Part shown: one piece after another, positions 1 to 64,000 of the stretch | Layout: each line of letters opens with the position of its first letter | Numbering within the stretch: position 1 is the first letter of the stretch | Virus record (IMG/VR): IMGVR_UViG_3300008050_000038 | Span: 4,268-68,267 of that record | Strand: one strand, 5' to 3' | DNA from: a virus | Length of the DNA: 64,000 nt | Program-made: the position numbers and the translations under genes | Notes under the pieces: model-generated | Seen by the model: the letters and a program-made list of their open reading frames with translations, nothing else | Database searches by the model: none | Told to the model about the DNA's origin: nothing

Positions 1-2
1 TT

Positions 3-224
3 CCTAATACTCCTGCAGATACTTCTGTAACAGCAACAGCATACGACATGTATACTATTGCAGCTACTAAAGATGGTTCTTCAGCTTCACAGATTCACGG
101 AGTTGATAACTTAATTGAAGTAAACATTGCAATGGACCCAAGTACAGCAGCTATTACAAATTTATTTGAATCTCAAATGAATGGGTATTTAGCTTCAGCT
201 AATTTTGGACCAGTTAACCTATAA
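3..224 (+). CDS. 3' end of a virion structural protein, probably an auxiliary capsid protein (partial, starts before window)
   Basis: Frame 3 is open from the window edge (PNTPADTSVTATAYDMYTIAATK...NLIEVNIAMDP...FGPVNL*) and stops at TAA 222-224. It is not in the ORF track. The product is inferred from its position in the crAss-like capsid/tail block. Confidence 0.6.
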   Translation, partial: PNTPADTSVTATAYDMYTIAATKDGSSASQIHGVDNLIEVNIAMDPSTAAITNLFESQMNGYLASANFGPVNL

Positions 225-250
225 TATTAATATAAAAAAATAAAAATAAA

Positions 251-631
251 ATGGCATATCCAAAATTAATGACAGCAAAAGCAATATATGACTTTTCAGT
301 AGACGGAGGAGCAATTTCAACAATTACTCCTGCAAGTAGTGAGGTTATACCTGCAAACGCAATTATTGTTGACGCAATGACTTGTGTAACTACAGCTTTT
401 ACAAGTGGTGGTACTCCAAGTTTAGCAGTTAAAGCAGGTGGTTTAACTGTAATTTCTGCACAAAACCCTGCGTCACATGCATCTTTAGCAGATGAGAAAG
501 TTACAGTTAACGCTGTGGCGGACAAAACAACTGCTAATGGAGCAATCCAAGTTGTAATTGCTTCAGGAGCACTTACAGCTGGAGTTGTAGAAATCTACGT
601 AACATATTACCAGTCTGATATTTCAGCTTAG
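251..631 (+). CDS. Small beta-rich virion (head decoration/fibre-like) protein
   Basis: 126 aa, Ala/Thr/Val-rich beta-sandwich-like sequence with an A-rich leader, followed directly by a strong terminator as expected for a highly expressed capsid operon. Confidence 0.55.
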   Translation: MAYPKLMTAKAIYDFSVDGGAISTITPASSEVIPANAIIVDAMTCVTTAFTSGGTPSLAVKAGGLTVISAQNPASHASLADEKVTVNAVADKTTANGAIQVVIASGALTAGVVEIYVTYYQSDISA

Positions 632-648
632 TAATTAAACTTTATTAA

Positions 649-691
649 AGACTTATAGGGGGCATTAGTCCCCCTATCGGTCTTTTTTTTT
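649..691 (+). terminator. Rho-independent terminator
   Basis: AGAC-TT-ATAGGGGG-cattagt-CCCCCTAT-CG-GTCT hairpin followed by a run of about 9 T. Confidence 0.9.
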
Positions 692-705
692 AAAATCAAA
701 AACTT

Positions 706-1212
706 ATGGCTTTTAATATAAATGTAGCAAACTCATGTAAAATCCTAGTTGTTAATGGGAAATATTATGATAACACTTCTACTCAAGCAACTATAAAAAT
801 AACACATGTGGCTACTGGAGCAATGATTCCTGTTGTTATGAATTATGATGCAACTACTGGTAGAGGTAAAATTAATGTTCCTGTAGATAATTTACCACAT
901 GCCAATGGAGTATATAGAGCATGTTTAAATGAGCAAGGTATTGAGTACTCATGTAAACCAGTTATTATACATTGTGATATAGACTGTTGTTTAACAAAAT
1001 TAACAAATGAATTAATGGAATGTTCTTGTGATTGTGCAAGATGTTCATCTACATTAGCAAAAGCTCAAAAAATATATTTACTATTAGAAAGCGCAGCTTC
1101 AGCAACTGAAATAGCTTCAGATACACAAAGTGATGCTTATTTTCAAGACATATTAGCTAAATATCAAAAAGCAAGAGAAATTTGTGATAATAACTGCGGT
1201 TGCGACTGCTAA
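706..1212 (+). CDS. Cys-rich structural protein, putative tail hub protein
   Basis: 168 aa with 14 Cys (HCDIDCC, CSCDCARC, CDNNCGCDC). The hub assignment is inferred from position in the crAss-like structural block. Confidence 0.5.
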   Translation: MAFNINVANSCKILVVNGKYYDNTSTQATIKITHVATGAMIPVVMNYDATTGRGKINVPVDNLPHANGVYRACLNEQGIEYSCKPVIIHCDIDCCLTKLTNELMECSCDCARCSSTLAKAQKIYLLLESAASATEIASDTQSDAYFQDILAKYQKAREICDNNCGCDC

Positions 1213-1223
1213 ATAAATAATAC

Positions 1224-4200
1224 ATGGCTGAAGAAGATTCAAGGGAAGTACAGGAAATATATGAACAACTTGATAGCGCTCAAGATTCGCAAACCACATA
1301 TTCAGGAGTTCCAACAGAAGATCTACTTGGACTTTCTCGTGCAGTGTATAGCAACCCCTTATTACCTAAAACAAAAGAAAACTTATCTGCAGGAGCATTT
1401 GTACAAGCTAAAACTTCAAGGGTAACTCCTCAGTTTTCGCCTTCAACTGGTCCTAGATATATTTCTATACAAGCATATAGTGGTAATGCATTAAATGATA
1501 ATAATACATTTACTAGTTTAGGGCTAGATGTAGGACTTCAAATAAGAGTAACAAAAAAACCTGATAATGGTACTGGATGGGATGAAGTAATAGATGTACA
1601 AGATATTACACCTTATGATCCAGCGGATTGGACTGCTTGGAATGGAGTGCCAAATGCAGGATCACTTACTACCACTTCAAGTGCAACTCATATTCATTTA
1701 AGTTATGATCATTTAGCATTTGATGCTTCAGCTAGTAATTACCAATATCATACTGATAGCGGTATATTTGATGTTGATGTTCAAGTAACATTTGCATCTG
1801 GCCATGTAGAAGTATTTACAATACCTTGTCCAGTAGGAGGATATTATTGGCAAGGACTTCAGTATGATACGTGGACTGGTCATGGAATATTAAGACATGA
1901 ACAAGATGTAAGTGCATGCGCAAGTAAAGCAGGAACAGAGTGGTATAGTAAAGGAAAAAACTTTATTCAAGGTCCTAGGCTTGTAGGAGCAGAAACAACT
2001 ATTCTTACAAGAATTGCTCCAGATACAAATTTTAATCCATCAGGAACTTTAGCAGATCGTGGTTATGTATCAAGATTAGATGCAAATGGAAGCACTTATT
2101 TTGAATATGTAAATAGAATTAATTATGATTGGGATGATTTTTTAACTGATACTTACGGTCAAAATGGAATTACAACTGTAGATCAATTTCAAACTTCAAA
2201 ACAAGTAATTAAAAGAATAGATGTACTTGCTCAAGATGGTACATTAGGACTAGGATATACTGATTTAATTGACGGTAAAAACTGGGCATGGTTTCAAGCT
2301 AACTACCAAACTAATTTAAATGGTAGCGGATATGTAGATGATATTTTTACTGCACCTAATGATCCTACATCATATGAAAGCACAGTAAATTCTATAAGAA
2401 ATCAACATCAAATTACTCAGTATTTTACAAGTACTTTTTATTACTCAGAAAATATTACAAGCTGTGCTGCCCCTACATCTACAACATATACTGTTTGTGA
2501 TACTCAAGGTAATCCTAGTTACTATGCAACAACTGGAGTTGATTGTAGTTCAACTACAATACCAACAGCAGATTTACCTGGAGGATCTAATTATACAAAT
2601 GTAACTTATGTTCATGATCCTGCTTGTTGTACTTTATGTACTTTAACAGCTAGTGTTTCCACAGTTGACTCTACAAATGGTGTTAACGATGGAGAAATAC
2701 ATTGGGATGCAACTTCAGGTGGTGTTGCTTCAGGAAATCCTTGGACTAGCGGTAGTGAGTATACAGTAACTATTACAAACTCATCAGGTACTGCAGTAGG
2801 GTATCAACCACCAACAGGAGGTAATACTTTTACTAACGCTACTTGTGATACTACAAATAATTCAAGTTTAGTAACTTGTAACTCAACTATAAATATAAAA
2901 CCAGGTATGCAAGTATCTGGTACTGGTATACCAACTAATACTTATGTTGGTATTATTACAACTGGTACAGTTGGTATAAATGTACAAGAATTTCAATTAG
3001 TAGATACACTAGGAAACATAGTTGATGCTACTGCTACAAATACAAACGAAACATTAACATTTGCAACAGGTCATACATCTATACATGGAGGACTAGCTGC
3101 AAATACTGTTGCTAACCCATTTTATACTGTATGTATAACTGATCAAGACGGATGTCAAGAGTGTAGTAGTGTAGTTGTTAATGAAAACCCAGTTATAACT
3201 ACTTATGGATGTACTGATGCAAGTGCAGTTAACTATGACCCTAATGCAACAATTAGTAATAATTCTTGTGTAACATGTAATTCAACTAATGGTTTATTAG
3301 AAGATCCTGTAAGTATTAATGTATCTCCTACTTGGGGGAATTTTGTTTCTTCACAGTCATCAGCTACTGAAAATAGTGCGTGTTCTACATGGAATAGTGA
3401 TGGTGTATTAAATGTTTCAGCAGCTCCATTATTTCCTCTTTATTTAGAATGGGATGCAAATTCTAAATTTGAGATACTATTATATAAAGTAGTTAATAAT
3501 GGAGATACCTCAACAAGCACTGGAGCAGCACAAATAGGAGGAACAATAAATGCAGGTACTCTTAATAATGTATCTGTAGCAGCACATGCATTTACAGGTT
3601 TAGATTATGGTTACTATTCTATAAGATTTAGATATGTAGACAGTAATACTACTTCTACAATGGAAGATTGTTGGAGTGAGTTTGGTGCGATAGTAAAAGC
3701 ACAAGTTTGTAATGATCCAAAAAATGTTTCATATTGTGGTACTCCTTCAGATCCTTTATTAAGAGATCCTCAATCTAATTTATGTACACCAACACCTCCA
3801 CAATGTTGTAATGTATCTACTTTATTATTAGAAGATTTAACTATAGCTGGTCCTTGTGGTGGACAACAAATTGAAACTACTATAGATTGTGATCCAGCAT
3901 GGAATGTAGATATTCAATGGTTATATAGCCCTACAGGAGCAACATATACTAGTCTTGGAACTTATAGTATGGGGTTTGTTTCAGGCGGACCAATTCCAAT
4001 ATATGCTTACAGTAACAATGATACTGCTAACGGAACAAATTGGTTTGCAACAAACGGTAGTGGATTTTATAAAGTAATATTAACTGGAACATTACCAGGC
4101 GCAAATCCATGTGTTACAGAAGAGTTTGCTTCATTTACAGCTCCTATTATAGGCTGTATGGATGTTGCAGCACATAATTATGACCCTACAGCAGTATGTC

Positions 4201-5669
4201 CAGGAACTTGTGCATACCCTTCATATGATTGTGATCCAAATACTGGTAATTGTATAGATCCTTGGAATGGAACTTTAACTGGATATACACCTGGAACTTA
4301 CAACTGTTTAACTGGACCAGGATGTTGTAATTCATATTGTTCACCCCCTGTTGTAATGGGATGTACAGATTCTTGTGCTGCTAATTATGATCCTAATGCA
4401 ACTCAAGATGATGGTTCATGTATGTATACTGCATGTTTACATTGGCCTTCTACAAATCAATATCAAAATTGTTGTAACAATAATTATTATCCTCTTTCAC
4501 AAATTATAGGAGCAGATAACTCTTGTTGTATAATGCCGTGTGCAACACCAAATACACTTTCATATACAATTACAGATAGTACTTCAACATGTACTACATT
4601 TAACAATGACGGATCAGTATCTGTTTCAGTAGTTTTAAATTTTTCAAATACAGCTACTTGGACTTTTGAAATATATGAAAACAATCAAACAACATTAATA
4701 TATACAGACCCAGTAACATATACAGGAAATACAACATCAAATGTATATTCACAATTAGGAAGTGGTAACTACTGGGGGGTAGTAACTGATAGTTATGGAT
4801 GTCATACAGGAATGGCTTTTACTATTAATAGTAATAATCCACTCGTAGGATGTACTGATCCAAATGCAGATAATTATAATCCATTAGCAGTTTGTGATTG
4901 TTGTTGTCAAGTTCAAGGGTGTTTAGATCCTAACGCATCAAACTTTAATCCAAATGCAAATATTCCTGGACAGTGTGATTATATATTACCACCTCCTAGT
5001 CCTTGTATTCCTCCAAGTTTAGACGAAGCTAAAATAAAAATAAAAGCATGTCTTAATAAAAAAGGAACAGATTGGTTAAATGATTATAAAGTAGGTAGAG
5101 CAGATGACTGTTCGTTAATGGATCAATGGAAATTGATTTTAGTTGATTATTTAGTAGATCAAGATATATCTTGTTTATATAATTGTCAAGACTTAGAAAC
5201 ACCTTCACCAACAATAGCTCAAAATTGTAATGATATTTGGGTTCAAGGTGGACCAAGTACAGGTATAAATCATCAATCAGCACACGCAGGAGCAAGCGTA
5301 ATAAATGCAGGAGAAGGAACAACAGTTACAGCATATGATAATTTTCCTACTGGATGGTTTGGAGTATCCCCTCTTTCTAATCCAGCAAATAATTTTACAT
5401 ATGTAGGAGATGTAATTAAATTTGATCTTCCATCTGGTCATCCTTTAGCTGCTTGGCTAAACGGAACAATATGGACATTGACAACTCCTAGTTCGTTCCC
5501 ATCTGGAATACACAATGGATGTTCGACTCAAAAAATACAACATTATACTCAATGTTTAGATATGAATACAATAAGCATAACTACAAATATTAATTATTAC
5601 GATAATTTTATTAACTTTGTAAACAAATTTTGTGCAGACTGTAATATATCTATACTAAATACAAAATAA
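1224..5669 (+). CDS. Large Cys-rich virion protein with SprB-like and GCTD repeats (adhesin/fibre with hub-like C-terminus)
   Basis: 1481 aa with no signal peptide. It has GC[TML]DxxAxN[YF]xPxA repeats, SprB-like units (LGSGNYWGVVTDSYGC, YTVCITDQDGC) and a helical Cys-containing C-terminus (FVNKFCADC). Confidence 0.65.
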   Translation: MAEEDSREVQEIYEQLDSAQDSQTTYSGVPTEDLLGLSRAVYSNPLLPKTKENLSAGAFVQAKTSRVTPQFSPSTGPRYISIQAYSGNALNDNNTFTSLGLDVGLQIRVTKKPDNGTGWDEVIDVQDITPYDPADWTAWNGVPNAGSLTTTSSATHIHLSYDHLAFDASASNYQYHTDSGIFDVDVQVTFASGHVEVFTIPCPVGGYYWQGLQYDTWTGHGILRHEQDVSACASKAGTEWYSKGKNFIQGPRLVGAETTILTRIAPDTNFNPSGTLADRGYVSRLDANGSTYFEYVNRINYDWDDFLTDTYGQNGITTVDQFQTSKQVIKRIDVLAQDGTLGLGYTDLIDGKNWAWFQANYQTNLNGSGYVDDIFTAPNDPTSYESTVNSIRNQHQITQYFTSTFYYSENITSCAAPTSTTYTVCDTQGNPSYYATTGVDCSSTTIPTADLPGGSNYTNVTYVHDPACCTLCTLTASVSTVDSTNGVNDGEIHWDATSGGVASGNPWTSGSEYTVTITNSSGTAVGYQPPTGGNTFTNATCDTTNNSSLVTCNSTINIKPGMQVSGTGIPTNTYVGIITTGTVGINVQEFQLVDTLGNIVDATATNTNETLTFATGHTSIHGGLAANTVANPFYTVCITDQDGCQECSSVVVNENPVITTYGCTDASAVNYDPNATISNNSCVTCNSTNGLLEDPVSINVSPTWGNFVSSQSSATENSACSTWNSDGVLNVSAAPLFPLYLEWDANSKFEILLYKVVNNGDTSTSTGAAQIGGTINAGTLNNVSVAAHAFTGLDYGYYSIRFRYVDSNTTSTMEDCWSEFGAIVKAQVCNDPKNVSYCGTPSDPLLRDPQSNLCTPTPPQCCNVSTLLLEDLTIAGPCGGQQIETTIDCDPAWNVDIQWLYSPTGATYTSLGTYSMGFVSGGPIPIYAYSNNDTANGTNWFATNGSGFYKVILTGTLPGANPCVTEEFASFTAPIIGCMDVAAHNYDPTAVCPGTCAYPSYDCDPNTGNCIDPWNGTLTGYTPGTYNCLTGPGCCNSYCSPPVVMGCTDSCAANYDPNATQDDGSCMYTACLHWPSTNQYQNCCNNNYYPLSQIIGADNSCCIMPCATPNTLSYTITDSTSTCTTFNNDGSVSVSVVLNFSNTATWTFEIYENNQTTLIYTDPVTYTGNTTSNVYSQLGSGNYWGVVTDSYGCHTGMAFTINSNNPLVGCTDPNADNYNPLAVCDCCCQVQGCLDPNASNFNPNANIPGQCDYILPPPSPCIPPSLDEAKIKIKACLNKKGTDWLNDYKVGRADDCSLMDQWKLILVDYLVDQDISCLYNCQDLETPSPTIAQNCNDIWVQGGPSTGINHQSAHAGASVINAGEGTTVTAYDNFPTGWFGVSPLSNPANNFTYVGDVIKFDLPSGHPLAAWLNGTIWTLTTPSSFPSGIHNGCSTQKIQHYTQCLDMNTISITTNINYYDNFINFVNKFCADCNISILNTK

Positions 5670-5683
5670 AAAATAGTTAAAAA

Positions 5684-7108
5684 ATGGCAACTAATAAAAA
5701 TATATACAGTTTAGGATCACTTGTAAAAACAAGTGTAGATGATTATGATTATCTAGAAACAGCTAATAGTGTAACTGATGCAGTTAAGAAATTGCAAGTA
5801 AGTTCATTATTTGCTTCGTTAGCTACTACAGGTACAAGTAGTGAAAGTTTATATGTAAACATAACAAATAAAAATCAATTAAATTTTAAAGGAATAAAAA
5901 GTGGAGATACAGGGTTATTAACTGTAGAGACTACTTCTAATAATATAGTATTAACAGCTTTAGAAGCCGGAATAGATTTAGATTTATGTAATAATGCAAA
6001 TGCATCATTTTTAAAATCTATTGATTTTACAGGAACTATTACAGGTCAAAACTCTGTAATCAATGGTGGAACAGGGTTAGCTACAATAGCAAAAGGAGCA
6101 ATGTTATACGCAAGTGCTACAGATACTATAGCTGCAACCTCAGCAATGTCTACAAACGGACAATTACTTATTGGTAACGCAACAACAGGAGTTCCTTCTT
6201 TGGCAACTCTTACTGCAGGAAGTAATATGACAATTACTAATACAGCTGGAGCAATCTCTTTAGCAGCTACCTTATCAACTGCAACAGCTAATTTAGATAT
6301 GGGTGATTACGATATTGATCTAGGTACAGGATGGTTAAGTGGTAATGGTAGTCATGAAGGTATCAATATTGATTCTGATGGTAAAGTATTTGTAGGAGAA
6401 GATACTCCTACAGCAGTTTTTGCAGAAGCATTAAATGTAAAAGGAAGTATTAGGTTTTTAAATACTGATGCACCTACAATAAAACCTACAGCTACATCAA
6501 GTTCAACTGCAGGATTAGCTTTGACATTAGAAAGTGGAAGTAGTGCTTCTGGTGCAGCTGGTAATTTAAATTTAACTGCTGGTACAGCATCAGGAAGTGC
6601 AGCAGGAGGTAGTGTAATTGTTACAGCAGGTAGAGATACATCTGGTTCTTCTGATGGCGATATACAATTAAAAACATATACAGGAGGTACAGCAACAGCT
6701 GGACTAACAATTGCGTCTGAAGGACAAGATGTAACAGTTAATACAGGTAACTTAGTTATAACTGGAGCTACAAAAGGAATTACATATACAAACAGAGGAA
6801 CAGTTACACAATCTGAAAATCATTCAGTAGGAGTTACAATTAATTCAACTGCAGGAGTAATAACATTAGCAGCTGTGGCTTTAGGAGCAGCTCAAAATGC
6901 AGAATTTACTGTAACGAATAGTACAGTAACTGCTAACTCAATTATTATGTTAACAGTGCAAGATGAGAATACAACTAATAATGCACAGTTAACTGCAGCT
7001 ACACATACAATAGGGAGTGGTAGTTTTAAAATATCAATATTTAATCCAGCAGCTACTGGATCAACCTCAACAACAGCAAGTAAAATTCACTTTTTAGTGA
7101 TAAATTAA
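5684..7108 (+). CDS. Tail fibre/spike protein
   Basis: 474 aa, Gly/Ala/Thr/Ser-rich, with the NGGTG..KGAMLYAS and NGQLLIGN motifs typical of phage fibres. Confidence 0.7.
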   Translation: MATNKNIYSLGSLVKTSVDDYDYLETANSVTDAVKKLQVSSLFASLATTGTSSESLYVNITNKNQLNFKGIKSGDTGLLTVETTSNNIVLTALEAGIDLDLCNNANASFLKSIDFTGTITGQNSVINGGTGLATIAKGAMLYASATDTIAATSAMSTNGQLLIGNATTGVPSLATLTAGSNMTITNTAGAISLAATLSTATANLDMGDYDIDLGTGWLSGNGSHEGINIDSDGKVFVGEDTPTAVFAEALNVKGSIRFLNTDAPTIKPTATSSSTAGLALTLESGSSASGAAGNLNLTAGTASGSAAGGSVIVTAGRDTSGSSDGDIQLKTYTGGTATAGLTIASEGQDVTVNTGNLVITGATKGITYTNRGTVTQSENHSVGVTINSTAGVITLAAVALGAAQNAEFTVTNSTVTANSIIMLTVQDENTTNNAQLTAATHTIGSGSFKISIFNPAATGSTSTTASKIHFLVIN

Positions 7109-7131
7109 TATTAACCAAACCAAAATAGACA

Positions 7132-7569
7132 ATGGAAACAAAAACAATTAGTACAACCAAAATGATTAATGCACCAAAAAAAGACTTTATATCTTTAATT
7201 AATGGATTATTTTCAGTTCAAGAATTAAAAGGTAAAAAGTTTGGATTAGTAGTAAGTAAGAATATTGAAATTCTTAGAGAATCTTTAAAAGAACTAGAAA
7301 CAGCAGGGCAACCTACTGAAGAGTTTATGGCATTAGCTACAGAAGTAAATGCAATAGCTGAAGCAAATGAAGAAGGAGCTAAAGAAAAAATACAACAAAT
7401 TGAAAAAGATAATCAAGAATTAGTTGACGCAAGAAGAGCTCAAATGGATGCTTTAACAGAAAAAATGAAAGAAGAAATTGAGATTGAACTTAATGTTATT
7501 TCAGAAGATCTTTTACCAGAAGACATAACAGCTAAGCAGATTAATCAAATAATAAAAATAACAGAATAA
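7132..7569 (+). CDS. Acidic helical protein, possible fibre assembly chaperone
   Basis: 145 aa, Glu-rich coiled coil, directly after a fibre gene. Confidence 0.45.
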   Translation: METKTISTTKMINAPKKDFISLINGLFSVQELKGKKFGLVVSKNIEILRESLKELETAGQPTEEFMALATEVNAIAEANEEGAKEKIQQIEKDNQELVDARRAQMDALTEKMKEEIEIELNVISEDLLPEDITAKQINQIIKITE

Positions 7570-7576
7570 AGGGTAA

Positions 7577-8653
7577 GTGAAAAGAGTATTAATCATATTG
7601 GTAGCTATATTATGTATAGCGGGAACTGTTACAGGACAGTCTATTTTAAAAAAGCAATTAAAATTTGCTACATTTTATGGGGCTGTTAATGGAGGTACAT
7701 CTATATCTGATGTAGAAACATTTTCTGTAACTCCTGGATATTTAAATACAGAGTTAATTGAAACTCCATATGATTATTCTCTTACACTAGGTATAAGAAA
7801 AATAGCTAGATTTGGATATGAAAATAGAGCTTCTACTTTTTACGATGGAACAGAATCTAATTATACAGATGCAGCAACAGTAGGTAAAGTTCAAGGGTTT
7901 GAATATTTATTTGAAGTTGATTATTCTAGACAACAAGGTGTTGATTATATAAATCAACATCATTTCATTAGATATAGTTCTGATGACGATTGTGATGGTC
8001 CTTTATGCATAAATCAATTTGCTGCTAAAGTAGAATATGTAAAAGATGGATTTGCTGACGTAGAATATTTTGAATTATCAGAAAGATATAGATGGAAGAA
8101 AAATAGAAATCTTTCTTTTAGTGTAGGGGCGGCACATAGATTAGCAGAACCATATGGATATGATCCTTTAGATGAGTGGTTATTAGATAATGGTAATTTA
8201 CATTATACTTATTTAGCAATACAAGAAGGATATAATGTAGATGTGTATAATAATGTATATACTGATCCTAGTGGTAATATAGTAGCTAATAGTTCAGATG
8301 TTTGGAAAGAAGTAGTAATACCACAAGTATTATCTGATTATACAGATAAAAAAAGAAATGAATTATCAAATATAATACAACACTCAATTGTTTTAGGGTT
8401 TGATTATTACAAGTATAAGAAAAAAACATGGTTACACGCATGGGGTAACTTTATGCCTTATCATTATGATAATGGTGGTGATTTTTCATATCACAATTAT
8501 GTAGATGGGCAATGGATGGATTATTCTGGAGGTTTAATTTATGGTATAAAAATAAATAAAAGTTTAGGATATTTTGTAGAAGGAAAATATAACAAGTACT
8601 GGAACAGAGAGTGGTACGATTTTAAATTAGGAATTAATTATATAATATTTTAA
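7577..8653 (+). CDS. Outer-membrane beta-barrel protein
   Basis: GTG start. Sec signal peptide MKRVLIILVAILCIAGTVTG|Q, alternating aromatic beta-strands, and a C-terminal BAM-type signal YDFKLGINYIIF ending in Phe. Confidence 0.75.
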   Translation: MKRVLIILVAILCIAGTVTGQSILKKQLKFATFYGAVNGGTSISDVETFSVTPGYLNTELIETPYDYSLTLGIRKIARFGYENRASTFYDGTESNYTDAATVGKVQGFEYLFEVDYSRQQGVDYINQHHFIRYSSDDDCDGPLCINQFAAKVEYVKDGFADVEYFELSERYRWKKNRNLSFSVGAAHRLAEPYGYDPLDEWLLDNGNLHYTYLAIQEGYNVDVYNNVYTDPSGNIVANSSDVWKEVVIPQVLSDYTDKKRNELSNIIQHSIVLGFDYYKYKKKTWLHAWGNFMPYHYDNGGDFSYHNYVDGQWMDYSGGLIYGIKINKSLGYFVEGKYNKYWNREWYDFKLGINYIIF

Positions 8654-8664
8654 AAATAAAAAAA

Positions 8665-8835
8665 ATGAATTGGATTAATAGTTGGGCTAAAGGTAATAAA
8701 AAAGAAAAATACGAAGTATCTATAAGATTAGGAAGAATAACATTATTAGAAGCTAAAGTTTGTTTGTTTTGTACAAAAGGATGTAGTTCAAAAAAAGTAA
8801 GACTTATAGTATTAAATTTTGGGTTTGAAATATAA
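8665..8835 (+). CDS. Small 56-aa protein (not in ORF track)
   Basis: MNWINSWAKGNKKEKYEVSIRLGRITLLEAKVCLFCTKGCSSKKVRLIVLNFGFEI*. It has an A-rich leader, fills the gap exactly and overlaps the next gene by TAATG. Confidence 0.7.
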   Translation: MNWINSWAKGNKKEKYEVSIRLGRITLLEAKVCLFCTKGCSSKKVRLIVLNFGFEI

Positions 8836-9071
8836 TGTCAATGAAAAAAGACATATCATTAATGGAGCATAGAATGAATTCAATGGAAGATAAATTAGAT
8901 AAAATGGATGAGAAGTTAGATATGATAACGGAGAGGCTTTTAGATCCTGATTCAGGAGTAACTGCTCGGGTGAATAGAAATACTACTCATCGTAAAGTAA
9001 TGGGTAAAGCTTTGTGGGTTATCTATGCTGTAGTGATAGGAGTAGTTATTAAATTGATATGGAATGGGTAG
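8835..9071 (+). CDS. Coiled-coil protein with one C-terminal TM helix (holin/XhlA-like)
   Basis: 78 aa; heptad segment MEDKLDKMDEKLD followed by TM ALWVIYAVVIGVVIKLIW. Confidence 0.55.
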   Translation: MSMKKDISLMEHRMNSMEDKLDKMDEKLDMITERLLDPDSGVTARVNRNTTHRKVMGKALWVIYAVVIGVVIKLIWNG

Positions 9072-9345
9072 AGAATTAAATGAAGATAGTGGATTTAAAG
9101 TAAGTATTAAAACACTTATAGCAATTGGTGCTGCTATGGCTACAGTTATTAGTATGTGGTTTATGTTACAAGCTGATATTGAAGAAGCTAAGAAATTGCC
9201 AGAGCCTCCCCCTCAAGACGTAACAAGAATGGAGTTTGACATGAAAGATCAAATGATACGTAATACTATTATGACAACTCAAAAAGATGTAGAGGAAATT
9301 AAAGAATCTATGGAGAAAATAGAAGATAAACTTTATAACAGATAA
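9064..9345 (+). CDS. Single-pass membrane protein with periplasmic coiled coil
   Basis: 93 aa; N-terminal TM (LIAIGAAMATVISMWFML), Pro linker, then coiled coil. Confidence 0.6.
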   Translation: MGRELNEDSGFKVSIKTLIAIGAAMATVISMWFMLQADIEEAKKLPEPPPQDVTRMEFDMKDQMIRNTIMTTQKDVEEIKESMEKIEDKLYNR

Positions 9346-9713
9346 TGGAAGATAAAGCTGATAATATAACTTGGAAAGTTTTTGGATTTTATATATTAAT
9401 AATAGTTTTAATGTTAACATCTAATCTTGCTTTTAGTCAAATATCAGTATCTCAGTTTAATGCTGATTGGAATAAAGCTAATTCTGTTAAATGGATAGAT
9501 AAATTAAAAGATGTTAAAACTTTATCTTATGTAGATATTAGTACTAGTCCTGCAATACAGAAGAAGCATAAAATAGCAGTTATACCTACTATTATAATAT
9601 TTAAAGACGGTGAGGAAGTTGCTAGATTTCAAGCTGATCTTAGTTTCAAAATGCTAGCAACAAGAGAAGAAGTACAAGAAGAAATAGATAATCAATTAAT
9701 GAGCGATTTTTAA
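9345..9713 (+). CDS. Exported thioredoxin-fold protein lacking CxxC
   Basis: Signal/TM segment ending NLAFS|Q. QFNADWNKAN replaces the WCxxC site, and IAVIPTIIIFKDGEEVARF is the classic thioredoxin C-terminal motif. The protein has no Cys. Confidence 0.75.
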   Translation: MEDKADNITWKVFGFYILIIVLMLTSNLAFSQISVSQFNADWNKANSVKWIDKLKDVKTLSYVDISTSPAIQKKHKIAVIPTIIIFKDGEEVARFQADLSFKMLATREEVQEEIDNQLMSDF

Positions 9714-9714
9714 A

Positions 9715-12111
9715 ATGAAGAAAATATTATTTATATTATTATTATTACCAACGTTATTACTTAGTCAAGATTCTTGGGTTAGATTTCAAGTACAATTTGA
9801 TTTCTATGCTCCATCAGAATCTAACTTTTTTATGGTATCTGATAATAATGGAGATACTTCTATGTTTTTTCAACCAACAAGTCAATATGAATATTTAGAT
9901 ACTGTTATAGATATTAATAGTGGAAGTTATACTATAAGTTTAAGAGACAGTTTTGGGGACGGATGGATTTCATCTCAACCTTCTTCTTTTAGAATGGGGA
10001 ACACATGTCAAGGAGCTATAATAGATTGGAATCCAGTATTAGGTTCATTTTTCCAAAGAGATACTACAGTTAATATTATGCCTTGTCCGCCACCTGGTCC
10101 ACCACCGGCGTGTGTACCAACTTTAATAATAATAAATTTAGATCAATACCCAGAAGAAACTTCTTGGGAAATTGAAGATTCACTAGGTAATATAGTTTTA
10201 ACAGGAGGACCTTATATAAATGTCCCTGACTATCAACCTCAATATATAGTAAATTGTTTACCTCAAGGTAATTTAACTTTTACTATTAATGATACTTATG
10301 GAGATGGATTAGCTGGTACATTGTGGGGAGGACAAGATGGATCGTATTATGTAGTGCAATGTGGAGACACCTTAGTTTTTGGAGATGTTCCTAACTTTGG
10401 CAACGATTCTTCACATACGTTTTTATCTGACACTTGCATACCTCCACCACCTGTACCAGGTTGTATGGATGATGATTATGTAGAGTACAATTCACTAGCC
10501 ACAGTAGATGATAGTAGTTGTGCAATTTTAAAAATATATGGTTGTATAGATAGTGTAATGTATAACTATGACCCTCTTGCAAATACAATGGAGAATATTG
10601 ATTCGTGTGGATATACATTAATATTACACGATCTTATAGGTAATGGATGGGTAGGAACAAGATTAGAGATATGGCAAGATGCAGATACTTCTATATTTAT
10701 TATGACATCGCAGGCAGCTAATCAAAGTTTTAATTTAGGTTTATATGCACCAACTGAAGTTAATATAAAACTTTTTATATCTCAACAAGCACAACACACT
10801 GCTGTTGAATGTGGGTTTACTTTAATAAATCCATTAGGAGACACAACAATAAGTATACAGCCTCCATTTATAATACCTTTTAATACTTATACTGCTAATA
10901 CATATTGTGGTAATATATGTGAAGAAAAAGTTTATGGATGTTTAGATAGTTTAGCATTTAACTATGCTGATACTGCTAATACCTCTTTACCTTGTTATTA
11001 TTATCCTGGGTGTATATCACCAGCATATGTAGAGTATCATGCAGATACTGCTAATAGTTATTATACTGATATAAATATACAAGATAGTTGTATAACCCCA
11101 GCAGTATTTGGATGTACTGATTTATTAGCATTTAATTATAATAATTTAGCTAATGTAGATAATGGAGGATGTTTACCTGTAATTATAGGATGTATGCAGC
11201 CTTTAGCATTTAACTATAATCCTAATGCTAATACTCCTGATACTTGTATTCAAGTTATATTTGGATGTACATCTCCTATAGCTTTTAATTATAACCCATT
11301 AGCAAACACGGATGATGGAAGTTGTGAAAGTGTAGTTTATGGATGTACTGATACTAGTATGTGGAACTATGCTCCTTTAGCAAATATAGATGATAGTTCC
11401 TGTGTTCCATATATATTTGGATGTATGGATCCAACTATGTTTAATTATAATCCTAATGCAAATACTGATAACGGATCTTGTGAACCATTTGTTTATGGTT
11501 GTATGGATTCCACTATGTTTAACTTTAATCCTTTAGCTAATGCTGACAATAATACTTGTATCCCTTTTATTTACGGGTGTACTGATCCCTCTATGCTTAA
11601 CTACAACTCATCCGCTAATACAGAAGATTTCAGTTGTATTGCTTACATTTATGGTTGTACTGATAGTACTTCTATTAACTATGATTCACTTGCTAATACT
11701 GACAATGGTTCGTGTATTGAAGCAGTTGTCGGATGTATGGACCCAAATGCGTGGAACTACAACCCACTAGCAAATGTAATTTTAGGACATGATTCATTAG
11801 GTTGTTTGTATGCTGCTGATTGCAATGCTACAGAACCTGGAGAACCTTATTTTCTAAATGATGAATGTTATGCTTGGGTTATAGAAGTAGATGAGTATTG
11901 TTGTAATAATGAGTGGGATAGTATATGTCAATTAACTTATGATTATTGTTATGGTACTTATACTGGGCCTTTAGTGTCTAGAGTTGTAGAGGCTAGGCAA
12001 TTAATACAAGTAACGGATCTACTAGGTAGACCAAGTAAAGAAAAAAGAAATAAGCTTTTATTATATATATATAGTGATGGAAGTGTAGAAAGAAAAATAA
12101 CAATAAAATAA
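9715..12111 (+). CDS. Secreted Cys-repeat surface protein with T9SS-like C-terminal sorting domain
   Basis: Signal peptide MKKILFILLLLPTLLLS|Q, three D-x-[FYI]-G-[DN]-G beta modules, 13 GCTD-type repeats, a CYAWVIEVDEYCCNNEWDSIC module, and C-terminal LIQVTDLLGR...LLYIYSDGSVERKITIK. Confidence 0.75.
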   Translation: MKKILFILLLLPTLLLSQDSWVRFQVQFDFYAPSESNFFMVSDNNGDTSMFFQPTSQYEYLDTVIDINSGSYTISLRDSFGDGWISSQPSSFRMGNTCQGAIIDWNPVLGSFFQRDTTVNIMPCPPPGPPPACVPTLIIINLDQYPEETSWEIEDSLGNIVLTGGPYINVPDYQPQYIVNCLPQGNLTFTINDTYGDGLAGTLWGGQDGSYYVVQCGDTLVFGDVPNFGNDSSHTFLSDTCIPPPPVPGCMDDDYVEYNSLATVDDSSCAILKIYGCIDSVMYNYDPLANTMENIDSCGYTLILHDLIGNGWVGTRLEIWQDADTSIFIMTSQAANQSFNLGLYAPTEVNIKLFISQQAQHTAVECGFTLINPLGDTTISIQPPFIIPFNTYTANTYCGNICEEKVYGCLDSLAFNYADTANTSLPCYYYPGCISPAYVEYHADTANSYYTDINIQDSCITPAVFGCTDLLAFNYNNLANVDNGGCLPVIIGCMQPLAFNYNPNANTPDTCIQVIFGCTSPIAFNYNPLANTDDGSCESVVYGCTDTSMWNYAPLANIDDSSCVPYIFGCMDPTMFNYNPNANTDNGSCEPFVYGCMDSTMFNFNPLANADNNTCIPFIYGCTDPSMLNYNSSANTEDFSCIAYIYGCTDSTSINYDSLANTDNGSCIEAVVGCMDPNAWNYNPLANVILGHDSLGCLYAADCNATEPGEPYFLNDECYAWVIEVDEYCCNNEWDSICQLTYDYCYGTYTGPLVSRVVEARQLIQVTDLLGRPSKEKRNKLLLYIYSDGSVERKITIK
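10456..11806 (+). repeat. About 13 copies of a ~26-aa (78-nt) GC[TM]DxxAxNYNPxANxDDGSC coding repeat
   Basis: Visible in the translation, e.g. FGCTSPIAFNYNPLANTDDGSC and FGCMDPTMFNYNPNANTDNGSC. The copies are diverged at DNA level and interrupted once by a beta module. Confidence 0.9.
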
Positions 12112-12120
12112 ATAAAACAA

Positions 12121-12519
12121 ATGGCAACATTAACAGCAAAATTAAGCTTATCAAGTTCAAATGTTTCAACAGACAATTTAAGTGTACTCCTAAGTAATGT
12201 TTTAACAGTAGGTGGAGATTATAGAAGTTTTAGAAAAATTATAGCTTCAGGAGCAAGTAATTTAGAAACAGCAAACATAGTAATAAGCAACGCTTCTTAT
12301 GGAAAAGCATATGTTTTACTTCATAACACAAGTATTGTAGCAGCAGAAATAATAACTATAGGTGAGAATGCTGATACTAATGCAACTTTAGATTATACTA
12401 ATATAACTTTAGGAGCAGGAGAATTTGCATTTTACCCTTGGAATTCTACAGTAGATTTAGTAGCAGACGCTGCTTCTGGAGACCCAGTATTAGAAGTAAT
12501 GATATTTGAAGCAGCATAA
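12121..12519 (+). CDS. Small virion beta-protein, paralogue A
   Basis: 132 aa; MATLTAKLSLSSSN...YVLLHN...GAGEFAFYP. Confidence 0.55.
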   Translation: MATLTAKLSLSSSNVSTDNLSVLLSNVLTVGGDYRSFRKIIASGASNLETANIVISNASYGKAYVLLHNTSIVAAEIITIGENADTNATLDYTNITLGAGEFAFYPWNSTVDLVADAASGDPVLEVMIFEAA

Positions 12520-12547
12520 TAAAAATTAAAATAAAAAATAAAAAGAC

Positions 12548-12910
12548 ATGGCAACAGTAAAAGCAACATTAGGTATATCTAGCTCAAACGCTTTATTAGA
12601 TAGTATTAATTTATCTTTAACAAATAATTTAACTACTACAGATCCTGCGGATGTAGGTAGAATCACTGTATTGCATAGTGGACCTACAGAATTAGCAGCA
12701 GCTAGTACTGGAGCTCATTATGTATACATAAAAAATATAAGTAGTACTAACAGCAAACCAGTAGATATTAGAACTGCAGCGGGTACAGCTTATGCTCAAA
12801 TAGCTACAGGAGAATTTGCATACATTCCAGCTAAAGTAAATCTTGGTATAGAGGTAATTGCAATAGATGAGTCTGTAGTAGTAGAATACGCAATATTTAA
12901 AAAATCATAA
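12548..12910 (+). CDS. Small virion beta-protein, paralogue B
   Basis: 120 aa; MATVKATLGISSSN...YVYIKN...ATGEFAYIP, clearly related to the upstream gene. Confidence 0.55.
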   Translation: MATVKATLGISSSNALLDSINLSLTNNLTTTDPADVGRITVLHSGPTELAAASTGAHYVYIKNISSTNSKPVDIRTAAGTAYAQIATGEFAYIPAKVNLGIEVIAIDESVVVEYAIFKKS

Positions 12911-12913
12911 TAA

Positions 12914-13375
12914 ATGGACAATATAAGTGAACATATAAGCTATAAAGAAGCAGTAACAAGTGCTACAGGGTTAAGATTAGGTTTAGATAATACTCCTGGT
13001 CCTGAACAATTAAAATGTATGCAGGAAATTGCTAAATATTTATTTGAACCTTTAAGAGAATGGGTTGGAGGTCCAATAAAAATAACTAGTATGTTTAGAG
13101 GAAAGCCTGTTAATACGGCTATAGGAGGAGCTAAACACTCACAACATATGAAAGGTCAAGCTTTAGATTTAGATGATACATTTGGACACAAAACCAATGC
13201 TGAAATGTTTCATTATATAAAAGATAATCTAGACTTTGATCAATTAATATGGGAGTTTGGAGATGATGAAAATCCTAATTGGATACATGTGAGTTATGTT
13301 ACACATCGTGAAAACAGAAAAAAATTAACATTAGCAAAAAAAATAAACGGTAAAACAAAATATATAAATATATAG
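12914..13375 (+). CDS. Endolysin, peptidase M15 family
   Basis: Zn-binding motifs ITSMFR...N.AIGGA.HSQHMKGQALD and WIHVSY of M15A peptidases. Confidence 0.9.
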   Translation: MDNISEHISYKEAVTSATGLRLGLDNTPGPEQLKCMQEIAKYLFEPLREWVGGPIKITSMFRGKPVNTAIGGAKHSQHMKGQALDLDDTFGHKTNAEMFHYIKDNLDFDQLIWEFGDDENPNWIHVSYVTHRENRKKLTLAKKINGKTKYINI

Positions 13376-13377
13376 AT

Positions 13378-13623
13378 ATGGCAAAGTGGTTAAAGCAAGC
13401 TAAAGTAACAAATAACATTTACACAGGAGATGCAAATTATGTGCATGATCAAGGAATCCCTGCAGCACAATGGGTGATCACTCATAACTTAGGGAAGAAA
13501 AGTTCTGTTACAGTTGTTGACTCTAGCAACCAAGTAGTAATAGGTAAAATAACTTATAACAGTGTTAATCAAGTTACTTTAGACTTTCAAAGTGCTTTTT
13601 CAGGAAAGGCTTTCTTTAATTAA
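13378..13623 (+). CDS. Small fibre-associated protein (HNLG domain)
   Basis: 81 aa; WVITHNLGKK.SVTVVD, similar to the C-terminal domain of the next gene. Confidence 0.6.
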   Translation: MAKWLKQAKVTNNIYTGDANYVHDQGIPAAQWVITHNLGKKSSVTVVDSSNQVVIGKITYNSVNQVTLDFQSAFSGKAFFN

Positions 13624-13656
13624 AATAAAAAATAAACATTATAAAAAACAAATAAA

Positions 13657-16233
13657 ATGGCAAGTATAAAACATTTAGTAGATATAGATCTAAACAATAA
13701 CCAGCTTACAAACGTTAAACTTCAAAACTTAACTTCTGATCCTTCTGGTTTAGCTGGTGAAGGACAGATATATTATGATAGCTCAGCTAACGTAATAAAA
13801 TTTCACACAGGTTCAGATACCTGGGTATCTCTTTCATCATCTTCTGGAGATATAACTGGCGTAACTGCTGGTGATGGTTTAACTGGTGGCGGATCGTCTG
13901 GATCTGTTACTTTAAATGTAGTTGGCGGTACAGGTATAACAGCAAACGCTAACGACATAGCTATTACAGCTGGTGGTGTTGGTACAACTCAACTAGCAGA
14001 TGATGGTGTAACTGAAGATAAATTAGCAAATTCATTGTTAGCTGAAATAGATGCTAATACGGCTAAGAATACTAATGTTAGTACAAACTTAGGAGTAAGT
14101 ACAAGTACTACTACAGTAACGGTTACTTCTTCAGATGGTAATAATGCAACAATACCTGTAGCAACTACTTCAATTGGTGGTGTAATGTCTAAAGCAATGT
14201 TTGATGAGCACACTGCAAATAATGCTAAAAATACAAATGTAAGCACAAACTTATCTGTAGCAAGTAGTACTGGTTCAAGAACTATAGCATCATCAGATGG
14301 AACAAATGCTACAATACCGGTAGCTACAACGTCTGTATCTGGTGTTATGTCAACTGCAATATTTGATGCAGTTACAGCTAATACAGCTAAAACAAGTAAC
14401 GTTACACATACAGGAGATGTAACAGGTAGTGGGGCACTTACAATAGCCAATGACGCGGTAACATATGCTAAGATGCAAAACTTAGCAACTGCTGATAGAG
14501 TCTTAGGTTCTACTTCAACAGGAGTTATAGGTGAAGTTCAGATAGTTGAAGATATGATAGCGGATGATGCAGTTACAGCTGATAAAATAGCTAATTCTGT
14601 AAATAGTGCTATAGCTGCGAATACAGCTAAAAACACAAACGTATCTACTAACTTAGGAATAAGCGGATCAACTGGAGCTAGAACTATTACATCTTCTGAT
14701 GGTACTAACGCTGTTATACCTGTAGCAACAACATCTGTCAGTGGGGTTATGTCACCAACTATATTTGATGCTGTAGCAGCAAACACTGCTAAAACAACAA
14801 ATACAGATGTTGATGTATCTGTAGCAAACTTAAAAACTAGATTAGCTGGTGGGTTTTCAGGTAACGCAGTTACAATTGGTGATGAAAACGATGTAGTAAC
14901 AATAGGTAATGACTTAACAGTAACTGGAGATTTAATTGTATCGGGTGATACTGTTACAGTTAACACTGCTACATTATCCGTTGAAGATCCTTTAATTGAA
15001 CTGGCTAGTGGTAATGGTGCAAATTCAGTTGATATAGGTATATTTGGAAAATACACTTCAACCGGAGCTAAATATAGTGGTTTATTTAGAGATGCTAGTG
15101 ATAGTAATGTTTGGAAATTCTTTAACACAACTGGTAACAGTCATGCTGCTCCTGGAACAGGTACTACTATTGATACTACTAGTGGATTTACTTATGCAGA
15201 TGTTAGAGCAGGAACTTTTTACGGAGCTTTATCTGGTAATGCTTCTACAGCAACTGCATTAGCAACTGGTAGAGAAATTAACGGTGTAGAGTTTGATGGT
15301 ACTGGTAGTATTACAGTAACAGCTGCTGGTTCTACTTTAACTGGAACTTCTCTTAAATCAACAATAGTTACTTCATCATTAACTTCTGTAGGTACAATTG
15401 GAACTGGTGTTTGGCAAGGTACTGCTATAGCTTCAGGGTACATTGCTAATGATTCTATAACAGAAGATAAGTTAGCTAATACACTTTTAGCTGAGATCGA
15501 TGCGAATACTGCAAAAAATACAAATGTTAGTACTGACTTATCACAATCAACACATGCTTCACAATTAACAATTAGTTCTTCTGATGGTACTGACGTAGTA
15601 ATAGCAGAAGCATCTGGAAGTATTGCGGGTGTAATGACAGTTGCACATCACGATAAATTAGATGGAATTGAAGCTGGGGCAACTGGAGATCAAACTAATG
15701 CAGAAATTAGAACAGCAGTAGAAGCAGCATCAGATAGTAATGTATTTACAGATGCTGATCATTCTAAATTAAATGGAATAGAAGCTTCTGCAACAGCTGA
15801 TCAAAGTAAGTCTGATATTGAAGGATTAGCAATACAAACTGTAGGAGCAATAACTTCTGGATCATGGACAGCTACAGACGTTGCGGTTGCCCATGGTGGT
15901 ACTGGAGCTTCAACCGCCTCAGCTGCAAGAACAAATTTAGGCGTAGCCTATGCTAGTGACGAACAGGCATTAGCTGCAGTAAGTGATACAGTTGTTGTTA
16001 CTCCAGGAAATTTAGCAGCAAGATCTTTTACAACAACTGTAGGGGGATCTACAACAGCAAATGTTGATCATAATTTAGGAACAAGAAAAGTAATGGTACA
16101 ACTATTTGATTCAAGTTCTTATGAAACTGTATACGCACAAGTAGTTAGATCTACTACAAACAGAGTTGTATTAACATTTAATGTAGCACCATCAAGTGCT
16201 GATGTAACAGTTTTAGTAACTAGAGTAGGTTAA
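13657..16233 (+). CDS. Long tail fibre protein
   Basis: 858 aa. Contains GDITGVTAGDGLTGGG, repeated DDxVTxDKxAN, 54-aa ANTAKNTNVSTNL...SSDG...GVMS repeats, DKLDGIEAGA, HGGTGASTASAARTNLG and a C-terminal HNLG domain. Confidence 0.85.
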   Translation: MASIKHLVDIDLNNNQLTNVKLQNLTSDPSGLAGEGQIYYDSSANVIKFHTGSDTWVSLSSSSGDITGVTAGDGLTGGGSSGSVTLNVVGGTGITANANDIAITAGGVGTTQLADDGVTEDKLANSLLAEIDANTAKNTNVSTNLGVSTSTTTVTVTSSDGNNATIPVATTSIGGVMSKAMFDEHTANNAKNTNVSTNLSVASSTGSRTIASSDGTNATIPVATTSVSGVMSTAIFDAVTANTAKTSNVTHTGDVTGSGALTIANDAVTYAKMQNLATADRVLGSTSTGVIGEVQIVEDMIADDAVTADKIANSVNSAIAANTAKNTNVSTNLGISGSTGARTITSSDGTNAVIPVATTSVSGVMSPTIFDAVAANTAKTTNTDVDVSVANLKTRLAGGFSGNAVTIGDENDVVTIGNDLTVTGDLIVSGDTVTVNTATLSVEDPLIELASGNGANSVDIGIFGKYTSTGAKYSGLFRDASDSNVWKFFNTTGNSHAAPGTGTTIDTTSGFTYADVRAGTFYGALSGNASTATALATGREINGVEFDGTGSITVTAAGSTLTGTSLKSTIVTSSLTSVGTIGTGVWQGTAIASGYIANDSITEDKLANTLLAEIDANTAKNTNVSTDLSQSTHASQLTISSSDGTDVVIAEASGSIAGVMTVAHHDKLDGIEAGATGDQTNAEIRTAVEAASDSNVFTDADHSKLNGIEASATADQSKSDIEGLAIQTVGAITSGSWTATDVAVAHGGTGASTASAARTNLGVAYASDEQALAAVSDTVVVTPGNLAARSFTTTVGGSTTANVDHNLGTRKVMVQLFDSSSYETVYAQVVRSTTNRVVLTFNVAPSSADVTVLVTRVG

Positions 16234-16236
16234 TAA

Positions 16237-16707
16237 ATGGCAAACAAGTATGAAAAGTTTGGATCTCGTAATTTTCACCCATCAGGAATAGGTACTAGTA
16301 ATGGTGATGGAGAAGGAGATATTATGTATTATGGAGGCACTACAGTTGTTGCAGGTAAAGTTTATATTTTACAACATCAAGAATGTGGGGAAGGAGCAGA
16401 TGATGAAGAGTGTGTTGAATGGGTTGCAGCTGATGCTGATAACGCTAACTCTTCAAATTTAATAGCAGTAGCTAGGGGCTCAGGTGCTGCTAATGTTGTA
16501 GGAATGTTATTAAGAGGCATGGTAACTATAACAAGTGGAGTAGCAGTAGGTAATGGTGGAGGTCCTATATATATTTCTACAACGGCAGGAAGTGTGACAG
16601 GAACAATACCTTCAGCAACTGATGACTACGTTAGAATATTAGGATATGCAATAAAAGATAATGTAATGTGGTTTAGCCCAGATAACAGTTATATAAAAAT
16701 AGGATAA
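16237..16707 (+). CDS. Fibre-associated structural protein
   Basis: 156 aa; W.AADA...LIAVA...MLLRG...PIYIST.AG...YVRILGY pattern seen in phage tail-associated domains. Confidence 0.55.
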   Translation: MANKYEKFGSRNFHPSGIGTSNGDGEGDIMYYGGTTVVAGKVYILQHQECGEGADDEECVEWVAADADNANSSNLIAVARGSGAANVVGMLLRGMVTITSGVAVGNGGGPIYISTTAGSVTGTIPSATDDYVRILGYAIKDNVMWFSPDNSYIKIG

Positions 16708-17648
16708 TGCCAAATATAAGTCATATAAATAATAAAGCAATAGCAGATGTAGCTGTATTTAATGGTAAAAATATTAGCGATATAGGTGAGGTAATTACAC
16801 TTACTGCTGCTACTACACCAAGCTTTGCTGATTCTTTTGCAGTTGCTAAATCTATAACTACTGGAACAGCACAAGCAGTTTATATTGCAGATAGTGATGG
16901 TCATTTTAATTTTACACATAATCAAGCATATACAATATCATTTTGGATAAAGCCTGGTTGGAATAGTTCTTTAAATACTAATGTACATTTGTTTTCATCA
17001 ACTACTGCTGGTTCAACAAGTGCAAATGATAACATGATTAGATTGTTTTATCATGAATCATTAAACAGATTATATTTTGAGTATCGCTCTGCATCTAATG
17101 CAAAGAAATCTAATTTTTATTTATTTCACTCTAACTCTGGAAATCATGCAGCAGCATATGCAGCAGCTGGATTAGGTTCTACGTATTGGAGTGCTGCAAA
17201 TAGAGGAAACGTTGGAGATGATGACTTTACAATGATTACTGTTGCAAAATCAACAACAAATTCTGCTGGATCTAGTTATGCAAAAGTTTATTGGAATGGT
17301 ACTTGGTTAGGTAATGGACATTATGGATCAAACGGAACTGGACAAGGAACTCCTAATATGACTAGCGTTGATAGACAAATAGCATTGGGTAGTAATACTT
17401 GGACTTATTCAAAATCTGGTAATAGTACAGAAACACAATTTAATGATTTAACTATTTGGAATAAACAATTATCAGCATCTGAAATATCAGAACTTTATAA
17501 TAGTGGAGCAAGATTAGATGCAACAACACATAGTGCTGCTGCTAATTTACAAATGTATTATAAATTAGAAAATAACGGTAATGACACTAGTGGTAATTCT
17601 GCTCCTGCATTTGCAGTAAATGGTAACTCTAACTTTGAATCAGTATAA
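16707..17648 (+). CDS. LamG/concanavalin A-like lectin domain protein (receptor binding)
   Basis: YTISFWIKP, KVYWNG, FNDLTIWNKQLSASEISELYN and YYKLENNGNDTSGN are hallmark LamG-like motifs. Confidence 0.85.
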   Translation: MPNISHINNKAIADVAVFNGKNISDIGEVITLTAATTPSFADSFAVAKSITTGTAQAVYIADSDGHFNFTHNQAYTISFWIKPGWNSSLNTNVHLFSSTTAGSTSANDNMIRLFYHESLNRLYFEYRSASNAKKSNFYLFHSNSGNHAAAYAAAGLGSTYWSAANRGNVGDDDFTMITVAKSTTNSAGSSYAKVYWNGTWLGNGHYGSNGTGQGTPNMTSVDRQIALGSNTWTYSKSGNSTETQFNDLTIWNKQLSASEISELYNSGARLDATTHSAAANLQMYYKLENNGNDTSGNSAPAFAVNGNSNFESV

Positions 17649-17902
17649 TGAATTACTATATAATAAATACAAATTCTTTTGCACTATCAGATAAAAGTAA
17701 AATAATATATTTACACAAAAGTATAGATGAAACAAAATATATAATAGTTACAAGTGAAACAATTGATGGTTATATAGCTACATTTGAATCTGCGGCAGCT
17801 TTAGAAGAATATACTAAAGAATATCCATCTGGGTGGGTAGGAGATAATACAGGTATAACACAAGAAGAAATGGAGGATATTAAATATATAGAAGGAATAT
17901 AA
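17648..17902 (+). CDS. Small hypothetical protein (LamG partner/chaperone-like)
   Basis: 84 aa, TAATG-coupled to both neighbouring genes. Confidence 0.55.
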   Translation: MNYYIINTNSFALSDKSKIIYLHKSIDETKYIIVTSETIDGYIATFESAAALEEYTKEYPSGWVGDNTGITQEEMEDIKYIEGI

Positions 17903-18330
17903 TGTTAGTATATAAAAAAATATCAGGCAACACTGCTAAAGAAATAATTCCAGTATTTGATTTAATATCAGATACTAATAATATTAAAAACAGTAAAGAA
18001 AAGCCTTTTAGTAAAATTAAAAATATTAGTATTTGTAATACACACGCTACTAATGATGTATATTTAGATCTATATTATAGTTATTATGAATACGAAATTG
18101 CATCTGAAAATAATTGGGATGCAGAAGTTTATCCAGACATTCATCCAACAAATAAGTATACTACAAGTATTACAAATTATTATTTAGCAAAAGAACTTTT
18201 AGTTGATCATGGTAATACATTAGTTTTAGAAGAGGAAGACTTTATAGATTTTAATAATAAAGAATATTCATTAGCAATTAAACTAAAAGAAGCAGATGGA
18301 TCTGTAGATATTATAATAAATAAAATTTAA
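17902..18330 (+). CDS. Hypothetical structural beta-protein
   Basis: 142 aa with IKNISICNTHATNDVYLDLY; translationally coupled to the upstream gene. Confidence 0.55.
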   Translation: MLVYKKISGNTAKEIIPVFDLISDTNNIKNSKEKPFSKIKNISICNTHATNDVYLDLYYSYYEYEIASENNWDAEVYPDIHPTNKYTTSITNYYLAKELLVDHGNTLVLEEEDFIDFNNKEYSLAIKLKEADGSVDIIINKI

Positions 18331-18333
18331 ATT

Positions 18334-18726
18334 ATGAGTATAATAAGTAAAATATTTTCAGGAGGAGCAACAGAACTTATAAAAGGTGTAGGTGGAGTTA
18401 TAGATAACTTACATACATCTGGAGAAGAAAAGCTTCAGGCTGAATTAAAAGTAAAGGAATTAATAGCTAACTACGAAACTCAAATGGAAAAAGAAATAAC
18501 TTCCAGATGGGAAGCGGACATGAAATCTGATTCTTGGTTATCTAAAAATGTTAGACCGCTAGTATTAGTATTCTTAGTATTATCAACAGTTATAATGATA
18601 TTTATTGATGCTGGTACTATTAAGTTTGTGGTGGAAGACAAATGGACAGATTTATTACAATTAGTTTTAATTACAGTAATTGGAGCTTATTTTGGAGGTA
18701 GATCTATAGAAAAAACAAAAAAGTAA
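18334..18726 (+). CDS. Holin (3TM, GTA-holin-like)
   Basis: RWEADMKSDSWLSKNVRPL followed by TM segments and GAYFGGRSIEK, characteristic of the 3TM holin family. Confidence 0.85.
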   Translation: MSIISKIFSGGATELIKGVGGVIDNLHTSGEEKLQAELKVKELIANYETQMEKEITSRWEADMKSDSWLSKNVRPLVLVFLVLSTVIMIFIDAGTIKFVVEDKWTDLLQLVLITVIGAYFGGRSIEKTKK

Positions 18727-18727
18727 T

Positions 18728-19426
18728 ATGACTTTAAATGAAATAGCATACAATTTACTAAACCTTGTTAGAGGAGGTAGATCTAATAATGATGAACATA
18801 TATCTTTGTCTCAAATTAAATTTAATATTAAACATTATAGAGCAATGTTTATTAGGAGAGATTATGGGAAAAATGGATTTGTAAGTAGACATGTAGAACA
18901 AGATTTAGGATGTGTTAGAGTAGAACCAGTTGACGCTTCTAAGTGCTGTAACTTAGATACAGCGTGTCCTGTATACAGAACAGTTAAACCATTGCCTAAA
19001 ACTATTAGGTATAATTTTGAAGAAGCTATTTCTCATGTAGGAGATATTACAGGCATAGGTACAATACCTATGGTTAATTCTAATACAATACAATGGTTAC
19101 CTTTTGATAGATATACAAAAGGAAAAATGAAAGCATACATGATTGAAGATTATTTGTATGTATATAATGCGGAAGGGTTAGAAGCTATAAATGTTAGAGG
19201 TGTTTTTGAAGATCCTCAAGATGTTTCTAAATTTGATGAATGTGAAGAAGGTGGATGCTATGATGATAGTAAACATCCTTTTCCAATACCTATGGATATG
19301 TTAAGTTTAATCAACCAAGGTATATTAGCAGGAGAACTTCAATTGCTGTCTGGATCTTTCAGCGATACGGATAATGATAGAATGCAAGATCCAAAAACAG
19401 TAAGAGGCACAGCCCCTAAAAAATAA
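18728..19426 (+). CDS. Tail ring/tubular protein (crAss-like)
   Basis: 232 aa; MTLNEIAY...IKFNIKHYRAMFI and YLYVYN...INVRGVFEDP...FPIP match the crAss-like ring protein pattern as I recall it. Confidence 0.7.
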   Translation: MTLNEIAYNLLNLVRGGRSNNDEHISLSQIKFNIKHYRAMFIRRDYGKNGFVSRHVEQDLGCVRVEPVDASKCCNLDTACPVYRTVKPLPKTIRYNFEEAISHVGDITGIGTIPMVNSNTIQWLPFDRYTKGKMKAYMIEDYLYVYNAEGLEAINVRGVFEDPQDVSKFDECEEGGCYDDSKHPFPIPMDMLSLINQGILAGELQLLSGSFSDTDNDRMQDPKTVRGTAPKK

Positions 19427-19450
19427 TAACTTTAATAAAAACTAGAAATA

Positions 19451-20452
19451 ATGAAAAAAATGATGTATAAAAAAGCTGGAATGAAGTATAAAAAAGGCGG
19501 ATCAAAGCCTGATTACTTAGACATGGACGGTGATGGCAACAAAAAAGAAAGTATGAAGTCTGCTATCAAACAAAAAAGTAAAATGAAAAAAGGAGGTAAA
19601 AGACAAATGGGTGGGGGAGCTCCTGCGCAGTCTTTTATTGAACCACCAATGGAAAGACCTTTTGATAGTAAAAATCAATTTGTAGCTCAAAGCGGTGGAG
19701 AGCGTATGAAAACTTTAAAGAAAGACCAAAGAGAAGAAAGAAAAACAGCTAGAAAAAATAGAAGAGCAGATAGAAAAGCTGACAGACAAGCAGTTAGGGA
19801 TTTAAAAAAGTCTTCTAGAAAATCAAGAAACGCTAAACCGTTTGTAGATGGAGCAGGTCCTATTGTAGAAATGTCTAGAGGTGAAAAAAGAGAAGACAGA
19901 AGAGCTACAAATAAAGCAGCAAGAGCTTTTAAAAAGCAAGAAAGAAAAGCAAGACGTACGTCTAGAAAAGAATTGAAAGCTGGACAAAAATCTGCAAGAC
20001 AAGAACAAAGAGGTCAAAACAAAATAGGTAGAGAAGAGCAAAAAAATAAAAAATTAAATACTTTAAACAAATCTGAAAGCTCATCTGTTAAACCTGTAAT
20101 TAAAAAGAAAAAGACTATAGATCCAAAGGAGGCTGGAAAAAACGCTGGAAAAATAGTAAAAAATGTAGCTAAAAAGGTAGTGGAAAAATCAAAAGAACAA
20201 TCTTTTGGAGATGCTTTTAAAACAAACAGAGCTGCTGGTAAAAAAGAATTTACTTGGAAAGGTAAAAGATACCATACTAGAACTAAAAGTGAAGAAGCTA
20301 AGAAAAATAAAAAAGAACCAGTAGGTAAAACAACTGAAAGTAAACGTCCAAAAGGGTTTCCACAAAAAAACGAAACTGTTGTAGAGCGTACAAAAAGGCA
20401 AATGATAAATCCTTATGCAGGACCAAAGTTTAAAAGAGGAGGTAAAAGGTAA
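19451..20452 (+). CDS. Very basic, low-complexity internal virion/DNA-binding protein
   Basis: 333 aa, Lys/Arg-rich, with KPDYLDMDGDGNKKESM, SFGDAFK..RAAGKKEFTWKGKRYHT and several KKGG/QxGG motifs. Confidence 0.65.
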   Translation: MKKMMYKKAGMKYKKGGSKPDYLDMDGDGNKKESMKSAIKQKSKMKKGGKRQMGGGAPAQSFIEPPMERPFDSKNQFVAQSGGERMKTLKKDQREERKTARKNRRADRKADRQAVRDLKKSSRKSRNAKPFVDGAGPIVEMSRGEKREDRRATNKAARAFKKQERKARRTSRKELKAGQKSARQEQRGQNKIGREEQKNKKLNTLNKSESSSVKPVIKKKKTIDPKEAGKNAGKIVKNVAKKVVEKSKEQSFGDAFKTNRAAGKKEFTWKGKRYHTRTKSEEAKKNKKEPVGKTTESKRPKGFPQKNETVVERTKRQMINPYAGPKFKRGGKR

Positions 20453-20925
20453 TGATTCATAACCTAAAAGAAATATATGAAGATTATTGTAAAACAAACG
20501 GTGATATAGATAAAGCTTTGTTTACAGATTTATGTCATCAATTTAATATAATGATAATAGATTATATTTTAGAAGGTAAAGAATTTAATATGGGGCATAA
20601 CTTATCCACTATATCTATTACTAGGAGAGACAGAGATCCTCGATCTCCTAGAATAGATTGGGGAGAAAGTAATAAGTATAAGAAAGAGTTACTAGAAGAA
20701 GGTAAAAATTTATATGACTCTATAACAGAGCTTGGAACTAAATGGTATATATATCACACTGATGAGTTTTACTGTAGATATTATTGGAGAAAAGGTAAAT
20801 GTAAAGTTTCTAATAAATCTGCCTATAGGTTTGATGCCACTAGAGGTATAAAAGGAAACAAAGAAAAGTTAATCACTCTTTTAAAAGAAGATGACTTAGC
20901 TTATTTAAAATTTAAAAAACAATAA
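20452..20925 (+). CDS. IHF/HU-like DNA-binding protein of crAss-like phages
   Basis: 157 aa; ILEGKEFNMGHNLSTISI and IDWGESNK...YYWRK. Its position before the ring/muzzle genes is typical for this group. Confidence 0.65.
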   Translation: MIHNLKEIYEDYCKTNGDIDKALFTDLCHQFNIMIIDYILEGKEFNMGHNLSTISITRRDRDPRSPRIDWGESNKYKKELLEEGKNLYDSITELGTKWYIYHTDEFYCRYYWRKGKCKVSNKSAYRFDATRGIKGNKEKLITLLKEDDLAYLKFKKQ

Positions 20926-20926
20926 C

Positions 20927-21085
20927 ATGGCTAGAAAAGGAAAGAAAAAAGGGTCTGATGGTAAAGCTTGTTGGGAAGGGTATTACTATGCGGGTTATGA
21001 TTCTAAAAATAAAAAAGATATTTGTAAACCTGTAAAGAAAAAACAAACAGGAGGATTTATAGAGCCTCCTATTGAAACTATATAA
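20927..21085 (+). CDS. Small 52-aa basic protein with CWxGY...CxP motif (not in ORF track)
   Basis: MARKGKKKGSDGKACWEGYYYAGYDSKNKKDICKPVKKKQTGGFIEPPIETI*. It fills the gap with 1-2 nt spacing on each side. Confidence 0.7.
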   Translation: MARKGKKKGSDGKACWEGYYYAGYDSKNKKDICKPVKKKQTGGFIEPPIETI

Positions 21086-21087
21086 TT

Positions 21088-21972
21088 ATGAGTATATACA
21101 AAACAGTATCAAGTAAAGTAGTAATCAGAAAAATATTTAGAGATCTTAAACCTTCAAAAGATAATTGGATAGATGACGCTATAGAATGGATAGGAGAAGC
21201 TTTAGAGCATATTGGGGCTGCACCACAGCTATGTCAAAAACAATGTGTTTTAAATATTAAAGATCATAAAACAATGATGCCTTCTGATCTTTACTATATA
21301 AATCAAGTAGCAATTAATAATAAAGTTTCTATTGCATCTTCTGAAGAACTAGACACATTAACATCTAAAGTAAAAGACTTACAAGATCAAATTAAAGATG
21401 CGCAAGCAAATGGATTAGAATACTCAGATACAGCTTCAGTATTACATGATATAAATAGTAGAATTGTAATATTAGAAAATGTTTATTTTTCAGGAGATGT
21501 TAATATGCAACCTTTACAATACGGTGCAAGTACTTTTCATAGAAGTATGCATTGTGACGGGTGTATAAATGAAAATATAAACTATGAAGAAACTTATATT
21601 GTAGATTGTGATTATATAAAAACATCTTTTAAAACAGGTAAAATATGTATAAGCTATATGGCTTTACCTATAGATGATGATTGCTATCCTCTAGTGCCAC
21701 AAGACATTAGTTATCAAGAAGCTATGTTTTGGTATGTATATAAAAAAATGTTATTGTCAAATCCACAAATTAAAAACAATGGGATAGATTATAATTTTGC
21801 AGATCAGAAATGGAAGTACTACTGCACACAAGCTAGAAACGCAGCTAACTTCCCAGACATAGATAGAATGGAAAGCTTTATGAATCAATGGGTTAGACTA
21901 ATACCACAGATAGATAGTCATGATTTAGCTTTTGAAAACTTAAACACAAGAGAAAATTTATATAGAAGCTAA
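21088..21972 (+). CDS. Tail tubular/ring protein (P22 gp4-like)
   Basis: IEWIGEALEHIG, YIKTSFKTGKICISYMALPIDDDCYPLVP and W.YYCTQARN. It lies immediately before the muzzle gene, as in crAss-like phages. Confidence 0.8.
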   Translation: MSIYKTVSSKVVIRKIFRDLKPSKDNWIDDAIEWIGEALEHIGAAPQLCQKQCVLNIKDHKTMMPSDLYYINQVAINNKVSIASSEELDTLTSKVKDLQDQIKDAQANGLEYSDTASVLHDINSRIVILENVYFSGDVNMQPLQYGASTFHRSMHCDGCINENINYEETYIVDCDYIKTSFKTGKICISYMALPIDDDCYPLVPQDISYQEAMFWYVYKKMLLSNPQIKNNGIDYNFADQKWKYYCTQARNAANFPDIDRMESFMNQWVRLIPQIDSHDLAFENLNTRENLYRS

Positions 21973-24900
21973 TGGCAGATAAGAGATTTGTAAAAGGATT
22001 ATTTAAAGATACTGGACACATTGATCAGCCAGAGGGAACGTGGAGACATGCTCGTAATATGGTTATTAACGCTACAGATGGGGCTGTATCTAATGAGGGA
22101 GGAACAAGACTTAGAGGACATTTAGGAAGTAATTCAACTATAGGAGCTCAAAATGATCAAGTAATTGGAACTATTGAAGCTTCTGAAGATAGAACAATTA
22201 TGTTTGTTACTGATGTAATGAGCGCTCCAGGAGTAGCTAGAAGTGAAATAGGTATTTATGAAGATGGTATATATACTATGTTATTTAATCCTAGTATTGC
22301 AACTAAACCTACTAATGATTTAAACTTTAGACAAAGCCACCCAATTGAAGGTACTTTTAAAATTGATTCTAAAGGAGACTTAATTGTATATTGGACAGAT
22401 GATTTAAATCCTCCTAGAACTTTTAATGTAGACAGACAAAGACGAGAAAGTACTATAGGGGGAATTTTACAGATTAGTAGGTTGTATGGTATTACTTCTG
22501 CTAACTTAGATAATATAGATATATTAAATTTGTTTCCATATTCAGGACCTGTTCCTCATATAGATATAGATGATAAAGGCACACACCAAGGATCAATTGT
22601 TGAGGGAGGTGGATTATTAACTGCAGTGTATTATTTAGCACTAGCATATGTTGATAATGATTTAACAGCTACAAACTTTTTAACTGTTTCTAATCCAATA
22701 TCTATTGTAGACGATTATGATAGCACAACTCCTACTAACAAAAAAGATGGGGCAAAAGAAGGTAGTCAAACTACTAAAGCTATTAAATGGGATATATCTA
22801 ATTTAAATGTAGATTATGGTATTTTAAGGCCTGTTGTAATAAGAAGTAAAGGAGAAGCTAGAGAAGCTTTTAAATTAAATGATGTGTCTTTTAATACTAC
22901 AACAACTAGTGTTTTATACACTGGGTTAGAAACAATTTCGGCTGGATCAGTAGAAGAGGTTATAATAGATACCATAGCATATAATAAAGCTAAAACAATT
23001 CAGCAACTAGATAATGTATTATACTTAGGAAACACATCTTCTTTACCAGATTTAGATTATCAAAAATATGCTAATAATATTAAGCTGCGAGCTAAAACAA
23101 TAACAATTGAAAACTTTGATGAATTTTATGCGTCAGTAGATAATTTTGAAAGTGGGTGGGGTAATAGACCTGTAAATGAATATGGGGGAGTAGTTTATAG
23201 TGTAGACCCAACTAAATCGTATAGATATGGCCCTAATATATTTAAATACAAAGGATACACGAGAGATGAAGTATATGCTTTTTATATAGCTTTTATTATG
23301 AAAGATGGTAGTATGTCTTATGCATATCACATACCAGGAAGAGAAGATTTGTGGGACGAAAAAGAACCTGTAAATAATTTAAATGCTCCTGACTATGGAG
23401 GCTTATGGCAAGATGATATTTATAATGTTAGCCCAGAGTATGGTAAAAGATTCCATTGGATTGACTCTACAGTAGATTCAATATCAGGCTCATCATATGA
23501 TCCTATTCAAGCAAGAAAAATGAATTATTGGGAAAACGCTACAGAGTTTTATCCTAACACAAGTAATTATGAAGTATGGGATAATACAAATGGAGGTCAA
23601 CAATTGCCTGGTAGCGCAGGAAGTATAAAGGGTTTAAATGTTAGACATCACCATTTTCCTTCTAATAGAAATAGTAGTATGAGAAGTGTGTCAGATGATA
23701 ATTGTAGAACATCTAGTAGCTCTACAGCATCTAATTATGCAGGTACTGTATATAATGAAGCAATTACAGTATTAGATGTTACTGGTGGTCAAGGAGGAGC
23801 TATTCCTAATCCAGGATCTTGGAGAAGAGTTAGATTTACTACTACAAATGGAGGCTCATATTTTAATAATACTCCAGCAATGCAAACATCTGTTAATGAT
23901 CATTGGGACAGTTCTAATTCAATTTTTACAGCTCAATCTAATATTGATGTTAGAGTTAAATGGGCTATATGGTATGAGCAAAATACTGGATTAACTACTA
24001 GAAGTTTTTGCACAAGATTAAGAACTAATCAAGGAGGATCTCCTTGGACGCTAAGTAGTGATTGCAATAATGCAAGTCCTTATGGTAGTGGTGGTAGTTG
24101 TGGAGGAAGTCAAACAGATTTTAATGCAAGTCCACAAGTGTTTGGAAATATTGCATTAACTGGAGTTAGTAGTGGTGGAGGAGTTTTAGTATCGTTACAA
24201 CCAGGAGAATCAATATGGTTAGAAGATGCGCAAAATACAACTGGAGGTGTAAATTATTATCAAGCTACTCCAGGAGAAATAAATTGTTCTGGAGGTGCAC
24301 CAGGACAACCAAATACTTGTAGTAGTGGAAGTTATAACCCACCATGTTTAAGCGCAATTGAATTTGATATTAAAAGTTCATTTTTAAATATAAACCCAGA
24401 TGATTATGCTGACGCTAAAATAAGTCATGATGTAAAAAGATTAGGATTTGATTTAGAAGATATTAAAATTCCACAATCAATAGCTGATAAAGTTCAAGGG
24501 TTTAGAATATATTATGCAAAACGAGAACATTCAAATAGAACTGTTTTAGGGCAACAAATACTTATACCATCGCAACGTAAAAGAGCTTTATTAGGAATTT
24601 GTAACGAAGCAATGTCAGGGACAGCTACTGCTGAAGCTTTACAATCTTTATCAACTTTACAAACTAATACAGAAGAGTTTTATAACATGCAACCTTATAC
24701 TTTAGCTCCTTGGGATTATCCTGTATTGCCTCACTATTATGAAACAGGAGGACCTACTAATCCTGTAGGTTCAATAAATACTACTGATTATGCTTATGAT
24801 ACATTTTCTTTTCATGACTTTTATTTACAAAGAACTAAAAACAGTTTATCTCCAGCAACTCATGTTAATATAGAATATTATGTACAAAATCTAGCGTGGA

Positions 24901-27455
24901 ATGGACCAGGATTAGAACAAGATAAAAGAATGAATACTATTCTTTTAGGAGATCCAACTGATGCAGCAGCAACAACTCCTGTTAAAGTACAAGAAAGATG
25001 GGGATGGGATGATGAGCAAAATTGCTACCCACAATTAATGGGAACTTCTATTCATATAGGAGTTAAATATAGTGCAGTTAATGGCAGAACACAACCTAGA
25101 TTGTTAGGGCAAAAGTCTAAAACATATCTAATGGGTGATACAATTTATAAAGGGCAGGCATTAGGATATGGTGCTAAACTATTTAATGAGTTTGGTGAAA
25201 GTCTTATAGCTTTAAAATTAATGGACAATCATGCTATTAATTATCGTAGAGGAAGATCTTATCCAGAATCTAATACTATAGGATATTTTGCTGATACATA
25301 TGGAGCAGGAGCACCAGAATTAATCTATGGGCATTTTGGAAATCCTGTAGATGGGTTTTCCACTTTAGTGAATAGACTAGATAATAATGGAGATTTTGTT
25401 TCAAACCATGGTTTAAGAAGTCAATCTATAATAGCTAATTTAAAAGCATTTAAAACTGATGTGTATAAATCTTTAGATAGTCAAGAATTAGTATGGACAG
25501 GATATGAGGTTTTAGGAGGTGATTTAGAAAACTTTGTTTTTGATGGATCTGGCAATATGACTGGAACTGGTAATACAGTTGACGTTATACCAGATGGAAT
25601 ATTTGGAGGAGACACTTTTATATGTAGACATGGAATATCTCCGGCTATAAAATATAGTAATGACCAAGATAATTCTAACCCAAAAAAAGCAATTCATTAT
25701 CATATTGTAGAGAGTACAGATAATATAAATTTTAGACACGAAGAGTCTGAAAAAACAATGTATTTTCCTAATACTCCAGCAAAGACTTTATTAAAAATAT
25801 CTGGTGTTGAAGATTTACATCATTTTGATAATCTAACATATAATGATAATTATTCTTTAAACAATGATGTAAGACCTGCGTTTCCTTTACCTTTAAGAGA
25901 CATACTACAAAATGACTTTCCTACAAGAGCTCATAGAAGCGCTAAGAATGACACAACAAGTATTATAGATAATTATAGAATATTCTTAGCAAATCAATTT
26001 AAAGACTTACCTAGAAACAGAGGTGAACTTTGGAAGCTTTCTAGTTTTAATAATTTATTATATTTTCATATGCAAGAAAGTTTATTTGCAGCACAAGGTA
26101 AGCAATCTATGCAAATGAAAGATGGTAGTGAAGCTTTTGTTGGAAGTGGAGATATATTTGCACAAGAACCAAATGAATTAATACAAACAGCTGGAGGGTT
26201 TGGGGGAACACAGTCTCAACGAGCTGCATTAACTACAAGATATGGATATTTCTTTGTAGATCAAGCAGCTGGTAAAGTATTTATGATGAAAGAATCTTTA
26301 GATGAGATAAGTAAATTAGGTATGAAAAATTGGTTTAAAGAAAATTTATCATTTATACTATCTCCTTATGGGATTACCGATGATAATCCATTAGCTAGAT
26401 TTGGTATTCATTGTGAATACGATTCAGAGTTTAAAAGAATATTATTAACTAAAAGAGAGGTTGTACCTACACAGCAGTTTTTAGATATGTTAGATTTGTT
26501 TTATATACCTTATGGTTCTGGTGGATCATTTTTAAATATAAGATATAATCCTGTTCAGAATACATATCAACAAGCTACTCTTTTTGGAGGATGGCAAAAT
26601 ATATCGTGGAATAATACTTCATATTTTAATCAAGATGTAACTGGATGGACTATTTCTTATTATCCAGAAATGGGATTCTGGGGAAGTTTCCATGACTATG
26701 TTCCTTATGATTATTTTAAAGACTCAAAACATTTTTATTCTTTAACTGATCAATATCCTAGACCTGTAGTATCTGCTACTGACGGTACAACTTTTGGTAA
26801 TGCTGGTATATGGAGACATAATAACACTGGAAGAGATAGTTTTTTACCTGGAGATGGTTATGGAGTGTACTATCAAGAAAATGCTGCACTTACATATACT
26901 ACATCCGCTTGGCTAGATCTTGTTAATCATCATCCTTTTGAGTTTGAATTTATTCATAATGAATATAAATCAGACGATGTTTTAACTTCTTCATTTAGTT
27001 ATACTTTAGAAACATTTAATCAAGAAAATATTAGCGTGTTAGAACATGGGTTTACACAATACTTATTATATAATACTTTTCAAATGTCAGGTATAGAAGA
27101 TTTAGAGTATTTAATAAATACAAGAAGAATAGGTAACAGTTGGAAGATAAATAAGTTTAGAGATATGGCAGCAGAGATTACAAATGTGTCTCCATATTAT
27201 ATGTCGACTGGAACTAATATTATAGGAGGAACAAATACAGGAACGATAACAACTAATCCTAATCAGAATATGTTTATATATGATGGGATGTCTAAAACAA
27301 TTAATAACTTATACTTAAATTTAGGTAAAACGTGGGATTTACAGAAGAAATTTATAGATAAATGGGTAGGAATCAGACTTATTTATAACAATATCTCAAA
27401 TAATTCATTAAATTTGTACGCTACAGATGTAGTTGTACGTAAAATGCATAGATAA
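21972..27455 (+). CDS. Muzzle / tail stabilization protein (P22 gp10-like)
   Basis: 1827 aa; KGLFKD, VYWTDDLNPPR, GYTRDEVYAFYIAF, VRHHHFP, FGGDTFI, GYFFVD and WTISY...W.SFHDYVP motifs. Confidence 0.85.
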   Translation: MADKRFVKGLFKDTGHIDQPEGTWRHARNMVINATDGAVSNEGGTRLRGHLGSNSTIGAQNDQVIGTIEASEDRTIMFVTDVMSAPGVARSEIGIYEDGIYTMLFNPSIATKPTNDLNFRQSHPIEGTFKIDSKGDLIVYWTDDLNPPRTFNVDRQRRESTIGGILQISRLYGITSANLDNIDILNLFPYSGPVPHIDIDDKGTHQGSIVEGGGLLTAVYYLALAYVDNDLTATNFLTVSNPISIVDDYDSTTPTNKKDGAKEGSQTTKAIKWDISNLNVDYGILRPVVIRSKGEAREAFKLNDVSFNTTTTSVLYTGLETISAGSVEEVIIDTIAYNKAKTIQQLDNVLYLGNTSSLPDLDYQKYANNIKLRAKTITIENFDEFYASVDNFESGWGNRPVNEYGGVVYSVDPTKSYRYGPNIFKYKGYTRDEVYAFYIAFIMKDGSMSYAYHIPGREDLWDEKEPVNNLNAPDYGGLWQDDIYNVSPEYGKRFHWIDSTVDSISGSSYDPIQARKMNYWENATEFYPNTSNYEVWDNTNGGQQLPGSAGSIKGLNVRHHHFPSNRNSSMRSVSDDNCRTSSSSTASNYAGTVYNEAITVLDVTGGQGGAIPNPGSWRRVRFTTTNGGSYFNNTPAMQTSVNDHWDSSNSIFTAQSNIDVRVKWAIWYEQNTGLTTRSFCTRLRTNQGGSPWTLSSDCNNASPYGSGGSCGGSQTDFNASPQVFGNIALTGVSSGGGVLVSLQPGESIWLEDAQNTTGGVNYYQATPGEINCSGGAPGQPNTCSSGSYNPPCLSAIEFDIKSSFLNINPDDYADAKISHDVKRLGFDLEDIKIPQSIADKVQGFRIYYAKREHSNRTVLGQQILIPSQRKRALLGICNEAMSGTATAEALQSLSTLQTNTEEFYNMQPYTLAPWDYPVLPHYYETGGPTNPVGSINTTDYAYDTFSFHDFYLQRTKNSLSPATHVNIEYYVQNLAWNGPGLEQDKRMNTILLGDPTDAAATTPVKVQERWGWDDEQNCYPQLMGTSIHIGVKYSAVNGRTQPRLLGQKSKTYLMGDTIYKGQALGYGAKLFNEFGESLIALKLMDNHAINYRRGRSYPESNTIGYFADTYGAGAPELIYGHFGNPVDGFSTLVNRLDNNGDFVSNHGLRSQSIIANLKAFKTDVYKSLDSQELVWTGYEVLGGDLENFVFDGSGNMTGTGNTVDVIPDGIFGGDTFICRHGISPAIKYSNDQDNSNPKKAIHYHIVESTDNINFRHEESEKTMYFPNTPAKTLLKISGVEDLHHFDNLTYNDNYSLNNDVRPAFPLPLRDILQNDFPTRAHRSAKNDTTSIIDNYRIFLANQFKDLPRNRGELWKLSSFNNLLYFHMQESLFAAQGKQSMQMKDGSEAFVGSGDIFAQEPNELIQTAGGFGGTQSQRAALTTRYGYFFVDQAAGKVFMMKESLDEISKLGMKNWFKENLSFILSPYGITDDNPLARFGIHCEYDSEFKRILLTKREVVPTQQFLDMLDLFYIPYGSGGSFLNIRYNPVQNTYQQATLFGGWQNISWNNTSYFNQDVTGWTISYYPEMGFWGSFHDYVPYDYFKDSKHFYSLTDQYPRPVVSATDGTTFGNAGIWRHNNTGRDSFLPGDGYGVYYQENAALTYTTSAWLDLVNHHPFEFEFIHNEYKSDDVLTSSFSYTLETFNQENISVLEHGFTQYLLYNTFQMSGIEDLEYLINTRRIGNSWKINKFRDMAAEITNVSPYYMSTGTNIIGGTNTGTITTNPNQNMFIYDGMSKTINNLYLNLGKTWDLQKKFIDKWVGIRLIYNNISNNSLNLYATDVVVRKMHR

Positions 27456-27458
27456 TAT

Positions 27459-28658
27459 ATGAAAAAGAAACGACAACATAAATCAAAATATTCAGTTACA
27501 CGAAGAAAAAGACGTCAATCAGGTGGAATGTATACTGATAATACTGTACAATCTGCTGGGCAAGGGGCTGTAGGAACAACAGCTAATGTAGTTTTTGACG
27601 AAAGCAATCCTGCTATCTTAGAAGCTAAGATGCAAAAGCTACAAGAAGCTAAGCAAAATGCTATGGATAGTAGTTCAGAAATGGCTGCTTCTGTAGAGGC
27701 ACAAGATAAGCAGGATGCACAAGCTGTAGCTTTAGCTGAACAAGAAAGTAATCAAAAATTTGAAACTGGAGAAAGTCTAGCTAAACAAGGAATGGAAGCT
27801 TATGATGAATATCAAAAAGGAGCAGCAGCACTAGCTACTAAAAAAGCAGGAAAAGTAGCAGCTGAAAAAGCAGCGAAGTCTATTGCTGGAAAAGAATTTG
27901 GAAATGTAGCTAGAAAAAAAAGTGCAGAAGAAGTTAGTAAAATGTTATCTAAAGAAGTAGTAGGTGAGGGCGCAGAACTAGCTTTAAGTAATACATCAGG
28001 AGGATCTTCTAGTTTACTAGGAGCTTTTAATGCTCCTGCACCTGCAATGCCTACTCCAGGTATAGTTCCTCCTACTCCAGCAGTTAATGCAGTTGCTAAC
28101 GCAGGAACAACAGTAGGATCAGAGATTGGTAAAACAGCAGTTAAAGAAGGAGCTAGTAAGTTTGCAGGAGTTGGAGGTGCCGGAGCAGCAGGAACGTCAG
28201 GGTTAGCTAAGTTTGCTACATCAGGAGCTGGAATAGGTACTATCGCATCTTTAGCTGGTACAGGTATTTCTATGCTATCTGATGACGGAGACCCAACTAA
28301 ATCTAATTTTGGTGAGTACTCTGGATCTATATTAAGTTCTGCAGGAACCGGAGCTTCTGTAGGGTCGTTATTAGGGCCTGTAGGTACAGCTGTTGGTGCA
28401 GGAGTTGGCGCTTTGTATGGAGCAGGTAAGCAATTTTTTGGAACTAGAAAAGCTAAAAAAGCAGCAAAAAGAGCAGAACAAGATAAAATAGCAAGAGTAA
28501 CTAAATACAATAAAGAGATTAGCAATAATCTAGCAAGTGCTAATATGCAAGCTAGAGCAGCAGAGATACAAGCAAAAACATATTCAGGATATGATCTTGG
28601 TAGAAATGTTGTTGCCAGATTTGGAGGGAATAGATTACAAATGCCTAAGTACGCATAA
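27459..28658 (+). CDS. Ejected cargo protein with glycine-zipper TM region
   Basis: 399 aa with a basic N-terminus and GxxxG-rich hydrophobic stretches (GTGASVGSLLGPVGTAVGAGVGALYG); no Cys. Confidence 0.7.
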   Translation: MKKKRQHKSKYSVTRRKRRQSGGMYTDNTVQSAGQGAVGTTANVVFDESNPAILEAKMQKLQEAKQNAMDSSSEMAASVEAQDKQDAQAVALAEQESNQKFETGESLAKQGMEAYDEYQKGAAALATKKAGKVAAEKAAKSIAGKEFGNVARKKSAEEVSKMLSKEVVGEGAELALSNTSGGSSSLLGAFNAPAPAMPTPGIVPPTPAVNAVANAGTTVGSEIGKTAVKEGASKFAGVGGAGAAGTSGLAKFATSGAGIGTIASLAGTGISMLSDDGDPTKSNFGEYSGSILSSAGTGASVGSLLGPVGTAVGAGVGALYGAGKQFFGTRKAKKAAKRAEQDKIARVTKYNKEISNNLASANMQARAAEIQAKTYSGYDLGRNVVARFGGNRLQMPKYA

Positions 28659-28669
28659 AAATATAAAAT

Positions 28670-30268
28670 ATGAGAAATAGAATACTACAAAGATTAGAAG
28701 CTAAAAGAAAAACAAAAAGATTTCAAATGGGGGGCACGCCACTGCCAGGAGGAGAAGTACAACCTATACCAGGATCAGATGCTGTTGAGTTTAACGGACA
28801 AACTCACGATCAAGGAGGAATAATGGTAGACAATATAACTGAAGTAGAAGATGGCGAAACTATGGATCAAGTTACTATGGGTAAAGGAGGTAAAAAGAAA
28901 GATTATTTTTTCTCTTCTTATCTAAAAAAAGGTGGTAGATCTTATGCTGACATGCATAAAAATATTTTAGCAATGGGAGGTGGACAAGAGGATATAGATT
29001 ATTTAGCTAAAATGCAAGAAGCTGCTGCAGGTAGAAATCCTAACAATGTTAAAACAGAATACCAAGAAGGTGGCCCAAGAAATAGTCAAGAAGGAAATAA
29101 ATATCAAGTAGCGTCAGATGCTATATATGGTAGTATTGATGATGAGATGGGTACAGTACCTGACTATCAGCCAGGTTACACTGTAGATGGTGTTCAAATG
29201 TATACTGGAGAAGGAGATACAGACTTTCAAACTAAACTGCAAGACGAAGAGTATAGAAATGCTTGGATGAAAAATGTAGACCCTGAAGTATTAAAGGCGG
29301 CAAATATTGAAAGTTTTGATGATATGGGAGATCCAAAGAATGTAACAGCATACCAAAAGGCTTGGAATGATGCAAACCCAAATAATAAAGTTGTAGTAGA
29401 TGGTAAGTTTGGAGAACAAACATTTAGAACAGCTAAGGTTACTCCAGCTGAAGAAGAAGAAATTATAGAAGAAACTCCAGACACAGAAGAAGATACTACT
29501 ACAGATACAGAAGTTCCTGAAGAAAAAAAGAAAGATTACTCTAGCACTTTACTAGGATTAGGTAGTATGATACCAGCAGTTATGGCATTTAATGATAAAC
29601 CTGATTATATGGAGTCTCCAGATTTACAAGCTCCTGGAATAGTTAAATCAGAAGATGTAGCTAAACAACATTTAGATAGAGTTGATTTTAATGATCAGTT
29701 AGCGCGTAACTCTGCTGATGCAACAGCTATGAATAAATTTATTGACACTTCTGGAGGAGGTCCTGCTAGTATGGCTAACAAAATGGCTATGTACGCTAAA
29801 AAGCAACAAGGAGATAGAGAAATTAAAGCTCAAGAAACTAGAGCTAATACTGCTATAGCTAACGAAGAAGCTAACATGGATAGTGCAAGAAAAGTTAGGA
29901 ATGCTAATGCCGCATTAGATGCTAGTAAATTTAATGTAAAATCTCAAGAAGCAGCTGCTAGTGCAAACACTAGAAACAAAATGTATGTTGACGAGTTTAA
30001 TAGAAGTGCAGATGCTGCAACTAAAGACAGAAGATTAAATGCTGTACAATATGGTATAAATACTCTTGCATCTTTACATAGAGATAAACTTATGTATCAA
30101 GCTAGCGCTGATGTAACTGACGCAATAGATGGGCAAAGAGGAATAATGGATAGGTTTAATAATAGAACAAACAATATAATTCCTTATACTGAAACTACAA
30201 CTACACCTCCAGAAGAAACAACAGCTAAAAGAGGAGGATATAGACAACTTAAAAATTTAAGAAGATAA
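28670..30268 (+). CDS. Ejected cargo protein (crAss cargo C1-like)
   Basis: 532 aa; GQTHDQGGI..EVEDGE motif, a small peptidoglycan-binding-like segment (YQKAWN..VVDGKFGEQT) and a helical C-terminal half; no Cys. Confidence 0.7.
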   Translation: MRNRILQRLEAKRKTKRFQMGGTPLPGGEVQPIPGSDAVEFNGQTHDQGGIMVDNITEVEDGETMDQVTMGKGGKKKDYFFSSYLKKGGRSYADMHKNILAMGGGQEDIDYLAKMQEAAAGRNPNNVKTEYQEGGPRNSQEGNKYQVASDAIYGSIDDEMGTVPDYQPGYTVDGVQMYTGEGDTDFQTKLQDEEYRNAWMKNVDPEVLKAANIESFDDMGDPKNVTAYQKAWNDANPNNKVVVDGKFGEQTFRTAKVTPAEEEEIIEETPDTEEDTTTDTEVPEEKKKDYSSTLLGLGSMIPAVMAFNDKPDYMESPDLQAPGIVKSEDVAKQHLDRVDFNDQLARNSADATAMNKFIDTSGGGPASMANKMAMYAKKQQGDREIKAQETRANTAIANEEANMDSARKVRNANAALDASKFNVKSQEAAASANTRNKMYVDEFNRSADAATKDRRLNAVQYGINTLASLHRDKLMYQASADVTDAIDGQRGIMDRFNNRTNNIIPYTETTTTPPEETTAKRGGYRQLKNLRR

Positions 30269-30269
30269 T

Positions 30270-32714
30270 ATGGCAAATAAATATAGTAGATATGAATTAC
30301 AACCTTTTCCTAGTTTATATGTAGATAATAAACAACCGGAAATTGCTCAGTTATTATCAGATAGATATGATAAAAATAAGCAATCAAAAGATTTAATAGA
30401 TAGAACTTTATCTCAACTAGAACTATTAGAGGGGGATAGAGGACATTTAGAGAGAGTTAAAACAGATGTTAAAACTACACTTAATGATCATATTAAAAAA
30501 GGTGACTGGGAGAACTCTTCGTTAGTAGTTGCAGATGCTGCAATGTTAGTGGAGACAGATGCTGGTTTAATTGCTGCAAATAAGTCTATGAAAAATAGGC
30601 AAGCTGAAATAGCGGCTGTAAGAGAAGCTAAACTAAATGGTATTCCTATGTTAGATTTTGGATCTAATATTAGAAAGACACATCAATCTTATTATTATGA
30701 TGAAGAAACTGGTTCTTATATAACTAATGTATATGAGCCTATGGCAACAAAGCAATTAGACTATAGAACTAGAAAAGAAAAAATGATAGGTAAGATACCT
30801 GCTAGCCAATATAATGCTATGATGGCTGGTATAAGTAGAGGTCAAACTAATAAAACTGCTAGTCTTGTTGTTGATCAGTATATCCAAGATACTGCAGAAG
30901 GGCAACAAGAATATAGAAAAATAATGGAATTGGAATTACCACAATCATTACCATTAGAAGAAAGATCTAAATTAGCTAAAGCTCAAATACTACAAGACTT
31001 TAGAGAAGTTGCAAGGCAACAAGAATACAATAAAAATAGTGCTGTACCAGGTCAAGGTCAAGGCGGAAATGGTATAGCTCCTGGTATAACTATAACATCT
31101 AGTCAAGATAGTAAGATTGTAACTGGATTTGATAAAGCTGATGATAAGATTAGTAAGATGAATAAAACTAACATTGTTTTACTAAAGCACTTAGAAAACG
31201 CAACAAGTGAAGAAGAGAAAGAGAATTATCGTTTACAAATAGCAAACAATAATAAACTTTTAGATTCAAGTCTTAAAAAACTTGCTAACTCTAGTGAGGA
31301 AGGTAAAAAAGCTTATGAGGACTATTTAACACTAACAGATAGATTTAGAGATTTAGGTGAAGATGGGGAGGTTCTTTTAGCAGCTACTCAATACTTAACA
31401 TTAGATACTAATGATACAGATACAAGTTGGGGTGATCTTGCACTTGCAACTGCAGCTGGCGCTGCTTCTGGTGGAACACTTGGAGCAGGACTAACATGGT
31501 GGTCAGGACCAGGAGCTGCATTTGGAGCGGGAGCAGGAGCAATTGGTGGAGGAATAATTGGGTTTTTTGGCGCTTTATTTGGTGAAACAACTAAACTACG
31601 TAATGTAAGAGATTGGCACAGAACTCAAGGAAAGAATGAGTATGGAGGACCTACTTTAGGTATACCATTTGTAGATGATGAAAGAGAGCAATTAGCGGAT
31701 GAGTTATATGGAGGAGAAAATCCTAACAATCCTGCTATACTTGGAGGTCCTACTATTAAACATTTAAATAATCAACTAGGAACTAATTTTTCAGAAGATC
31801 AATTAGAAGAAGTTATGGGGCTGACAAATTCTTATTATACTTTTATGGTTGATGATAAAAGCGTAGATGGAGAAGGTAATAAAACTAAAAGACTTAGTGG
31901 GGATAACTTATTTAAAGGAGTCAATGAAAATGACTTTACAGTTAATCAAAAAACTATGTCTTATGATATGAGTGATAAGGGTAAATCGAAAAGAAATAAT
32001 GCAAATGCTTTTATTCAAGAAAATGTAAATTTAAAAAATGGAGGTATACAGTTTGAAGGTATGAATACTAACACTAATGAATTTGATAAGTGGATAAATG
32101 GCGATATAGATGAAGGAGGTATTGGAGGAGTAGATAATTTAACAATTAGAGGTGTAATGTTACCAGATATTACAAATAATGCCCCATTAAGAATAACATT
32201 TGGATCACAAAAAGATGGTACTAGAGCATCTGATAGAACTGCTTATATCACAGATCCAACAATGTTACAGCCAGGAGGATGGGTTCATGATTTACTTAAA
32301 AAGCATTATGGCAGAGTTGATGCTGCATATGAAGAGAAAATAAGAATAGATTATGATAGAAGAGGTTATGGTAATGTAACTTTAGACGATTATACTCTAA
32401 ATTTAGCAGAGAAAAAAGTAATTATAAACGGAGGAACACAGGAAGATGTGTTGAGGTATAAGAGGGCACAAGAAGATTATACAATAAAAGCTATGCTAGT
32501 ACAGCCAGAAACCTTTAACTTTGAGCATTATAAAAAAGGACCAAATGGAGAGCTTGGATTAATAACAAATAACGGATTTATTCCTTTTCAATTAAATGGT
32601 ACCTTTAATGAAGCTGCATGGACTGAGTTAAGTAATAGACCTCAAGAATTACAAGGTTTAAGAAATACAATGTTGAATACAAGCTTACAAGACTTTACCA
32701 ATCTAGGAATATAA
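30270..32714 (+). CDS. Ejected cargo protein with central glycine-rich TM hairpin
   Basis: 814 aa; MANKYSRY...YVD N-terminus and GAASGGTLGAGLTWWSGPGAAFGAGAGAIGGGIIGFFGALF; no Cys. Confidence 0.7.
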   Translation: MANKYSRYELQPFPSLYVDNKQPEIAQLLSDRYDKNKQSKDLIDRTLSQLELLEGDRGHLERVKTDVKTTLNDHIKKGDWENSSLVVADAAMLVETDAGLIAANKSMKNRQAEIAAVREAKLNGIPMLDFGSNIRKTHQSYYYDEETGSYITNVYEPMATKQLDYRTRKEKMIGKIPASQYNAMMAGISRGQTNKTASLVVDQYIQDTAEGQQEYRKIMELELPQSLPLEERSKLAKAQILQDFREVARQQEYNKNSAVPGQGQGGNGIAPGITITSSQDSKIVTGFDKADDKISKMNKTNIVLLKHLENATSEEEKENYRLQIANNNKLLDSSLKKLANSSEEGKKAYEDYLTLTDRFRDLGEDGEVLLAATQYLTLDTNDTDTSWGDLALATAAGAASGGTLGAGLTWWSGPGAAFGAGAGAIGGGIIGFFGALFGETTKLRNVRDWHRTQGKNEYGGPTLGIPFVDDEREQLADELYGGENPNNPAILGGPTIKHLNNQLGTNFSEDQLEEVMGLTNSYYTFMVDDKSVDGEGNKTKRLSGDNLFKGVNENDFTVNQKTMSYDMSDKGKSKRNNANAFIQENVNLKNGGIQFEGMNTNTNEFDKWINGDIDEGGIGGVDNLTIRGVMLPDITNNAPLRITFGSQKDGTRASDRTAYITDPTMLQPGGWVHDLLKKHYGRVDAAYEEKIRIDYDRRGYGNVTLDDYTLNLAEKKVIINGGTQEDVLRYKRAQEDYTIKAMLVQPETFNFEHYKKGPNGELGLITNNGFIPFQLNGTFNEAAWTELSNRPQELQGLRNTMLNTSLQDFTNLGI

Positions 32715-32724
32715 TAAAACCAAT

Positions 32725-35700
32725 ATGATAGACAAAAAACAGAACGGAGGTTTAGAAGATGATAATCAAGATTTAATCCAACCATCAGGAGATCAGACTT
32801 TAAATAGTAATAACTTAATTAACACTGTAGAAAATAATAAGCCTTTAGAGATTTCAGGTTTAGCCGGTATAGATATATTAAGATCTTTACAAAATGAAGG
32901 ATATGATCCTGCAGGAGCTACTACACATACAATAAATAAAGATGATTTTAGTGAGTATAAAAGACTTATAGATGGTCCGTTTAGTTTAACTGATAATAGT
33001 ATAGATGATAAAAGAGCTGAAGGTCAAGGCTTTGGAGAGAAAGCTGCTCATGGTCTTCTTAAGCTTTTTCCTAAAACCGCATCACATGTACTAGGTTCTA
33101 CTGTAGGGTTGTTAGATGGGTTTGCAGAAGTAGCAAAAGATGCTTATAACAATGGTATTGCAGCATCTAATTGGAATAAATTTTTTAATAATGATTTCCA
33201 AAGATCTTTAGATGACTTTAATAAAGCTGTAGACGATAAACTTCCGCATTACTATACCTCTCAAGAAGCAGATCTTAGCTTTGCTCAATCTGTATTTGGT
33301 AAAGGTGCTGCTAATTTTTGGACTAACGATTTTTCACAAGGACTTTCTTTTGTAGCTGGTGCTGTATTGTCTGAACTAGCTACAGCAGGTACTGCTAGAT
33401 ATTTAATGCCAGCTAAAGCAGCTGCTAAATTAAAAGGTATAGCAGCAATAAGATCTACTAGCTATGGTCAGAAAGCTATACAAGCTAGTAAAAATTTACA
33501 AAAAATAAATAAAGCTGAAAAAATTTACGCCGGGTTAACAACAGGAAGAAGAATAATGACCGGTGCATTTTATGAGTCTGGAGTAGAAGCTAGACATAAC
33601 TATGATGCTGTAGTAGATAAACTTAATCAATTGCATGCAGAAAGAGGGTTAGGAGAACCTACAGCAGAAGAACAAGCAAAAATTAAAGACATCGCAGTTA
33701 AAGTTTCTAACGGTGTATTTGCAGGTAATGCGGCTTTAGTTGGTTATAGTAATTTTTTAATGTTCCCTAAAATATTTGGTAGCGGTTTAATTAAAAATAA
33801 AAAATTTAAAAATAAAATAACTCAAGGAGCAGACGGAAAATACAAAGCTAAACATAAAGACTTTGGTAGAATGCGAAACTTTATAGACAACAAATATTCT
33901 TTTGTTGCAAAAAGAATGGCATATGAAGGTCTTGTAGAAGAAGGAGGTCAGAAAACATTAGACATTTCAGGGCAGTATGCTGCAGAAGACATGTATTTTA
34001 ATCAGAAAAATCCTGGTCAAATGCAAGCTATTGGTGAGATAATGAACCATACGTCTGATGGTATGGCTAAAGCTTATGGTAGTGTTGAAGGACAAAAAGA
34101 AATATTTTTAGGAGCAGTTTTAGCAGGATTAGGATTACCTAGTTTTATACATACAAATGAAAAAGGAGAAAAGTCTTTTAAAATAGGGTATGGTAAATCA
34201 GGTGGTTTCCTTGATTTTATGAACCAATACTCAGAAGGTAGAAAAGAAGTTGAAGACGTAGTTGACTACATGAATAACAACCCAGATGCTTTAGCAGGTA
34301 TCAAAAATAATTTTGATATGCTTATGGGCATTAAAACTGCAGACGACCAAAGAGATTATGCAGATGCAACTAATAATGACTTTGCTTACAAGAATGCAGA
34401 TCATGATGCATTTTTTGCTTTTGTACATAGTAGACTACAAGGAGGATATTTTGGGGATGTGCTAGATAGTTTAGAAGACATGAGAGGTATGGATCTTGAT
34501 TCTTTTGAAGCTATGTTTAACTATGAAGAACAAACTCAAGACATGTCTAAAACAGAAAGAGAGGCATTCTTAAGTGAGAGAAGAAACAAAGTTATTGATA
34601 CTCATATAGAAAGAGCAAATAAAATTAAAGAAATACATGAGTCTTTAGATAATACTAGAATAAGTCCTGCAGCTAAAAAAACAATAGCGCAAGCTTTATC
34701 TAGCACTGCAGATCTAGACTCAAGAGAACAAAAACTTATTAGTGAGCTGGAAGAAACAGGAGGATTTGCTTTAACTGCTATTACAGATAAAGAAGAAAAC
34801 GACAGATTTTCTAATGATAGTATTTTTACTAAGCTAAAAAACTTTACTATGAAAAAGCTAGGGCTTAAAGGTAAAGATGTAATGGAAAACTCTGAAGTTG
34901 GTAAAGAAATTAAAAGAGAATTAGGTATAAAAGAATTTACAAAGCCTGGACACCCATATTTAGTATGGCAAAGAATGGTTCAAAAACTACAAAGTCTTAA
35001 AAAGCAGCAAGATGCTTATGAACAAGATGACAATGTAGAAGGTTACGTAGAAGTAGGAGACCAAATAGAAAAATTAGAAGATGAGATTGCAGAATTAACA
35101 TCTGCAATAGATAATCAAACTGCACCAGATATATCATCAGAAGAACAACAAATACTTGATGAGTATAAAAAAAGAGATCCTGCAGGGTATGAGCTTAATA
35201 AAGATGAAATGATTAAAAAGCTTCAGGACCTTAGAAGGATTAGAGCTAAGAGACATCAAATGTTAAATCTTGTACAACAACTGTTAGACCCAATTGCAGC
35301 TAACGATAAGATACAACAAATGGAAGAGGTTGTACAAGACATTTTAACTGAAGAAGAAAGAAAAAGTTTACCACCAGAAGAACAACGTTTAGCTAGAAAG
35401 TATAAAGGTAAGATTGTTGAGTTTGAATATACAGATAAAAATGGAAACACTAGAACACACAGAGTACTTGTAAAAGATTCTGAGAATATAGTTAAACTTC
35501 CTAATGAAGAAACTTTTAGATTACTACAGAGAAAGAATGATTTGCTTAAGAAAGGAGCGTTGACAGAAGATGAAAAAGCTGAATTAGAATTACTAGAAGA
35601 AGAATTAAAAAAGCCGGAGCACGTAACACAGTATGATAATTCGTTAAGCATTGGAGTGTTTAAAAAAGCTACTAATGTAAAAATTCTAAGTGAAGAAGAT

Positions 35701-38700
35701 TTAGTACTTAAGCAGCTGCAGTCTGTAACGCAAGTACTGCAAGATCAGCTAGCAGAAAAACTATCAGAAGCAACAAAAGCTATAGAAGAATCTAAACAAG
35801 AGCTTATAGATATAACTTTACAGATTAAAGATATAAAAGTAGCTATAAGAAATGCTAAAACTAATAAGAAAGGTGAGTTAAGAGTTAACTTAAACTCTAT
35901 AGGTAGAGGAACTCAGAATAAAGTAGAGACTGCTTATCAGCTGTTACAAAACCTAAAAGCAAAAGAACAAGCTTATAAAGCATTACTAGTTAAGTTTAAT
36001 GAAGATGTAGCTACATTAAATGACAATGCATTAAGAATGCAAGTTATACACACTACTATTACAAACCCAGAGACAGTTGCTGGTATACTAGGAAAGTCTA
36101 GTTCTAAGCAAGAAGTTTTTGAAGCTGTTACTGAACTGTTAGGATTAACTTCTATGGAAGAGTTTTATAAAAATCTTGGGGATCAAGGATTCTTTGATAC
36201 AAATGCACTAACTGCTTTAGCCGGTCAAAAGAATAAAGACGGAGGATATGATGTTGATAATCAATTACTTCAAGAAATATTAGGATTAGCTTCTAGTAAT
36301 ATAAGTAAAGATTATTTAGATTTGATGAATACTGATTTAGAACACTTTAGAAGTGAATTGATTCTTTTAACTAAACATAGAGAAGATGTAGAAAGAATGC
36401 TTAGTAGAATGGTTACTCCTGATGGACAATCTGTTATGTTTCCTCCTGATGGTTTAGGCCCTAAAGATTTAGAATATCTTAGTAGAGAGCTTAGAATGGT
36501 AGATCAAGACATAAAAACTTTAGAAGGCATTGTTAGTATGATGGAAGCTGAGACTGAACAAAACCTTTTAGATGCAACTAATAGCGAGCTAATACAAGAA
36601 AGACTAAAAGCTATACAAACACAAAAAGAAATTAATGATGTGTTTATAGAATATGAAAATTTCTTAATGTCTGTTTTATCAGAGCCTGCAGAAGAAGCTG
36701 AATTAGAAGAAGGAGAGACACTACCTGAACAACTTGATATAGAAAGTCAAAGAGATAATTCTCCTAGCTTAGAGAGCGTAGGATGGACTAAGACTGCAGG
36801 TAACCATGGTGCGTCTTTAGCTAAATGGGAACAAAAATATAAACAGTTAGTATCTCAAGGAGATAAACTAACTGAAGCAGAGCAAATGGAATTACAACAT
36901 GTTGAGTCTCAGTTAAGGTTCTTTAGAAAATCATATGAAATATTTGACTTTAGTAAAAAGACAGGTGCTAGACTTAAAATTGTAACTAGATATAATATTA
37001 GCGATGATCTAAAAGATAAAATTGTTTTTTATGATATAGCTAAAGCAAAGAAATCAGGTAGATTTGATGACCCTTCTAACTATCAATACTCAGACAACTT
37101 AACTGAAAATCCAAATAGAGATGAAACTTTAGAAAATATAAAACTATTATTAGTAGATGCTACTGGTCAACCTATATTACTAGATGGTGGCCTTGTATAT
37201 ACTGATATGAATAGTTCTGATATGGTTAACTCTCAAGGTAGATTTAAAGGACAGCCTTCAGATCTAGATAAAGATGGTAACTTAAGAGAGGATTTAGGAT
37301 TAGATGTAGCACAACAAGATTTTATTGCTGAAAGAAATAAGATACTATCAGACAATCAAGAAAGATTCTTTTTTATTACTAAGAAAAGTAGAGGTGTTGC
37401 TATAAAAACTGAAGAAGGATTGCAACCTGGGCTAGGAAGATTAGAAGTTAAGAAAGGAAAAGGTAACTCAGGAGTAAGACCGGCTAAAGAAGAAGACTTA
37501 AAAGACATGCCTCTTACTATAGCGCTACCTAACGCAGGACAAAAAGGTGCAGACCAACAAGTTAATCTATTTGGATTTAAAGTAACTAGTAGGTTTGCTT
37601 ACTTTGGTACACCTACTCGAGGTCACATGGGTACAAACAATTTAATACCTGCACAGATTTCTAGGTTAAGTGAAAACCAAGTAAATAACATATATAACCT
37701 ATCTAGATACTTTGCTGAGAATGATAAAGGAGGTATTAATATAGGAGGTAAAGGATTTACAACTATACTTAAAGAACAAATAATGTATGGTGATAGATCT
37801 AAACAGAGAGAAAGACAAGAGTTTTCTATATATATGAAAGATGATGCTATATTCTTTGGTGATCAAGGAAAGAGCATAAGCATGGAACAACTAAAAGATC
37901 CAAACAAATTCTCTGATATACATGAAGAGTACAAAGGATTTTTAAGAACTTTATATTTTAATATTCTTTCCCCTGCTTTAGCTACAGATCAAAAAGCTAG
38001 AGTAGAAGCTGGAAAGAAAGGGAGAAAGACTGGAACGTACGTAGCTCCAGACTATACAAAATTTAATGAGGTTATAGTAAATGATGATTTAAGTACAGAA
38101 GTTAAAGAGTGGGATAACTACACTCATTATTTATTATCTGATGTAGGTAGAGATGTTGCAGATGTACCTGTAAAAGTAGATTTACCTTTAGCAACTAGCC
38201 CTAAAGTAGATCAAAGATATACTCCACAATATAAGAATGTATATCTTGAGCACAGTTCACAATCATTTACAAATGAAGGTATAGAAAATGATAAGAATGA
38301 TTCAAATAGAACTGTAGATAGAACAGAAGACCCTGTAGTAGACACTACTAAAGAAGAAGATATATATGAAGAAAGAGTTGTAGTTAATACTAAAACAGGA
38401 GAAAGAAAAACCATAATAGTTAAAGTAGCTAGTGATGAAGAAAAAGCTATAATAGAAGGAGAGGAATCAAAAGCCGCACAAGAAGAAACACCAGACACTT
38501 TAGAAGATAGTCCGTTTTCTCAATCATCAATGGATGATGAGTTTGATGAGCCTTTCTTTTTATCTAACATGGAACAACCTTCTAATAATATAGATTTAAA
38601 TCAAGAGTTAGAATGGTTTAACGCTAATATGCCTAAAGATTCTAATGGAAACTTTTTAGTAGGAATTGATATGATAAAAGGATTGATAGATGGTAAAGCT

Positions 38701-41700
38701 TTTGGTAAGTTTACTAAGGATGGTAATATATTATTATCAGACTTATTAAATACCCCGGGTATAGTATACCATGAATCTTGGCACGCAATTACTAGAAGAT
38801 TTATATCTCCAGAACAAAGGTATGCACTATATGATGAGGTAAGAGGTATGAGAGGATCTACTCAAACCTTTAAAGGAGAAACTAAAAAAATGTCTCAGCT
38901 AACAGATAAAGAAGCAGATGAATGGTTAGCGGAAGAGTTTAGAGAATATGCATTATCAAATGGAACTCATAAAGTAGGTAGTAATATACAAAAAAGTATA
39001 TTTGATAAAATACTAGCTTTATTAGATTTCTTTATTAATAATAAATCTCAAGCACAAGAGTTAATGTCTAGAATAAATTCAGGATACTTTAGTAACCCTA
39101 CTAACGAAGTAACTATATATGATTCTAAAACCGAAGCTTACTTTGAAGGCACTAAGTTAACTGCTACTATGCGTAATAACGTTATGGAAGGTATGACAGT
39201 TTTGTTATTTAGTAAAGCATTAAAACCGGGTAGCGGCGTATTTACTTTAGCAGATTTTGTTAATCCAAAGAAAACTGAGGCAAGAAATAATGCTGTTAGA
39301 AGTTTATATGGAGATACAACAACAAAAGGAACTGTATACTCACAAATACATCTTTACCTAAAAACAGCTAGAGATAACGCTACTACGCAAGAAGAAAAAG
39401 ATAATCTTACTAATACTATGAGGGCTATATATGATAACTGGACCCAATTGCAACAAGAGCATGCAAAATATTTAGAAAGATTTACTATAAACGTTACAGA
39501 AGAAGCAGAAGAATTAGAAAGAATAAGAGAACAATTTGGTAAACCACAAAACGAAATAGACCCTAGTGTATATTTACCAAAAGCAGTAAGGTTATTATTA
39601 GCTACATTACCTAAAAGTAAAAATGGAAAATTTGTACTTAACGAAAGCGGACTCCCTAAACTAGTAGAGTTTGGTAGTATAATGAATTTTATGTATAAAG
39701 AATTTGCTAATACTAATCCATTAGATTTTAGAAAAAACTTAATAAGATTAGAATCAAAAAGACCTGAAGTAAAACTTATAAAAAATAGATTAGGGCTGCA
39801 GTCTGATGATCTAACATCAAAAACTCCAGATCAAATTAGATTAATAGTTCAAGCTATGATGCAGTTTGATCAATCTAACAATACATTCTATACTCAACTT
39901 ATGACAAGAGATGGAGGTAGAAGACTTATTGATAGTAATCAAAATAGAGTAGAAGATAAGATAAAGTTAAACTGGACTAATAACTTTAAAGAAAACATAC
40001 AAAGCAACAAGTCTTTAGGTAAAGATGTAAACGGAGAGTTAATAATTAATAAAAATGCTAAAGTAAAAATAGGTAGAAAGAAAAAAACATTTGCTGAGTG
40101 GGCCCTTGAAGACAAAACACCTCAAGAAGCTTTAATAGTACTAGATCAATTAGGAATTACATTTACAAAACCTGATGTATTTTCAGAGCTGTATGCAGCA
40201 GATGAAAACATAAAACAAGCTGTTAATTATATATTACAATCTGTATATAATGAACCAGTAAGTAATATATTTAAAGGAGACATACAAGCTAACTTAAGAA
40301 CATTAGTAGAGCTAGAAGCAGCTACTAATCCTACAACGGTAGACTTACAACACAGGAGTCCTGATGGTAAAACAATACATGGTGTTAATTTAAAAACTTA
40401 TGCAGATGTATTAATTTCTGACATAACAAAAATTGGGCCTACTGGGGAGTCTATAGTAAATATTGAAAAAGTAGCAAACTTATTAAAGTATGATAACTTA
40501 GCTAATTCAGTTTATTTAAAATCTATGTTAGAAAATCCTGCTACACCTTTACAAGTTGTAATACTTCAGGGTATAGATCAAAATTTTGGTAGAGGTAAAT
40601 CATTATCTAAAGGATCTCCAGTAGATATTGGAGTAATGATGGTAAACTCTTTGTTAAGTAAAGGTATAATGCCAATACTTAGAACAGCTGATAAGAAAAC
40701 AGAGTTTGGTATTCAGTATGCTACTCCTAGTTTAAATCTAACTAAAGAAGCTATGATAGAAAGATTAAAAGGATATTTAGCAGATGAGCTTAGAGTTGCT
40801 TCTAAATTTAATAGTAAAAGAAAATCTATATTACATAGAGTATCTAAACTAAAAGACAGTGGAGGTAACTTAAGATTTTTCCAAGGACTAGTTCCATCTC
40901 TAGCTAGAAAAACATATGGTAAATATTTATCAGAAGAACAGATTGCTGAAATAGTTAATAGAGAAAGCGTAGCAAATGATCTTTCTACATTCTTAGATAA
41001 TCAAGTAGAATCTACTATGAGCACGCTAAGCACTTATAACATAGCTACAGCTGGAATAGATTCTAATCTACTAGATAGAGCAACGGTAGTATCTGTAGAT
41101 AGACCGGGTGTTACTCCTAACCAAGTAATAGGTGAACAATTTACCTATGAGTATATGACAGGAGTAAATGAGCAAGGAAAATTATTATTAGGTGACTTTG
41201 CTTTATATACAGATTTATTTAAAAGAACATCTGGTATTAGCGGTACCAAAGCTTATCCAACATCTGATCCTAATATTTTAGATTGGATGAATACTAATGT
41301 GCCAAACTTATTATCTAATAAAGAGCATACTCCTAATTTAAGAGTTTCACATAGAGCTGCAATTAAAACAGAAGCTCCTTATTTAGAGCAGTATATGGCT
41401 ACCTTAGACTTAATGGGTATGAGCACAGACTTTATGAATAACGTTAATGATGTATACTCTAACATGGAAGAATTTGATGGAGGTGGATTTATAACATTAG
41501 ATGCATATAGAAGTTTATTATATAGAACCGGTAAGTGGACTCCAGCACAAGAAGACTTCTATCAAAAATTAGTTAACAAGGAAGATTTTACAACAGAAGA
41601 TGTAGCATTATTACCTCCAATAAAACCACAATTGTTTGGACCTTTTATTGCTGAGAATTCTAGACTAATGACTTTCCATAAGTTTGCATTATTTCCACTA

Positions 41701-44700
41701 GTACCAAGACTAATGGTAGACAAAGCGTTTAATAACATACATCAAGACATGCTTAACAATGACATTGATTATATGATATTTGAATCTGCAGCTAAAGTAG
41801 GTGGTATAACAGCAGGTAGAGAGTTTGTAAACAATGATAATAGAGAAGGGTATGATCCTTTTTACGAAGAGCTGCCAACCGGGTATAGCGCATATAAACC
41901 TATGGCGCTTGACGAGCAAGGACAACCTTTAAGTTTACAAGAATTAAATTTCTCAGATTTAGGTATACAAGTAGAGATGGCACCAAAGACTAAAGAAGAA
42001 GTTACTGAAGGATCACAACTACGTTCTTTGTTGCCTGTAAACATATATGATAATGGAGAGTTATCTGAAGAGTATCAAGAGTTTGAAGATCTAGTAGATA
42101 AGTACCATGAAATTAATAGTACTTTAGTTGCAAAAGATTTTAATAGTTTAGTTAAAAAACTTAAACTAGAAAAAGATGAAAGCGGAGGGTACAAACTAAA
42201 CTCAAAAGATCTAGAAGTATTTAAAGAGGTTCTTATAGAAGAGTTTACAAAAAGAGATAATCCTTTACATACTATAGATGCTATCAAACAATTATTAGAT
42301 AGTGATACTAAATTTATAGAACAGTTATTTGAAAAGAATAAAATAGAAAGTTTATTATATTCTCTTGTAAATAATAATGTAGTAAAAAGAAAAATGCCTG
42401 GCGGACAGTTTGTATTACAAGCATCTACAGGATTTGAAAATGAAATCAAAGCTATAAAACAAAAAGATTTTGAATTAGCTGAGAGAGAGAATTTAGATTT
42501 ACATACATCACAATTAAAACCATTAAAGTTCTATAGAAAAGCAGATCCTAATAATCTTGGGTCAGAAACTTTAGCAATGCAGGTATATTTACCAAGTAGA
42601 TTTAAAGATAGAATGGGATTAACTATAGAAGATGTTAATGATCCTAATATAGATCCTGAATTATTACAACTTATAGGTTTCCGTATACCAACAGAGGGAC
42701 TTAACTCTATGGACTTTATAGAAGTTGTAGGATTTTTACCTAAATCATTTGGAGACACTGTAGTAGTGCCATCTGAAATTGTAGGTAAAGCTGGATCGGA
42801 TTATGATATTGATAAGTTAAGTATTTATTTCCCTAATTCTTATAAAGATGGAGACACTTTTAAAAGAGTTAAGTTTGATGATACTAAAACTATTAAACAA
42901 CAATCTAAAAAAGCATTACAAAATGAACTACAAACTATTATTAGAGATGTCCTTAGTCATCCTGCAAGTTTTGATCAATTAATAACTCCTGTTGGGGCTT
43001 CTACATTAAAAGACGAAGCTAAAGTAATTGCAATGAAAAGAAATCCAGGACAATTTGATGCGGAAGGTAATAAGATAAAACAACCTATAAGTCAAATTCT
43101 TAAGTTAGAAAATATGATGAATACATCATATAGAATGTTCTCTGGATTAGGAGGTATAGGTATTGTAGCTACTAGTTCTACACAACATGCTAAAGGACAA
43201 AGGCCAGGAGTTAATTGGAACTATGCAAACAATGAAGATATAGTATTTAATTTTGAAGGAGAAGACTTTGGATTATCTAGAGTATATGATGTAGCAGAAG
43301 AAGATAAAATTAGCGCTACTATTGGGCAGTATGTTACAGGATATGTTGATGTAACTAAAGAAGATTTTGTATTTGATATTAATGCTGGTATAAATATGGC
43401 TCCTATACATATGGCTTTAGTTAGATCAGGTGTACCTTTAAAATCAGTAATTAATTTTATGTCTCAACCTATCATAGATGATTATGTAAAATTAAAAGAA
43501 CTTAATCAACCAATGTATGCTACAAGAGCACTTAAATCAGACGAAAGAATAGTTGAAGATTTAATAATAAAATATGGTAAACAATCAACTACTGATGTTA
43601 AATTTAAATTAAATACACTACAAAGCATGATAGGTAAATCACCTACAGACATGTCACAAATTCAAATGAGAATGCAAGTGCAAGTTTTAAATGATTTCTT
43701 AAGGTATAAAGATTTAGCAGAAGATCTTTTATTATTAAAAGATGCTACTAGTATAGATACTTCTAATTTAAATAGTAGTATAGCTGTTAGATATGCTATA
43801 CAATCTATCAATAGACTAGAAACAGATGGAAAATTTGTAAATTTAGATGAATTATTATATAGTAATAAAGAAGGTGCCTCTACAGTGGGTGCTTATACTA
43901 CACTATTAAATGAAGTAGACGGTATGTTTGCAGAATTTAAATTAGGTGAGTATTTAGTAGATGCAAAACAGTTTATAGATACTAAAATATTTGAAGCAAC
44001 AGATAAAGATTCAAAAATGATTAAAGATGATGTAATCTATAAAATGAAAAAGTTTGAAAATTTCTTAGCTACTACTATAGTTCAAAATACATCTTATGAA
44101 TATAGTAAACTACATGAGAGAGGTAGAGATTTATTTATAGGTGAAAATAGCTTACCTAGAAGAATAAATAATTTTAAAACTATAAACGGGTATTCAAACA
44201 ACTTGCTAATTCAAGAGTTAACACCTATTCTACAAGTATATACTGAAGACAGTCAAGAAGCTACAGTAGATGGTTTAAGATTATTTAGTAAATCATTACA
44301 ACCTTATGATGTAGATTTATTAGCAGATGCTTTTATGGAATTAAAAGAAATAAATCCTGAGTTAGCTCAAGACTTAATTATATTTAGTGCATTACAATCA
44401 GGATATGATTATTCTCCACAATCTTTTTTCCAAGTTATACCAGGAACAGAAGTATTAGCTAGTCTATCTAAATATTTTAAACAAAATAAAACAGGAGATA
44501 GAACAAGCGGGCTAGTTAATAAAGCTAATATGGAAAATTTATGGACAGACTTCCATAAAAATTATTCAAATGATAAGAAAGTAGTTCCTAATGTTTATAG
44601 AAAAGAAGTAAAAAACAGTATGTCTTTATATAATAATGATAACTTTGTAACAGTTACTACAAAAATTGGAGAAGAAACAATTGGTTCTAAAACTACATCA

Positions 44701-44964
44701 ACATATGATACTCAGTTATTTAAAAACACAGGGTCAGTTGATAAAAAAGGTATGGCTGTATTTACAAAAATTAATAAGAAAGGTGTACCTTATAACTTTA
44801 TAGAAGCTACTGGGGAAAGCGCACCATCTATAGTTAATAGAAATGGCTCAGAGATTGCTCAAGATAGTGATAGAATGGAATACTCTAAACAAGAATTACC
44901 AACTAACCAATCGTCAGAAGTATCAGATGTACTTAAAGACAAAAAATGTAAAAAAGGAAATTAA
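32725..44964 (+). CDS. Virion RNA polymerase polyprotein (cargo domain + zincin protease + two-barrel RNAP)
   Basis: 4079 aa. Catalytic GSDYDIDK (DYDID at 42799-42813) preceded by GFRIPTEG; DGGGFI, ESAAKVG, KMPGGQFVL and YVDVTKE resemble phi14:2 gp66-type RNAP. A zincin motif HESWH (38770-38784) is followed by EWLAEEF. Confidence 0.93.
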   Translation: MIDKKQNGGLEDDNQDLIQPSGDQTLNSNNLINTVENNKPLEISGLAGIDILRSLQNEGYDPAGATTHTINKDDFSEYKRLIDGPFSLTDNSIDDKRAEGQGFGEKAAHGLLKLFPKTASHVLGSTVGLLDGFAEVAKDAYNNGIAASNWNKFFNNDFQRSLDDFNKAVDDKLPHYYTSQEADLSFAQSVFGKGAANFWTNDFSQGLSFVAGAVLSELATAGTARYLMPAKAAAKLKGIAAIRSTSYGQKAIQASKNLQKINKAEKIYAGLTTGRRIMTGAFYESGVEARHNYDAVVDKLNQLHAERGLGEPTAEEQAKIKDIAVKVSNGVFAGNAALVGYSNFLMFPKIFGSGLIKNKKFKNKITQGADGKYKAKHKDFGRMRNFIDNKYSFVAKRMAYEGLVEEGGQKTLDISGQYAAEDMYFNQKNPGQMQAIGEIMNHTSDGMAKAYGSVEGQKEIFLGAVLAGLGLPSFIHTNEKGEKSFKIGYGKSGGFLDFMNQYSEGRKEVEDVVDYMNNNPDALAGIKNNFDMLMGIKTADDQRDYADATNNDFAYKNADHDAFFAFVHSRLQGGYFGDVLDSLEDMRGMDLDSFEAMFNYEEQTQDMSKTEREAFLSERRNKVIDTHIERANKIKEIHESLDNTRISPAAKKTIAQALSSTADLDSREQKLISELEETGGFALTAITDKEENDRFSNDSIFTKLKNFTMKKLGLKGKDVMENSEVGKEIKRELGIKEFTKPGHPYLVWQRMVQKLQSLKKQQDAYEQDDNVEGYVEVGDQIEKLEDEIAELTSAIDNQTAPDISSEEQQILDEYKKRDPAGYELNKDEMIKKLQDLRRIRAKRHQMLNLVQQLLDPIAANDKIQQMEEVVQDILTEEERKSLPPEEQRLARKYKGKIVEFEYTDKNGNTRTHRVLVKDSENIVKLPNEETFRLLQRKNDLLKKGALTEDEKAELELLEEELKKPEHVTQYDNSLSIGVFKKATNVKILSEEDLVLKQLQSVTQVLQDQLAEKLSEATKAIEESKQELIDITLQIKDIKVAIRNAKTNKKGELRVNLNSIGRGTQNKVETAYQLLQNLKAKEQAYKALLVKFNEDVATLNDNALRMQVIHTTITNPETVAGILGKSSSKQEVFEAVTELLGLTSMEEFYKNLGDQGFFDTNALTALAGQKNKDGGYDVDNQLLQEILGLASSNISKDYLDLMNTDLEHFRSELILLTKHREDVERMLSRMVTPDGQSVMFPPDGLGPKDLEYLSRELRMVDQDIKTLEGIVSMMEAETEQNLLDATNSELIQERLKAIQTQKEINDVFIEYENFLMSVLSEPAEEAELEEGETLPEQLDIESQRDNSPSLESVGWTKTAGNHGASLAKWEQKYKQLVSQGDKLTEAEQMELQHVESQLRFFRKSYEIFDFSKKTGARLKIVTRYNISDDLKDKIVFYDIAKAKKSGRFDDPSNYQYSDNLTENPNRDETLENIKLLLVDATGQPILLDGGLVYTDMNSSDMVNSQGRFKGQPSDLDKDGNLREDLGLDVAQQDFIAERNKILSDNQERFFFITKKSRGVAIKTEEGLQPGLGRLEVKKGKGNSGVRPAKEEDLKDMPLTIALPNAGQKGADQQVNLFGFKVTSRFAYFGTPTRGHMGTNNLIPAQISRLSENQVNNIYNLSRYFAENDKGGINIGGKGFTTILKEQIMYGDRSKQRERQEFSIYMKDDAIFFGDQGKSISMEQLKDPNKFSDIHEEYKGFLRTLYFNILSPALATDQKARVEAGKKGRKTGTYVAPDYTKFNEVIVNDDLSTEVKEWDNYTHYLLSDVGRDVADVPVKVDLPLATSPKVDQRYTPQYKNVYLEHSSQSFTNEGIENDKNDSNRTVDRTEDPVVDTTKEEDIYEERVVVNTKTGERKTIIVKVASDEEKAIIEGEESKAAQEETPDTLEDSPFSQSSMDDEFDEPFFLSNMEQPSNNIDLNQELEWFNANMPKDSNGNFLVGIDMIKGLIDGKAFGKFTKDGNILLSDLLNTPGIVYHESWHAITRRFISPEQRYALYDEVRGMRGSTQTFKGETKKMSQLTDKEADEWLAEEFREYALSNGTHKVGSNIQKSIFDKILALLDFFINNKSQAQELMSRINSGYFSNPTNEVTIYDSKTEAYFEGTKLTATMRNNVMEGMTVLLFSKALKPGSGVFTLADFVNPKKTEARNNAVRSLYGDTTTKGTVYSQIHLYLKTARDNATTQEEKDNLTNTMRAIYDNWTQLQQEHAKYLERFTINVTEEAEELERIREQFGKPQNEIDPSVYLPKAVRLLLATLPKSKNGKFVLNESGLPKLVEFGSIMNFMYKEFANTNPLDFRKNLIRLESKRPEVKLIKNRLGLQSDDLTSKTPDQIRLIVQAMMQFDQSNNTFYTQLMTRDGGRRLIDSNQNRVEDKIKLNWTNNFKENIQSNKSLGKDVNGELIINKNAKVKIGRKKKTFAEWALEDKTPQEALIVLDQLGITFTKPDVFSELYAADENIKQAVNYILQSVYNEPVSNIFKGDIQANLRTLVELEAATNPTTVDLQHRSPDGKTIHGVNLKTYADVLISDITKIGPTGESIVNIEKVANLLKYDNLANSVYLKSMLENPATPLQVVILQGIDQNFGRGKSLSKGSPVDIGVMMVNSLLSKGIMPILRTADKKTEFGIQYATPSLNLTKEAMIERLKGYLADELRVASKFNSKRKSILHRVSKLKDSGGNLRFFQGLVPSLARKTYGKYLSEEQIAEIVNRESVANDLSTFLDNQVESTMSTLSTYNIATAGIDSNLLDRATVVSVDRPGVTPNQVIGEQFTYEYMTGVNEQGKLLLGDFALYTDLFKRTSGISGTKAYPTSDPNILDWMNTNVPNLLSNKEHTPNLRVSHRAAIKTEAPYLEQYMATLDLMGMSTDFMNNVNDVYSNMEEFDGGGFITLDAYRSLLYRTGKWTPAQEDFYQKLVNKEDFTTEDVALLPPIKPQLFGPFIAENSRLMTFHKFALFPLVPRLMVDKAFNNIHQDMLNNDIDYMIFESAAKVGGITAGREFVNNDNREGYDPFYEELPTGYSAYKPMALDEQGQPLSLQELNFSDLGIQVEMAPKTKEEVTEGSQLRSLLPVNIYDNGELSEEYQEFEDLVDKYHEINSTLVAKDFNSLVKKLKLEKDESGGYKLNSKDLEVFKEVLIEEFTKRDNPLHTIDAIKQLLDSDTKFIEQLFEKNKIESLLYSLVNNNVVKRKMPGGQFVLQASTGFENEIKAIKQKDFELAERENLDLHTSQLKPLKFYRKADPNNLGSETLAMQVYLPSRFKDRMGLTIEDVNDPNIDPELLQLIGFRIPTEGLNSMDFIEVVGFLPKSFGDTVVVPSEIVGKAGSDYDIDKLSIYFPNSYKDGDTFKRVKFDDTKTIKQQSKKALQNELQTIIRDVLSHPASFDQLITPVGASTLKDEAKVIAMKRNPGQFDAEGNKIKQPISQILKLENMMNTSYRMFSGLGGIGIVATSSTQHAKGQRPGVNWNYANNEDIVFNFEGEDFGLSRVYDVAEEDKISATIGQYVTGYVDVTKEDFVFDINAGINMAPIHMALVRSGVPLKSVINFMSQPIIDDYVKLKELNQPMYATRALKSDERIVEDLIIKYGKQSTTDVKFKLNTLQSMIGKSPTDMSQIQMRMQVQVLNDFLRYKDLAEDLLLLKDATSIDTSNLNSSIAVRYAIQSINRLETDGKFVNLDELLYSNKEGASTVGAYTTLLNEVDGMFAEFKLGEYLVDAKQFIDTKIFEATDKDSKMIKDDVIYKMKKFENFLATTIVQNTSYEYSKLHERGRDLFIGENSLPRRINNFKTINGYSNNLLIQELTPILQVYTEDSQEATVDGLRLFSKSLQPYDVDLLADAFMELKEINPELAQDLIIFSALQSGYDYSPQSFFQVIPGTEVLASLSKYFKQNKTGDRTSGLVNKANMENLWTDFHKNYSNDKKVVPNVYRKEVKNSMSLYNNDNFVTVTTKIGEETIGSKTTSTYDTQLFKNTGSVDKKGMAVFTKINKKGVPYNFIEATGESAPSIVNRNGSEIAQDSDRMEYSKQELPTNQSSEVSDVLKDKKCKKGN

Positions 44965-47900
44965 TGGCTTGTAATATAATAAGAAATAAAGATGGTAAAA
45001 TAGTTAAAGTTACTGCCGATAACGGCAAAGACTCAAAATTATTTAAAGATATAGTTAACTTAGGTTACGATAAAGAAACAGCTTTAAAGAAGTGGGCCGT
45101 TGCATATACACCTACATTTAAAAACTGGTTTGGTCAAGGTAATGTAGATGTTAATGGAGAACCAAAGATTGTTATGGTTAATCAAGATCCAATGTTTATA
45201 GCTGACGACGCCACTACTAAACATGCTACAGAAAATTTAGGTAGTTTTAAATCTAAAAAAGATCCATCACCTTTATTAAATGAAATAAAACGAAGATTTA
45301 AATTAGTTAAAACTGATGGTACTATAAGAAATATACCTTACATGGAAGATGTTTATGGTAGAGCAGAAAAAATCGAAAAGATGTATCCTGGTGTAAGAGC
45401 CTTTGTACTACAAGATATGGGAGGAGACTATATTAGTTTAGACATTAGTACTAGTTTAGATGTAGATAATGTTTATCATCAAGCACAATCTAATAGTCTT
45501 GCTGAGAGCAGCCAAGAGGTAGATCTAGCTATGAAGCAATTCCTTAGAACTTTAGGAGTTAGATTACAAGAGGTGCCTGAAATAAGAGATAGAAATGGTA
45601 ATGTTTTATCTGTTACAGCTAAAGCGGACATGCTTAATAAAGTTGTAGAATACTCTAAAGGAAAAATGGGTATAGATACATTACCTGAAGAAGCGGCTCA
45701 CTTTATGGTTGAAATATTACAGGCATCAAATAGCCCATTATTTACATCTATGATGAATAATATAGAAAAATTTGGTGTATATCAAGAAGTAATGGAAAGT
45801 GATACTTATCAAAAGCTTTATAAAGGAGATGAAAATATGCTTAAAAAAGAGGCTATAGGTAAGCTTATAGCAAAGCATGTAATAAAAAACATTAAAGGAA
45901 ATGAAGCCCCGGTAAATATTAGGAGAGTAGACAGCTGGTGGTCAAGAGTTAAAGATTTTATAGCAAGTATATTTGGGAAATCTAATGCATATGTAGATGC
46001 GGCACAAATGATGGTAAACAATAGTGTTGAAGAATATTTAGATGTAGAAAAAGCAATTAAAGGAGGGCTTTCTGGAGAGTATTACCAAGACGAAAGTAAA
46101 TTTAAATCATATCGTAAAAAAGCATTTGGGGCAGTAGAAAATGCTGATGTAAGCGGCCAAGATGTTCTTGATGCAATAACTCCTGAACAAATGAAAAAGA
46201 AAAAATGGTCAGGAGACACTTTAAAAAAGCTTGAAGATGAAAATAAATATTGGGAAATTGAAAGAATGTCTTTAGAAAAAGCTGGATTAAAAGAAACATG
46301 GTTTGTAGAAGATGGAAATGAAATAGAAAGATATATAGGTAAAAAAAATAGCCCTTATCCTGGCGTAGTAATAAAAGGAAGAGTATCTGATGCAGTTAAA
46401 AAACATTTTTGGAAAATAAACAGAGGAAAGATTACAGATCTTAGTGGTAAAGAAGCTAAACTTCGTTTAGATAATAATGAAATGAGAAAAGTAACAGGTA
46501 CTATGGGGCACACTGTTATGGAAGAGCTTGTACAATTGTACGTTAATAAAAAGGGAAATAGAAAAACTATTTTAAATAAATCTTTATTTACTGAAGCTCA
46601 ATTTCAAGTTTTAGAGCAAGGTGTAAAAGATCTTATAGCTCAGATTAAAAAGGTTCAAAAAGAAGTTGATCCTGAAGGTAAGGTTACTATAAGAACAGAG
46701 CAAATGGTTACTAATAGAGATCAAACCGTGGGAGGGTCTATAGATCTTATTGCTATATTTAGTGATAATTCTGCAGCTATATATGATTATAAATTTGTAT
46801 CGCCGTCTATTCAAGCAGGATATGTAGATAGAACTTCTAAAAGAATTGTAGAAGATCCTTTTAATGTTAAAATGGCAACATATGACATGCAAATGTCTCA
46901 GTATAAAAAACAATTGCTACAAAACTATGGGATTACTCAAATAAGACAGTCTAGAATTGTTCCTATACATATTAGATATAAGACAGAAAAAGGAGGGAAA
47001 CTAACAAATCAAATCACCGTATTACAGATGGGAACTAAATATAGTGAGTTCTTACAACAGATACCGGTGGCAGGAGAGTTAACTAGGTTTAATGATATAA
47101 ATAAATTAATTAGAAAATTACTAGTAAGAAAAGAAGCTGTTGATAGACAGTTACAAACTAAAAAATATAAAGCAGGGGCTTCTTTTGAGTCTCTTAAAGC
47201 TCAGCAAGCAAAAATATCTAAGCAATTAAGAGTATTACAAATAGATCAGGATTTAGCATACGTTATAAAATCTCTTGGAGAAGATATAAAAATAATTAAT
47301 GATAGATTAAGTACTAATAATGAAGTATTAAAATCAGGTGAATTAAATCCAAATTATTTAACTAATAGTGATTTAAATGATTTATTAAGTGATCTAATGT
47401 TTTACCAGTCATTAGTTAATGTACATGACTATGTATCAAATATGACTGAGGCAAAACAAAAAGAATATAAAATACTTAGAGATAGGCTTGCAGGGTTCTT
47501 AGGGCCAGCTATTACCGCGGTACAAGGTAAGATGTTAGAAAGAACTAGTGATAAAGCTCAAGAAAGAGGAGTACAAGGTATAGAAAGTTTTAATCTAGAT
47601 GTTAGTTGGGCTACACGTAACTTTGTTAATTTATCTAAACAATCAAATCCATATTTGAGAAATCTTTGGGAAATGATGGATAAATTAAATTTCCAAAAAA
47701 GAAAAATAGTAAAAGCTAAAGCGGAAGAAATACAATTTGCACAAGATGCTTTTGTAAGAGATCGTGGTATTAAAGCTTTTGATGATTTATTAAATGAAGA
47801 TGGTACTTTTAAATCTAAGTACAGTAAAGAATACTACACAAGAAGGAACGCAGCGCTTAAAGGAAGCAATTCTAAGTGGTTTTCAAAAGAAGAAGGCAAT

Positions 47901-50174
47901 GTAGTTATAGATGAAGAATACTATAATAAGAAATATAAAGAATTTAGGGCAGGTAAACTGAAAGCTCTAAAATCTAGGTTGGGGGATAACCAACAAGCAA
48001 TAAACAGAGAAATACGTAAATGGGAAATAGCGCACGATGTTAAAAACCACAGGAAAACGGCATCTATAAATAAAGGAGGACAATACTTTTTAAGGCCAGC
48101 TGAAAAATGGATTAGTGAGGATTATCTTAAAATTCAAAATGATACTGAAGCTAAAGCTTTTTATGATTTATATATGAAAACTATACAACAAATAGAAGAC
48201 ATGTATGGGGAAAGGTTGGGCCCTAATTTTACAGCTGAAATACATAAAGGTTTTATTGAGTCAGCATTTGTTAATGGAAGTATGAGTGAAGCTCTAGACA
48301 GTACTATCGAAAACTTTCAAATTAGAGAGCACGATAGAACGTACGGTATAAGAGATGAAAACACCAATAGATTAATAAAGCAAATACCTAAATTATATAT
48401 ACACCAACTAAGAGATTCAAACGGCAATGTAGACTCTTCTTTAAAAAGTAGAGATTTAGGTAAAGGTTTATTATTGTTGTTTGATGCTGCTTTAGATTAC
48501 CAGTTAAAGAGTGAAATACTACCTGAAGTACAAATGATGGAAGCTATTTTAACTACTAATGCAATTGAAGTGCAAAGTACAGATACTTATGGTAATATTT
48601 TAGAAAATGCTAGTAACATGGATACAGAGAAACCTAAAGAATTGTACAATACTTATCAAAAATTTGTAGATGCTTATATTTACGGTACAGATTTAAATGC
48701 TAAAGACTTAAAATTAGGATCTAAAATAAGTGGAGCTAAAACACTTTTAGGATTAAAGAACTTACATTCGCTTGCGCAGCTGGGACTCAAAACTCCTGTT
48801 GCAATTGGGGCGTTTAGCGCGGGTATGATTGGCTTAGAGTATGAAGCTTCTAAAGGATCTTTTATAACTAGAAAAAACTTAAGAACAGCTCAATTAGCTC
48901 TTATGAAAGCTGACCCTAAAATGAGGGCGTTAGCAGAGTATTTAGATATATACCAAAGAAATGATGTACAAAATAGATCAGATAAATTATCTGCAGATTA
49001 TAGAACTCGACATTTTACTAATGATAAATGGTTTGCATTTTTATCTACAGCTGATAAAGGAATTGATGCAATAACATTATATGCAGCTGCATTAAACTAT
49101 GGTGTTGATGAAAATGGAATGGTTCAAAGATTAGATCGATTACCTAAAGATTCTAAAAATCTTCTAGAATTAATAGAGATTGAACAGAATCCATTGTGGG
49201 AAGGAACAACAACTAATGTATCAAATAAAGCAGTAGATAGATATAAAGTTAAAATTAAAGGTTTAAACGAAGATGGAGAATTAAAAATGAGAAATATCTC
49301 AAGAGAGATTGCTTTTAAAGTGAAGGGAAGTATGTCTGAAGAAGATAAAGTTATTTATAATCAAAACATGTTCTTAAAACTAATGATGCATTATAAGTCT
49401 TGGTTACCTGGTGTAGCAATGGCTAGGTTTGGTAAACAAAGATATAATAATATACTAGAGAGTTTTGATGAAGGTACTTGGATAAGTGCATTTAGTAATG
49501 TAGGCCCAGAAGTAGCTTTAGATACAGAAGTGCATGCACTGGACTATTTACAAAGTGCTTTTATGGATATGATGCGCGCAATAGGAGATATTATAACGTT
49601 TGGGTACTTTGATATGACTAAAGTAAAAGAAGATTTAGCTAGAGCTAGATTTGATATTTGGCTTTCTAACAACGCATCTAACCCGCAATTTGCAGATAAA
49701 ATAAGAAATGAAGCTGCTAGAGAAGAGTTATTTCAAGAATACCTAGATATGAAAAGAGGAAATATAAAAGCATTCTTAATGGAGTTTAGAGCTGTATTAG
49801 CTTTATTTTTATTATTAATGACTATAGATGATGATGAAGATAAAGATGGTAAAGTAAGAATGAGGCAAACCTTTCTAGGAAGAAAACTATATAATACTTT
49901 AAATAGAATATATAGAGAAACAGCAGTATTTGTTAATCCAACAGAATTTTTAGAATCAGGAAGAGCTACAGGTATACCAATGTTAAGTTTATTAAATAAC
50001 GGTGTAAAAGTAATAGGTAATACTTTTGAAACAATGGGGCAAGACATATCAGGAGTAGAAGATAAAAGAGATAGAACTCCAAGATTTTATTATACTTTTA
50101 AACTATTTCCTGGAATAAACGCTTTAAGTAAGGGAATAGAAATGTTCCCACAACAAAAATACGAAAAGTATTAA
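44964..50174 (+). CDS. Large ejected virion protein with degenerate zincin and PD-(D/E)xK nuclease-like domains
   Basis: 1736 aa; LPEEAAHF...KEAIGK (zincin-like, first His missing) and GTMGH...EQMV...GSIDLIAIFSDNSAAIYDYK...Y..QMSQY (RecB/Cas4-like PD-(D/E)xK). It follows the RNAP gene as in crAss-like phages. Confidence 0.8.
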   Translation: MACNIIRNKDGKIVKVTADNGKDSKLFKDIVNLGYDKETALKKWAVAYTPTFKNWFGQGNVDVNGEPKIVMVNQDPMFIADDATTKHATENLGSFKSKKDPSPLLNEIKRRFKLVKTDGTIRNIPYMEDVYGRAEKIEKMYPGVRAFVLQDMGGDYISLDISTSLDVDNVYHQAQSNSLAESSQEVDLAMKQFLRTLGVRLQEVPEIRDRNGNVLSVTAKADMLNKVVEYSKGKMGIDTLPEEAAHFMVEILQASNSPLFTSMMNNIEKFGVYQEVMESDTYQKLYKGDENMLKKEAIGKLIAKHVIKNIKGNEAPVNIRRVDSWWSRVKDFIASIFGKSNAYVDAAQMMVNNSVEEYLDVEKAIKGGLSGEYYQDESKFKSYRKKAFGAVENADVSGQDVLDAITPEQMKKKKWSGDTLKKLEDENKYWEIERMSLEKAGLKETWFVEDGNEIERYIGKKNSPYPGVVIKGRVSDAVKKHFWKINRGKITDLSGKEAKLRLDNNEMRKVTGTMGHTVMEELVQLYVNKKGNRKTILNKSLFTEAQFQVLEQGVKDLIAQIKKVQKEVDPEGKVTIRTEQMVTNRDQTVGGSIDLIAIFSDNSAAIYDYKFVSPSIQAGYVDRTSKRIVEDPFNVKMATYDMQMSQYKKQLLQNYGITQIRQSRIVPIHIRYKTEKGGKLTNQITVLQMGTKYSEFLQQIPVAGELTRFNDINKLIRKLLVRKEAVDRQLQTKKYKAGASFESLKAQQAKISKQLRVLQIDQDLAYVIKSLGEDIKIINDRLSTNNEVLKSGELNPNYLTNSDLNDLLSDLMFYQSLVNVHDYVSNMTEAKQKEYKILRDRLAGFLGPAITAVQGKMLERTSDKAQERGVQGIESFNLDVSWATRNFVNLSKQSNPYLRNLWEMMDKLNFQKRKIVKAKAEEIQFAQDAFVRDRGIKAFDDLLNEDGTFKSKYSKEYYTRRNAALKGSNSKWFSKEEGNVVIDEEYYNKKYKEFRAGKLKALKSRLGDNQQAINREIRKWEIAHDVKNHRKTASINKGGQYFLRPAEKWISEDYLKIQNDTEAKAFYDLYMKTIQQIEDMYGERLGPNFTAEIHKGFIESAFVNGSMSEALDSTIENFQIREHDRTYGIRDENTNRLIKQIPKLYIHQLRDSNGNVDSSLKSRDLGKGLLLLFDAALDYQLKSEILPEVQMMEAILTTNAIEVQSTDTYGNILENASNMDTEKPKELYNTYQKFVDAYIYGTDLNAKDLKLGSKISGAKTLLGLKNLHSLAQLGLKTPVAIGAFSAGMIGLEYEASKGSFITRKNLRTAQLALMKADPKMRALAEYLDIYQRNDVQNRSDKLSADYRTRHFTNDKWFAFLSTADKGIDAITLYAAALNYGVDENGMVQRLDRLPKDSKNLLELIEIEQNPLWEGTTTNVSNKAVDRYKVKIKGLNEDGELKMRNISREIAFKVKGSMSEEDKVIYNQNMFLKLMMHYKSWLPGVAMARFGKQRYNNILESFDEGTWISAFSNVGPEVALDTEVHALDYLQSAFMDMMRAIGDIITFGYFDMTKVKEDLARARFDIWLSNNASNPQFADKIRNEAAREELFQEYLDMKRGNIKAFLMEFRAVLALFLLLMTIDDDEDKDGKVRMRQTFLGRKLYNTLNRIYRETAVFVNPTEFLESGRATGIPMLSLLNNGVKVIGNTFETMGQDISGVEDKRDRTPRFYYTFKLFPGINALSKGIEMFPQQKYEKY

Positions 50175-50177
50175 ATG

Positions 50178-50211
50178 AAAAAGGGGAACCGTTAGGCTCC
50201 CCTTTAATTTT
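50178..50211. terminator. Bidirectional Rho-independent terminator between convergent blocks
   Basis: AAAAAGGGGA-A-CC-gtta-GG-C-TCCCCTTTAATTTT hairpin flanked by A and T tracts at the +/- convergence point. Confidence 0.85.
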
Positions 50212-50240
50212 ATTATGATGGCCAGATAACAATACACATA

Positions 50241-50648
50241 TTATTCTCTTTCCATTGACATTTTCAATAGAAGTAAATAACCAATAACATCATCTACTGT
50301 ATCTTCTGTTTCATCATTAATACCTCTATTAGCTATCCTAGCTAATTTATCATCTATACGCGCACATATAGCTTCAGTTGAATCAAGCTTACTAAATACA
50401 TTTGTAGGATTGAGCGCCGTGTTGCCGTACGCTGCATTCTTTTCTTTAAGTAAATTAGTAATTCTTCCAACTACTTTGTCTAAATGCCACTCAAACTTAG
50501 GATTTTTAAGCCTTCCCTCATTAGGATCTTTATTTCTGTCAACATCCCAATAATATTTATTGTGTGTTGAATTCATACTATAAGGAGTATCAAACTCAAG
50601 TCCTTCTGGCACAGACATAGTTACTGTCTTATCTTTCTTTTTTGTCAT
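50241..50648 (-). CDS. DUF1599 / nucleotide-modification-associated (all-alpha NTP-PPase-like) protein
   Basis: KNAAYGN...RIDDKLARI...EDTVDDVIGYLLL motif. Confidence 0.75.
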   Translation of the reverse strand: MTKKKDKTVTMSVPEGLEFDTPYSMNSTHNKYYWDVDRNKDPNEGRLKNPKFEWHLDKVVGRITNLLKEKNAAYGNTALNPTNVFSKLDSTEAICARIDDKLARIANRGINDETEDTVDDVIGYLLLLKMSMERE

Positions 50649-51388
50649 AAGTAATAATCTAAATTTAATGTTTCTGTTTCTATATTTATAATGCTAAGTA
50701 ATTCTGAGTTCTCAGGTATTTCAGCACCAAGTTTACGTTCTAATTGCTTTTTCCTTTCATCTGCTTTAAACAATATTCTAGACAAAGTAGAATCTACTCC
50801 CATATCATGGAAATCTAAAATTTTAAGTTTATAGTCATCTTCTAATTTAGAATATTTACCTTCTTTAAAATACTTAAAATTTAAAGTATGTCTTTCTGGT
50901 ACATCAAACATATAAACTGTATGTTGTGGATCAGCATCAAAAGCTCTTACAAATGTAGGAAACTTTCTTAAAGCTAAATCAAATTTTGCAAATATAGGAT
51001 CAGAAGACCACCTGTATAAAAGTACAATATGATCTTCTAATTCAGCATAATTTATAAAAGCATTAATTAAGTTACTCTCGTAAAGAAATAAGTTTTTATC
51101 CCCACTTAACATAGGTAAAACAAAAATAGATGATTTTGTTCTTTCTGCAGTCTTTAGATGATATACTAAAGCATTGCCATCTTTTACTTTCTCTATTATG
51201 TTTATTTTATACGGGTCACCTTTAATCTTAAGTCTATCTCCTACAGCAATAAAAGTATTATCTGGCATAGCTAATGAAACTATAGTAGTGTCTTTATATT
51301 GAGGAGTTATACTTAACGTTCCTCCACTTATTATAAAGTATAAGGGGGCAACCGGATTATATATGACTTCTTTACATTTTATACCCAT
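50645..51388 (-). CDS. Hypothetical protein
   Basis: 247-aa ORF overlapping both neighbours; YFKEGKYSKL motif. Confidence 0.6.
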   Translation of the reverse strand: MGIKCKEVIYNPVAPLYFIISGGTLSITPQYKDTTIVSLAMPDNTFIAVGDRLKIKGDPYKINIIEKVKDGNALVYHLKTAERTKSSIFVLPMLSGDKNLFLYESNLINAFINYAELEDHIVLLYRWSSDPIFAKFDLALRKFPTFVRAFDADPQHTVYMFDVPERHTLNFKYFKEGKYSKLEDDYKLKILDFHDMGVDSTLSRILFKADERKKQLERKLGAEIPENSELLSIINIETETLNLDYYL

Positions 51389-52125
51389 TCTTCGTCGCTG
51401 TGAGATTTAACTTCGTATATTTTTAATTCGTCTAAAACTAAACCTGTTTCTCTAAGGACGTCATCATTAGTTTTTAGCATGTAAACAAGCTTAAACGTTT
51501 CAGCAAATTTACTAATTCCTACCGCCTGACCAAAGAATTCTATGTATTTTTCTAAAACAAAAGTTGGCATTTCATTAGGAATTAATGATTCTAACCATTT
51601 ATCTGCTGTTTTTGGGCCCACTTTAGGTATACCAATAATACCATCTGTACTATCTCCCATCAGCATTTGTTTCCATAAAAATGTTAAAGCTTGGTTCTCG
51701 TCTACTATAATAGTTTCAGCTTTTCCATAATTATAATGTATTCCTTTATTCTGATACAACACATCTTTATCAGGACTACATATTACTGTCCTTAAGGGAT
51801 CATGAAACACAGAAACTAAATCATCAGCCTCCAACTCAGGGACTGATATAAACCCCCACTCCTGTCTTAAGTATTCTTTGATTGCAGGAAATATAATAGG
51901 TTTATCATTATACTTTCTATTACCCTTATAAGGTCTACTTTTAGCTACATCATACCTAAAACATTTTCCTGATGTTAAAAATCCGGCATATTTTCTAGCC
52001 TTTGTCATTTCAAACATCTGGTTTATCCTGCTATCTATACTTAATAATGCCTCTTCTAAGGTTGGCTTACCCATCTCGTAGTAAATGAGACTATCTCCAT
52101 CTATTAGTGCTACTGTTTCTTTCAT
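51379..52125 (-). CDS. 5'-3' exonuclease (T7 gp6/PolI-N-like)
   Basis: ALIDGDSL, YKGNR, LEADDL, SPDKD and the GDSTDGIIGIPKVGPKTA H3TH motif. I moved the start to ATG 52125 (A-rich leader) from the track's 52152. Confidence 0.9.
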   Translation of the reverse strand: MKETVALIDGDSLIYYEMGKPTLEEALLSIDSRINQMFEMTKARKYAGFLTSGKCFRYDVAKSRPYKGNRKYNDKPIIFPAIKEYLRQEWGFISVPELEADDLVSVFHDPLRTVICSPDKDVLYQNKGIHYNYGKAETIIVDENQALTFLWKQMLMGDSTDGIIGIPKVGPKTADKWLESLIPNEMPTFVLEKYIEFFGQAVGISKFAETFKLVYMLKTNDDVLRETGLVLDELKIYEVKSHSDEEWV

Positions 52126-52149
52126 ATTTTTAATTTTTATTAGGTTAAA

Positions 52150-52226
52150 CATATAAGGGAGGTGCCCAGTTTACCGGTCTGCCTCTTATGTGCAGCTTAT
52201 TCGTTAGGGTCCTCCTCCCATATATG
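52150..52226 (-). ncRNA. Candidate structured cis-regulatory RNA/ncRNA
   Basis: GC-rich intergenic island. A 12/13-bp closing stem (CATATAAGGGAGG / CCTCCCATATATG) encloses two short hairpins. No known family recognised. Confidence 0.4.
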
Positions 52227-52267
52227 CATCAATTAAACATGAATTGCACACAAACAACTCTTCTCAG

Positions 52268-53302
52268 TTAGTCTTGCATGTACTTCCTGTATTCAGGTTT
52301 AACTTGAACTTTAAATGTATACAATTCCCTGTTATGGATTTGTATCTCTTGTCTACATAATACTTCTAGTGCTCTGAAACACTTTGAGTCTAGCATATCT
52401 TTTTCTTCAAAATATTTAATTGCATTCTCAGCGTTACAACGCGATAATCTATCTATATCATGTTTTTCCATCCAATATAGGACATCTTTATTTCTGTTAT
52501 AATGATATGCTTTACTTTGTAAGAAGTCAGCATATTCATATAATAAAAAAGGTTGTCCTGTTGGATCAATAGTAGGTATTATTTTACCTGCCATTGCATA
52601 TTCTTCCTCAGAAGCGGTATAACTCTCAATCATCTTTTTAATATCTTCCATTAACTCTTTAGTCATAGGAACTCTATTAGCAGATTGATTAAGAATAGTA
52701 TCTGTTTCAATAACTTCTAAATCTCCATCTTCAACCGCTTTTGCTAAAGCTAAAGACATGTTACTAAAAACATAAGAATCATAAGGAGCACTAACATAAT
52801 CTATATTATGTTGATAAAGGTCTCCTAGAGATCTTTTATCTAAGATAACATCATTACCATGCTCTTTATGATAAGCTGTAACTACCGGTCTATGGTCATT
52901 ACAATAATACCCATTAGTAAGTTTAAACATCATCCTAGTCTGAGCAAAATTATCTACACTCAAATAAGAATCATAAAAATTAGTATGAGGAATAATAAAA
53001 TCAGCTTTTTCATAATCATTAGTAACAGTAATTTTATGTTCTTTAAGGGCTGATTTTAACCTATCAGTTGATACATTATGCATAGGTAAAACAAAAGCTC
53101 TTTTAACCTGTGTTAAATCAGAAGTTGTTTCTGTAGTTAAAAGTTCTTTTATCTTATTATATTGTGATTTAGATTCAGATAAATTTGTATTTTCTATATC
53201 TAAATTAGACATCATTAGGCCTACTGTAACCATGTCTGTAAATCCCAAGTCATCTATTAACTCGGGACTTATTTCACTGTGGTGTATATTTTTACTTGCC
53301 AT
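52268..53302 (-). CDS. Hypothetical protein co-encoded with MoxR/vWA, possible BRCT-like domain
   Basis: 344 aa; AFVLPMHNVSTDRLKSALKEHKITVTNDYEKADFII resembles a BRCT core. Confidence 0.55.
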   Translation of the reverse strand: MASKNIHHSEISPELIDDLGFTDMVTVGLMMSNLDIENTNLSESKSQYNKIKELLTTETTSDLTQVKRAFVLPMHNVSTDRLKSALKEHKITVTNDYEKADFIIPHTNFYDSYLSVDNFAQTRMMFKLTNGYYCNDHRPVVTAYHKEHGNDVILDKRSLGDLYQHNIDYVSAPYDSYVFSNMSLALAKAVEDGDLEVIETDTILNQSANRVPMTKELMEDIKKMIESYTASEEEYAMAGKIIPTIDPTGQPFLLYEYADFLQSKAYHYNRNKDVLYWMEKHDIDRLSRCNAENAIKYFEEKDMLDSKCFRALEVLCRQEIQIHNRELYTFKVQVKPEYRKYMQD

Positions 53303-53303
53303 A

Positions 53304-54482
53304 TTATTTAATTGTCATCTTAATGATAGCTGGATTCATCATCATTTTGTTAAACTTCTGTTTATTTCCTGTATATATAGTTCTAACTACTAGATACTTT
53401 AAATCGTCAGTAAAATAGCTTCCCGTGCACAGGTTAACAAGACGCTCTTGCATTTTTGGTGTTACAGTGTCTGTTTTTGAATATGCAACAGAGAAATTAG
53501 CTATACGAGTAGCTAAAAGACTAGCTATATCAGCTCTGTAATTATCACCAGATCCTATACACTCTCTTAACTCTGGTAGTACCGCTTTTGCTTCACCAAG
53601 AACTATTTCTTTAGGTGTAACTAGTTTATCAAGCTTATTATTAATAAACGTCGTAAACATAGAAGCAAACTCATTACCTGTTGAACCCTCACCAATCATT
53701 TGAATTAATGGTAATTGGTCTTCAAAGCTTTTTATACTAGATATACTGTTAAAGAACGTTGATATAGAACGCGCATTAGTTTCTTGAGTCACTAATTCAG
53801 GATGCATAAGTAAAAAGTTAATACATCTAGTGTCTATATCGTTTTCTTCCGCCCAACGGGCCCACACATCTACATCAAACTTTAAGTTAGCTGTAATGTA
53901 ACGAGTCTTTTGCGCTGCGTCAACAGAGTTTACCATGTAATCACCATTGTCTGGATTAGCAGTTAATATAATATGCCAATCTTCAGGAAGGGACCACGAG
54001 ATATAAGTTTGTCTATCTACTAGCTCCATACAAGCTTGAATAAATCTTGTATCTGCACGGTTCCAGTCATCTAGTAATAGTACACCGCCTTTCTTTTTAT
54101 CAGCAATCCACTCAGGAGCACTGTAAGACATTCTACTTTTACCAGTAGTTTGAAAACCTAGTTTAGAGTGATCGTTAACTGCTACTTCATCTACCCATTT
54201 ACCTATCTTTTTACCTTCTTTAGTAGTCCACATTTGAAATTGTTTAATAGGAAAACCTACTAAGTCACCTAGCTCTTCTATCTGAGCTAAATTAAGCTTT
54301 ACAAAGTCAAGACCGTGTTTAAGTGTCATGTCCATAATACTGGTAGTTTTACCAATACCAGATTCACCTACTACTTCTATAGCAACAGGTTTTTTACCTT
54401 CACTCTGTAAGTGACGATTGTTTACAATAATGTGCCCTACAAAATCATGTAGTTCATCAATATTTAAATTTACTTCGTTCAT
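53304..54482 (-). CDS. MoxR-like AAA+ ATPase
   Basis: Walker A GESGIGKT, Walker B LLLDDWNRA, ILTANP and DAAQKTR. Confidence 0.9.
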   Translation of the reverse strand: MNEVNLNIDELHDFVGHIIVNNRHLQSEGKKPVAIEVVGESGIGKTTSIMDMTLKHGLDFVKLNLAQIEELGDLVGFPIKQFQMWTTKEGKKIGKWVDEVAVNDHSKLGFQTTGKSRMSYSAPEWIADKKKGGVLLLDDWNRADTRFIQACMELVDRQTYISWSLPEDWHIILTANPDNGDYMVNSVDAAQKTRYITANLKFDVDVWARWAEENDIDTRCINFLLMHPELVTQETNARSISTFFNSISSIKSFEDQLPLIQMIGEGSTGNEFASMFTTFINNKLDKLVTPKEIVLGEAKAVLPELRECIGSGDNYRADIASLLATRIANFSVAYSKTDTVTPKMQERLVNLCTGSYFTDDLKYLVVRTIYTGNKQKFNKMMMNPAIIKMTIK

Positions 54483-54502
54483 AATTTATTTTATTTAATT
54501 GA

Positions 54503-55675
54503 TTAATTTAATTGAATTTTAATTCCAGGTAACTCTTCGTTAATCCTAGATTTACTGCTGTGTACCCATAATGCATTCTTAGGGCAGTCTTTTGGGTTCT
54601 CCGCCTCTCCATCTGTTAGACATATAAACCCTGAGTATCTATTTTTAGGGTCATTGTAATGATCTACCACCGGCTGAAAGAATGTACCGCCTCTACCTTT
54701 AATTTCCCAATTTTTCTTAGGATCAAAAGGCGATACATCTGTAATTTGTGTATCAAATTGTGCTACAGTTATTTGATTACCGGTTTTATGCATATGAGCT
54801 AACTCATGCATAAATTCTACTAGCTCTTCACTACTAACAGATCCTGAAGTATCAACGCCTACAAGCACGTGATTCCTACGTTTAATTTTAAGACCTGGAT
54901 TTCCTGAATAACGCTTATTATTTTTACGTCTAAGTTTTTTAGTATATACTATAGATGAGTTGTTAACATAGCGTTTAAGAAAAGATTTCCAATTGAATTT
55001 AGGAGGTTGTAGATTAAATAACTTTTCAATTATCTCTGCTAGCTCCCCCGGTATATCTCCACATTGCTTTTGAATCTCTTCAGCTGTAGTTTTCATCTGA
55101 TGTTCATATTGCTTTTGAACTAGTTTCTTCTCAGCTTCAGGAAGATCTGTAACTTCTTCCCATTCTTTATGATCATATTGACTGTTACCGTCCATTTGAT
55201 CTAGAACTCCTTGAAGTCCTGGATTACTTGAATTACCATTTTCATCGCATTCTTGATTAAGTATGTCATAATAGACTTTAGTACCTGCTTTCTCTGGTAA
55301 ATATATACCCGGGAAAGAGTTTCTCTTCAAGCCACCTGGCGGAAGCATATGCTCAGCAATATATTGGTTGATTTCTATATCTGCCGCAATATTAAAAAGC
55401 TTTTTATTAGGGTATCTATCTGCCAGTATAATATGTCCAAAAGCTATATGTAATAGCTCATGTTTTAGCAAGCCGTGTTGATGGTGTTCACTTAATTCTG
55501 AGAAAAAGACTGGATTTATAACTAGTCTCATCCCAATGCCGTGTTTTCCTACACCAGCTGTAGCACACTTCTCAGTAAACTCTTTTTGAAGTCCAATAAG
55601 AAATATGCCATAAAAAGGCTCGGAGAATATCAATGTTTTTGATACTCTCGCAAGTTGTTCGTGTGTTGTTCTCAT
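54503..55675 (-). CDS. DUF2201-type metallopeptidase + vWA domain protein
   Basis: HELLH and NIAADIEIN; MIDAS VDTSGS; GRGGT.F and LTDG. Confidence 0.9.
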   Translation of the reverse strand: MRTTHEQLARVSKTLIFSEPFYGIFLIGLQKEFTEKCATAGVGKHGIGMRLVINPVFFSELSEHHQHGLLKHELLHIAFGHIILADRYPNKKLFNIAADIEINQYIAEHMLPPGGLKRNSFPGIYLPEKAGTKVYYDILNQECDENGNSSNPGLQGVLDQMDGNSQYDHKEWEEVTDLPEAEKKLVQKQYEHQMKTTAEEIQKQCGDIPGELAEIIEKLFNLQPPKFNWKSFLKRYVNNSSIVYTKKLRRKNNKRYSGNPGLKIKRRNHVLVGVDTSGSVSSEELVEFMHELAHMHKTGNQITVAQFDTQITDVSPFDPKKNWEIKGRGGTFFQPVVDHYNDPKNRYSGFICLTDGEAENPKDCPKNALWVHSSKSRINEELPGIKIQLN

Positions 55676-55683
55676 GTTTTAAT

Positions 55684-56538
55684 TTAAAATATATACCGTA
55701 TTGTATTCCAAGGTATAATTGATTGATGTAATTCTTTAAACTGTCTTATATATTCTGATTTAGTACCAAGTTTGTATCTTACATTTTCTCCACCATATTG
55801 TGATTGTTTAACTTCTTGCTTGTCAAGCACCCACAAATCTATTTCTGTCTTAGGGTGATTTTGTAAGTTTGCAACATGCTTCTTAAAGTTGTGTGTAAGA
55901 AAAATACATTCTGATAATACTTGATCTTTATATTCTACATAGTCATTCATCATGCTAAACAGATTTTTATAATCTTCTAGCCATCCATCATATACTATAA
56001 TGGGGCTATAATTAACATGTACATCATAACCAGCATCTATAAATGCATCAATAGCTTTTATTCTATCAATAATTTTAGATGTGCTAGGTTCGTGTAAGTC
56101 TGATTTATGTTGGGGCATTAAACTAAATCTAATACGTATTTTACCTTGAGGGTCAAATGACGTAAGATTTGGATTAACGTACTTTGTTGCAAAACTACCC
56201 ATTGCAATGGGATGATCTCGAAAAAATTTAAATATCTTTTCCCACTCGTGGTGTTTAGCATGCAGAGCAAAGTCTTCATTACAACTAATATCATATGTTG
56301 TAAATTCTGGGTGTGTTTGATTAGGTTTATCTACAGGTGTAAAAAAAGCATGGTTATTTATAGCTGTTAGTATATCTCCTGTGTTAGTTGCTACATCAAG
56401 ACCTTTATCTTTGTGTCTTTTCATATAGCAATAAGAACAGTTGTATAAACAGCCGTAACCAAAGCTTGGTGATATAAAATCTGTAGATCTACCGGAATGC
56501 CTGATAAGCATAGATTTCCTGGTGATCTTTTTTATCAT
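55684..56538 (-). CDS. splB: Spore photoproduct lyase-like radical SAM protein
   Basis: GCLYNCSYCY (CxxxCxxC) plus SplB-family motifs SFATKYVN, IRIRFSLMP, RIKAI...AGY.V..NYSPII and K...YGG..RY. Confidence 0.8.
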   Translation of the reverse strand: MIKKITRKSMLIRHSGRSTDFISPSFGYGCLYNCSYCYMKRHKDKGLDVATNTGDILTAINNHAFFTPVDKPNQTHPEFTTYDISCNEDFALHAKHHEWEKIFKFFRDHPIAMGSFATKYVNPNLTSFDPQGKIRIRFSLMPQHKSDLHEPSTSKIIDRIKAIDAFIDAGYDVHVNYSPIIVYDGWLEDYKNLFSMMNDYVEYKDQVLSECIFLTHNFKKHVANLQNHPKTEIDLWVLDKQEVKQSQYGGENVRYKLGTKSEYIRQFKELHQSIIPWNTIRYIF

Positions 56539-56798
56539 AATCCTAAATCTCTACGTTCATCTGCACGGTCCTCTGCAATAGCATCAAGTCTTTGATTTTT
56601 ATATTCATAATCCTCAAGAGGCTCTTCAAAGAAATCATCACAGTTTTCACATACATATCCTTCTAAAGGTTCTGCATGATCTAAGCATTTTTTATCTTGA
56701 CATATGCCATTTATTATTGGTGCATCACAACAATAGCTAGGGCCTTCATCATTATCTGTGTATTCTGCCCCACAGCAGGGACTTACCATGTATGTCAT
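56535..56798 (-). CDS. Small Zn-finger-like acidic protein
   Basis: 87 aa; SPCCGA / SYCCDA tandem, ICQDKKCLDH and CENC. Confidence 0.65.
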   Translation of the reverse strand: MTYMVSPCCGAEYTDNDEGPSYCCDAPIINGICQDKKCLDHAEPLEGYVCENCDDFFEEPLEDYEYKNQRLDAIAEDRADERRDLGL

Positions 56799-56822
56799 AG
56801 TTTAATTGTTTAATTGATTAGT

Positions 56823-56902
56823 AAAAAAGGAAAGAGGGGATTAACTTAGACATTCATCTTAGTAACCATGATACTAAGTATATCTAAGAAAATTGCCCCT
56901 CT
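56823..56902 (-). terminator. Long interrupted hairpin with U-tract (terminator or processing site)
   Basis: Nested inverted repeats AGAGGGG/CCCCTCT, CTTAGA/TCTAAG and CTTAGTA/TACTAAG, followed on the - strand by TTCCTTTTTT. Confidence 0.6.
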
Positions 56903-56905
56903 AAC

Positions 56906-57352
56906 CTATAGTTGTGTGATAAGCTCAACAACCTCATCTACTTGCTTCTTATTCCTTGGCATAAAAAGCACGTATTGATGGCCGCTGTCTTTCAAGTGTT
57001 TTTTAAATAACTTCCATCTTAATGGAAAAGACTCATTAGCATATCCTTTTGTTTCTATAATCCATTTATTTTTAGGATCTACAAAATCAGGAGTATAAGT
57101 AATAGGTCTAATTTTACTTCCTTTGTTATAAAGTTTCTTAGTGGTTCCTTCATAGCAAGCTTGCGGGTACACTAAAGCGTCAAATATAGTAAAAGTTGTT
57201 TGTTCATATTCAACAGGTATTTTAAATTCTTCTAATTTTTTATAACAATATAACTCTAAATTAGATTGAAAATTATGCCCATCATATGTACTTTTCTTTG
57301 CATTTTTTACTTTCTTTTTCCCCGGTTTTTTAGCTTTCCTCTTCCACACCAT
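56906..57352 (-). CDS. PD-(D/E)xK endonuclease (T7 endonuclease I/DUF1064-like resolvase)
   Basis: FQSNLE...YTPDF...IIETKG motifs. Confidence 0.85.
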   Translation of the reverse strand: MVWKRKAKKPGKKKVKNAKKSTYDGHNFQSNLELYCYKKLEEFKIPVEYEQTTFTIFDALVYPQACYEGTTKKLYNKGSKIRPITYTPDFVDPKNKWIIETKGYANESFPLRWKLFKKHLKDSGHQYVLFMPRNKKQVDEVVELITQL

Positions 57353-58499
57353 AATTCATAACATTAGTTTGTAAATATCCTTCTAATCCTCTTTCCTTAT
57401 TCCATATAAATGCTTGTCCGCAGCGTAATGTACCTACATAACCTTGCGTTTTATGCCAAGCGTCATTTCCACAAATAGATGGTATAAATCTAACTTTAGT
57501 TCCCATGTACTCATTAAGCATTTCTTTATGCTTATGACCACAATGTACTTCCCTGACTTTACATCTACTCCACATCTCCGGTTGTTCAGTGGCAATCAAT
57601 AGCGGAAGCTCTTGCGCCTTTTCTTTATCTCCGTGAGTAAACATTATCATGTTAGTTCCATATTCATAGTATTTACGAGTATTTAAATCATTATCTATAT
57701 GTACATTTTTATTGTTATGATACATAGCATCTAAAACTTCTCCCACATAAAACATGCGTTCAAAGTCATGATTACCTTGTACAACTACAACATCTACAGG
57801 AGCAAACTGTGCTAAATAGTCAATTGACTTCATAACTAAATGCCAATAACCTCTAAAAGATTGTCTCCATAACAAGTGATCTTGTTGAGGAGTACCTTTA
57901 GTTGTAGCTCTTGAATAACCTTCAGAATTAAGACCGTCATTACCAACTGGTAATAAAAATCTATCTATTTCAATTCCATCTGCTTTTCTATGTAAATCTA
58001 CAATAGCTTTCATGTAATGATCTTCTATAGCTCCTGGACTATCATCTGTAATTTTACCATAATGTATATCTGGTAATGATATTTCATATAATACAGGATC
58101 TTTTGACTTTTTATATTTAATCTTTTTAACTTTATGTGAGTGAGATTTAATATAGTCTAATAATTCTTCCTTAACCTGGGGCTGTTCATGCCACTGATTA
58201 TGTGTTACTATACTATAACGTTGTTCACCATTAAAGTTTTGCCAAAATTTAACAGACTTTACATCTGCCATAGTTAAACCGTTATCTAATAAATGTTTTG
58301 TAAAAGCTTGACTTTCGCTAAGCTCGTGCCCATTATCATTATTCATTCTTTCTTGTACCCATTCTTCTGAAGTTACAAGTTTTTTACATTCTTTAATAAT
58401 TGCTGGATCTGTTTCCCATTTATTAGCTAACCAATCTACTCCTTTTTTTAAAAATCCTTTTTTTGTTCTTAATTTTTCAATAATTTCATCTCTGTTCAT
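57330..58499 (-). CDS. Calcineurin-like metallophosphoesterase
   Basis: DIHYG, GND, GNHD, FTHGD and GHKH motifs. Confidence 0.88.
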   Translation of the reverse strand: MNRDEIIEKLRTKKGFLKKGVDWLANKWETDPAIIKECKKLVTSEEWVQERMNNDNGHELSESQAFTKHLLDNGLTMADVKSVKFWQNFNGEQRYSIVTHNQWHEQPQVKEELLDYIKSHSHKVKKIKYKKSKDPVLYEISLPDIHYGKITDDSPGAIEDHYMKAIVDLHRKADGIEIDRFLLPVGNDGLNSEGYSRATTKGTPQQDHLLWRQSFRGYWHLVMKSIDYLAQFAPVDVVVVQGNHDFERMFYVGEVLDAMYHNNKNVHIDNDLNTRKYYEYGTNMIMFTHGDKEKAQELPLLIATEQPEMWSRCKVREVHCGHKHKEMLNEYMGTKVRFIPSICGNDAWHKTQGYVGTLRCGQAFIWNKERGLEGYLQTNVMNYGVEEES

Positions 58500-59488
58500 T
58501 CTAATATAATTTTTAATTCATTAAAACCGCCTACTCTACTAACTAGATCTGAAGGGTCTTTCGACTCAAATCCTTTAGGTAGACAGATATTTCTAAAACC
58601 ATATAAGTCACAAATCTTTTTAGCCATTAATTGGCCTGGATTAGTTTCTTTAGTAAAATCATTATCGTATAAAATTTCTATTTTATTGAATCTTGTATTT
58701 AGCTCACTTATTAATTTCTCACTAGGTATTTGCATTTCACTCTGCATAGCAATAGCATTGTAGCCAGCTGCATGTAAACACATAACATCTTTAAGAGATG
58801 AAGTAATGATAAGTCTCTCGCCTTTGTCAGGGAGTTGGTTATAGCCTTGCACATCATTTTTATTTGTATTGCTTAACCACTTATTTTTATCTTCGTAAGG
58901 AGAATGGATTTTATATCGATTTTTAAATTTAAAGGCGTAAGTAATTGATTTACAAGTAAATCTATTGCTATTAACCCAAAAATGACTTATTGGTTCGACT
59001 GCAAACTTAGTTAGTATTTTCTTACTGACCAAGTATTTAGACCAGAATTTAGCATCCTCTTTATTCCAAAGGCGACTTTTCTTCTGTATAATAGCCGCTT
59101 CTTTAGTAAAGGTTGGCACTTTATTTTGTCTATAGCCCATTATACCCATAGTAAATTGTTTACCAGATATATTAGAACATAAACCTAAATTAAAATCACA
59201 ATCTATTATTCGCAAAGCATCAATGAAAGAGCAATTATATTTATATTTGACATAATTAAAACAATCAAATACATGCTCAGCATTACCAAAGTCTTTATAT
59301 AGTAGTTTACCATTGTATGGTGTTATATATACAGTGGGAGATCTATCATCACGTAAGTCGCTACTAAATTTTTTACCTAACTCTTTAAATGTAGGGCAAT
59401 AATACATAAAAATGTCATACTCAGTAATTTTACCAAGTATGACATCTGTATGTAAGTGATCATTGCTGTTTCTGCTTTTTATAGCCAT
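58496..59488 (-). CDS. DNA primase (DnaG-like, TOPRIM)
   Basis: S.LRDDRSPT, YKDFG, IITSSLKDVMCL, LYDND and KDPSD. Confidence 0.88.
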   Translation of the reverse strand: MAIKSRNSNDHLHTDVILGKITEYDIFMYYCPTFKELGKKFSSDLRDDRSPTVYITPYNGKLLYKDFGNAEHVFDCFNYVKYKYNCSFIDALRIIDCDFNLGLCSNISGKQFTMGIMGYRQNKVPTFTKEAAIIQKKSRLWNKEDAKFWSKYLVSKKILTKFAVEPISHFWVNSNRFTCKSITYAFKFKNRYKIHSPYEDKNKWLSNTNKNDVQGYNQLPDKGERLIITSSLKDVMCLHAAGYNAIAMQSEMQIPSEKLISELNTRFNKIEILYDNDFTKETNPGQLMAKKICDLYGFRNICLPKGFESKDPSDLVSRVGGFNELKIILE

Positions 59489-60276
59489 TAGAAAGGCAGA
59501 TCATCATCAGTAGTTCTTCCATTTGTTACAACTTCAGGAGAAGTCGTCCAGTCTTCTTCTTCTTTAATAGTATCTGGAGTAACTAGTGTAGCTGTTGCCA
59601 CATGTGTTCCCCACTTAAGATCCGCATTAAAATCAGCATTGAATGAACCGTAATCATCGTTAAGAGCTTTAATAAATAAGTCATCACGTTGAGGTTTTAC
59701 TCTACCAAAGTATTTAGTATATACTTGTTGGTATTTATCATCTTTAACACCTATAAGAACTCTAGCTTCATTTGTAGATAAACTTGAAACTAATGTTTTA
59801 ATTTCAGCTAAATCTCCATTTGCAATAGCAGAAATAGTGTCAAAATAAACTTCATCTCCTGATGCTACATTAGCCCACGCTTTAACAAAGTTAATAAGAG
59901 TTTCTTCACCTGTAAAAGCTTTTCTTTGTCCTTCTGATTTCCACCACTCATATGATGGAGCTTCTTCAGACCATGTTGATTGCCCAATATTATTCATCCA
60001 TTGGAATTTACCATTTTGGGATACTTTAGGTTTGTTCTGCATTAATATTTCTAATTTAAAATTACCGTCACTATTACTTAGCCAGAAAACAACTTTGTTG
60101 TATGATTCTCCACTAAATTCTACTGTGTAATTAGGTTCTTGTTTAACATTTATATCCATTGCATGTAATTCTGCCATTGTTGGATTTACTGCTTTAACAG
60201 TAACATTTGTTAAACCTGAGAAAGTTTTAATTCCTCCTACTACTTCTTCTGTACTTGCATTACTTTGTATTGCCAT
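59488..60276 (-). CDS. Putative single-stranded DNA-binding protein
   Basis: 262 aa with an acidic tail ending DDDLPF; it lies between primase and the Sak4-like gene. Confidence 0.65.
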   Translation of the reverse strand: MAIQSNASTEEVVGGIKTFSGLTNVTVKAVNPTMAELHAMDINVKQEPNYTVEFSGESYNKVVFWLSNSDGNFKLEILMQNKPKVSQNGKFQWMNNIGQSTWSEEAPSYEWWKSEGQRKAFTGEETLINFVKAWANVASGDEVYFDTISAIANGDLAEIKTLVSSLSTNEARVLIGVKDDKYQQVYTKYFGRVKPQRDDLFIKALNDDYGSFNADFNADLKWGTHVATATLVTPDTIKEEEDWTTSPEVVTNGRTTDDDLPF

Positions 60277-60303
60277 AATTAATTTATTTTATTGGTTTTT
60301 AAT

Positions 60304-60813
60304 TTATAATTCGAACGTATCATCGTCCATTTCTAGTTCTTCTTCTTGATCATCTGTATCAGACATAGCATCACCATTAGGTATACCTGTTATCTCTGGA
60401 GTGTCTACTGCAGCTTTTAATAAAGTTTCTTCTGGAGTTTCATACTCAGTAGGACTCAACATTTCTACAATAGCCTCTTGTGTCTCTTGCATTTGACTTT
60501 TAACTTCTTCAACTGTCTCAATAGCTTCGTCGATAGCTTCTTCTAAAGTTACTTGATTAGGATCTACATACTCTTCATTTTCTGTAGTCATATCATCAAC
60601 AAAACTAAAAGATAAAGCTTTCTTTCTACTAGGTCTTCTACCTTTAAGAAGTGGATGTTTGAACATTTCGTCTACTTCCCATGGTTTAATATTGTATTTG
60701 ATAGCCATATCTGCTTTAGCTACACCATCTTTAAGATCTTGATCGATCATAGAGACAGTAATTTGTTCAGGAGTTTCACCCGCTTTTACTGTTGTTTTTC
60801 GTGCGTTAATCAT
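60304..60813 (-). CDS. Hypothetical protein, HTH-like N-terminus with highly acidic tail
   Basis: DLKDGVAKADMAIKYNIKPWEVDEMFKHP followed by a Glu/Asp-rich C-terminal half. Confidence 0.6.
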   Translation of the reverse strand: MINARKTTVKAGETPEQITVSMIDQDLKDGVAKADMAIKYNIKPWEVDEMFKHPLLKGRRPSRKKALSFSFVDDMTTENEEYVDPNQVTLEEAIDEAIETVEEVKSQMQETQEAIVEMLSPTEYETPEETLLKAAVDTPEITGIPNGDAMSDTDDQEEELEMDDDTFEL

Positions 60814-60823
60814 TTTTTTAATT

Positions 60824-61531
60824 TTAATCTATAAATATTTCTGACCATTTCATAGGGATAGTCTTGCCCTTTAGGTGTGCACATCTTGAACCAGCAGTTA
60901 TATCCTCGAGGGAATCAAATGAAACCATAGTCTCATCTCCTTCGCGGTAAATATAACCAACTGCATCCGCATTAGCACAAGTAATTTGCTTAATTTTTCC
61001 AGTTAAATCAAGATCCTTAACAGCAACCTCTTTCCCTTTCTTTTCAAGCATCTTATCTTTTAAGTGTCCAACTAAGATAATATGATCCGCCAGCTTATTC
61101 AGTTTATCTATCCATTCTTTGTAGGCCATTCTTAAATATAAGTAGCCAGCGCCATTAGGCAATGATAGTACTGATGCACCAGGGTTCTTCTGATCAAAGT
61201 TTTTACCCATAGGAGTCCTCATATAAATTTGTTTAGCGTAACTTTCACACCATTCTTCTAGCTTAGATATAGTATCTATAGCTATATATTTATAAGGCCT
61301 ACCTTTTTTCATAATTGCTGAACCAATAGCTTGCAAATCTTTCAAACTGTGTGCTTTAACTTTCAAAGCATCAATCATGTCTGAGCCATCCTCAAGATCT
61401 ATTATTAAACAATCATCTAATTGTGATAATACTGTAGTCTTACCTATCTTAGGTGGACCATATATTATCATGTTCTTTGGCGATTTACGGCTCGCCTTAA
61501 CCTTTTCCATAGGTAATTCCATAGTATCCAT
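60824..61531 (-). CDS. Sak4-like (AAA_24) ATPase / ssDNA annealing protein
   Basis: IIYGPPKIGKTT, IIDLEDG, IAIDTISKL, GAGY, ILVGH and ADAVGY. Confidence 0.85.
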   Translation of the reverse strand: MDTMELPMEKVKASRKSPKNMIIYGPPKIGKTTVLSQLDDCLIIDLEDGSDMIDALKVKAHSLKDLQAIGSAIMKKGRPYKYIAIDTISKLEEWCESYAKQIYMRTPMGKNFDQKNPGASVLSLPNGAGYLYLRMAYKEWIDKLNKLADHIILVGHLKDKMLEKKGKEVAVKDLDLTGKIKQITCANADAVGYIYREGDETMVSFDSLEDITAGSRCAHLKGKTIPMKWSEIFID

Positions 61532-61532
61532 A

Positions 61533-61691
61533 TTATTTAGTTTTTAATTTACTCCTTAACGTGTCTCTTCTAGACTGTAACCTTGACAATTCATCTTCGT
61601 TATTTTTGAATCTTTTCATTCTTTTGTCTGTTGAATTGATCTCGTTTAGGATTGCCAGTCTGGCTTTTTTCTTCCCGTTTCTTTTGCTCAT
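61533..61691 (-). CDS. Small 52-aa basic coiled-coil protein (not in ORF track)
   Basis: MSKRNGKKKARLAILNEINSTDKRMKRFKNNEDELSRLQSRRDTLRSKLKTK*. It stops 2 nt before the Sak4-like start. Confidence 0.6.
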   Translation of the reverse strand: MSKRNGKKKARLAILNEINSTDKRMKRFKNNEDELSRLQSRRDTLRSKLKTK

Positions 61692-61782
61692 AAAGTTTTA
61701 TATTTTTAATTAATTTTTCATCTGTAGTTAGCTCTCGTTTGAATATATTAAATATTCTAGCTTTCATAATTTTTCTAAACAT
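61600..61782 (-). CDS. Small basic hypothetical protein
   Basis: 60 aa, TAATG-coupled to the helicase stop; its 3' half overlaps the 61533-61691 ORF. Confidence 0.45.
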   Translation of the reverse strand: MFRKIMKARIFNIFKRELTTDEKLIKNIKLYEQKKREEKSQTGNPKRDQFNRQKNEKIQK

Positions 61783-62735
61783 TATTTCTTTCTTTCATTA
61801 ATAGTAAAAGTAGACATCTCTGCTTCATATGGTATCATACCCAACAAACCGTCACGATTTTTCTCAACATGCACAGCTAACAGTTTAACAGGGTCAGCTC
61901 CACAATATAAGTCTGTAATACCATACAAATCATGAGGGCGCTGCAGCATCATAACAACATGTGCGTCTTGGCCAATGCTGTCACCGCCAAACAAATCTGT
62001 TAATAGTGGCTGATATTGCGCCTTAGCACGATGTTCTTGCTCTATGTTACGATTTAACTGGGATAATAATATATTTATAGATCCCATTTTAGCTTGTAAC
62101 CACATACAACCTTTAGATACTTCGTTAAGTTTTTGTAACTCATGTTCTTTATCACTTAAGATAAGTCTCGAGTGATCAAACACATTAACTATAGTATGAT
62201 CTGGTTTTTTGTTTGTTATCTCAACATTAGCATTTTTAACAAATTCCATATTCCTAGGTATATTGTTAAAGTATATAGGATAGTGAGCATACTTGAGAAC
62301 CTCTTTCTTAAATGCTTCATAAGCATCTTGTTCTAATTTACGTTCTACTGATAATAATTCACTAACCTCTTTTCCTGTTCCTTTAGCACCAGCACGCATA
62401 ATCTGTTGATGGCCTGGCATCTCAAAACTCCAATATAATACAAGTAATTTCTTGTTTTTATTGTTATCTAATAAATCAAATATAAGTTGGTTACTAAATG
62501 CTGACTTACCTACGCCAGGTCGGCCAGCAATTACATACATTTTCCCTGGTTGTAAACCTCCAAGCAAATTTCTGTTTAATCTTTCCCATTTAGTAGGAAA
62601 TACTCGTCTTATTCCTTTTATACCGTCTTGCACTTGATATAAAGAAGCACTAATAGCTTTATTAATACTTTTAAATCCACTATCTTTAAAGGGATCTTGT
62701 AATTCTTTTGGTAGTTGTTCCTGTGTCATTTTCAT
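61782..62735 (-). CDS. dnaB: Replicative DnaB-like helicase
   Basis: GGLQPG...AGRPGVGKS, SFEM, FDH, LSQLNR, DL.GGDSIGQDA and KNRDG. Confidence 0.92.
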   Translation of the reverse strand: MKMTQEQLPKELQDPFKDSGFKSINKAISASLYQVQDGIKGIRRVFPTKWERLNRNLLGGLQPGKMYVIAGRPGVGKSAFSNQLIFDLLDNNKNKKLLVLYWSFEMPGHQQIMRAGAKGTGKEVSELLSVERKLEQDAYEAFKKEVLKYAHYPIYFNNIPRNMEFVKNANVEITNKKPDHTIVNVFDHSRLILSDKEHELQKLNEVSKGCMWLQAKMGSINILLSQLNRNIEQEHRAKAQYQPLLTDLFGGDSIGQDAHVVMMLQRPHDLYGITDLYCGADPVKLLAVHVEKNRDGLLGMIPYEAEMSTFTINERKK

Positions 62736-63231
62736 TTAAGTTTTCATACTTTTCCCAAGTATGGTTATTAATCCATGTTTCTAAGTTCTGCATATAACCT
62801 AAGCTATCTTCTTGTACTTTCAATTGTACTTTTAAAGCTTTAATTATTTTATTGTGTAAGTGTAGCTTTTTACCAACAACATTCTTATATCTTAATTTTG
62901 CTTTAGCATTGGTTTTAGCTTTAGGATCTGTAGCACATAGAACCCTTATTTGTGTTTTAACAGTTACTCTGTTAGGATACACAGATATTAACTCAGCAAA
63001 CATTGCTTCGAAGTTATTTGAAAACAAATTTTTATATTTGTCTGTAACTTCAAGGTCTGACTCAGTCCAATCAACTATATATCCGTCATCTTGCAATTGA
63101 GCCCAATTAACTTCTAGCCGTGTTTCTTGTAAATATGTGTATCCTTTTCTAAATACTAAATACAAGGCCACGTACTCGTCCGGAGACAAGCCAGTGGTCT
63201 TTAGTAATTCTAAATCTATATCTATTGTCAT
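62686..63231 (-). CDS. Hypothetical replication protein (initiator/helicase-loader-like)
   Basis: 181 aa overlapping dnaB; F.EL..VYP...YMQNLETWIN...WEKY resembles the C-termini of phage replisome organisers. Confidence 0.5.
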   Translation of the reverse strand: MTIDIDLELLKTTGLSPDEYVALYLVFRKGYTYLQETRLEVNWAQLQDDGYIVDWTESDLEVTDKYKNLFSNNFEAMFAELISVYPNRVTVKTQIRVLCATDPKAKTNAKAKLRYKNVVGKKLHLHNKIIKALKVQLKVQEDSLGYMQNLETWINNHTWEKYENLNENDTGTTTKRITRSL

Positions 63232-63247
63232 ATATTTTATATTATTT

Positions 63248-64000
63248 TTAAATTATCCAATTAACGTTATTAAGAGATTTAGTGGCATTTTTTAACCATT
63301 TCTCTTCCTGTGAATCTTTTACATATAATATGTAAATCTCACCTACTTTACCTTCTTGAAATCTAATAAGTCTACCTACACGTTGTATCATAGGGAGAGC
63401 TTTACTAGTAATACCACACATAATACCCATGTTAGCGTCTGGTATATCAAAGCCTTGATTAAGAGCTTTAGTTGAACATAAAACATTTATAGCTCCTGTT
63501 TTAAAATCTTCTAAAGCTTTTTCTCTTTGCTTTTTAGTTTTCTTAGAATGGTATGCAGCAGACAATGGGTCCACAGAAGCACATAACTCATCTGTAAAAT
63601 CATTAGCGCCGCTAAAAGCTAGTATTTTACTATCCATATTGTCAAATACTAATTTTTGAAACACAGCTACCTTATTAGATGCAAAATCTACTATTTTTTT
63701 ACGATCTCTAATAGCTTTGTAAAATAATACTGCTGCTTTCTTATCTGCAGGATGTGCACTCTTGTCTGCTAAGATTCTTTTAGCCTCATCAAAAGCATTA
63801 AACTGTCCAAGCTGATACTTATAATATACAAATGCATTGTTTATCTTTTTATACTCATCCTTCTCAGCAGGCGTAAGACTCAAAGCTTTACAATATATAT
63901 TATATGGAGCAACTATACCTTTAGCTACACATTGATCTAAAGTTATTTTATATCTAACAGGAGCCAAATCATACAACAATTCTCTATACTCTTCATCTTC
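63248..64000 (-). CDS. Superfamily 2 helicase, C-terminal part (continues beyond window)
   Basis: LCSTKALNQGFDIPDA and IQRVGRLIR (motifs V/VI). The frame is open to the window edge (EDEEYRELLYDLAP). Confidence 0.9.
   Translation of the reverse strand, partial: EDEEYRELLYDLAPVRYKITLDQCVAKGIVAPYNIYCKALSLTPAEKDEYKKINNAFVYYKYQLGQFNAFDEAKRILADKSAHPADKKAAVLFYKAIRDRKKIVDFASNKVAVFQKLVFDNMDSKILAFSGANDFTDELCASVDPLSAAYHSKKTKKQREKALEDFKTGAINVLCSTKALNQGFDIPDANMGIMCGITSKALPMIQRVGRLIRFQEGKVGEIYILYVKDSQEEKWLKNATKSLNNVNWII

Follow-up and report, generated by a model that had tools for sequence, protein, structure and literature searches.

A conserved gene module in the late region of marine phages with a putative role at the host cell surface

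Introduction

Why would a phage keep, among its tail-fibre genes, a set of proteins that look addressed to the host envelope? The question is raised by positions 7577-12111 of the window, the whole 64,000-nucleotide stretch that we analysed. The stretch is a contig of an uncultivated marine phage related to crAss-like and Flavobacterium/Cellulophaga phages. A sequence-only reading had described the locus as a six-gene module through which the phage might display a protein of its own via the host type IX secretion system (T9SS). The observation is confirmed, the interpretation is partly supported and the function is putative. We hold with middling confidence that the locus is a conserved late-region envelope module through which a phage-made protein reaches the surface of the infected cell.

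Results

The locus and its gene context

The six ORFs were verified at their coordinates, all on the + strand (Table 1), and they do sit amid tail-fibre genes, as the flanking genes match the tail-fibre families phrog_31660 (1.8e-5) and phrog_21412 (4.2e-28). The tight coupling thought to mark the six genes is not peculiar to them: the + strand is wholly packed from 5684 to 13623, with intergenic gaps of 0-34 nt.

Table 1. Features of the locus and its surroundings (slash, predicted cleavage site)
Feature	Coordinates	Strand	Remarks
Fibre-like protein, 1481 aa (context)	1224..5669	+	No signal peptide; has the Cys repeat of the cargo
Exported outer-membrane beta-barrel, 358 aa	7577..8653	+	GTG start; ends ...NYIIF, C-terminal Phe; core gene
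CxxCxxxC protein, 56 aa	8665..8835	+	Motif CLFCTKGC; without signal peptide or membrane span; accessory
Tail-anchored protein, 78 aa	8835..9071	+	N-terminal coiled-coil-like part, C-terminal hydrophobic span; accessory
Single-pass membrane protein, 93 aa	9064..9345	+	Hydrophobic span near the N-terminus, then a Pro-rich linker (LPEPPPQD) and a conserved helix at the C-terminus; core
Exported thioredoxin-fold protein, 122 aa	9345..9713	+	PF00085 match; core gene, 74/80 loci
Exported modular cargo, 798 aa	9715..12111	+	Signal ...LLS/Q, variable N-terminal part, Cys repeats, conserved C-terminal module
About 13 Cys repeats, GC-D--A-NY-P-AN-DDGSC	10459..11814	+	Cargo residues 249-700
Conserved Cys-rich helical domain	11863..11952	+	Residues about 717-746; from alignment A3, model helices and junction alignment
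Short C-terminal tail ...IQVTDLLGR...LLLYIYSDGSVERKITIK	11992..12108	+	Predicted three-stranded sheet
Endolysin (context)	12914..13375	+	phrog_894 endolysin, 9.8e-24; about 0.8 kb downstream of the module

A conserved core of four genes

We scored synteny in 80 fetched viral loci. The barrel was present in all 80, the N-terminally anchored 93-aa protein in 76, the thioredoxin-like protein in 74 and the Cys-repeat protein (the cargo) in about 63, while the CxxCxxxC and tail-anchored proteins were found in 31 and 18 loci. The conserved core is four genes, for the barrel, the 93-aa membrane protein, the thioredoxin-like protein and the cargo, and these are kept together in many phage genomes; of the six genes first proposed, the 56-aa and 78-aa ones are accessory. 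The 93-aa, thioredoxin-like and cargo genes shift together, as one unit, to either side of the barrel. Homologues of the 93-aa protein share 52-90% identity and always have the thioredoxin-like gene just downstream.

A relative of the barrel is encoded in 418 of 436 candidate viral stretches, and 3592 proteins match it at E<=0.001. By comparison, the genome_contigs set gave 13 matches, all of them MAG contigs with scattered taxon labels, and, of 301 genomes from the order of G001, two matched the barrel profile. The barrel is thus phage-specific, being almost confined to phage contigs. We take the module's carrier to be an abundant marine phage lineage infecting Bacteroidota, most likely Flavobacteriia.

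The accessory genes may belong to lysis. In 17 of the 18 loci that have it, the 78-aa homologue is followed directly by the 93-aa homologue; the 78-aa product gave just a weak XhlA match (E 0.087) and unnamed PHROG matches. The Cys pattern of the 56-aa protein varies among homologues, and its gene immediately precedes an endolysin homologue in four loci (L010, L026, L031 and L038).

Three products carry an export signal followed by glutamine

The N-termini of the barrel, the 122-aa protein and the 798-aa protein read ...TVTG/Q (cleavage VTG/Q), ...LAFS/Q and ...LLLS/Q. A crude signal-plus-Gln classifier flagged six of the 53 window ORFs of at least 90 aa, and a real hydrophobic core was present in just these three. 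The Bacteroidota-type signal with Gln at +1 that had been proposed for them proved near-universal in their homologues: 75 of the 79 barrels have it, as do 73 of the 74 thioredoxin-like proteins and 62 of the 69 cargo matches. Exceptions were mostly truncated ORFs, classifier misses in which xAQ is visible on inspection, or six fibre proteins that lack a signal and were matched through their repeats; all 60 complete cargo ORFs have a signal peptide. Signal peptides of this Q-rule type are reported for Porphyromonas phages (PMC10367356).

The predicted barrel fold does not point to a single function

In the AF2 model (pLDDT 75, pTM 0.69) the barrel comprises about 14 strands, with residues 197-262 forming a helical insert. 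Compared with known structures by VIA-align, the model matched Tsx best (Z 13.6, 195 residues aligned, rmsd 4.1), followed by NanC/KdgM (Z 12.4) and autotransporter barrels (Z 10-12), at sequence identities of only 3-12%. It superposes on the translocator domains of EstA, AaaA, NalP, AIDA-I and BrkA (Z 10.2-12.2) and on FapF (Z 9.9); since the Tsx and KdgM porins do at least as well, the barrel fold does not pick out a function. The model suggests a Tsx/KdgM/autotransporter-like barrel, whose nearest folds are 12-stranded and not of the FadL/PorV type. A likeness to PorV or PorP/SprF was not supported, and PorP/SprF homology was not detected: a profile search gave no PF11751 (PorP/SprF) match, and hhalign against six PorP/SprF proteins aligned the signal peptide only (probability 8%). 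An Atlas look-alike cluster is an autotransporter (0.94), and the cyanophage outer-membrane barrel family PF24653 is among the nearest named clusters (0.93). The best-conserved stretch, residues 72-105, is predicted to be a loop and not pore lining. A lipobox-like N-terminus occurs in 27 of 79 barrels.

The thioredoxin-like protein lacks the active-site cysteines

The 122-aa protein passes the Pfam cut-off for Thioredoxin (PF00085, 24.9 bits against 23.5) over its C-terminal half only, and its family profile matches PDB thioredoxins at E 5.9e-7. W-N-K-A-N replaces the W-C-x-x-C of thioredoxin, and 28 sequences all keep W42, N43, N46 and P81, in agreement with the exported Cys-less thioredoxin described earlier. 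The b and b' domains of protein disulfide isomerase (PDI) are redox-inactive thioredoxin folds that are thought to bind substrates, not to oxidise them. Like these domains, the phage protein has a thioredoxin fold without CxxC and keeps the cis-Pro region; unlike them, it is a stand-alone protein of 90 residues, predicted to be periplasmic, with an invariant W-N-x-x-N.

The cargo is modular and ends in one of two tails

The cargo is laid out as a shuffled binding-type head (a MAM domain, PF00629, in many homologues), a disulfide-type repeat stalk, the Cys-rich helical domain and a tail. The 798-aa protein contains 41 Cys. A regex found 12 Cys repeats and one degenerate copy was seen by eye, which agrees with the 13 counted before. 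The Cys repeat is also present in the 1481-aa fibre-like protein encoded upstream and in a gene of cyanophage S-CAM3 annotated as virion structural protein.

The short DLLGR tail closes 55 of the 60 complete cargo genes; the other five (L024, L053, L056, L063 and L079) end in the T9SS sorting domain PF18962 (Por_Secre_tail; 35.1-45.7 bits, cut-off 27). The swap point lies directly after a conserved C-G-W-GP--R junction, so that PF18962 takes the exact position of the DLLGR tail, and the Cys-rich helical domain is kept in both variants. Cargo tails thus exist in two interchangeable forms: one of 36 aa with three predicted strands, the other a true T9SS sorting domain. The CTD-bearing loci are scattered on a quick barrel tree, where the four included need 4 changes. 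All five retain the barrel, which speaks against a role for it confined to the short tail.

A link to T9SS thus holds for the gene family, given its five PF18962 members; the window's own DLLGR tail is not recognisable as a T9SS sorting domain, either by HMM or by predicted fold. HMM searches matched this tail to no T9SS model, and NCBIfam gave no type B CTD match for the cargo. Its model has three strands (A3 positions 95-99, 113-118 and 123-127; pLDDT 84-88), not a seven-strand sandwich; the solved T9SS CTDs are 3+4 strand sandwiches, of an architecture termed essential (PMC11285876). When profiles of the short tail and the five true CTDs were compared, the match was not significant (global probability 0.5%; local 10% over 17 columns), and the resemblance is limited to the last strands. 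As a weak lead, the named Atlas clusters closest to the tail are viral ones of PF18962, at just 0.79. The tail is portable: in L061 a further exported protein ends in a short tail of the DLLGK type.

Discussion

The predicted core products are an outer-membrane barrel, an inner-membrane-anchored protein with Pro-rich linker and helix, a periplasmic thioredoxin fold and a modular exported cargo, and they apparently serve to put a phage-made protein on the surface of the infected cell. We propose that host Sec and signal peptidase I would export the three signal-peptide proteins during infection, exposing an N-terminal Gln. The Cys-rich cargo may then be held or folded in the periplasm, where the redox-dead thioredoxin fold, by analogy with PDI b', would act as a non-catalytic binder. 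CTD variants would reach the surface or the medium through the host T9SS; short-tail cargo, the window's included, might use T9SS through a minimal signal or the phage barrel as translocator or anchor. Most plausibly, the surface-exposed variable head would mask or bind a surface ligand. This could provide superinfection exclusion or prevent loss of progeny on cell debris, by analogy with the T5 Llp lipoprotein. Against this reading, the window tail fails every T9SS model, the barrel lacks PorP/SprF similarity, an endolysin is nearby, the small membrane proteins could equally serve lysis, and the Cys repeat is common to fibre-like and virion proteins.

The block could instead be a lysis or outer-membrane-disruption system that breaks the envelope at the end of infection, comprising an i-spanin-like 93-aa protein, the barrel as its outer-membrane partner, a holin-like 78-aa protein and the endolysin. 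The endolysin is close by in the window and inside the fetched flank in 24 of 80 loci, the 93-aa protein has the i-spanin-like layout of N-terminal anchor and periplasmic helix, and the XhlA match, the 56-aa genes adjoining endolysin and the lipobox-like barrels point the same way. We nevertheless find lysis unlikely, since it leaves unexplained the obligatory thioredoxin-like gene and the large variable MAM/T9SS cargo that travel with the 93-aa gene; moreover, the window has no lipoprotein o-spanin adjoining that gene, the periplasmic part of its product is just ~55 residues, and most loci lack the 78-aa gene. If the barrel were an auxiliary channel, such as a Tsx-like nucleoside or nutrient pore feeding replication, the exported proteins encoded beside it would have no functional tie to it. 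The Tsx, KdgM and NanC matches and the proximity of PF24653 favour such a pore, but the similarity is one of fold only, the most conserved segment is a loop, and the strict linkage of barrel and trio across 70 or more loci would go unexplained, which makes it improbable.

The flanking tail-fibre genes and the repeat shared with the signal-less 1481-aa protein and the cyanophage gene would suit a third reading, in which the 798-aa protein is a virion fibre component (its signal uncleaved, or the protein joining virions after lysis) and the block ordinary tail morphogenesis. This is very improbable: the signal peptide and +1 Gln are kept in essentially all complete homologues, five of these carry a T9SS sorting domain, and the co-inherited C-terminal-Phe barrel and exported thioredoxin fold are envelope proteins, not cytoplasmic assembly factors. 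Nor is the block a one-off captured host fragment, useless to the phage, for which we found no favouring evidence and which we regard as a negligible prospect. Hundreds of viral contigs have the barrel at 69-94% identity, the order of the core genes is kept, and the barrel is nearly phage-only. A search with the C-terminal module returned 543 matches; of these, the 120 listed are functionally unnamed, and each aligns closely with the C-terminal module of the query.

Returning to envelope display, partial parallels exist. In Flavobacterium johnsoniae, sprF beside sprB encodes a PorP/SprF-type barrel next to its cognate T9SS type B cargo. The phage barrel gene likewise neighbours a gene for a large candidate surface protein whose C-terminus carries a special signal; unlike PorP/SprF systems, the barrel lacks PF11751 and the cargo a type B CTD match. 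From the modelled fold, it is conceivable that a separately encoded barrel exports or anchors a passenger in a type V-like manner, although here, unlike in type V secretion, barrel and passenger are separate genes without sequence homology to that system. T5 Llp, Cor, lambda Lom and Bor are phage envelope proteins for receptor masking or superinfection exclusion, and are single small lipoproteins or eight-strand barrels. We know of no multi-gene export module or T9SS link for them, and the module proteins differ in being multi-gene and unrelated in sequence; the proposed likeness is that a phage-made protein would be exported to the host envelope during infection.

The sequence-only reading knew of no such phage system, a claim that has to be toned down. 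Literature searches found no description of the four-gene module, whereas phage T9SS cargo and Q-rule phage proteins were already published. T9SS cargo is encoded by the glacier phage 'Cryophage' (Bellas et al. 2020, PMC7468147) and by crAss-like gut cluster 2 contigs (de Jonge et al. 2019, PMC6949934). In the available portions of those two reports it is described as single cargo genes, without a module of barrel, anchor and inactive thioredoxin, whereas most members here, the window too, have the short non-canonical tail. That cargo, too, belongs to Bacteroidota phages, is exported, ends in a T9SS type A sorting domain and varies between phage variants, a description that fits the five relatives of the window cargo.

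Conservation of the block

We recovered six plus-strand open reading frames (ORFs) at exactly the places where the sequence-only reading had put them, coding for a 358-aa barrel, a 56-aa CxxCxxxC protein, a 78-aa tail-anchored protein, a 93-aa N-terminally anchored membrane protein, a 122-aa thioredoxin-like protein and an exported cargo. The six genes are closely packed, as had been claimed, but the whole plus strand from 5684 to 13623 is equally packed, so close packing is not in itself the mark of a module. A sigma-70/terminator scan, which does not cover Bacteroidota promoters, found fewer promoter-like sites than in shuffled sequences and no terminator-like site in the short intergenic gaps of the block.

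We scanned IMG/VR with the 358-aa barrel and obtained 436 candidate stretches, 418 of which encode a relative. The best 80 of these 418 (69-94% identity to the barrel) were fetched and searched with the window proteins by tblastn. The barrel was found in all 80 loci, the 93-aa protein in 76, the thioredoxin-like protein in 74 and the cargo in 67, including six signal-less fibre proteins matched via repeats. The counts were lower for the 56-aa protein (31), the endolysin (24) and the 78-aa protein (18), and many absences in all these counts are loci cut off by contig ends. The 93-aa, thioredoxin-like and cargo genes keep together as a trio, located on the downstream side of the barrel gene in some loci and on the upstream side in others; therefore, the core consists of four genes. 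The six genes are not equally co-conserved: co-conservation holds for this core but not for the 56-aa and 78-aa genes. The 78-aa gene lies directly 5' of the 93-aa gene in 17 of the 18 loci that have it, and the 56-aa gene abuts an endolysin homologue in four of the 80 fetched loci. One viral contig, L043, carries two barrel genes, flanking the trio on each side.

The barrel has 3592 relatives in a large protein database (E<=0.001) and 322 in a 50%-identity representative library. In one 4051-aa protein of that library (P0234), eight separate stretches match residues 178-232 of the barrel, which may be due to composition or a repeat. Scanning genome_contigs for the barrel gave 13 loci (L082-L094), every one on MAG contigs. 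Their labels are Flavobacteriaceae/Flavobacteriales, Pelagibacter, Nitrosopelagicus, Woesearchaeota, Rickettsiales, Parvibaculum and Maricaulis; the contigs probably come from phages and were mis-binned with unrelated genomes. A barrel profile matched 2 of 301 genomes in the order of G001, a MAG titled Flavobacteriales. The barrel looks phage-specific. The last 99 residues of the cargo retrieved 543 proteins; the 120 listed align closely to the C-terminal module of the query, and none of these 120 bears a functional name. Among the cultured phages of INPHARED, where near records are possibly left out, there was no match to the block (blastn), the barrel or the thioredoxin-like protein (both tblastn), and the cargo was matched through its repeats only.

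Coordinates of features in the window and in fetched viral loci
Feature	Sequence	Position	Strand	Length
Six-gene block	window	7577-12111	+	
Cargo gene	window	9715-12111	+	798 aa
Small paralogous gene	window	12121-12519		132 aa
Small paralogous gene	window	12548-12910		120 aa
Giant ORF	window	21972-27455	+	1827 aa
Giant ORF	window	32725-44964	+	4079 aa
Giant ORF	window	44964-50174	+	1736 aa
DUF2201 metallopeptidase/VWA-like gene	window	54503-55675	-	
Spore-photoproduct-lyase-like gene	window	55684-56538	-	
Barrel gene	L043	2267-3367		
Barrel gene	L043	8001-9077		
Extra exported protein	L011	9043-9453		
Extra exported protein	L030	3032-3442		
Extra exported protein	L036	9035-9445		
Extra exported protein	L041	9127-9537		
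Extra exported protein	L054	7399-7809		
Extra exported protein	L021	9922-10359		
Extra exported protein	L032	9048-9536		
Exported protein with DLLGK tail	L061	9688-10197		169 aa
Barrel with lipobox-like N-terminus	L008, L010, L011, L014, L020, L026, L027 and others			
Cargo homologue with lipobox-like N-terminus	L002, L035, L063			

Export signals

Gln at position +1 is described as the Bacteroidetes Q-rule for signal-peptidase I substrates (PMC5837995, PMC10653852). As the sequence-only reading had noted, Gln follows the predicted cleavage site in all three exported proteins of the window, and within the window only the barrel, thioredoxin-like and cargo ORFs carry such a signal. Read from the sequence, the Sec signal peptide of the cargo is MKKILFILLLLPTLLLS, with QDS after the predicted cleavage site. 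By a crude classifier of our own (a hydrophobic core, then a small residue, then Gln), the pattern is kept in 75 of 79 homologous barrel ORFs; the figures were 73 of 74 for thioredoxin-like ORFs and 62 of 69 for cargo hits. The exceptions were two barrel ORFs truncated by the ATG-only ORF rule, six fibre proteins, and four ORFs (in L007, L077, L080 and L071) in which we could see xAQ by eye. Host PorP proteins of three Flavobacteriales MAGs (G001-G003) have the same AQQ-type sites.

In 27 barrels and three cargo proteins the N-terminus is of another kind, with a lipobox-like L-(A/S)-x-C and, directly after it, (A/T)PKKCC(S/G/A)Q; this may be a lipoprotein form. Because the same PKKCC cassette occurs on two different proteins, it seems, judging from sequence, to be a swappable targeting module.

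The cargo and its tail

The cargo starts with a signal peptide and a variable head, continues with Cys repeats and a conserved helical domain rich in Cys, and finishes with a tail. We counted about 13 repeats, in agreement with the 13 reported before. The repeat is common to the cargo and the upstream 1481-aa fibre-like protein, and it also occurs in a gene of cyanophage S-CAM3 that bears the annotation virion structural protein. Heads vary among loci and many are MAM domains. A match between head and phage fibre type was considered and rejected: loci that share a homologue of the 474-aa fibre have several cargo head types.

The DLLGR-type tail had been likened to a C-terminal sorting domain (CTD) of type IX secretion (T9SS). 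The short tail, ...ITDLLGRP......N..LFYIYxDGTxEKKxIK, terminates 55 of 60 complete cargo ORFs; the other five (L024, L053, L056, L063 and L079) end in a true CTD, Por_Secre_tail PF18962, at 35.1-45.7 bits versus a cut-off of 27. An HMM made from these five CTDs found no additional copy across the 80 loci. The two tail forms part exactly after a conserved C-G-W-GP--R junction, past which the short tail has ~36 residues versus ~64 in the true-CTD variants. On a quick barrel tree, with the careful tree search unfinished, four changes were needed for the four CTD loci included. Therefore, tails were exchanged, or cargo genes recombined, several times within an otherwise constant module. This swap is the best evidence for two points: the cargo of this family is destined for the cell surface, and the short tail takes the functional place of a T9SS signal.

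The window tail itself did not match T9SS domains. No Pfam family matched the whole cargo (E<=0.1) or its last 119 and 69 residues (E<=10), no NCBIfam family matched at E<=1, so neither TIGR04183 (type A) nor TIGR04131 (type B) was found, and PF18962 matched nowhere in the 68-kb record at E<=10. The type A CTD is described as a compact beta-sandwich in which seven strands are arranged 3+4 (PMC11285876). In an AF2 model of the last 130 residues of the window cargo, three strands follow the helical domain (tail pLDDT 84-88), and the tail is predicted to be a three-strand sheet, not a seven-strand sandwich. Foldseek of the tail model against the PDB returned nothing at E<=0.001, similarity of the short tail to the five true CTDs was not significant by hhalign, and by language-model features (Atlas) the nearest named clusters were viral PF18962 clusters at 0.79, below the meaningful level. 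The T9SS reading is thus borne out at this place in 5 of 60 homologues, but the window tail fails it by HMM, predicted fold and profile.

Within the module, a DLLG-type (DLLGK) short tail also occurs on a second, unrelated protein, a 169-aa exported protein of the viral locus L061 that ends in ...IRDLLGKELIEIPIGKMYIKNNKKCIRIK. Because of this similar tail, the short tail seems portable.

The outer-membrane barrel

The barrel is real, with the generic features of outer-membrane beta-barrels: a signal peptide, a terminal Phe and a ~14-strand model. It belongs to no Pfam (E<=0.1), NCBIfam or PHROG family. An AF2 model from 27 diverse sequences (pLDDT 75, pTM 0.69) has ~14 strands, with residues 197-262 forming a helical insert. 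Foldseek matched it to 55 PDB barrels at E<=0.001, and these were generic only (FapF, NanC, OmpG, porins, autotransporters, FadL). VIA-align gave 18 chains at Z of at least 8, and all those listed at this level were outer-membrane barrels. The best match was Tsx (Z 13.6, 195 residues aligned, rmsd 4.1), followed by NanC and KdgM (12.4), autotransporter translocator domains (10.2-12.2) and FapF (9.9).

We wondered whether the barrel is of the PorV or PorP type, as had been suggested, and the matches gave no support to this reading. FadL matched by Foldseek at E 5.7e-4, and VIA-align scored a FadL homologue at Z 7.1 and TodX at 6.8, well under Tsx. No PorV/SprA chain was among the structural matches listed, an absence that does not exclude the family. 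PF11751 (PorP/SprF) did not match the barrel at E<=0.1 or anything in the whole record at E<=10. When the barrel alignment was compared by hhalign with six PorP/SprF proteins from G001-G003, the signal peptide alone aligned, with a probability of 8%.

The most conserved stretch of the barrel, residues 72-105 (GIRKIARFGYENR...TFYDGTESNYTDAATVGKV), is also the least confident part of the model (pLDDT 33-41); a partner-binding loop would fit these residues. A complex prediction of the barrel (residues 22-358) with the C-terminal module of the cargo (alignment A3, 45-130) scored 0.22 and 0.11 against a mark of 0.32, values that speak neither for nor against binding.

In some relatives, an extra exported protein of 136-162 aa, missing from the window, is encoded directly 3' of the barrel gene. 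Its signal ends in ...SAQ before F and its C-terminus reads ...GKFVIGIAYKL/F; these sequences suggest a second, small barrel of the outer membrane.

The thioredoxin-like protein

The thioredoxin-like protein passes Pfam PF00085 narrowly (24.9 bits versus a cut-off of 23.5) and over residues 50-100 only. A profile of 28 homologues gave 149 PDB matches at E<=1 (best E 5.9e-7), and all 60 shown are thioredoxin-fold proteins. These matches agree with the earlier description of a thioredoxin fold without CxxC, the window protein having FNADWNKAN. W42, N43 and N46 are invariant in the 28 sequences, and so is the cis-Pro P81, which lies within ...IAVIPTIIIFKDG and aligns to ...EALPTFILFKDG of 7bzk. 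Thus, the redox Cys pair is swapped for a conserved Asn pair. On this reading of the alignment the fold is retained and catalysis lost, which points to a binding role. With its invariant Asn-x-x-Asn, the protein is a clear example of how the fold of a redox enzyme is put to another use in the periplasm.

Function and known systems

We interpret the block as an envelope module of the phage, by which infected Bacteroidota cells would export a variable protein that is either displayed on the surface or secreted. The short-tail cargo would cross the outer membrane via the host T9SS or the phage barrel, with the 93-aa and thioredoxin-like proteins as putative helpers, and the phage may benefit through receptor masking, superinfection exclusion or adhesion. 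A fuller version, which we regard as rather unlikely, is a self-contained surface-display system. It would comprise a 12-14-strand outer-membrane protein of its own for translocation or anchoring, a tether in the inner membrane, a thioredoxin chaperone that is redox-dead and a new C-terminal sorting tail of 36 residues, repeatedly swapped with the host T9SS signal. With it, the phage would coat the infected flavobacterial cell with an adhesin or receptor mask that undergoes rapid shuffling.

The main rival is that the block is a lysis device. An endolysin gene is indeed close by, 0.8 kb 3' of the block (phrog_894, 9.8e-24), and by inspection the 93-aa protein has the layout of an i-spanin, an N-terminal span plus a periplasmic coiled coil. 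Its periplasmic part is short, the protein has no PHROG or Pfam support, its gene neighbours those of the 78-aa and thioredoxin-like proteins, and no lipobox ORF of at least 40 aa that could code for an o-spanin lies within or adjoining 9064-9345. A lysis device, moreover, leaves the cargo and the thioredoxin-like gene unexplained, and we prefer the export module.

The sequence-only reading knew of no such phage system. Our literature search, which covered article texts, likewise found no description of a module of barrel, anchor, inactive thioredoxin and cargo, nor of the short tail. Individual elements, however, had been reported: the account of the glacier "Cryophage" describes a phage-encoded T9SS cargo, termed a unique occurrence (PMC7468147), T9SS sorting-domain proteins are noted on crAss-like gut contigs (PMC6949934), and Q-rule signal peptides are noted in Porphyromonas phage proteins (PMC10367356).

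Marine Flavobacteriia are among the main degraders of algal organic matter, and the phage lineage is common in ocean metagenomes, with thousands of barrel homologues on record. If a conserved module of the phage rewires the host surface, this would bear on superinfection, particle attachment and phage-host range at sea. A canonical T9SS domain and the 36-residue tail have been swapped naturally at a single fixed junction, and this opens a direct experiment, which would define either a minimal signal or an alternative route across the Bacteroidota outer membrane. The module is of good interest because it is abundant and because this swap makes the question testable.

Source phage and genomic setting

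CheckV estimates the completeness of the 68-kb record at 79%. The structural genes resemble virion proteins of crAss-like phages, Cellulophaga phage phi14:2 and Flavobacterium phages (23-31% identity) and also match virion-protein PHROGs. Tail-fibre-like genes lie on both sides of the block and the replication genes are on the opposite strand to it. A sequencing-run search found 24 runs from 13 studies; three of these are RNA runs containing only 0.07-0.08 of the sampled words, small shares that are no evidence.

Between the cargo gene and the endolysin sits a pair of adjacent small paralogues. Both products begin MAT..KA.L..SSSN and match no family, and homologues are at the same position in several of the fetched loci. 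Giant virion proteins are typical of crAss-like phages, and the window has three giant ORFs in a row, of which the 1827-aa one matches the virion structural family phrog_15100. In the replication arm, a spore-photoproduct-lyase-like gene (PF20903, 1.8e-27) adjoins a DUF2201 metallopeptidase/VWA-like gene.

What the first reader, a model, noticed from the sequence alone, without database searches (positions are those of the whole stretch)
44947..44972. Only two cysteines in ~7,500 aa of ejected cargo, facing each other at the RNAP / next-protein junction
Seen in sequence (manual scan): the 399-, 532- and 814-aa cargo proteins have no Cys. The 4079-aa RNAP polyprotein has one, 5 residues from its C-terminus (DKKCKKGN*, TGT 44947-44949). 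The 1736-aa protein has one, at residue 3 (MAC, TGT 44970-44972). The two genes are coupled by TAATG. Established: the N4 virion RNAP is Cys-free, which is attributed to its passage through the oxidising periplasm. Inference: two lone terminal Cys kept in an otherwise Cys-purged set suggest a head-to-tail disulfide (or shared metal site). This would chain the unfolded proteins so they thread through the tail in order and are released by reduction in the cytoplasm, a redox-cleavable daisy-chain ejection mechanism.
Basis: partly seen in the sequence, partly recalled or inferred. Interest (0 to 1): 0.85.

Follow-up and report, generated by a model that had tools for sequence, protein, structure and literature searches.

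The report
Cysteine clasp linking crassvirus cargo proteins
The only two cysteines in this phage's giant injected proteins sit at the tail of one protein and the head of the next, a pairing kept across crAss-like phages that most likely forms a disulfide joining the proteins end to end.

Summary
Five consecutive ORFs (7,560 aa) hold two Cys: residue 4075 of 4079 and residue 3 of 1736.

It is not chance.
- 118 of 120 homologues of the RNAP giant have a Cys in their last 12 residues. 115 of 120 homologues of the next protein have one in their first 8, and 0 of 120 at their C-end.
- At 71 junctions between consecutive giant ORFs (80 IMG/VR loci plus the window), 70 carry both Cys, 0 carry one, and 1 carries none. 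That one is a lone in-frame stop.
- Extra gene splits bring extra pairs.
- 9 of 9 ORFs that fuse the two parts have no Cys in the linker.
- An apparent split in cr108_1 is a group I intron and has no pair.
- In Intestiviridae the gene order is reversed and the Cys follow the order, not the family.
- phi14:2 reads gp67 (last residue), gp66 (3 and -2), gp65 (3).

Cyanophage A4 has the same signature, and its cryo-EM structure shows that disulfide.

Best reading: a head-to-tail interchain disulfide. The bond itself and its role in ejection remain untested in crassviruses.

The parts
44947..44949 (+). TGT codon for Cys4075, the only Cys of the 4079-aa protein, 5 residues from its C-terminus
   Evidence: It is nearly invariant in alignment A2 and the only invariant column in A4. 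A Cys lies in the last 12 residues of 118 of 120 homologues.
44970..44972 (+). TGT codon for Cys3, the only Cys of the 1736-aa protein
   Evidence: It is invariant in A1 and the only invariant column in A3. A Cys lies in the first 8 residues of 115 of 120 homologues.
44962..44966 (+). TAATG stop/start overlap of the two genes
   Evidence: The overlap is not needed for the Cys pair. Gaps at paired junctions range from -4 to more than 50 nt, and crAss001 gp47 lies on the opposite strand to gp50 and gp49.
32725..44964 (+). 4079-aa giant virion RNA polymerase polyprotein: a gp47-like N-terminal half fused to a gp50/gp66-like catalytic half
   Evidence: tblastn and BLASTP hits to crAss001 gp47 and gp50 and to phi14:2 gp67 and gp66. 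PDB 6VR4, 'DNA-dependent RNA polymerase', matches at E 1.5e-31 over residues 2880-3383. phrog_32390 matches residues 91-468.
42799..42813 (+). DFDID catalytic motif of the RNAP (residues 3359-3363)
   Evidence: D3359, D3361, I3362 and D3363 are invariant in A2. The role of the DFDxD motif is taken from the phi14:2 preprint abstract.
44845..44961 (+). Predicted flexible C-terminal tail (residues about 4041-4079) that carries Cys4075
   Evidence: In the AF2 model of the last 430 residues, model positions 392-430 have pLDDT below 50, while positions 290-380 score about 87-95.
44964..50174 (+). 1736-aa protein homologous to crAss001 gp49, with an EExxH (zincin-like variant) motif and conserved D594/D608/K610
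   Evidence: BLAST to crAss001 gp49 residues 5-301. A1 invariant columns E242, E243, H246, D594, D608, K610. PDDEXK_1 was found in homologue P0071. No Pfam or PHROG hit for the window protein itself. In the AF2 model the N-terminal domain (residues 1-160) has pLDDT 76-93 apart from a 91-100 dip to 60, and Cys3 lies just before strand 4-7.
27459..32714 (+). Three Cys-free ORFs (399, 532 and 814 aa) between the muzzle-like protein and the RNAP giant. They are presumed smaller cargo or ejection proteins and are not part of the Cys-linked chain.
   Evidence: 0 Cys. They sit where crAss001 gp45/gp46 sit. Hydrophobic runs at 399-aa residues 252-306 and 814-aa residues 390-438. No significant homology found, so the role is inferred.
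21088..27455 (+). Tail ring protein 1 (21088-21972) and a 1827-aa virion structural protein (21972-27455), which place the cargo block in a crassvirus-type tail module
   Evidence: Pfam CrAss_Ring_1, E 1e-55. phrog_15100 'virion structural protein', E 1.9e-40.

Best explanation
The two lone cysteines are the two halves of a conserved head-to-tail interchain disulfide. Cys4075 sits on a roughly 40-residue flexible C-terminal tail of the 4079-aa virion RNA polymerase polyprotein. Cys3 sits at the very start of the folded N-terminal domain of the 1736-aa gp49-like protein. Joined, they would make one unbranched chain of about 5,800 residues inside the virion.

Across crAss-like phages the same clasp stands at every point where this cargo polyprotein is cut into separate genes, and it is missing wherever the parts are one polypeptide. 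The disulfide therefore acts as a stand-in for the peptide bond.

Shown here:
- conservation of both Cys;
- strict co-occurrence of the two Cys at junctions;
- gain of pairs with gene splits and absence of pairs in fusions;
- dependence on gene order rather than on protein family;
- Cys-free chain ends;
- a solved structure of a phage with no detectable sequence similarity in which the same sequence signature is a real disulfide.

Inferred:
- The thiols are reduced during assembly in the cytoplasm and oxidise in the finished or released virion.
- The covalent, nearly linear link (overhangs of at most about 11 and 6 residues) keeps the partly unfolded proteins connected while they are packaged and threaded through the tail.
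- All other Cys are purged to prevent wrong pairings in the oxidising periplasm.
- Cytoplasmic thiol reductants cut the link after entry and free the RNAP from its partner.
For: 1. Conservation.
- 118 of 120 RNAP-giant homologues have a Cys at -1 to -8.
- 115 of 120 next-protein homologues have a Cys at residues 2-6.
- 95 and 110 of them respectively have no internal Cys.
- C3 and C4075 are the only invariant columns in A3 and A4.

2. Pairing.
- Of 71 junctions, 70 have both Cys, 0 have one, and 1 has none.
- The junctions fall into 32 clusters at 50% identity and 17 at 35%.
- The chain ends are free: 0 of 120 next proteins have a C-terminal Cys, and only 4 of 96 long (at least 3700 aa) giants have an N-terminal Cys.

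3. Splits gain pairs.
- 15 of 19 short (2200-2800 aa) RNAP proteins have an N-terminal Cys as well. This state changes at least 5 times on the RNAP-core tree, with 0 of 500 shuffles as low.
- Three-link chains occur in L024, L036, L072 and L080.
- crAss001: gp47 has Cys at -3; gp50 at 5 and -9; gp49 at 5.
- phi14:2: gp67 at -1; gp66 at 3 and -2; gp65 at 3. These are the only Cys of those three virion proteins.

4. Fusions lose pairs. 9 of 9 ORFs spanning both parts have no Cys in the linker, and 4 of them have no Cys at all.

5. Pseudo-splits have no pair.
- The cr108_1 22606|22607 gap is a group I intron (RF00028, 80 bits, E 1.3e-20).
- The L079 gap is one in-frame TAA in a gene that is continuous in its 94%-identical relative L081.

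6. The Cys follow gene order, not family. In CrAssphage ZA and crAss002 the zincin protein comes first and carries the C-terminal Cys (-2). The RNAP giant comes next and carries 'MSC'.

7. It is not a DNA-level signal.
- crAss001 and IAS gp47 homologues are on the other strand.
- Junctions with an ORF inserted between the two genes keep the pair (L019, L030, L036).
- Both TGT (124) and TGC (16) are used.

8. Generality. The pair is present in Steigviridae, in four subfamilies of Suoliviridae, in Intestiviridae and in Flavobacterium phage FpV4.

9. Precedent.
- Anabaena phage A-4L gp27 (1717 aa) has one Cys at -3, and the adjacent gp26 (1114 aa) has one Cys at 5.
- The cryo-EM paper PMC12002296 (passages read) reports a disulfide between exactly these residues in the pre-ejectosome.

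10. crAss001 virions do hold disulfides, in the tail and in the gp57 dimer (PMC10172136, passages).

11. Geometry. Cys4075 lies on a tail with pLDDT below 50. Cys3 lies at the edge of a confident domain.

12. Co-fold of the two ends: weak support only. The score was 0.35 against a best control of 0.00 (counts are in the full report).
Against: - No direct chemistry. Nothing here shows an S-S bond in any crassvirus virion.
- Virions assemble in a reducing cytoplasm, and gut crassviruses live without oxygen, so when and whether the bond forms is open.
- One lineage breaks the rule. In L074 (same ending as P0232) the fused ORF ends without a Cys, yet a downstream ORF starts 'MAC'.
- Lone terminal Cys without an obvious partner occur in smaller proteins of the same block: CrAssphage ZA 795 aa at -2, crAss002 557 aa at -8, FpV4 598 aa at 5.
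- The Intestiviridae 'MSC' starts are my re-reading of annotated starts that lie 21 and 32 codons further upstream.
- Gut phages keep 4-9 internal Cys in these proteins, so the purge is not absolute.
- The co-fold gave only weak support.
- The loci are related by descent, so the 70 junctions are far fewer independent events.
Confidence: 0.75

Rival explanations
1. The terminal Cys are not partners of each other. Each bonds to something else, for example a portal, capsid or tail protein, or each forms homodimers (C-end to C-end, N-end to N-end).
For: - Each protein has a free Cys that could pair with any thiol.
- crAss001 virion proteins use many disulfides.
- Lone terminal Cys without a neighbouring partner exist in ZA, crAss002 and FpV4 smaller proteins and in L074.
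Against: - There were 0 of 71 junctions with only one of the two Cys.
- Chain ends carry none: 0 of 120 C-ends of the last protein, and 4 of 96 N-ends of long first proteins.
- A split always brings two Cys, one on each new end, and a fusion removes both.
- Homodimer or anchor models predict no such parity.
- In A4 the equivalent Cys bond to each other.
Confidence: 0.08
2. The two thiols bridge a shared metal ion (a clasp like a zinc hook) rather than forming a disulfide.
For: - Two Cys brought together from two chains could coordinate a metal.
- One clade has a His five residues after the N-terminal Cys (the MATCPNKSHP type).
Against: - There is only one Cys per end.
- No other conserved ligand exists: C3 and C4075 are the only invariant columns of A3 and A4.
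- Flanking residues vary freely.
- A non-covalent metal clasp would not survive unfolding.
- The A4 structure shows a disulfide.
Confidence: 0.05
3. The Cys are free thiols with another role, such as lipid or other modification, a catalytic nucleophile, a redox sensor or a processing signal. Their co-occurrence would then reflect a shared requirement at protein ends.
For: - T7 gp14, an ejected protein, also has a single Cys at residue 2 with no C-terminal partner in gp15 or gp16.
- N-terminal Cys are used for acylation in other systems (general knowledge).
Against: - The N-terminal Cys occurs on at least three proteins with no detectable sequence similarity to one another (gp50-like, gp49-like and the Intestiviridae giant) and always opposite a C-terminal Cys.
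- There is no signal peptide or lipobox, because the Cys is at residues 2-6.
- A C-terminal Cys at -1 to -8 has no place in those models.
- Fused forms do without any Cys.
Confidence: 0.05
4. The pattern is chance, inheritance from one ancestor, or a nucleotide-level feature of gene junctions (a coupling or initiation signal) with no role for the protein.
For: - The window's two codons lie within 26 nt of a TAATG overlap.
- Many loci are related by descent.
Against: - The pair is kept at 21-25% identity while nearly every other column changes.
- Terminal Cys density is 453 times the internal density.
- There are at least 5 state changes on the tree.
- Partners can lie on opposite strands or be separated by inserted ORFs.
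- Both Cys codons are used.
- Spacing from the ends varies.
Confidence: 0.01

Closest known systems
Cyanopodophage A4 (Anabaena phage A-4L) ejection proteins gp27 and gp26, with a disulfide Cys1715-Cys5 in the pre-ejectosome (PMC12002296; PDB 9K2V and 9K3A as named in the paper)
   Same: - The upstream large ejection protein has a single Cys 3 residues from its C-terminus.
- The adjacent downstream protein has a single Cys at residue 5.
- Neighbouring ejection proteins are Cys-free or Cys-poor.
- The bond was seen by cryo-EM, and the authors speak of a possible 'chain reaction' of ejection (passages only).
   Different: - There is no significant sequence similarity to the window's proteins (best E 0.077).
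- A4 has no virion RNAP and only one link.
- The passages I read do not present the bond as a general rule or connect it with gene splitting and fusion. I did not see the SI.
Crassvirus virion RNAP module: phi14:2 gp67/gp66/gp65 and crAss001 gp47/gp50/gp49
   Same: - The proteins are homologous, with the DFDxD catalytic site and the same gene block.
- All three are in virions, and the RNAP enters the cell.
- They carry the same terminal Cys.
   Different: - In the window gp47-like and gp50-like are one 4079-aa protein, so there is one link instead of two.
- Neither the atlas paper (0 occurrences of 'cysteine'; 'disulfide' only for the tail and gp57) nor the phi14:2 preprint (0 occurrences of 'cysteine' or 'disulfide') mentions these Cys.
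- The preprint assumes that fused polyproteins are 'likely cleaved'.
Cys-free ejected proteins of N4-like phages (Schitoviridae gp50/71, gp51/72, gp52/73) and T7 gp15/gp16
   Same: - Cysteine is strongly suppressed in proteins that cross the periplasm (PMC11445570 passages; T7 gp15 and gp16 have 0 Cys in 2,065 aa).
- They are giant virion RNAPs thought to pass the tail unfolded or as beads on a string (PMC13434306 passages).
   Different: - N4 vRNAP is one polypeptide with a T7-like RNAP fold and needs no link.
- It has no terminal Cys pair.
- Crassviruses keep exactly the Cys needed at chain junctions.
Two-chain translocated proteins held by one interchain disulfide that is reduced after membrane passage (the AB-toxin principle; recalled from general knowledge, no call)
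   Same: An unfolded polypeptide crosses a membrane while tied to its partner by a single disulfide and is set free by cytosolic reduction.
   Different: - Those chains arise by proteolytic nicking of one precursor, and the Cys are internal.
- Here the chains are separate gene products joined end to end.
- This is an analogy of mechanism only, not of family.

Membership tests
Crassvirales virion RNAP cargo module | Giant protein with the DFDxD two-barrel RNAP catalytic motif, homologous to phi14:2 gp66 | tested here: met
   D3359, D3361 and D3363 are invariant. PDB 6VR4 matches at E 1.5e-31. tblastn hits phi14:2 g066 and crAss001 gp50.
Crassvirales virion RNAP cargo module | Adjacent RNAP-associated protein of the gp49/gp65 type with a zincin-like motif | tested here: inconclusive
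   Homology to crAss001 gp49 residues 5-301 at E 9.6e-17. However, the motif is EExxH, not HExxH, in the window and in 111 of 120 homologues; phi14:2 gp65 has HExxH. There is no Pfam hit and no fold match.
Crassvirales virion RNAP cargo module | Crassvirus-type tail module next to the cargo genes | tested here: met
   CrAss_Ring_1 at E 1e-55 directly upstream. The gene order matches crAss001 gp43-gp50.
Crassvirales virion RNAP cargo module | The proteins are packaged in virions and delivered into the host | not testable with these tools
   Known for phi14:2 and crAss001 only. The window is an uncultured IMG/VR record, 79% complete.
Head-to-tail disulfide-linked ejection proteins (A4 gp27-gp26 type) | Lone Cys within a few residues of the C-terminus of the upstream protein | tested here: met
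   Cys4075 of 4079 is the only Cys. A4 gp27 has Cys1715 of 1717.
Head-to-tail disulfide-linked ejection proteins (A4 gp27-gp26 type) | Lone Cys within the first few residues of the downstream protein, encoded by the adjacent gene | tested here: met
   Cys3 of 1736 is the only Cys, and the genes overlap by one base. A4 gp26 has Cys5.
Head-to-tail disulfide-linked ejection proteins (A4 gp27-gp26 type) | An S-S bond between the two Cys in the virion | not testable with these tools
   Seen by cryo-EM for A4 only. For the window only a weak co-fold signal exists (score 0.35 against control 0.00).
Head-to-tail disulfide-linked ejection proteins (A4 gp27-gp26 type) | Sequence homology to A4 gp26/gp27 | tested here: not met
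   The best BLASTP E-value is 0.077. The window works like the A4 pair but is not a member of the same protein family.
Cys-purged ejected phage proteins (N4/Schitoviridae type) | Near-absence of Cys over thousands of residues | tested here: met
   2 Cys in 7,560 aa. Internal frequency is 0.0137% in homologues against 1.30% elsewhere in the same loci.
Cys-purged ejected phage proteins (N4/Schitoviridae type) | Single-chain vRNAP of the T7-like fold | tested here: not met
   The only PDB relative is phi14:2 gp66, which the N4 paper describes as fundamentally distinct from N4 vRNAP.
Split intein / protein trans-splicing | An intein N-fragment starting with Cys at the end of the first protein, and an intein C-fragment followed by Cys at the start of the second | tested here: not met
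   Only 4 residues follow Cys4075 and only 2 precede Cys3. Across homologues the overhangs are at most 8 and 6 residues, leaving no room for intein fragments. The sizes of intein fragments are recalled, not from a call.
Bacterial lipoprotein (lipobox) | A signal peptide with a hydrophobic core before the modified Cys | tested here: not met
   The Cys is at residues 2-6 directly after the start Met, so there is no room for a signal peptide. The definition of a lipobox is recalled.

The most novel reading that the evidence does not exclude
An unbroken covalent thread is a hard requirement for delivering crassvirus cargo. On this reading the RNAP-associated proteins leave the capsid as one linear polymer. 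Evolution may cut, reorder or invade these genes freely, provided each cut is re-sealed by a terminal Cys-Cys clasp. Reduction of those clasps by host cytoplasmic thiols would be the timed switch that releases and activates the polymerase. The same rule (one lone C-terminal Cys facing one lone N-terminal Cys) would then be a general, sequence-readable mark of ejection order in podophages. It has been seen once by structure, in cyanophage A4.
Probability: 0.35. Interest if true: 0.85.

Novelty: new variant of a known kind. Interest (0 to 1): 0.78.

Why it matters
Crassviruses are the most abundant phages of the human gut. How their three giant RNAP-associated proteins are stored, ordered and pushed through the tail is stated to be open, both in the crAss001 atlas and in the 2026 N4 paper.

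The Cys rule gives a concrete prediction that is cheap to test in two cultured systems, phi14:2 and crAss001: a species of about 690 kDa in non-reduced crAss001 virions that falls into three bands on reduction.

It also does four other things:
- It explains why these proteins are Cys-purged yet keep exactly one or two Cys.
- It predicts the physical order of the chain from sequence alone (gp47/67, then gp50/66, then gp49/65; in Intestiviridae the zincin protein first).
- It offers a check on annotation. True protein junctions carry the pair; introns, in-frame stops and wrong start codons do not.
- It links crassviruses to a bond seen once in a cyanophage with no detectable sequence similarity, which points to a wider principle of phage protein ejection.

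Tried and rejected
- DNA-level search of the junction region against the phage collection found no match. A single-protein scan of viral contigs found no confirmed relative. The profile scan then worked.
- Pfam and PHROGs give nothing for the 1736-, 399- and 532-aa proteins, and only unnamed families of unknown function for the 4079- and 814-aa ones.
- Foldseek of the N-terminal 450-aa model against the PDB had no match at E <= 0.001. A profile of A1 against PDB sequences had no match.
- hhalign of A1 against crAss002 gp32 was not significant (E 0.074). It lined up only the zincin motif, so I rely on the depositors' annotation for that protein.
- BLAST of the 399-, 532- and 814-aa ORFs against crAss001 gp45/gp46, phi14:2 g068-g070 and others gave nothing significant.
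- Rfam on the L079 gap found nothing. The gap turned out to be a single in-frame stop.
- Split intein, lipobox, translational-coupling signal and chance were considered and rejected (see Membership tests and Rival explanations).
- An intrachain disulfide closing one protein into a ring is possible only for middle proteins with two Cys. It cannot apply to the window, where each protein has one.
- The published Nature version of the phi14:2 paper is not held, so I read the preprint.
- Accession NC_024711 is not in the collection, so I used CrAssphage ZA instead.
- Searches for a prior description of the terminal Cys found none. One search found the A4 precedent.
- Supplementary files and extended-data tables of PMC10172136 and PMC12002296 were not seen and could hold relevant detail, for example the crAss001 disulfide list and the reduced versus non-reduced MS quantities.

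Full report
**1. The observation**

The window is 64 kb of a 68,267-nt IMG/VR virus record, estimated 79% complete, with 32% G+C. On the + strand lie five consecutive ORFs:
- 27459-28658 (399 aa)
- 28670-30268 (532 aa)
- 30270-32714 (814 aa)
- 32725-44964 (4079 aa)
- 44964-50174 (1736 aa)

A computed count gives 0, 0, 0, 1 and 1 Cys. These are Cys4075 (TGT 44947-44949...DKKCKKGN*) and Cys3 (TGT 44970-44972, MAC...). The stop and start overlap as TAATG. Other ORFs of the window are Cys-rich, for example 63 Cys in 1481 aa and 41 in 798 aa.

**2. What the proteins are**

- *The 4079-aa protein.* It carries the crassvirus virion RNA polymerase.
  - Residues about 2880-3383 match PDB 6VR4, the phi14:2 gp66 'DNA-dependent RNA polymerase' (E 1.5e-31).
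  - The DFDID motif (3359-3363) is invariant in an alignment of 31 homologues.
  - Its N-terminal part matches crAss001 gp47 and phi14:2 gp67.
  - It is therefore a natural fusion of the gp47-like and gp50/gp66-like proteins.
- *The 1736-aa protein.*
  - It is homologous to crAss001 gp49.
  - It has a conserved EExxH motif at the position where phi14:2 gp65 has HExxH.
  - It has conserved D594/D608/K610; a homologue hits PDDEXK_1.
- *Upstream genes.* These are a CrAss_Ring_1 tail ring protein (E 1e-55) and a 1827-aa virion structural protein.
- *The literature.*
  - In crAss001, gp45, gp46, gp47, gp49 and gp50 were found in virions and called cargo (PMC10172136, passages).
  - In phi14:2 the RNAP is delivered into the cell, and gp65, gp66 and gp67 are virion proteins (bioRxiv 10.1101/2020.03.07.982082, passages).
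- *The three small ORFs.* That the 399-, 532- and 814-aa ORFs are cargo is inferred from position and composition only.

**3. Conservation**

- *Next-protein family.* A search with the 1736-aa protein listed 120 homologues (95% down to about 22% identity).
  - 115 have a Cys in the first 8 residues: position 3 in 71, 4 in 36, 5 in 6, 2 in 1 and 6 in 1.
  - None has a Cys in the last 12 residues.
  - 110 have no internal Cys.
  - Of the five exceptions, one (P0085) has MAC after an in-frame Met at residue 10. The other four have unrelated N-termini and may be truncated or start elsewhere.
- *RNAP-giant family.* A search with residues 3300-4079 of the giant listed 120 homologues.
  - 118 have a Cys in the last 12 residues: -1 in 45, -2 in 29, -3 in 11, -4 in 14, -5 in 12, -6 in 6 and -8 in 1.
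  - 95 have no internal Cys.
  - The exceptions are P0174 and P0232.
- *Aligned end segments.* In 27 N-terminal and 27 C-terminal segments, C3 and C4075 are the only invariant columns.

**4. Pairing in genomic context**

A profile scan of IMG/VR returned 80 loci. I called ORFs mechanically (table 11, first ATG) and labelled giant + strand ORFs by BLAST to the two window proteins.
- Among 71 junctions between consecutive chain ORFs (80 loci plus the window), 70 have both a Cys in the last 12 residues upstream and a Cys in the first 8 downstream. None has only one, and 1 has none.
- The junctions fall into 56, 47, 32 and 17 clusters at 90, 70, 50 and 35% identity.
- Gaps at paired junctions range from -4 to more than 50 nt. 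Both Cys codons are used: TGT 124 and TGC 16.
- Over 152 chain proteins (353,574 aa) there are 196 Cys. Of these, 148 lie in the 2,388 terminal-window positions. Internal frequency is 0.0137%, against 1.30% in the other ORFs of the same loci.
- Some junctions were not in the tally because the downstream ORF had no BLAST label.
  - L080 1036|1656 and L078 2519|1612 both have the pair.
  - L074 4229<|...|899> does not. The fused ORF ends without a Cys, a 400-aa ORF with Cys42 and Cys45 follows, and then an ORF starting MAC. This is the one real exception I found. P0232 has the same ending.

**5. Splits gain pairs**

- *Short RNAP proteins.* Those of 2200-2800 aa begin near residue 1950-2050 of the window's giant. 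They carry an N-terminal Cys in 15 of 19 cases, against 4 of 96 for proteins of at least 3700 aa. The four short ones without it are a fragment (P0137) and three with different starts.
- *The tree.* On a FastTree of the RNAP core (120 rows) the N-terminal-Cys state needs at least 5 changes, with 0 of 500 label shuffles as low. The split clades are nested among fused ones. It is a quick tree with some long branches, so I take it only as evidence for several independent events.
- *Three-link chains*:
  - L024: 768< Cys -1 | 2470 aa Cys 4 and -2 | 1632 aa Cys 3
  - L036: 3291< Cys -1 | 700 aa Cys 4 and -2 | 1762 aa Cys 3
  - L072: 1660< Cys -4 | 1501 aa Cys 5 and -2 | 1325 aa Cys 4
  - L080: 2534< Cys -4 | 1036 aa Cys 3 and -3 | 1656 aa Cys 3
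- *Shifted cuts.* In L027, L028 and L052 the cut lies after the EExxH domain, and the pair has moved with it.
- *Cultured phages.*
  - crAss001: gp47 (2341 aa) has a single Cys at -3; gp50 (2412 aa) has Cys 5, 1334 and -9; gp49 (1349 aa) has a single Cys 5.
  - phi14:2: gp67 (1797 aa) has a single Cys, its last residue; gp66 (2180 aa) has exactly two, 3 and -2; gp65 (1421 aa) has a single Cys 3.

**6. Fusions and pseudo-splits lack pairs**

- Nine ORFs span both the RNAP part and the next-protein part: L025, L027, L028, L031, L052, L064, L074, L078 and L083. None has a Cys in the linker. L025, L031, L064 and L083 have no Cys at all in 3,564-4,878 aa.
- In cr108_1 the annotated pair 22606|22607 has no terminal Cys at its junction. 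The 290-nt gap is a group I intron (RF00028, 80 bits, E 1.3e-20), so this is one protein.
- The single unpaired junction of the tally (L079) is one in-frame TAA in a gene that is continuous in its 94%-identical relative L081.

**7. The Cys follow order, not family, and are not a DNA signal**

- In CrAssphage ZA and crAss002 (Intestiviridae) the zincin-containing protein comes first and carries the C-terminal Cys (-2). The RNAP giant follows. An in-frame Met, 21 and 32 codons inside the annotated start, reads MSC. The start reassignment is my inference.
- In crAss001 and IAS virus the gp47 homologue is encoded on the opposite strand yet keeps its C-terminal Cys.
- Junctions with an extra ORF inserted between the partners keep the pair: L019 (200 aa), L030 (217 aa) and L036 (261 aa).
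- The pair is also present in Suoliviridae cr118_1, cr60_1, cr6_1 and cr1_1, two of which have recoded stops, and in Flavobacterium phage FpV4.

**8. Structure predictions**

- AF2 on the last 430 residues (27-row alignment; mean pLDDT 70.9) folds up to about residue 4040. The last roughly 39 residues, which include Cys4075, stay below pLDDT 50.
- AF2 on the first 450 residues of the next protein (mean pLDDT 72.4) gives a confident domain over residues 1-160. Cys3 lies directly before strand 4-7.
- A co-fold of the two ends gave weak support.
  - The median score was 0.35 and the best of 3 controls was 0.00.
  - The tool's calibration says the mark was reached by 58 of 80 solved complexes and 2 of 110 mismatched pairs. 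At 0.60 or under it was reached by only 7 of those 80 and by both mismatches.
  - The runs agree in at least 15% of their contacts, and the partner's pLDDT is at least 56.
  - I give this little weight.

**9. Comparison with what is known**

- *Cysteine suppression.* It is described for N4-like phages and attributed to passage through the periplasm (PMC11445570, passages). T7 gp15 and gp16 also have none.
- *Disulfides in virions.* crAss001 virions contain structural disulfides in the tail and in gp57.
- *The closest precedent.* One search found it.
  - I fetched Anabaena phage A-4L. gp27 (1717 aa) has one Cys, at -3. The adjacent downstream gp26 (1114 aa) has one Cys, at 5. gp29 has none.
  - This is the same sequence signature, in proteins with no significant similarity to the window's.
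- *Prior description.* I found none for the crassvirus terminal Cys or for their link to gene fission and fusion.
  - Searches.
  - The atlas paper has 0 occurrences of 'cysteine'.
  - The phi14:2 preprint has 0 occurrences of 'cysteine' or 'disulfide'.
  - The 2026 N4 paper has 0 occurrences of either word and calls the crassvirus ejection proteins unresolved.
  - Supplements and extended-data tables were not seen.

**10. Verdict**

- *Observation.* It is confirmed and generalises to a strong rule.
- *Most likely mechanism.* A head-to-tail interchain disulfide replaces the peptide bond wherever the RNAP cargo polyprotein is split, giving one nearly linear covalent chain. My confidence is about 0.75 for the bond and lower for its role.
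- *Function.* The argument is inference. Non-covalent contacts are lost when proteins unfold to pass the tail. Only a covalent link at the chain ends keeps an unbranched thread. The purge of all other Cys prevents wrong pairs. The cytoplasm would cut the link.
- *Rivals.* Other partners or homodimers, a metal clasp, other thiol chemistry, and a DNA-level signal or chance are each much less likely given the parity of the pairs, the free chain ends and the fusion/fission pattern.
- *Novelty.* This is a new variant of a kind seen once by structure.
- *Interest.* It is high, because the prediction is directly testable in phi14:2 and crAss001.

Noticed in passing
L003:11085-11403 (cr108_1, MT774385.1): A group I intron (RF00028, 80 bits, E 1.3e-20) interrupts the giant RNAP gene. 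The depositors annotated the two exons as separate proteins, the second starting with Leu.
   Followed up: partly
L079:6546-6548: A single in-frame TAA splits the RNAP giant in this contig. The 94%-identical L081 is continuous there. It could be a nonsense mutation, a sequencing error or a read-through stop.
   Followed up: partly
L019:5914-6516, L030:9018-9671, L036:11971-12756, L075:8740-9483, L080:7618-8121: Small ORFs (167-261 aa) sit exactly at junctions between giant cargo genes. Those of L019 and L030 are Cys-free; that of L036 has 6 Cys. They may be mobile genes that caused the splits.
   Followed up: no
L074:12732-16633: This is the one lineage that breaks the rule. The fused RNAP and EExxH ORF ends without a Cys. 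A 400-aa ORF with Cys42 and Cys45 follows, then an ORF starting MAC. P0232 has the same ending.
   Followed up: no
L089:3414-5801, L089:2556-3353, L090:3259-4932, L091:4051-5847: Smaller proteins of the cargo block also carry a lone terminal Cys with no facing partner: CrAssphage ZA 795 aa at -2 and 265 aa at -6, crAss002 557 aa at -8, FpV4 598 aa at 5. Those of ZA (265 aa) and crAss002 have a Gly/Ala-rich hydrophobic N-terminus.
   Followed up: no
window 45687-45701 (residues 242-246 of the 1736-aa protein): The zincin-like motif reads EExxH instead of HExxH in the window and in 111 of 120 homologues, and also in crAss001 gp49. phi14:2 gp65, crAss002 gp32 and the CrAssphage ZA protein keep HExxH. 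The domain may not be an active metalloprotease in most of the family.
   Followed up: partly
P0008 residues 63-207 (homologue of the 1736-aa protein): Some homologues carry an ART-PolyVal ADP-ribosyltransferase domain inserted just after the N-terminal Cys (E 8.6e-13). Others carry PDDEXK_1, and some RNAP giants carry DUF7831 or helicase domains. The cargo chain appears to be a platform for extra effector domains.
   Followed up: no
window 9715-12111 and 706-5669: These ORFs are very Cys-rich: 41 Cys in 798 aa, with pairs recurring about every 26 residues from residue 459 to 622; 63 Cys in 1481 aa; and 14 Cys in 168 aa. They have no family hits and are probably external fibre proteins rich in disulfides. 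They form the opposite extreme to the cargo block.
   Followed up: no
window 13657-16233, 16707-17648, 19451-20452, 59488-60276 (-), 60304-60813 (-): Further Cys-free ORFs lie outside the cargo block (858, 313, 333, 262 and 169 aa). The 858-aa ORF matches a PHROG labelled tail fiber protein.
   Followed up: no
L095:1729-2319 (T7 gene 14): T7 gp14, an ejected internal protein, has a single Cys at residue 2, while gp15 and gp16 have none. There is no C-terminal partner in the block.
   Followed up: no
L086 and L087 (cr60_1, cr6_1): The annotated giant cargo genes contain 55-57 in-frame stops under table 11, consistent with stop-codon recoding in late genes. The terminal Cys pair is still present.
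   Followed up: no
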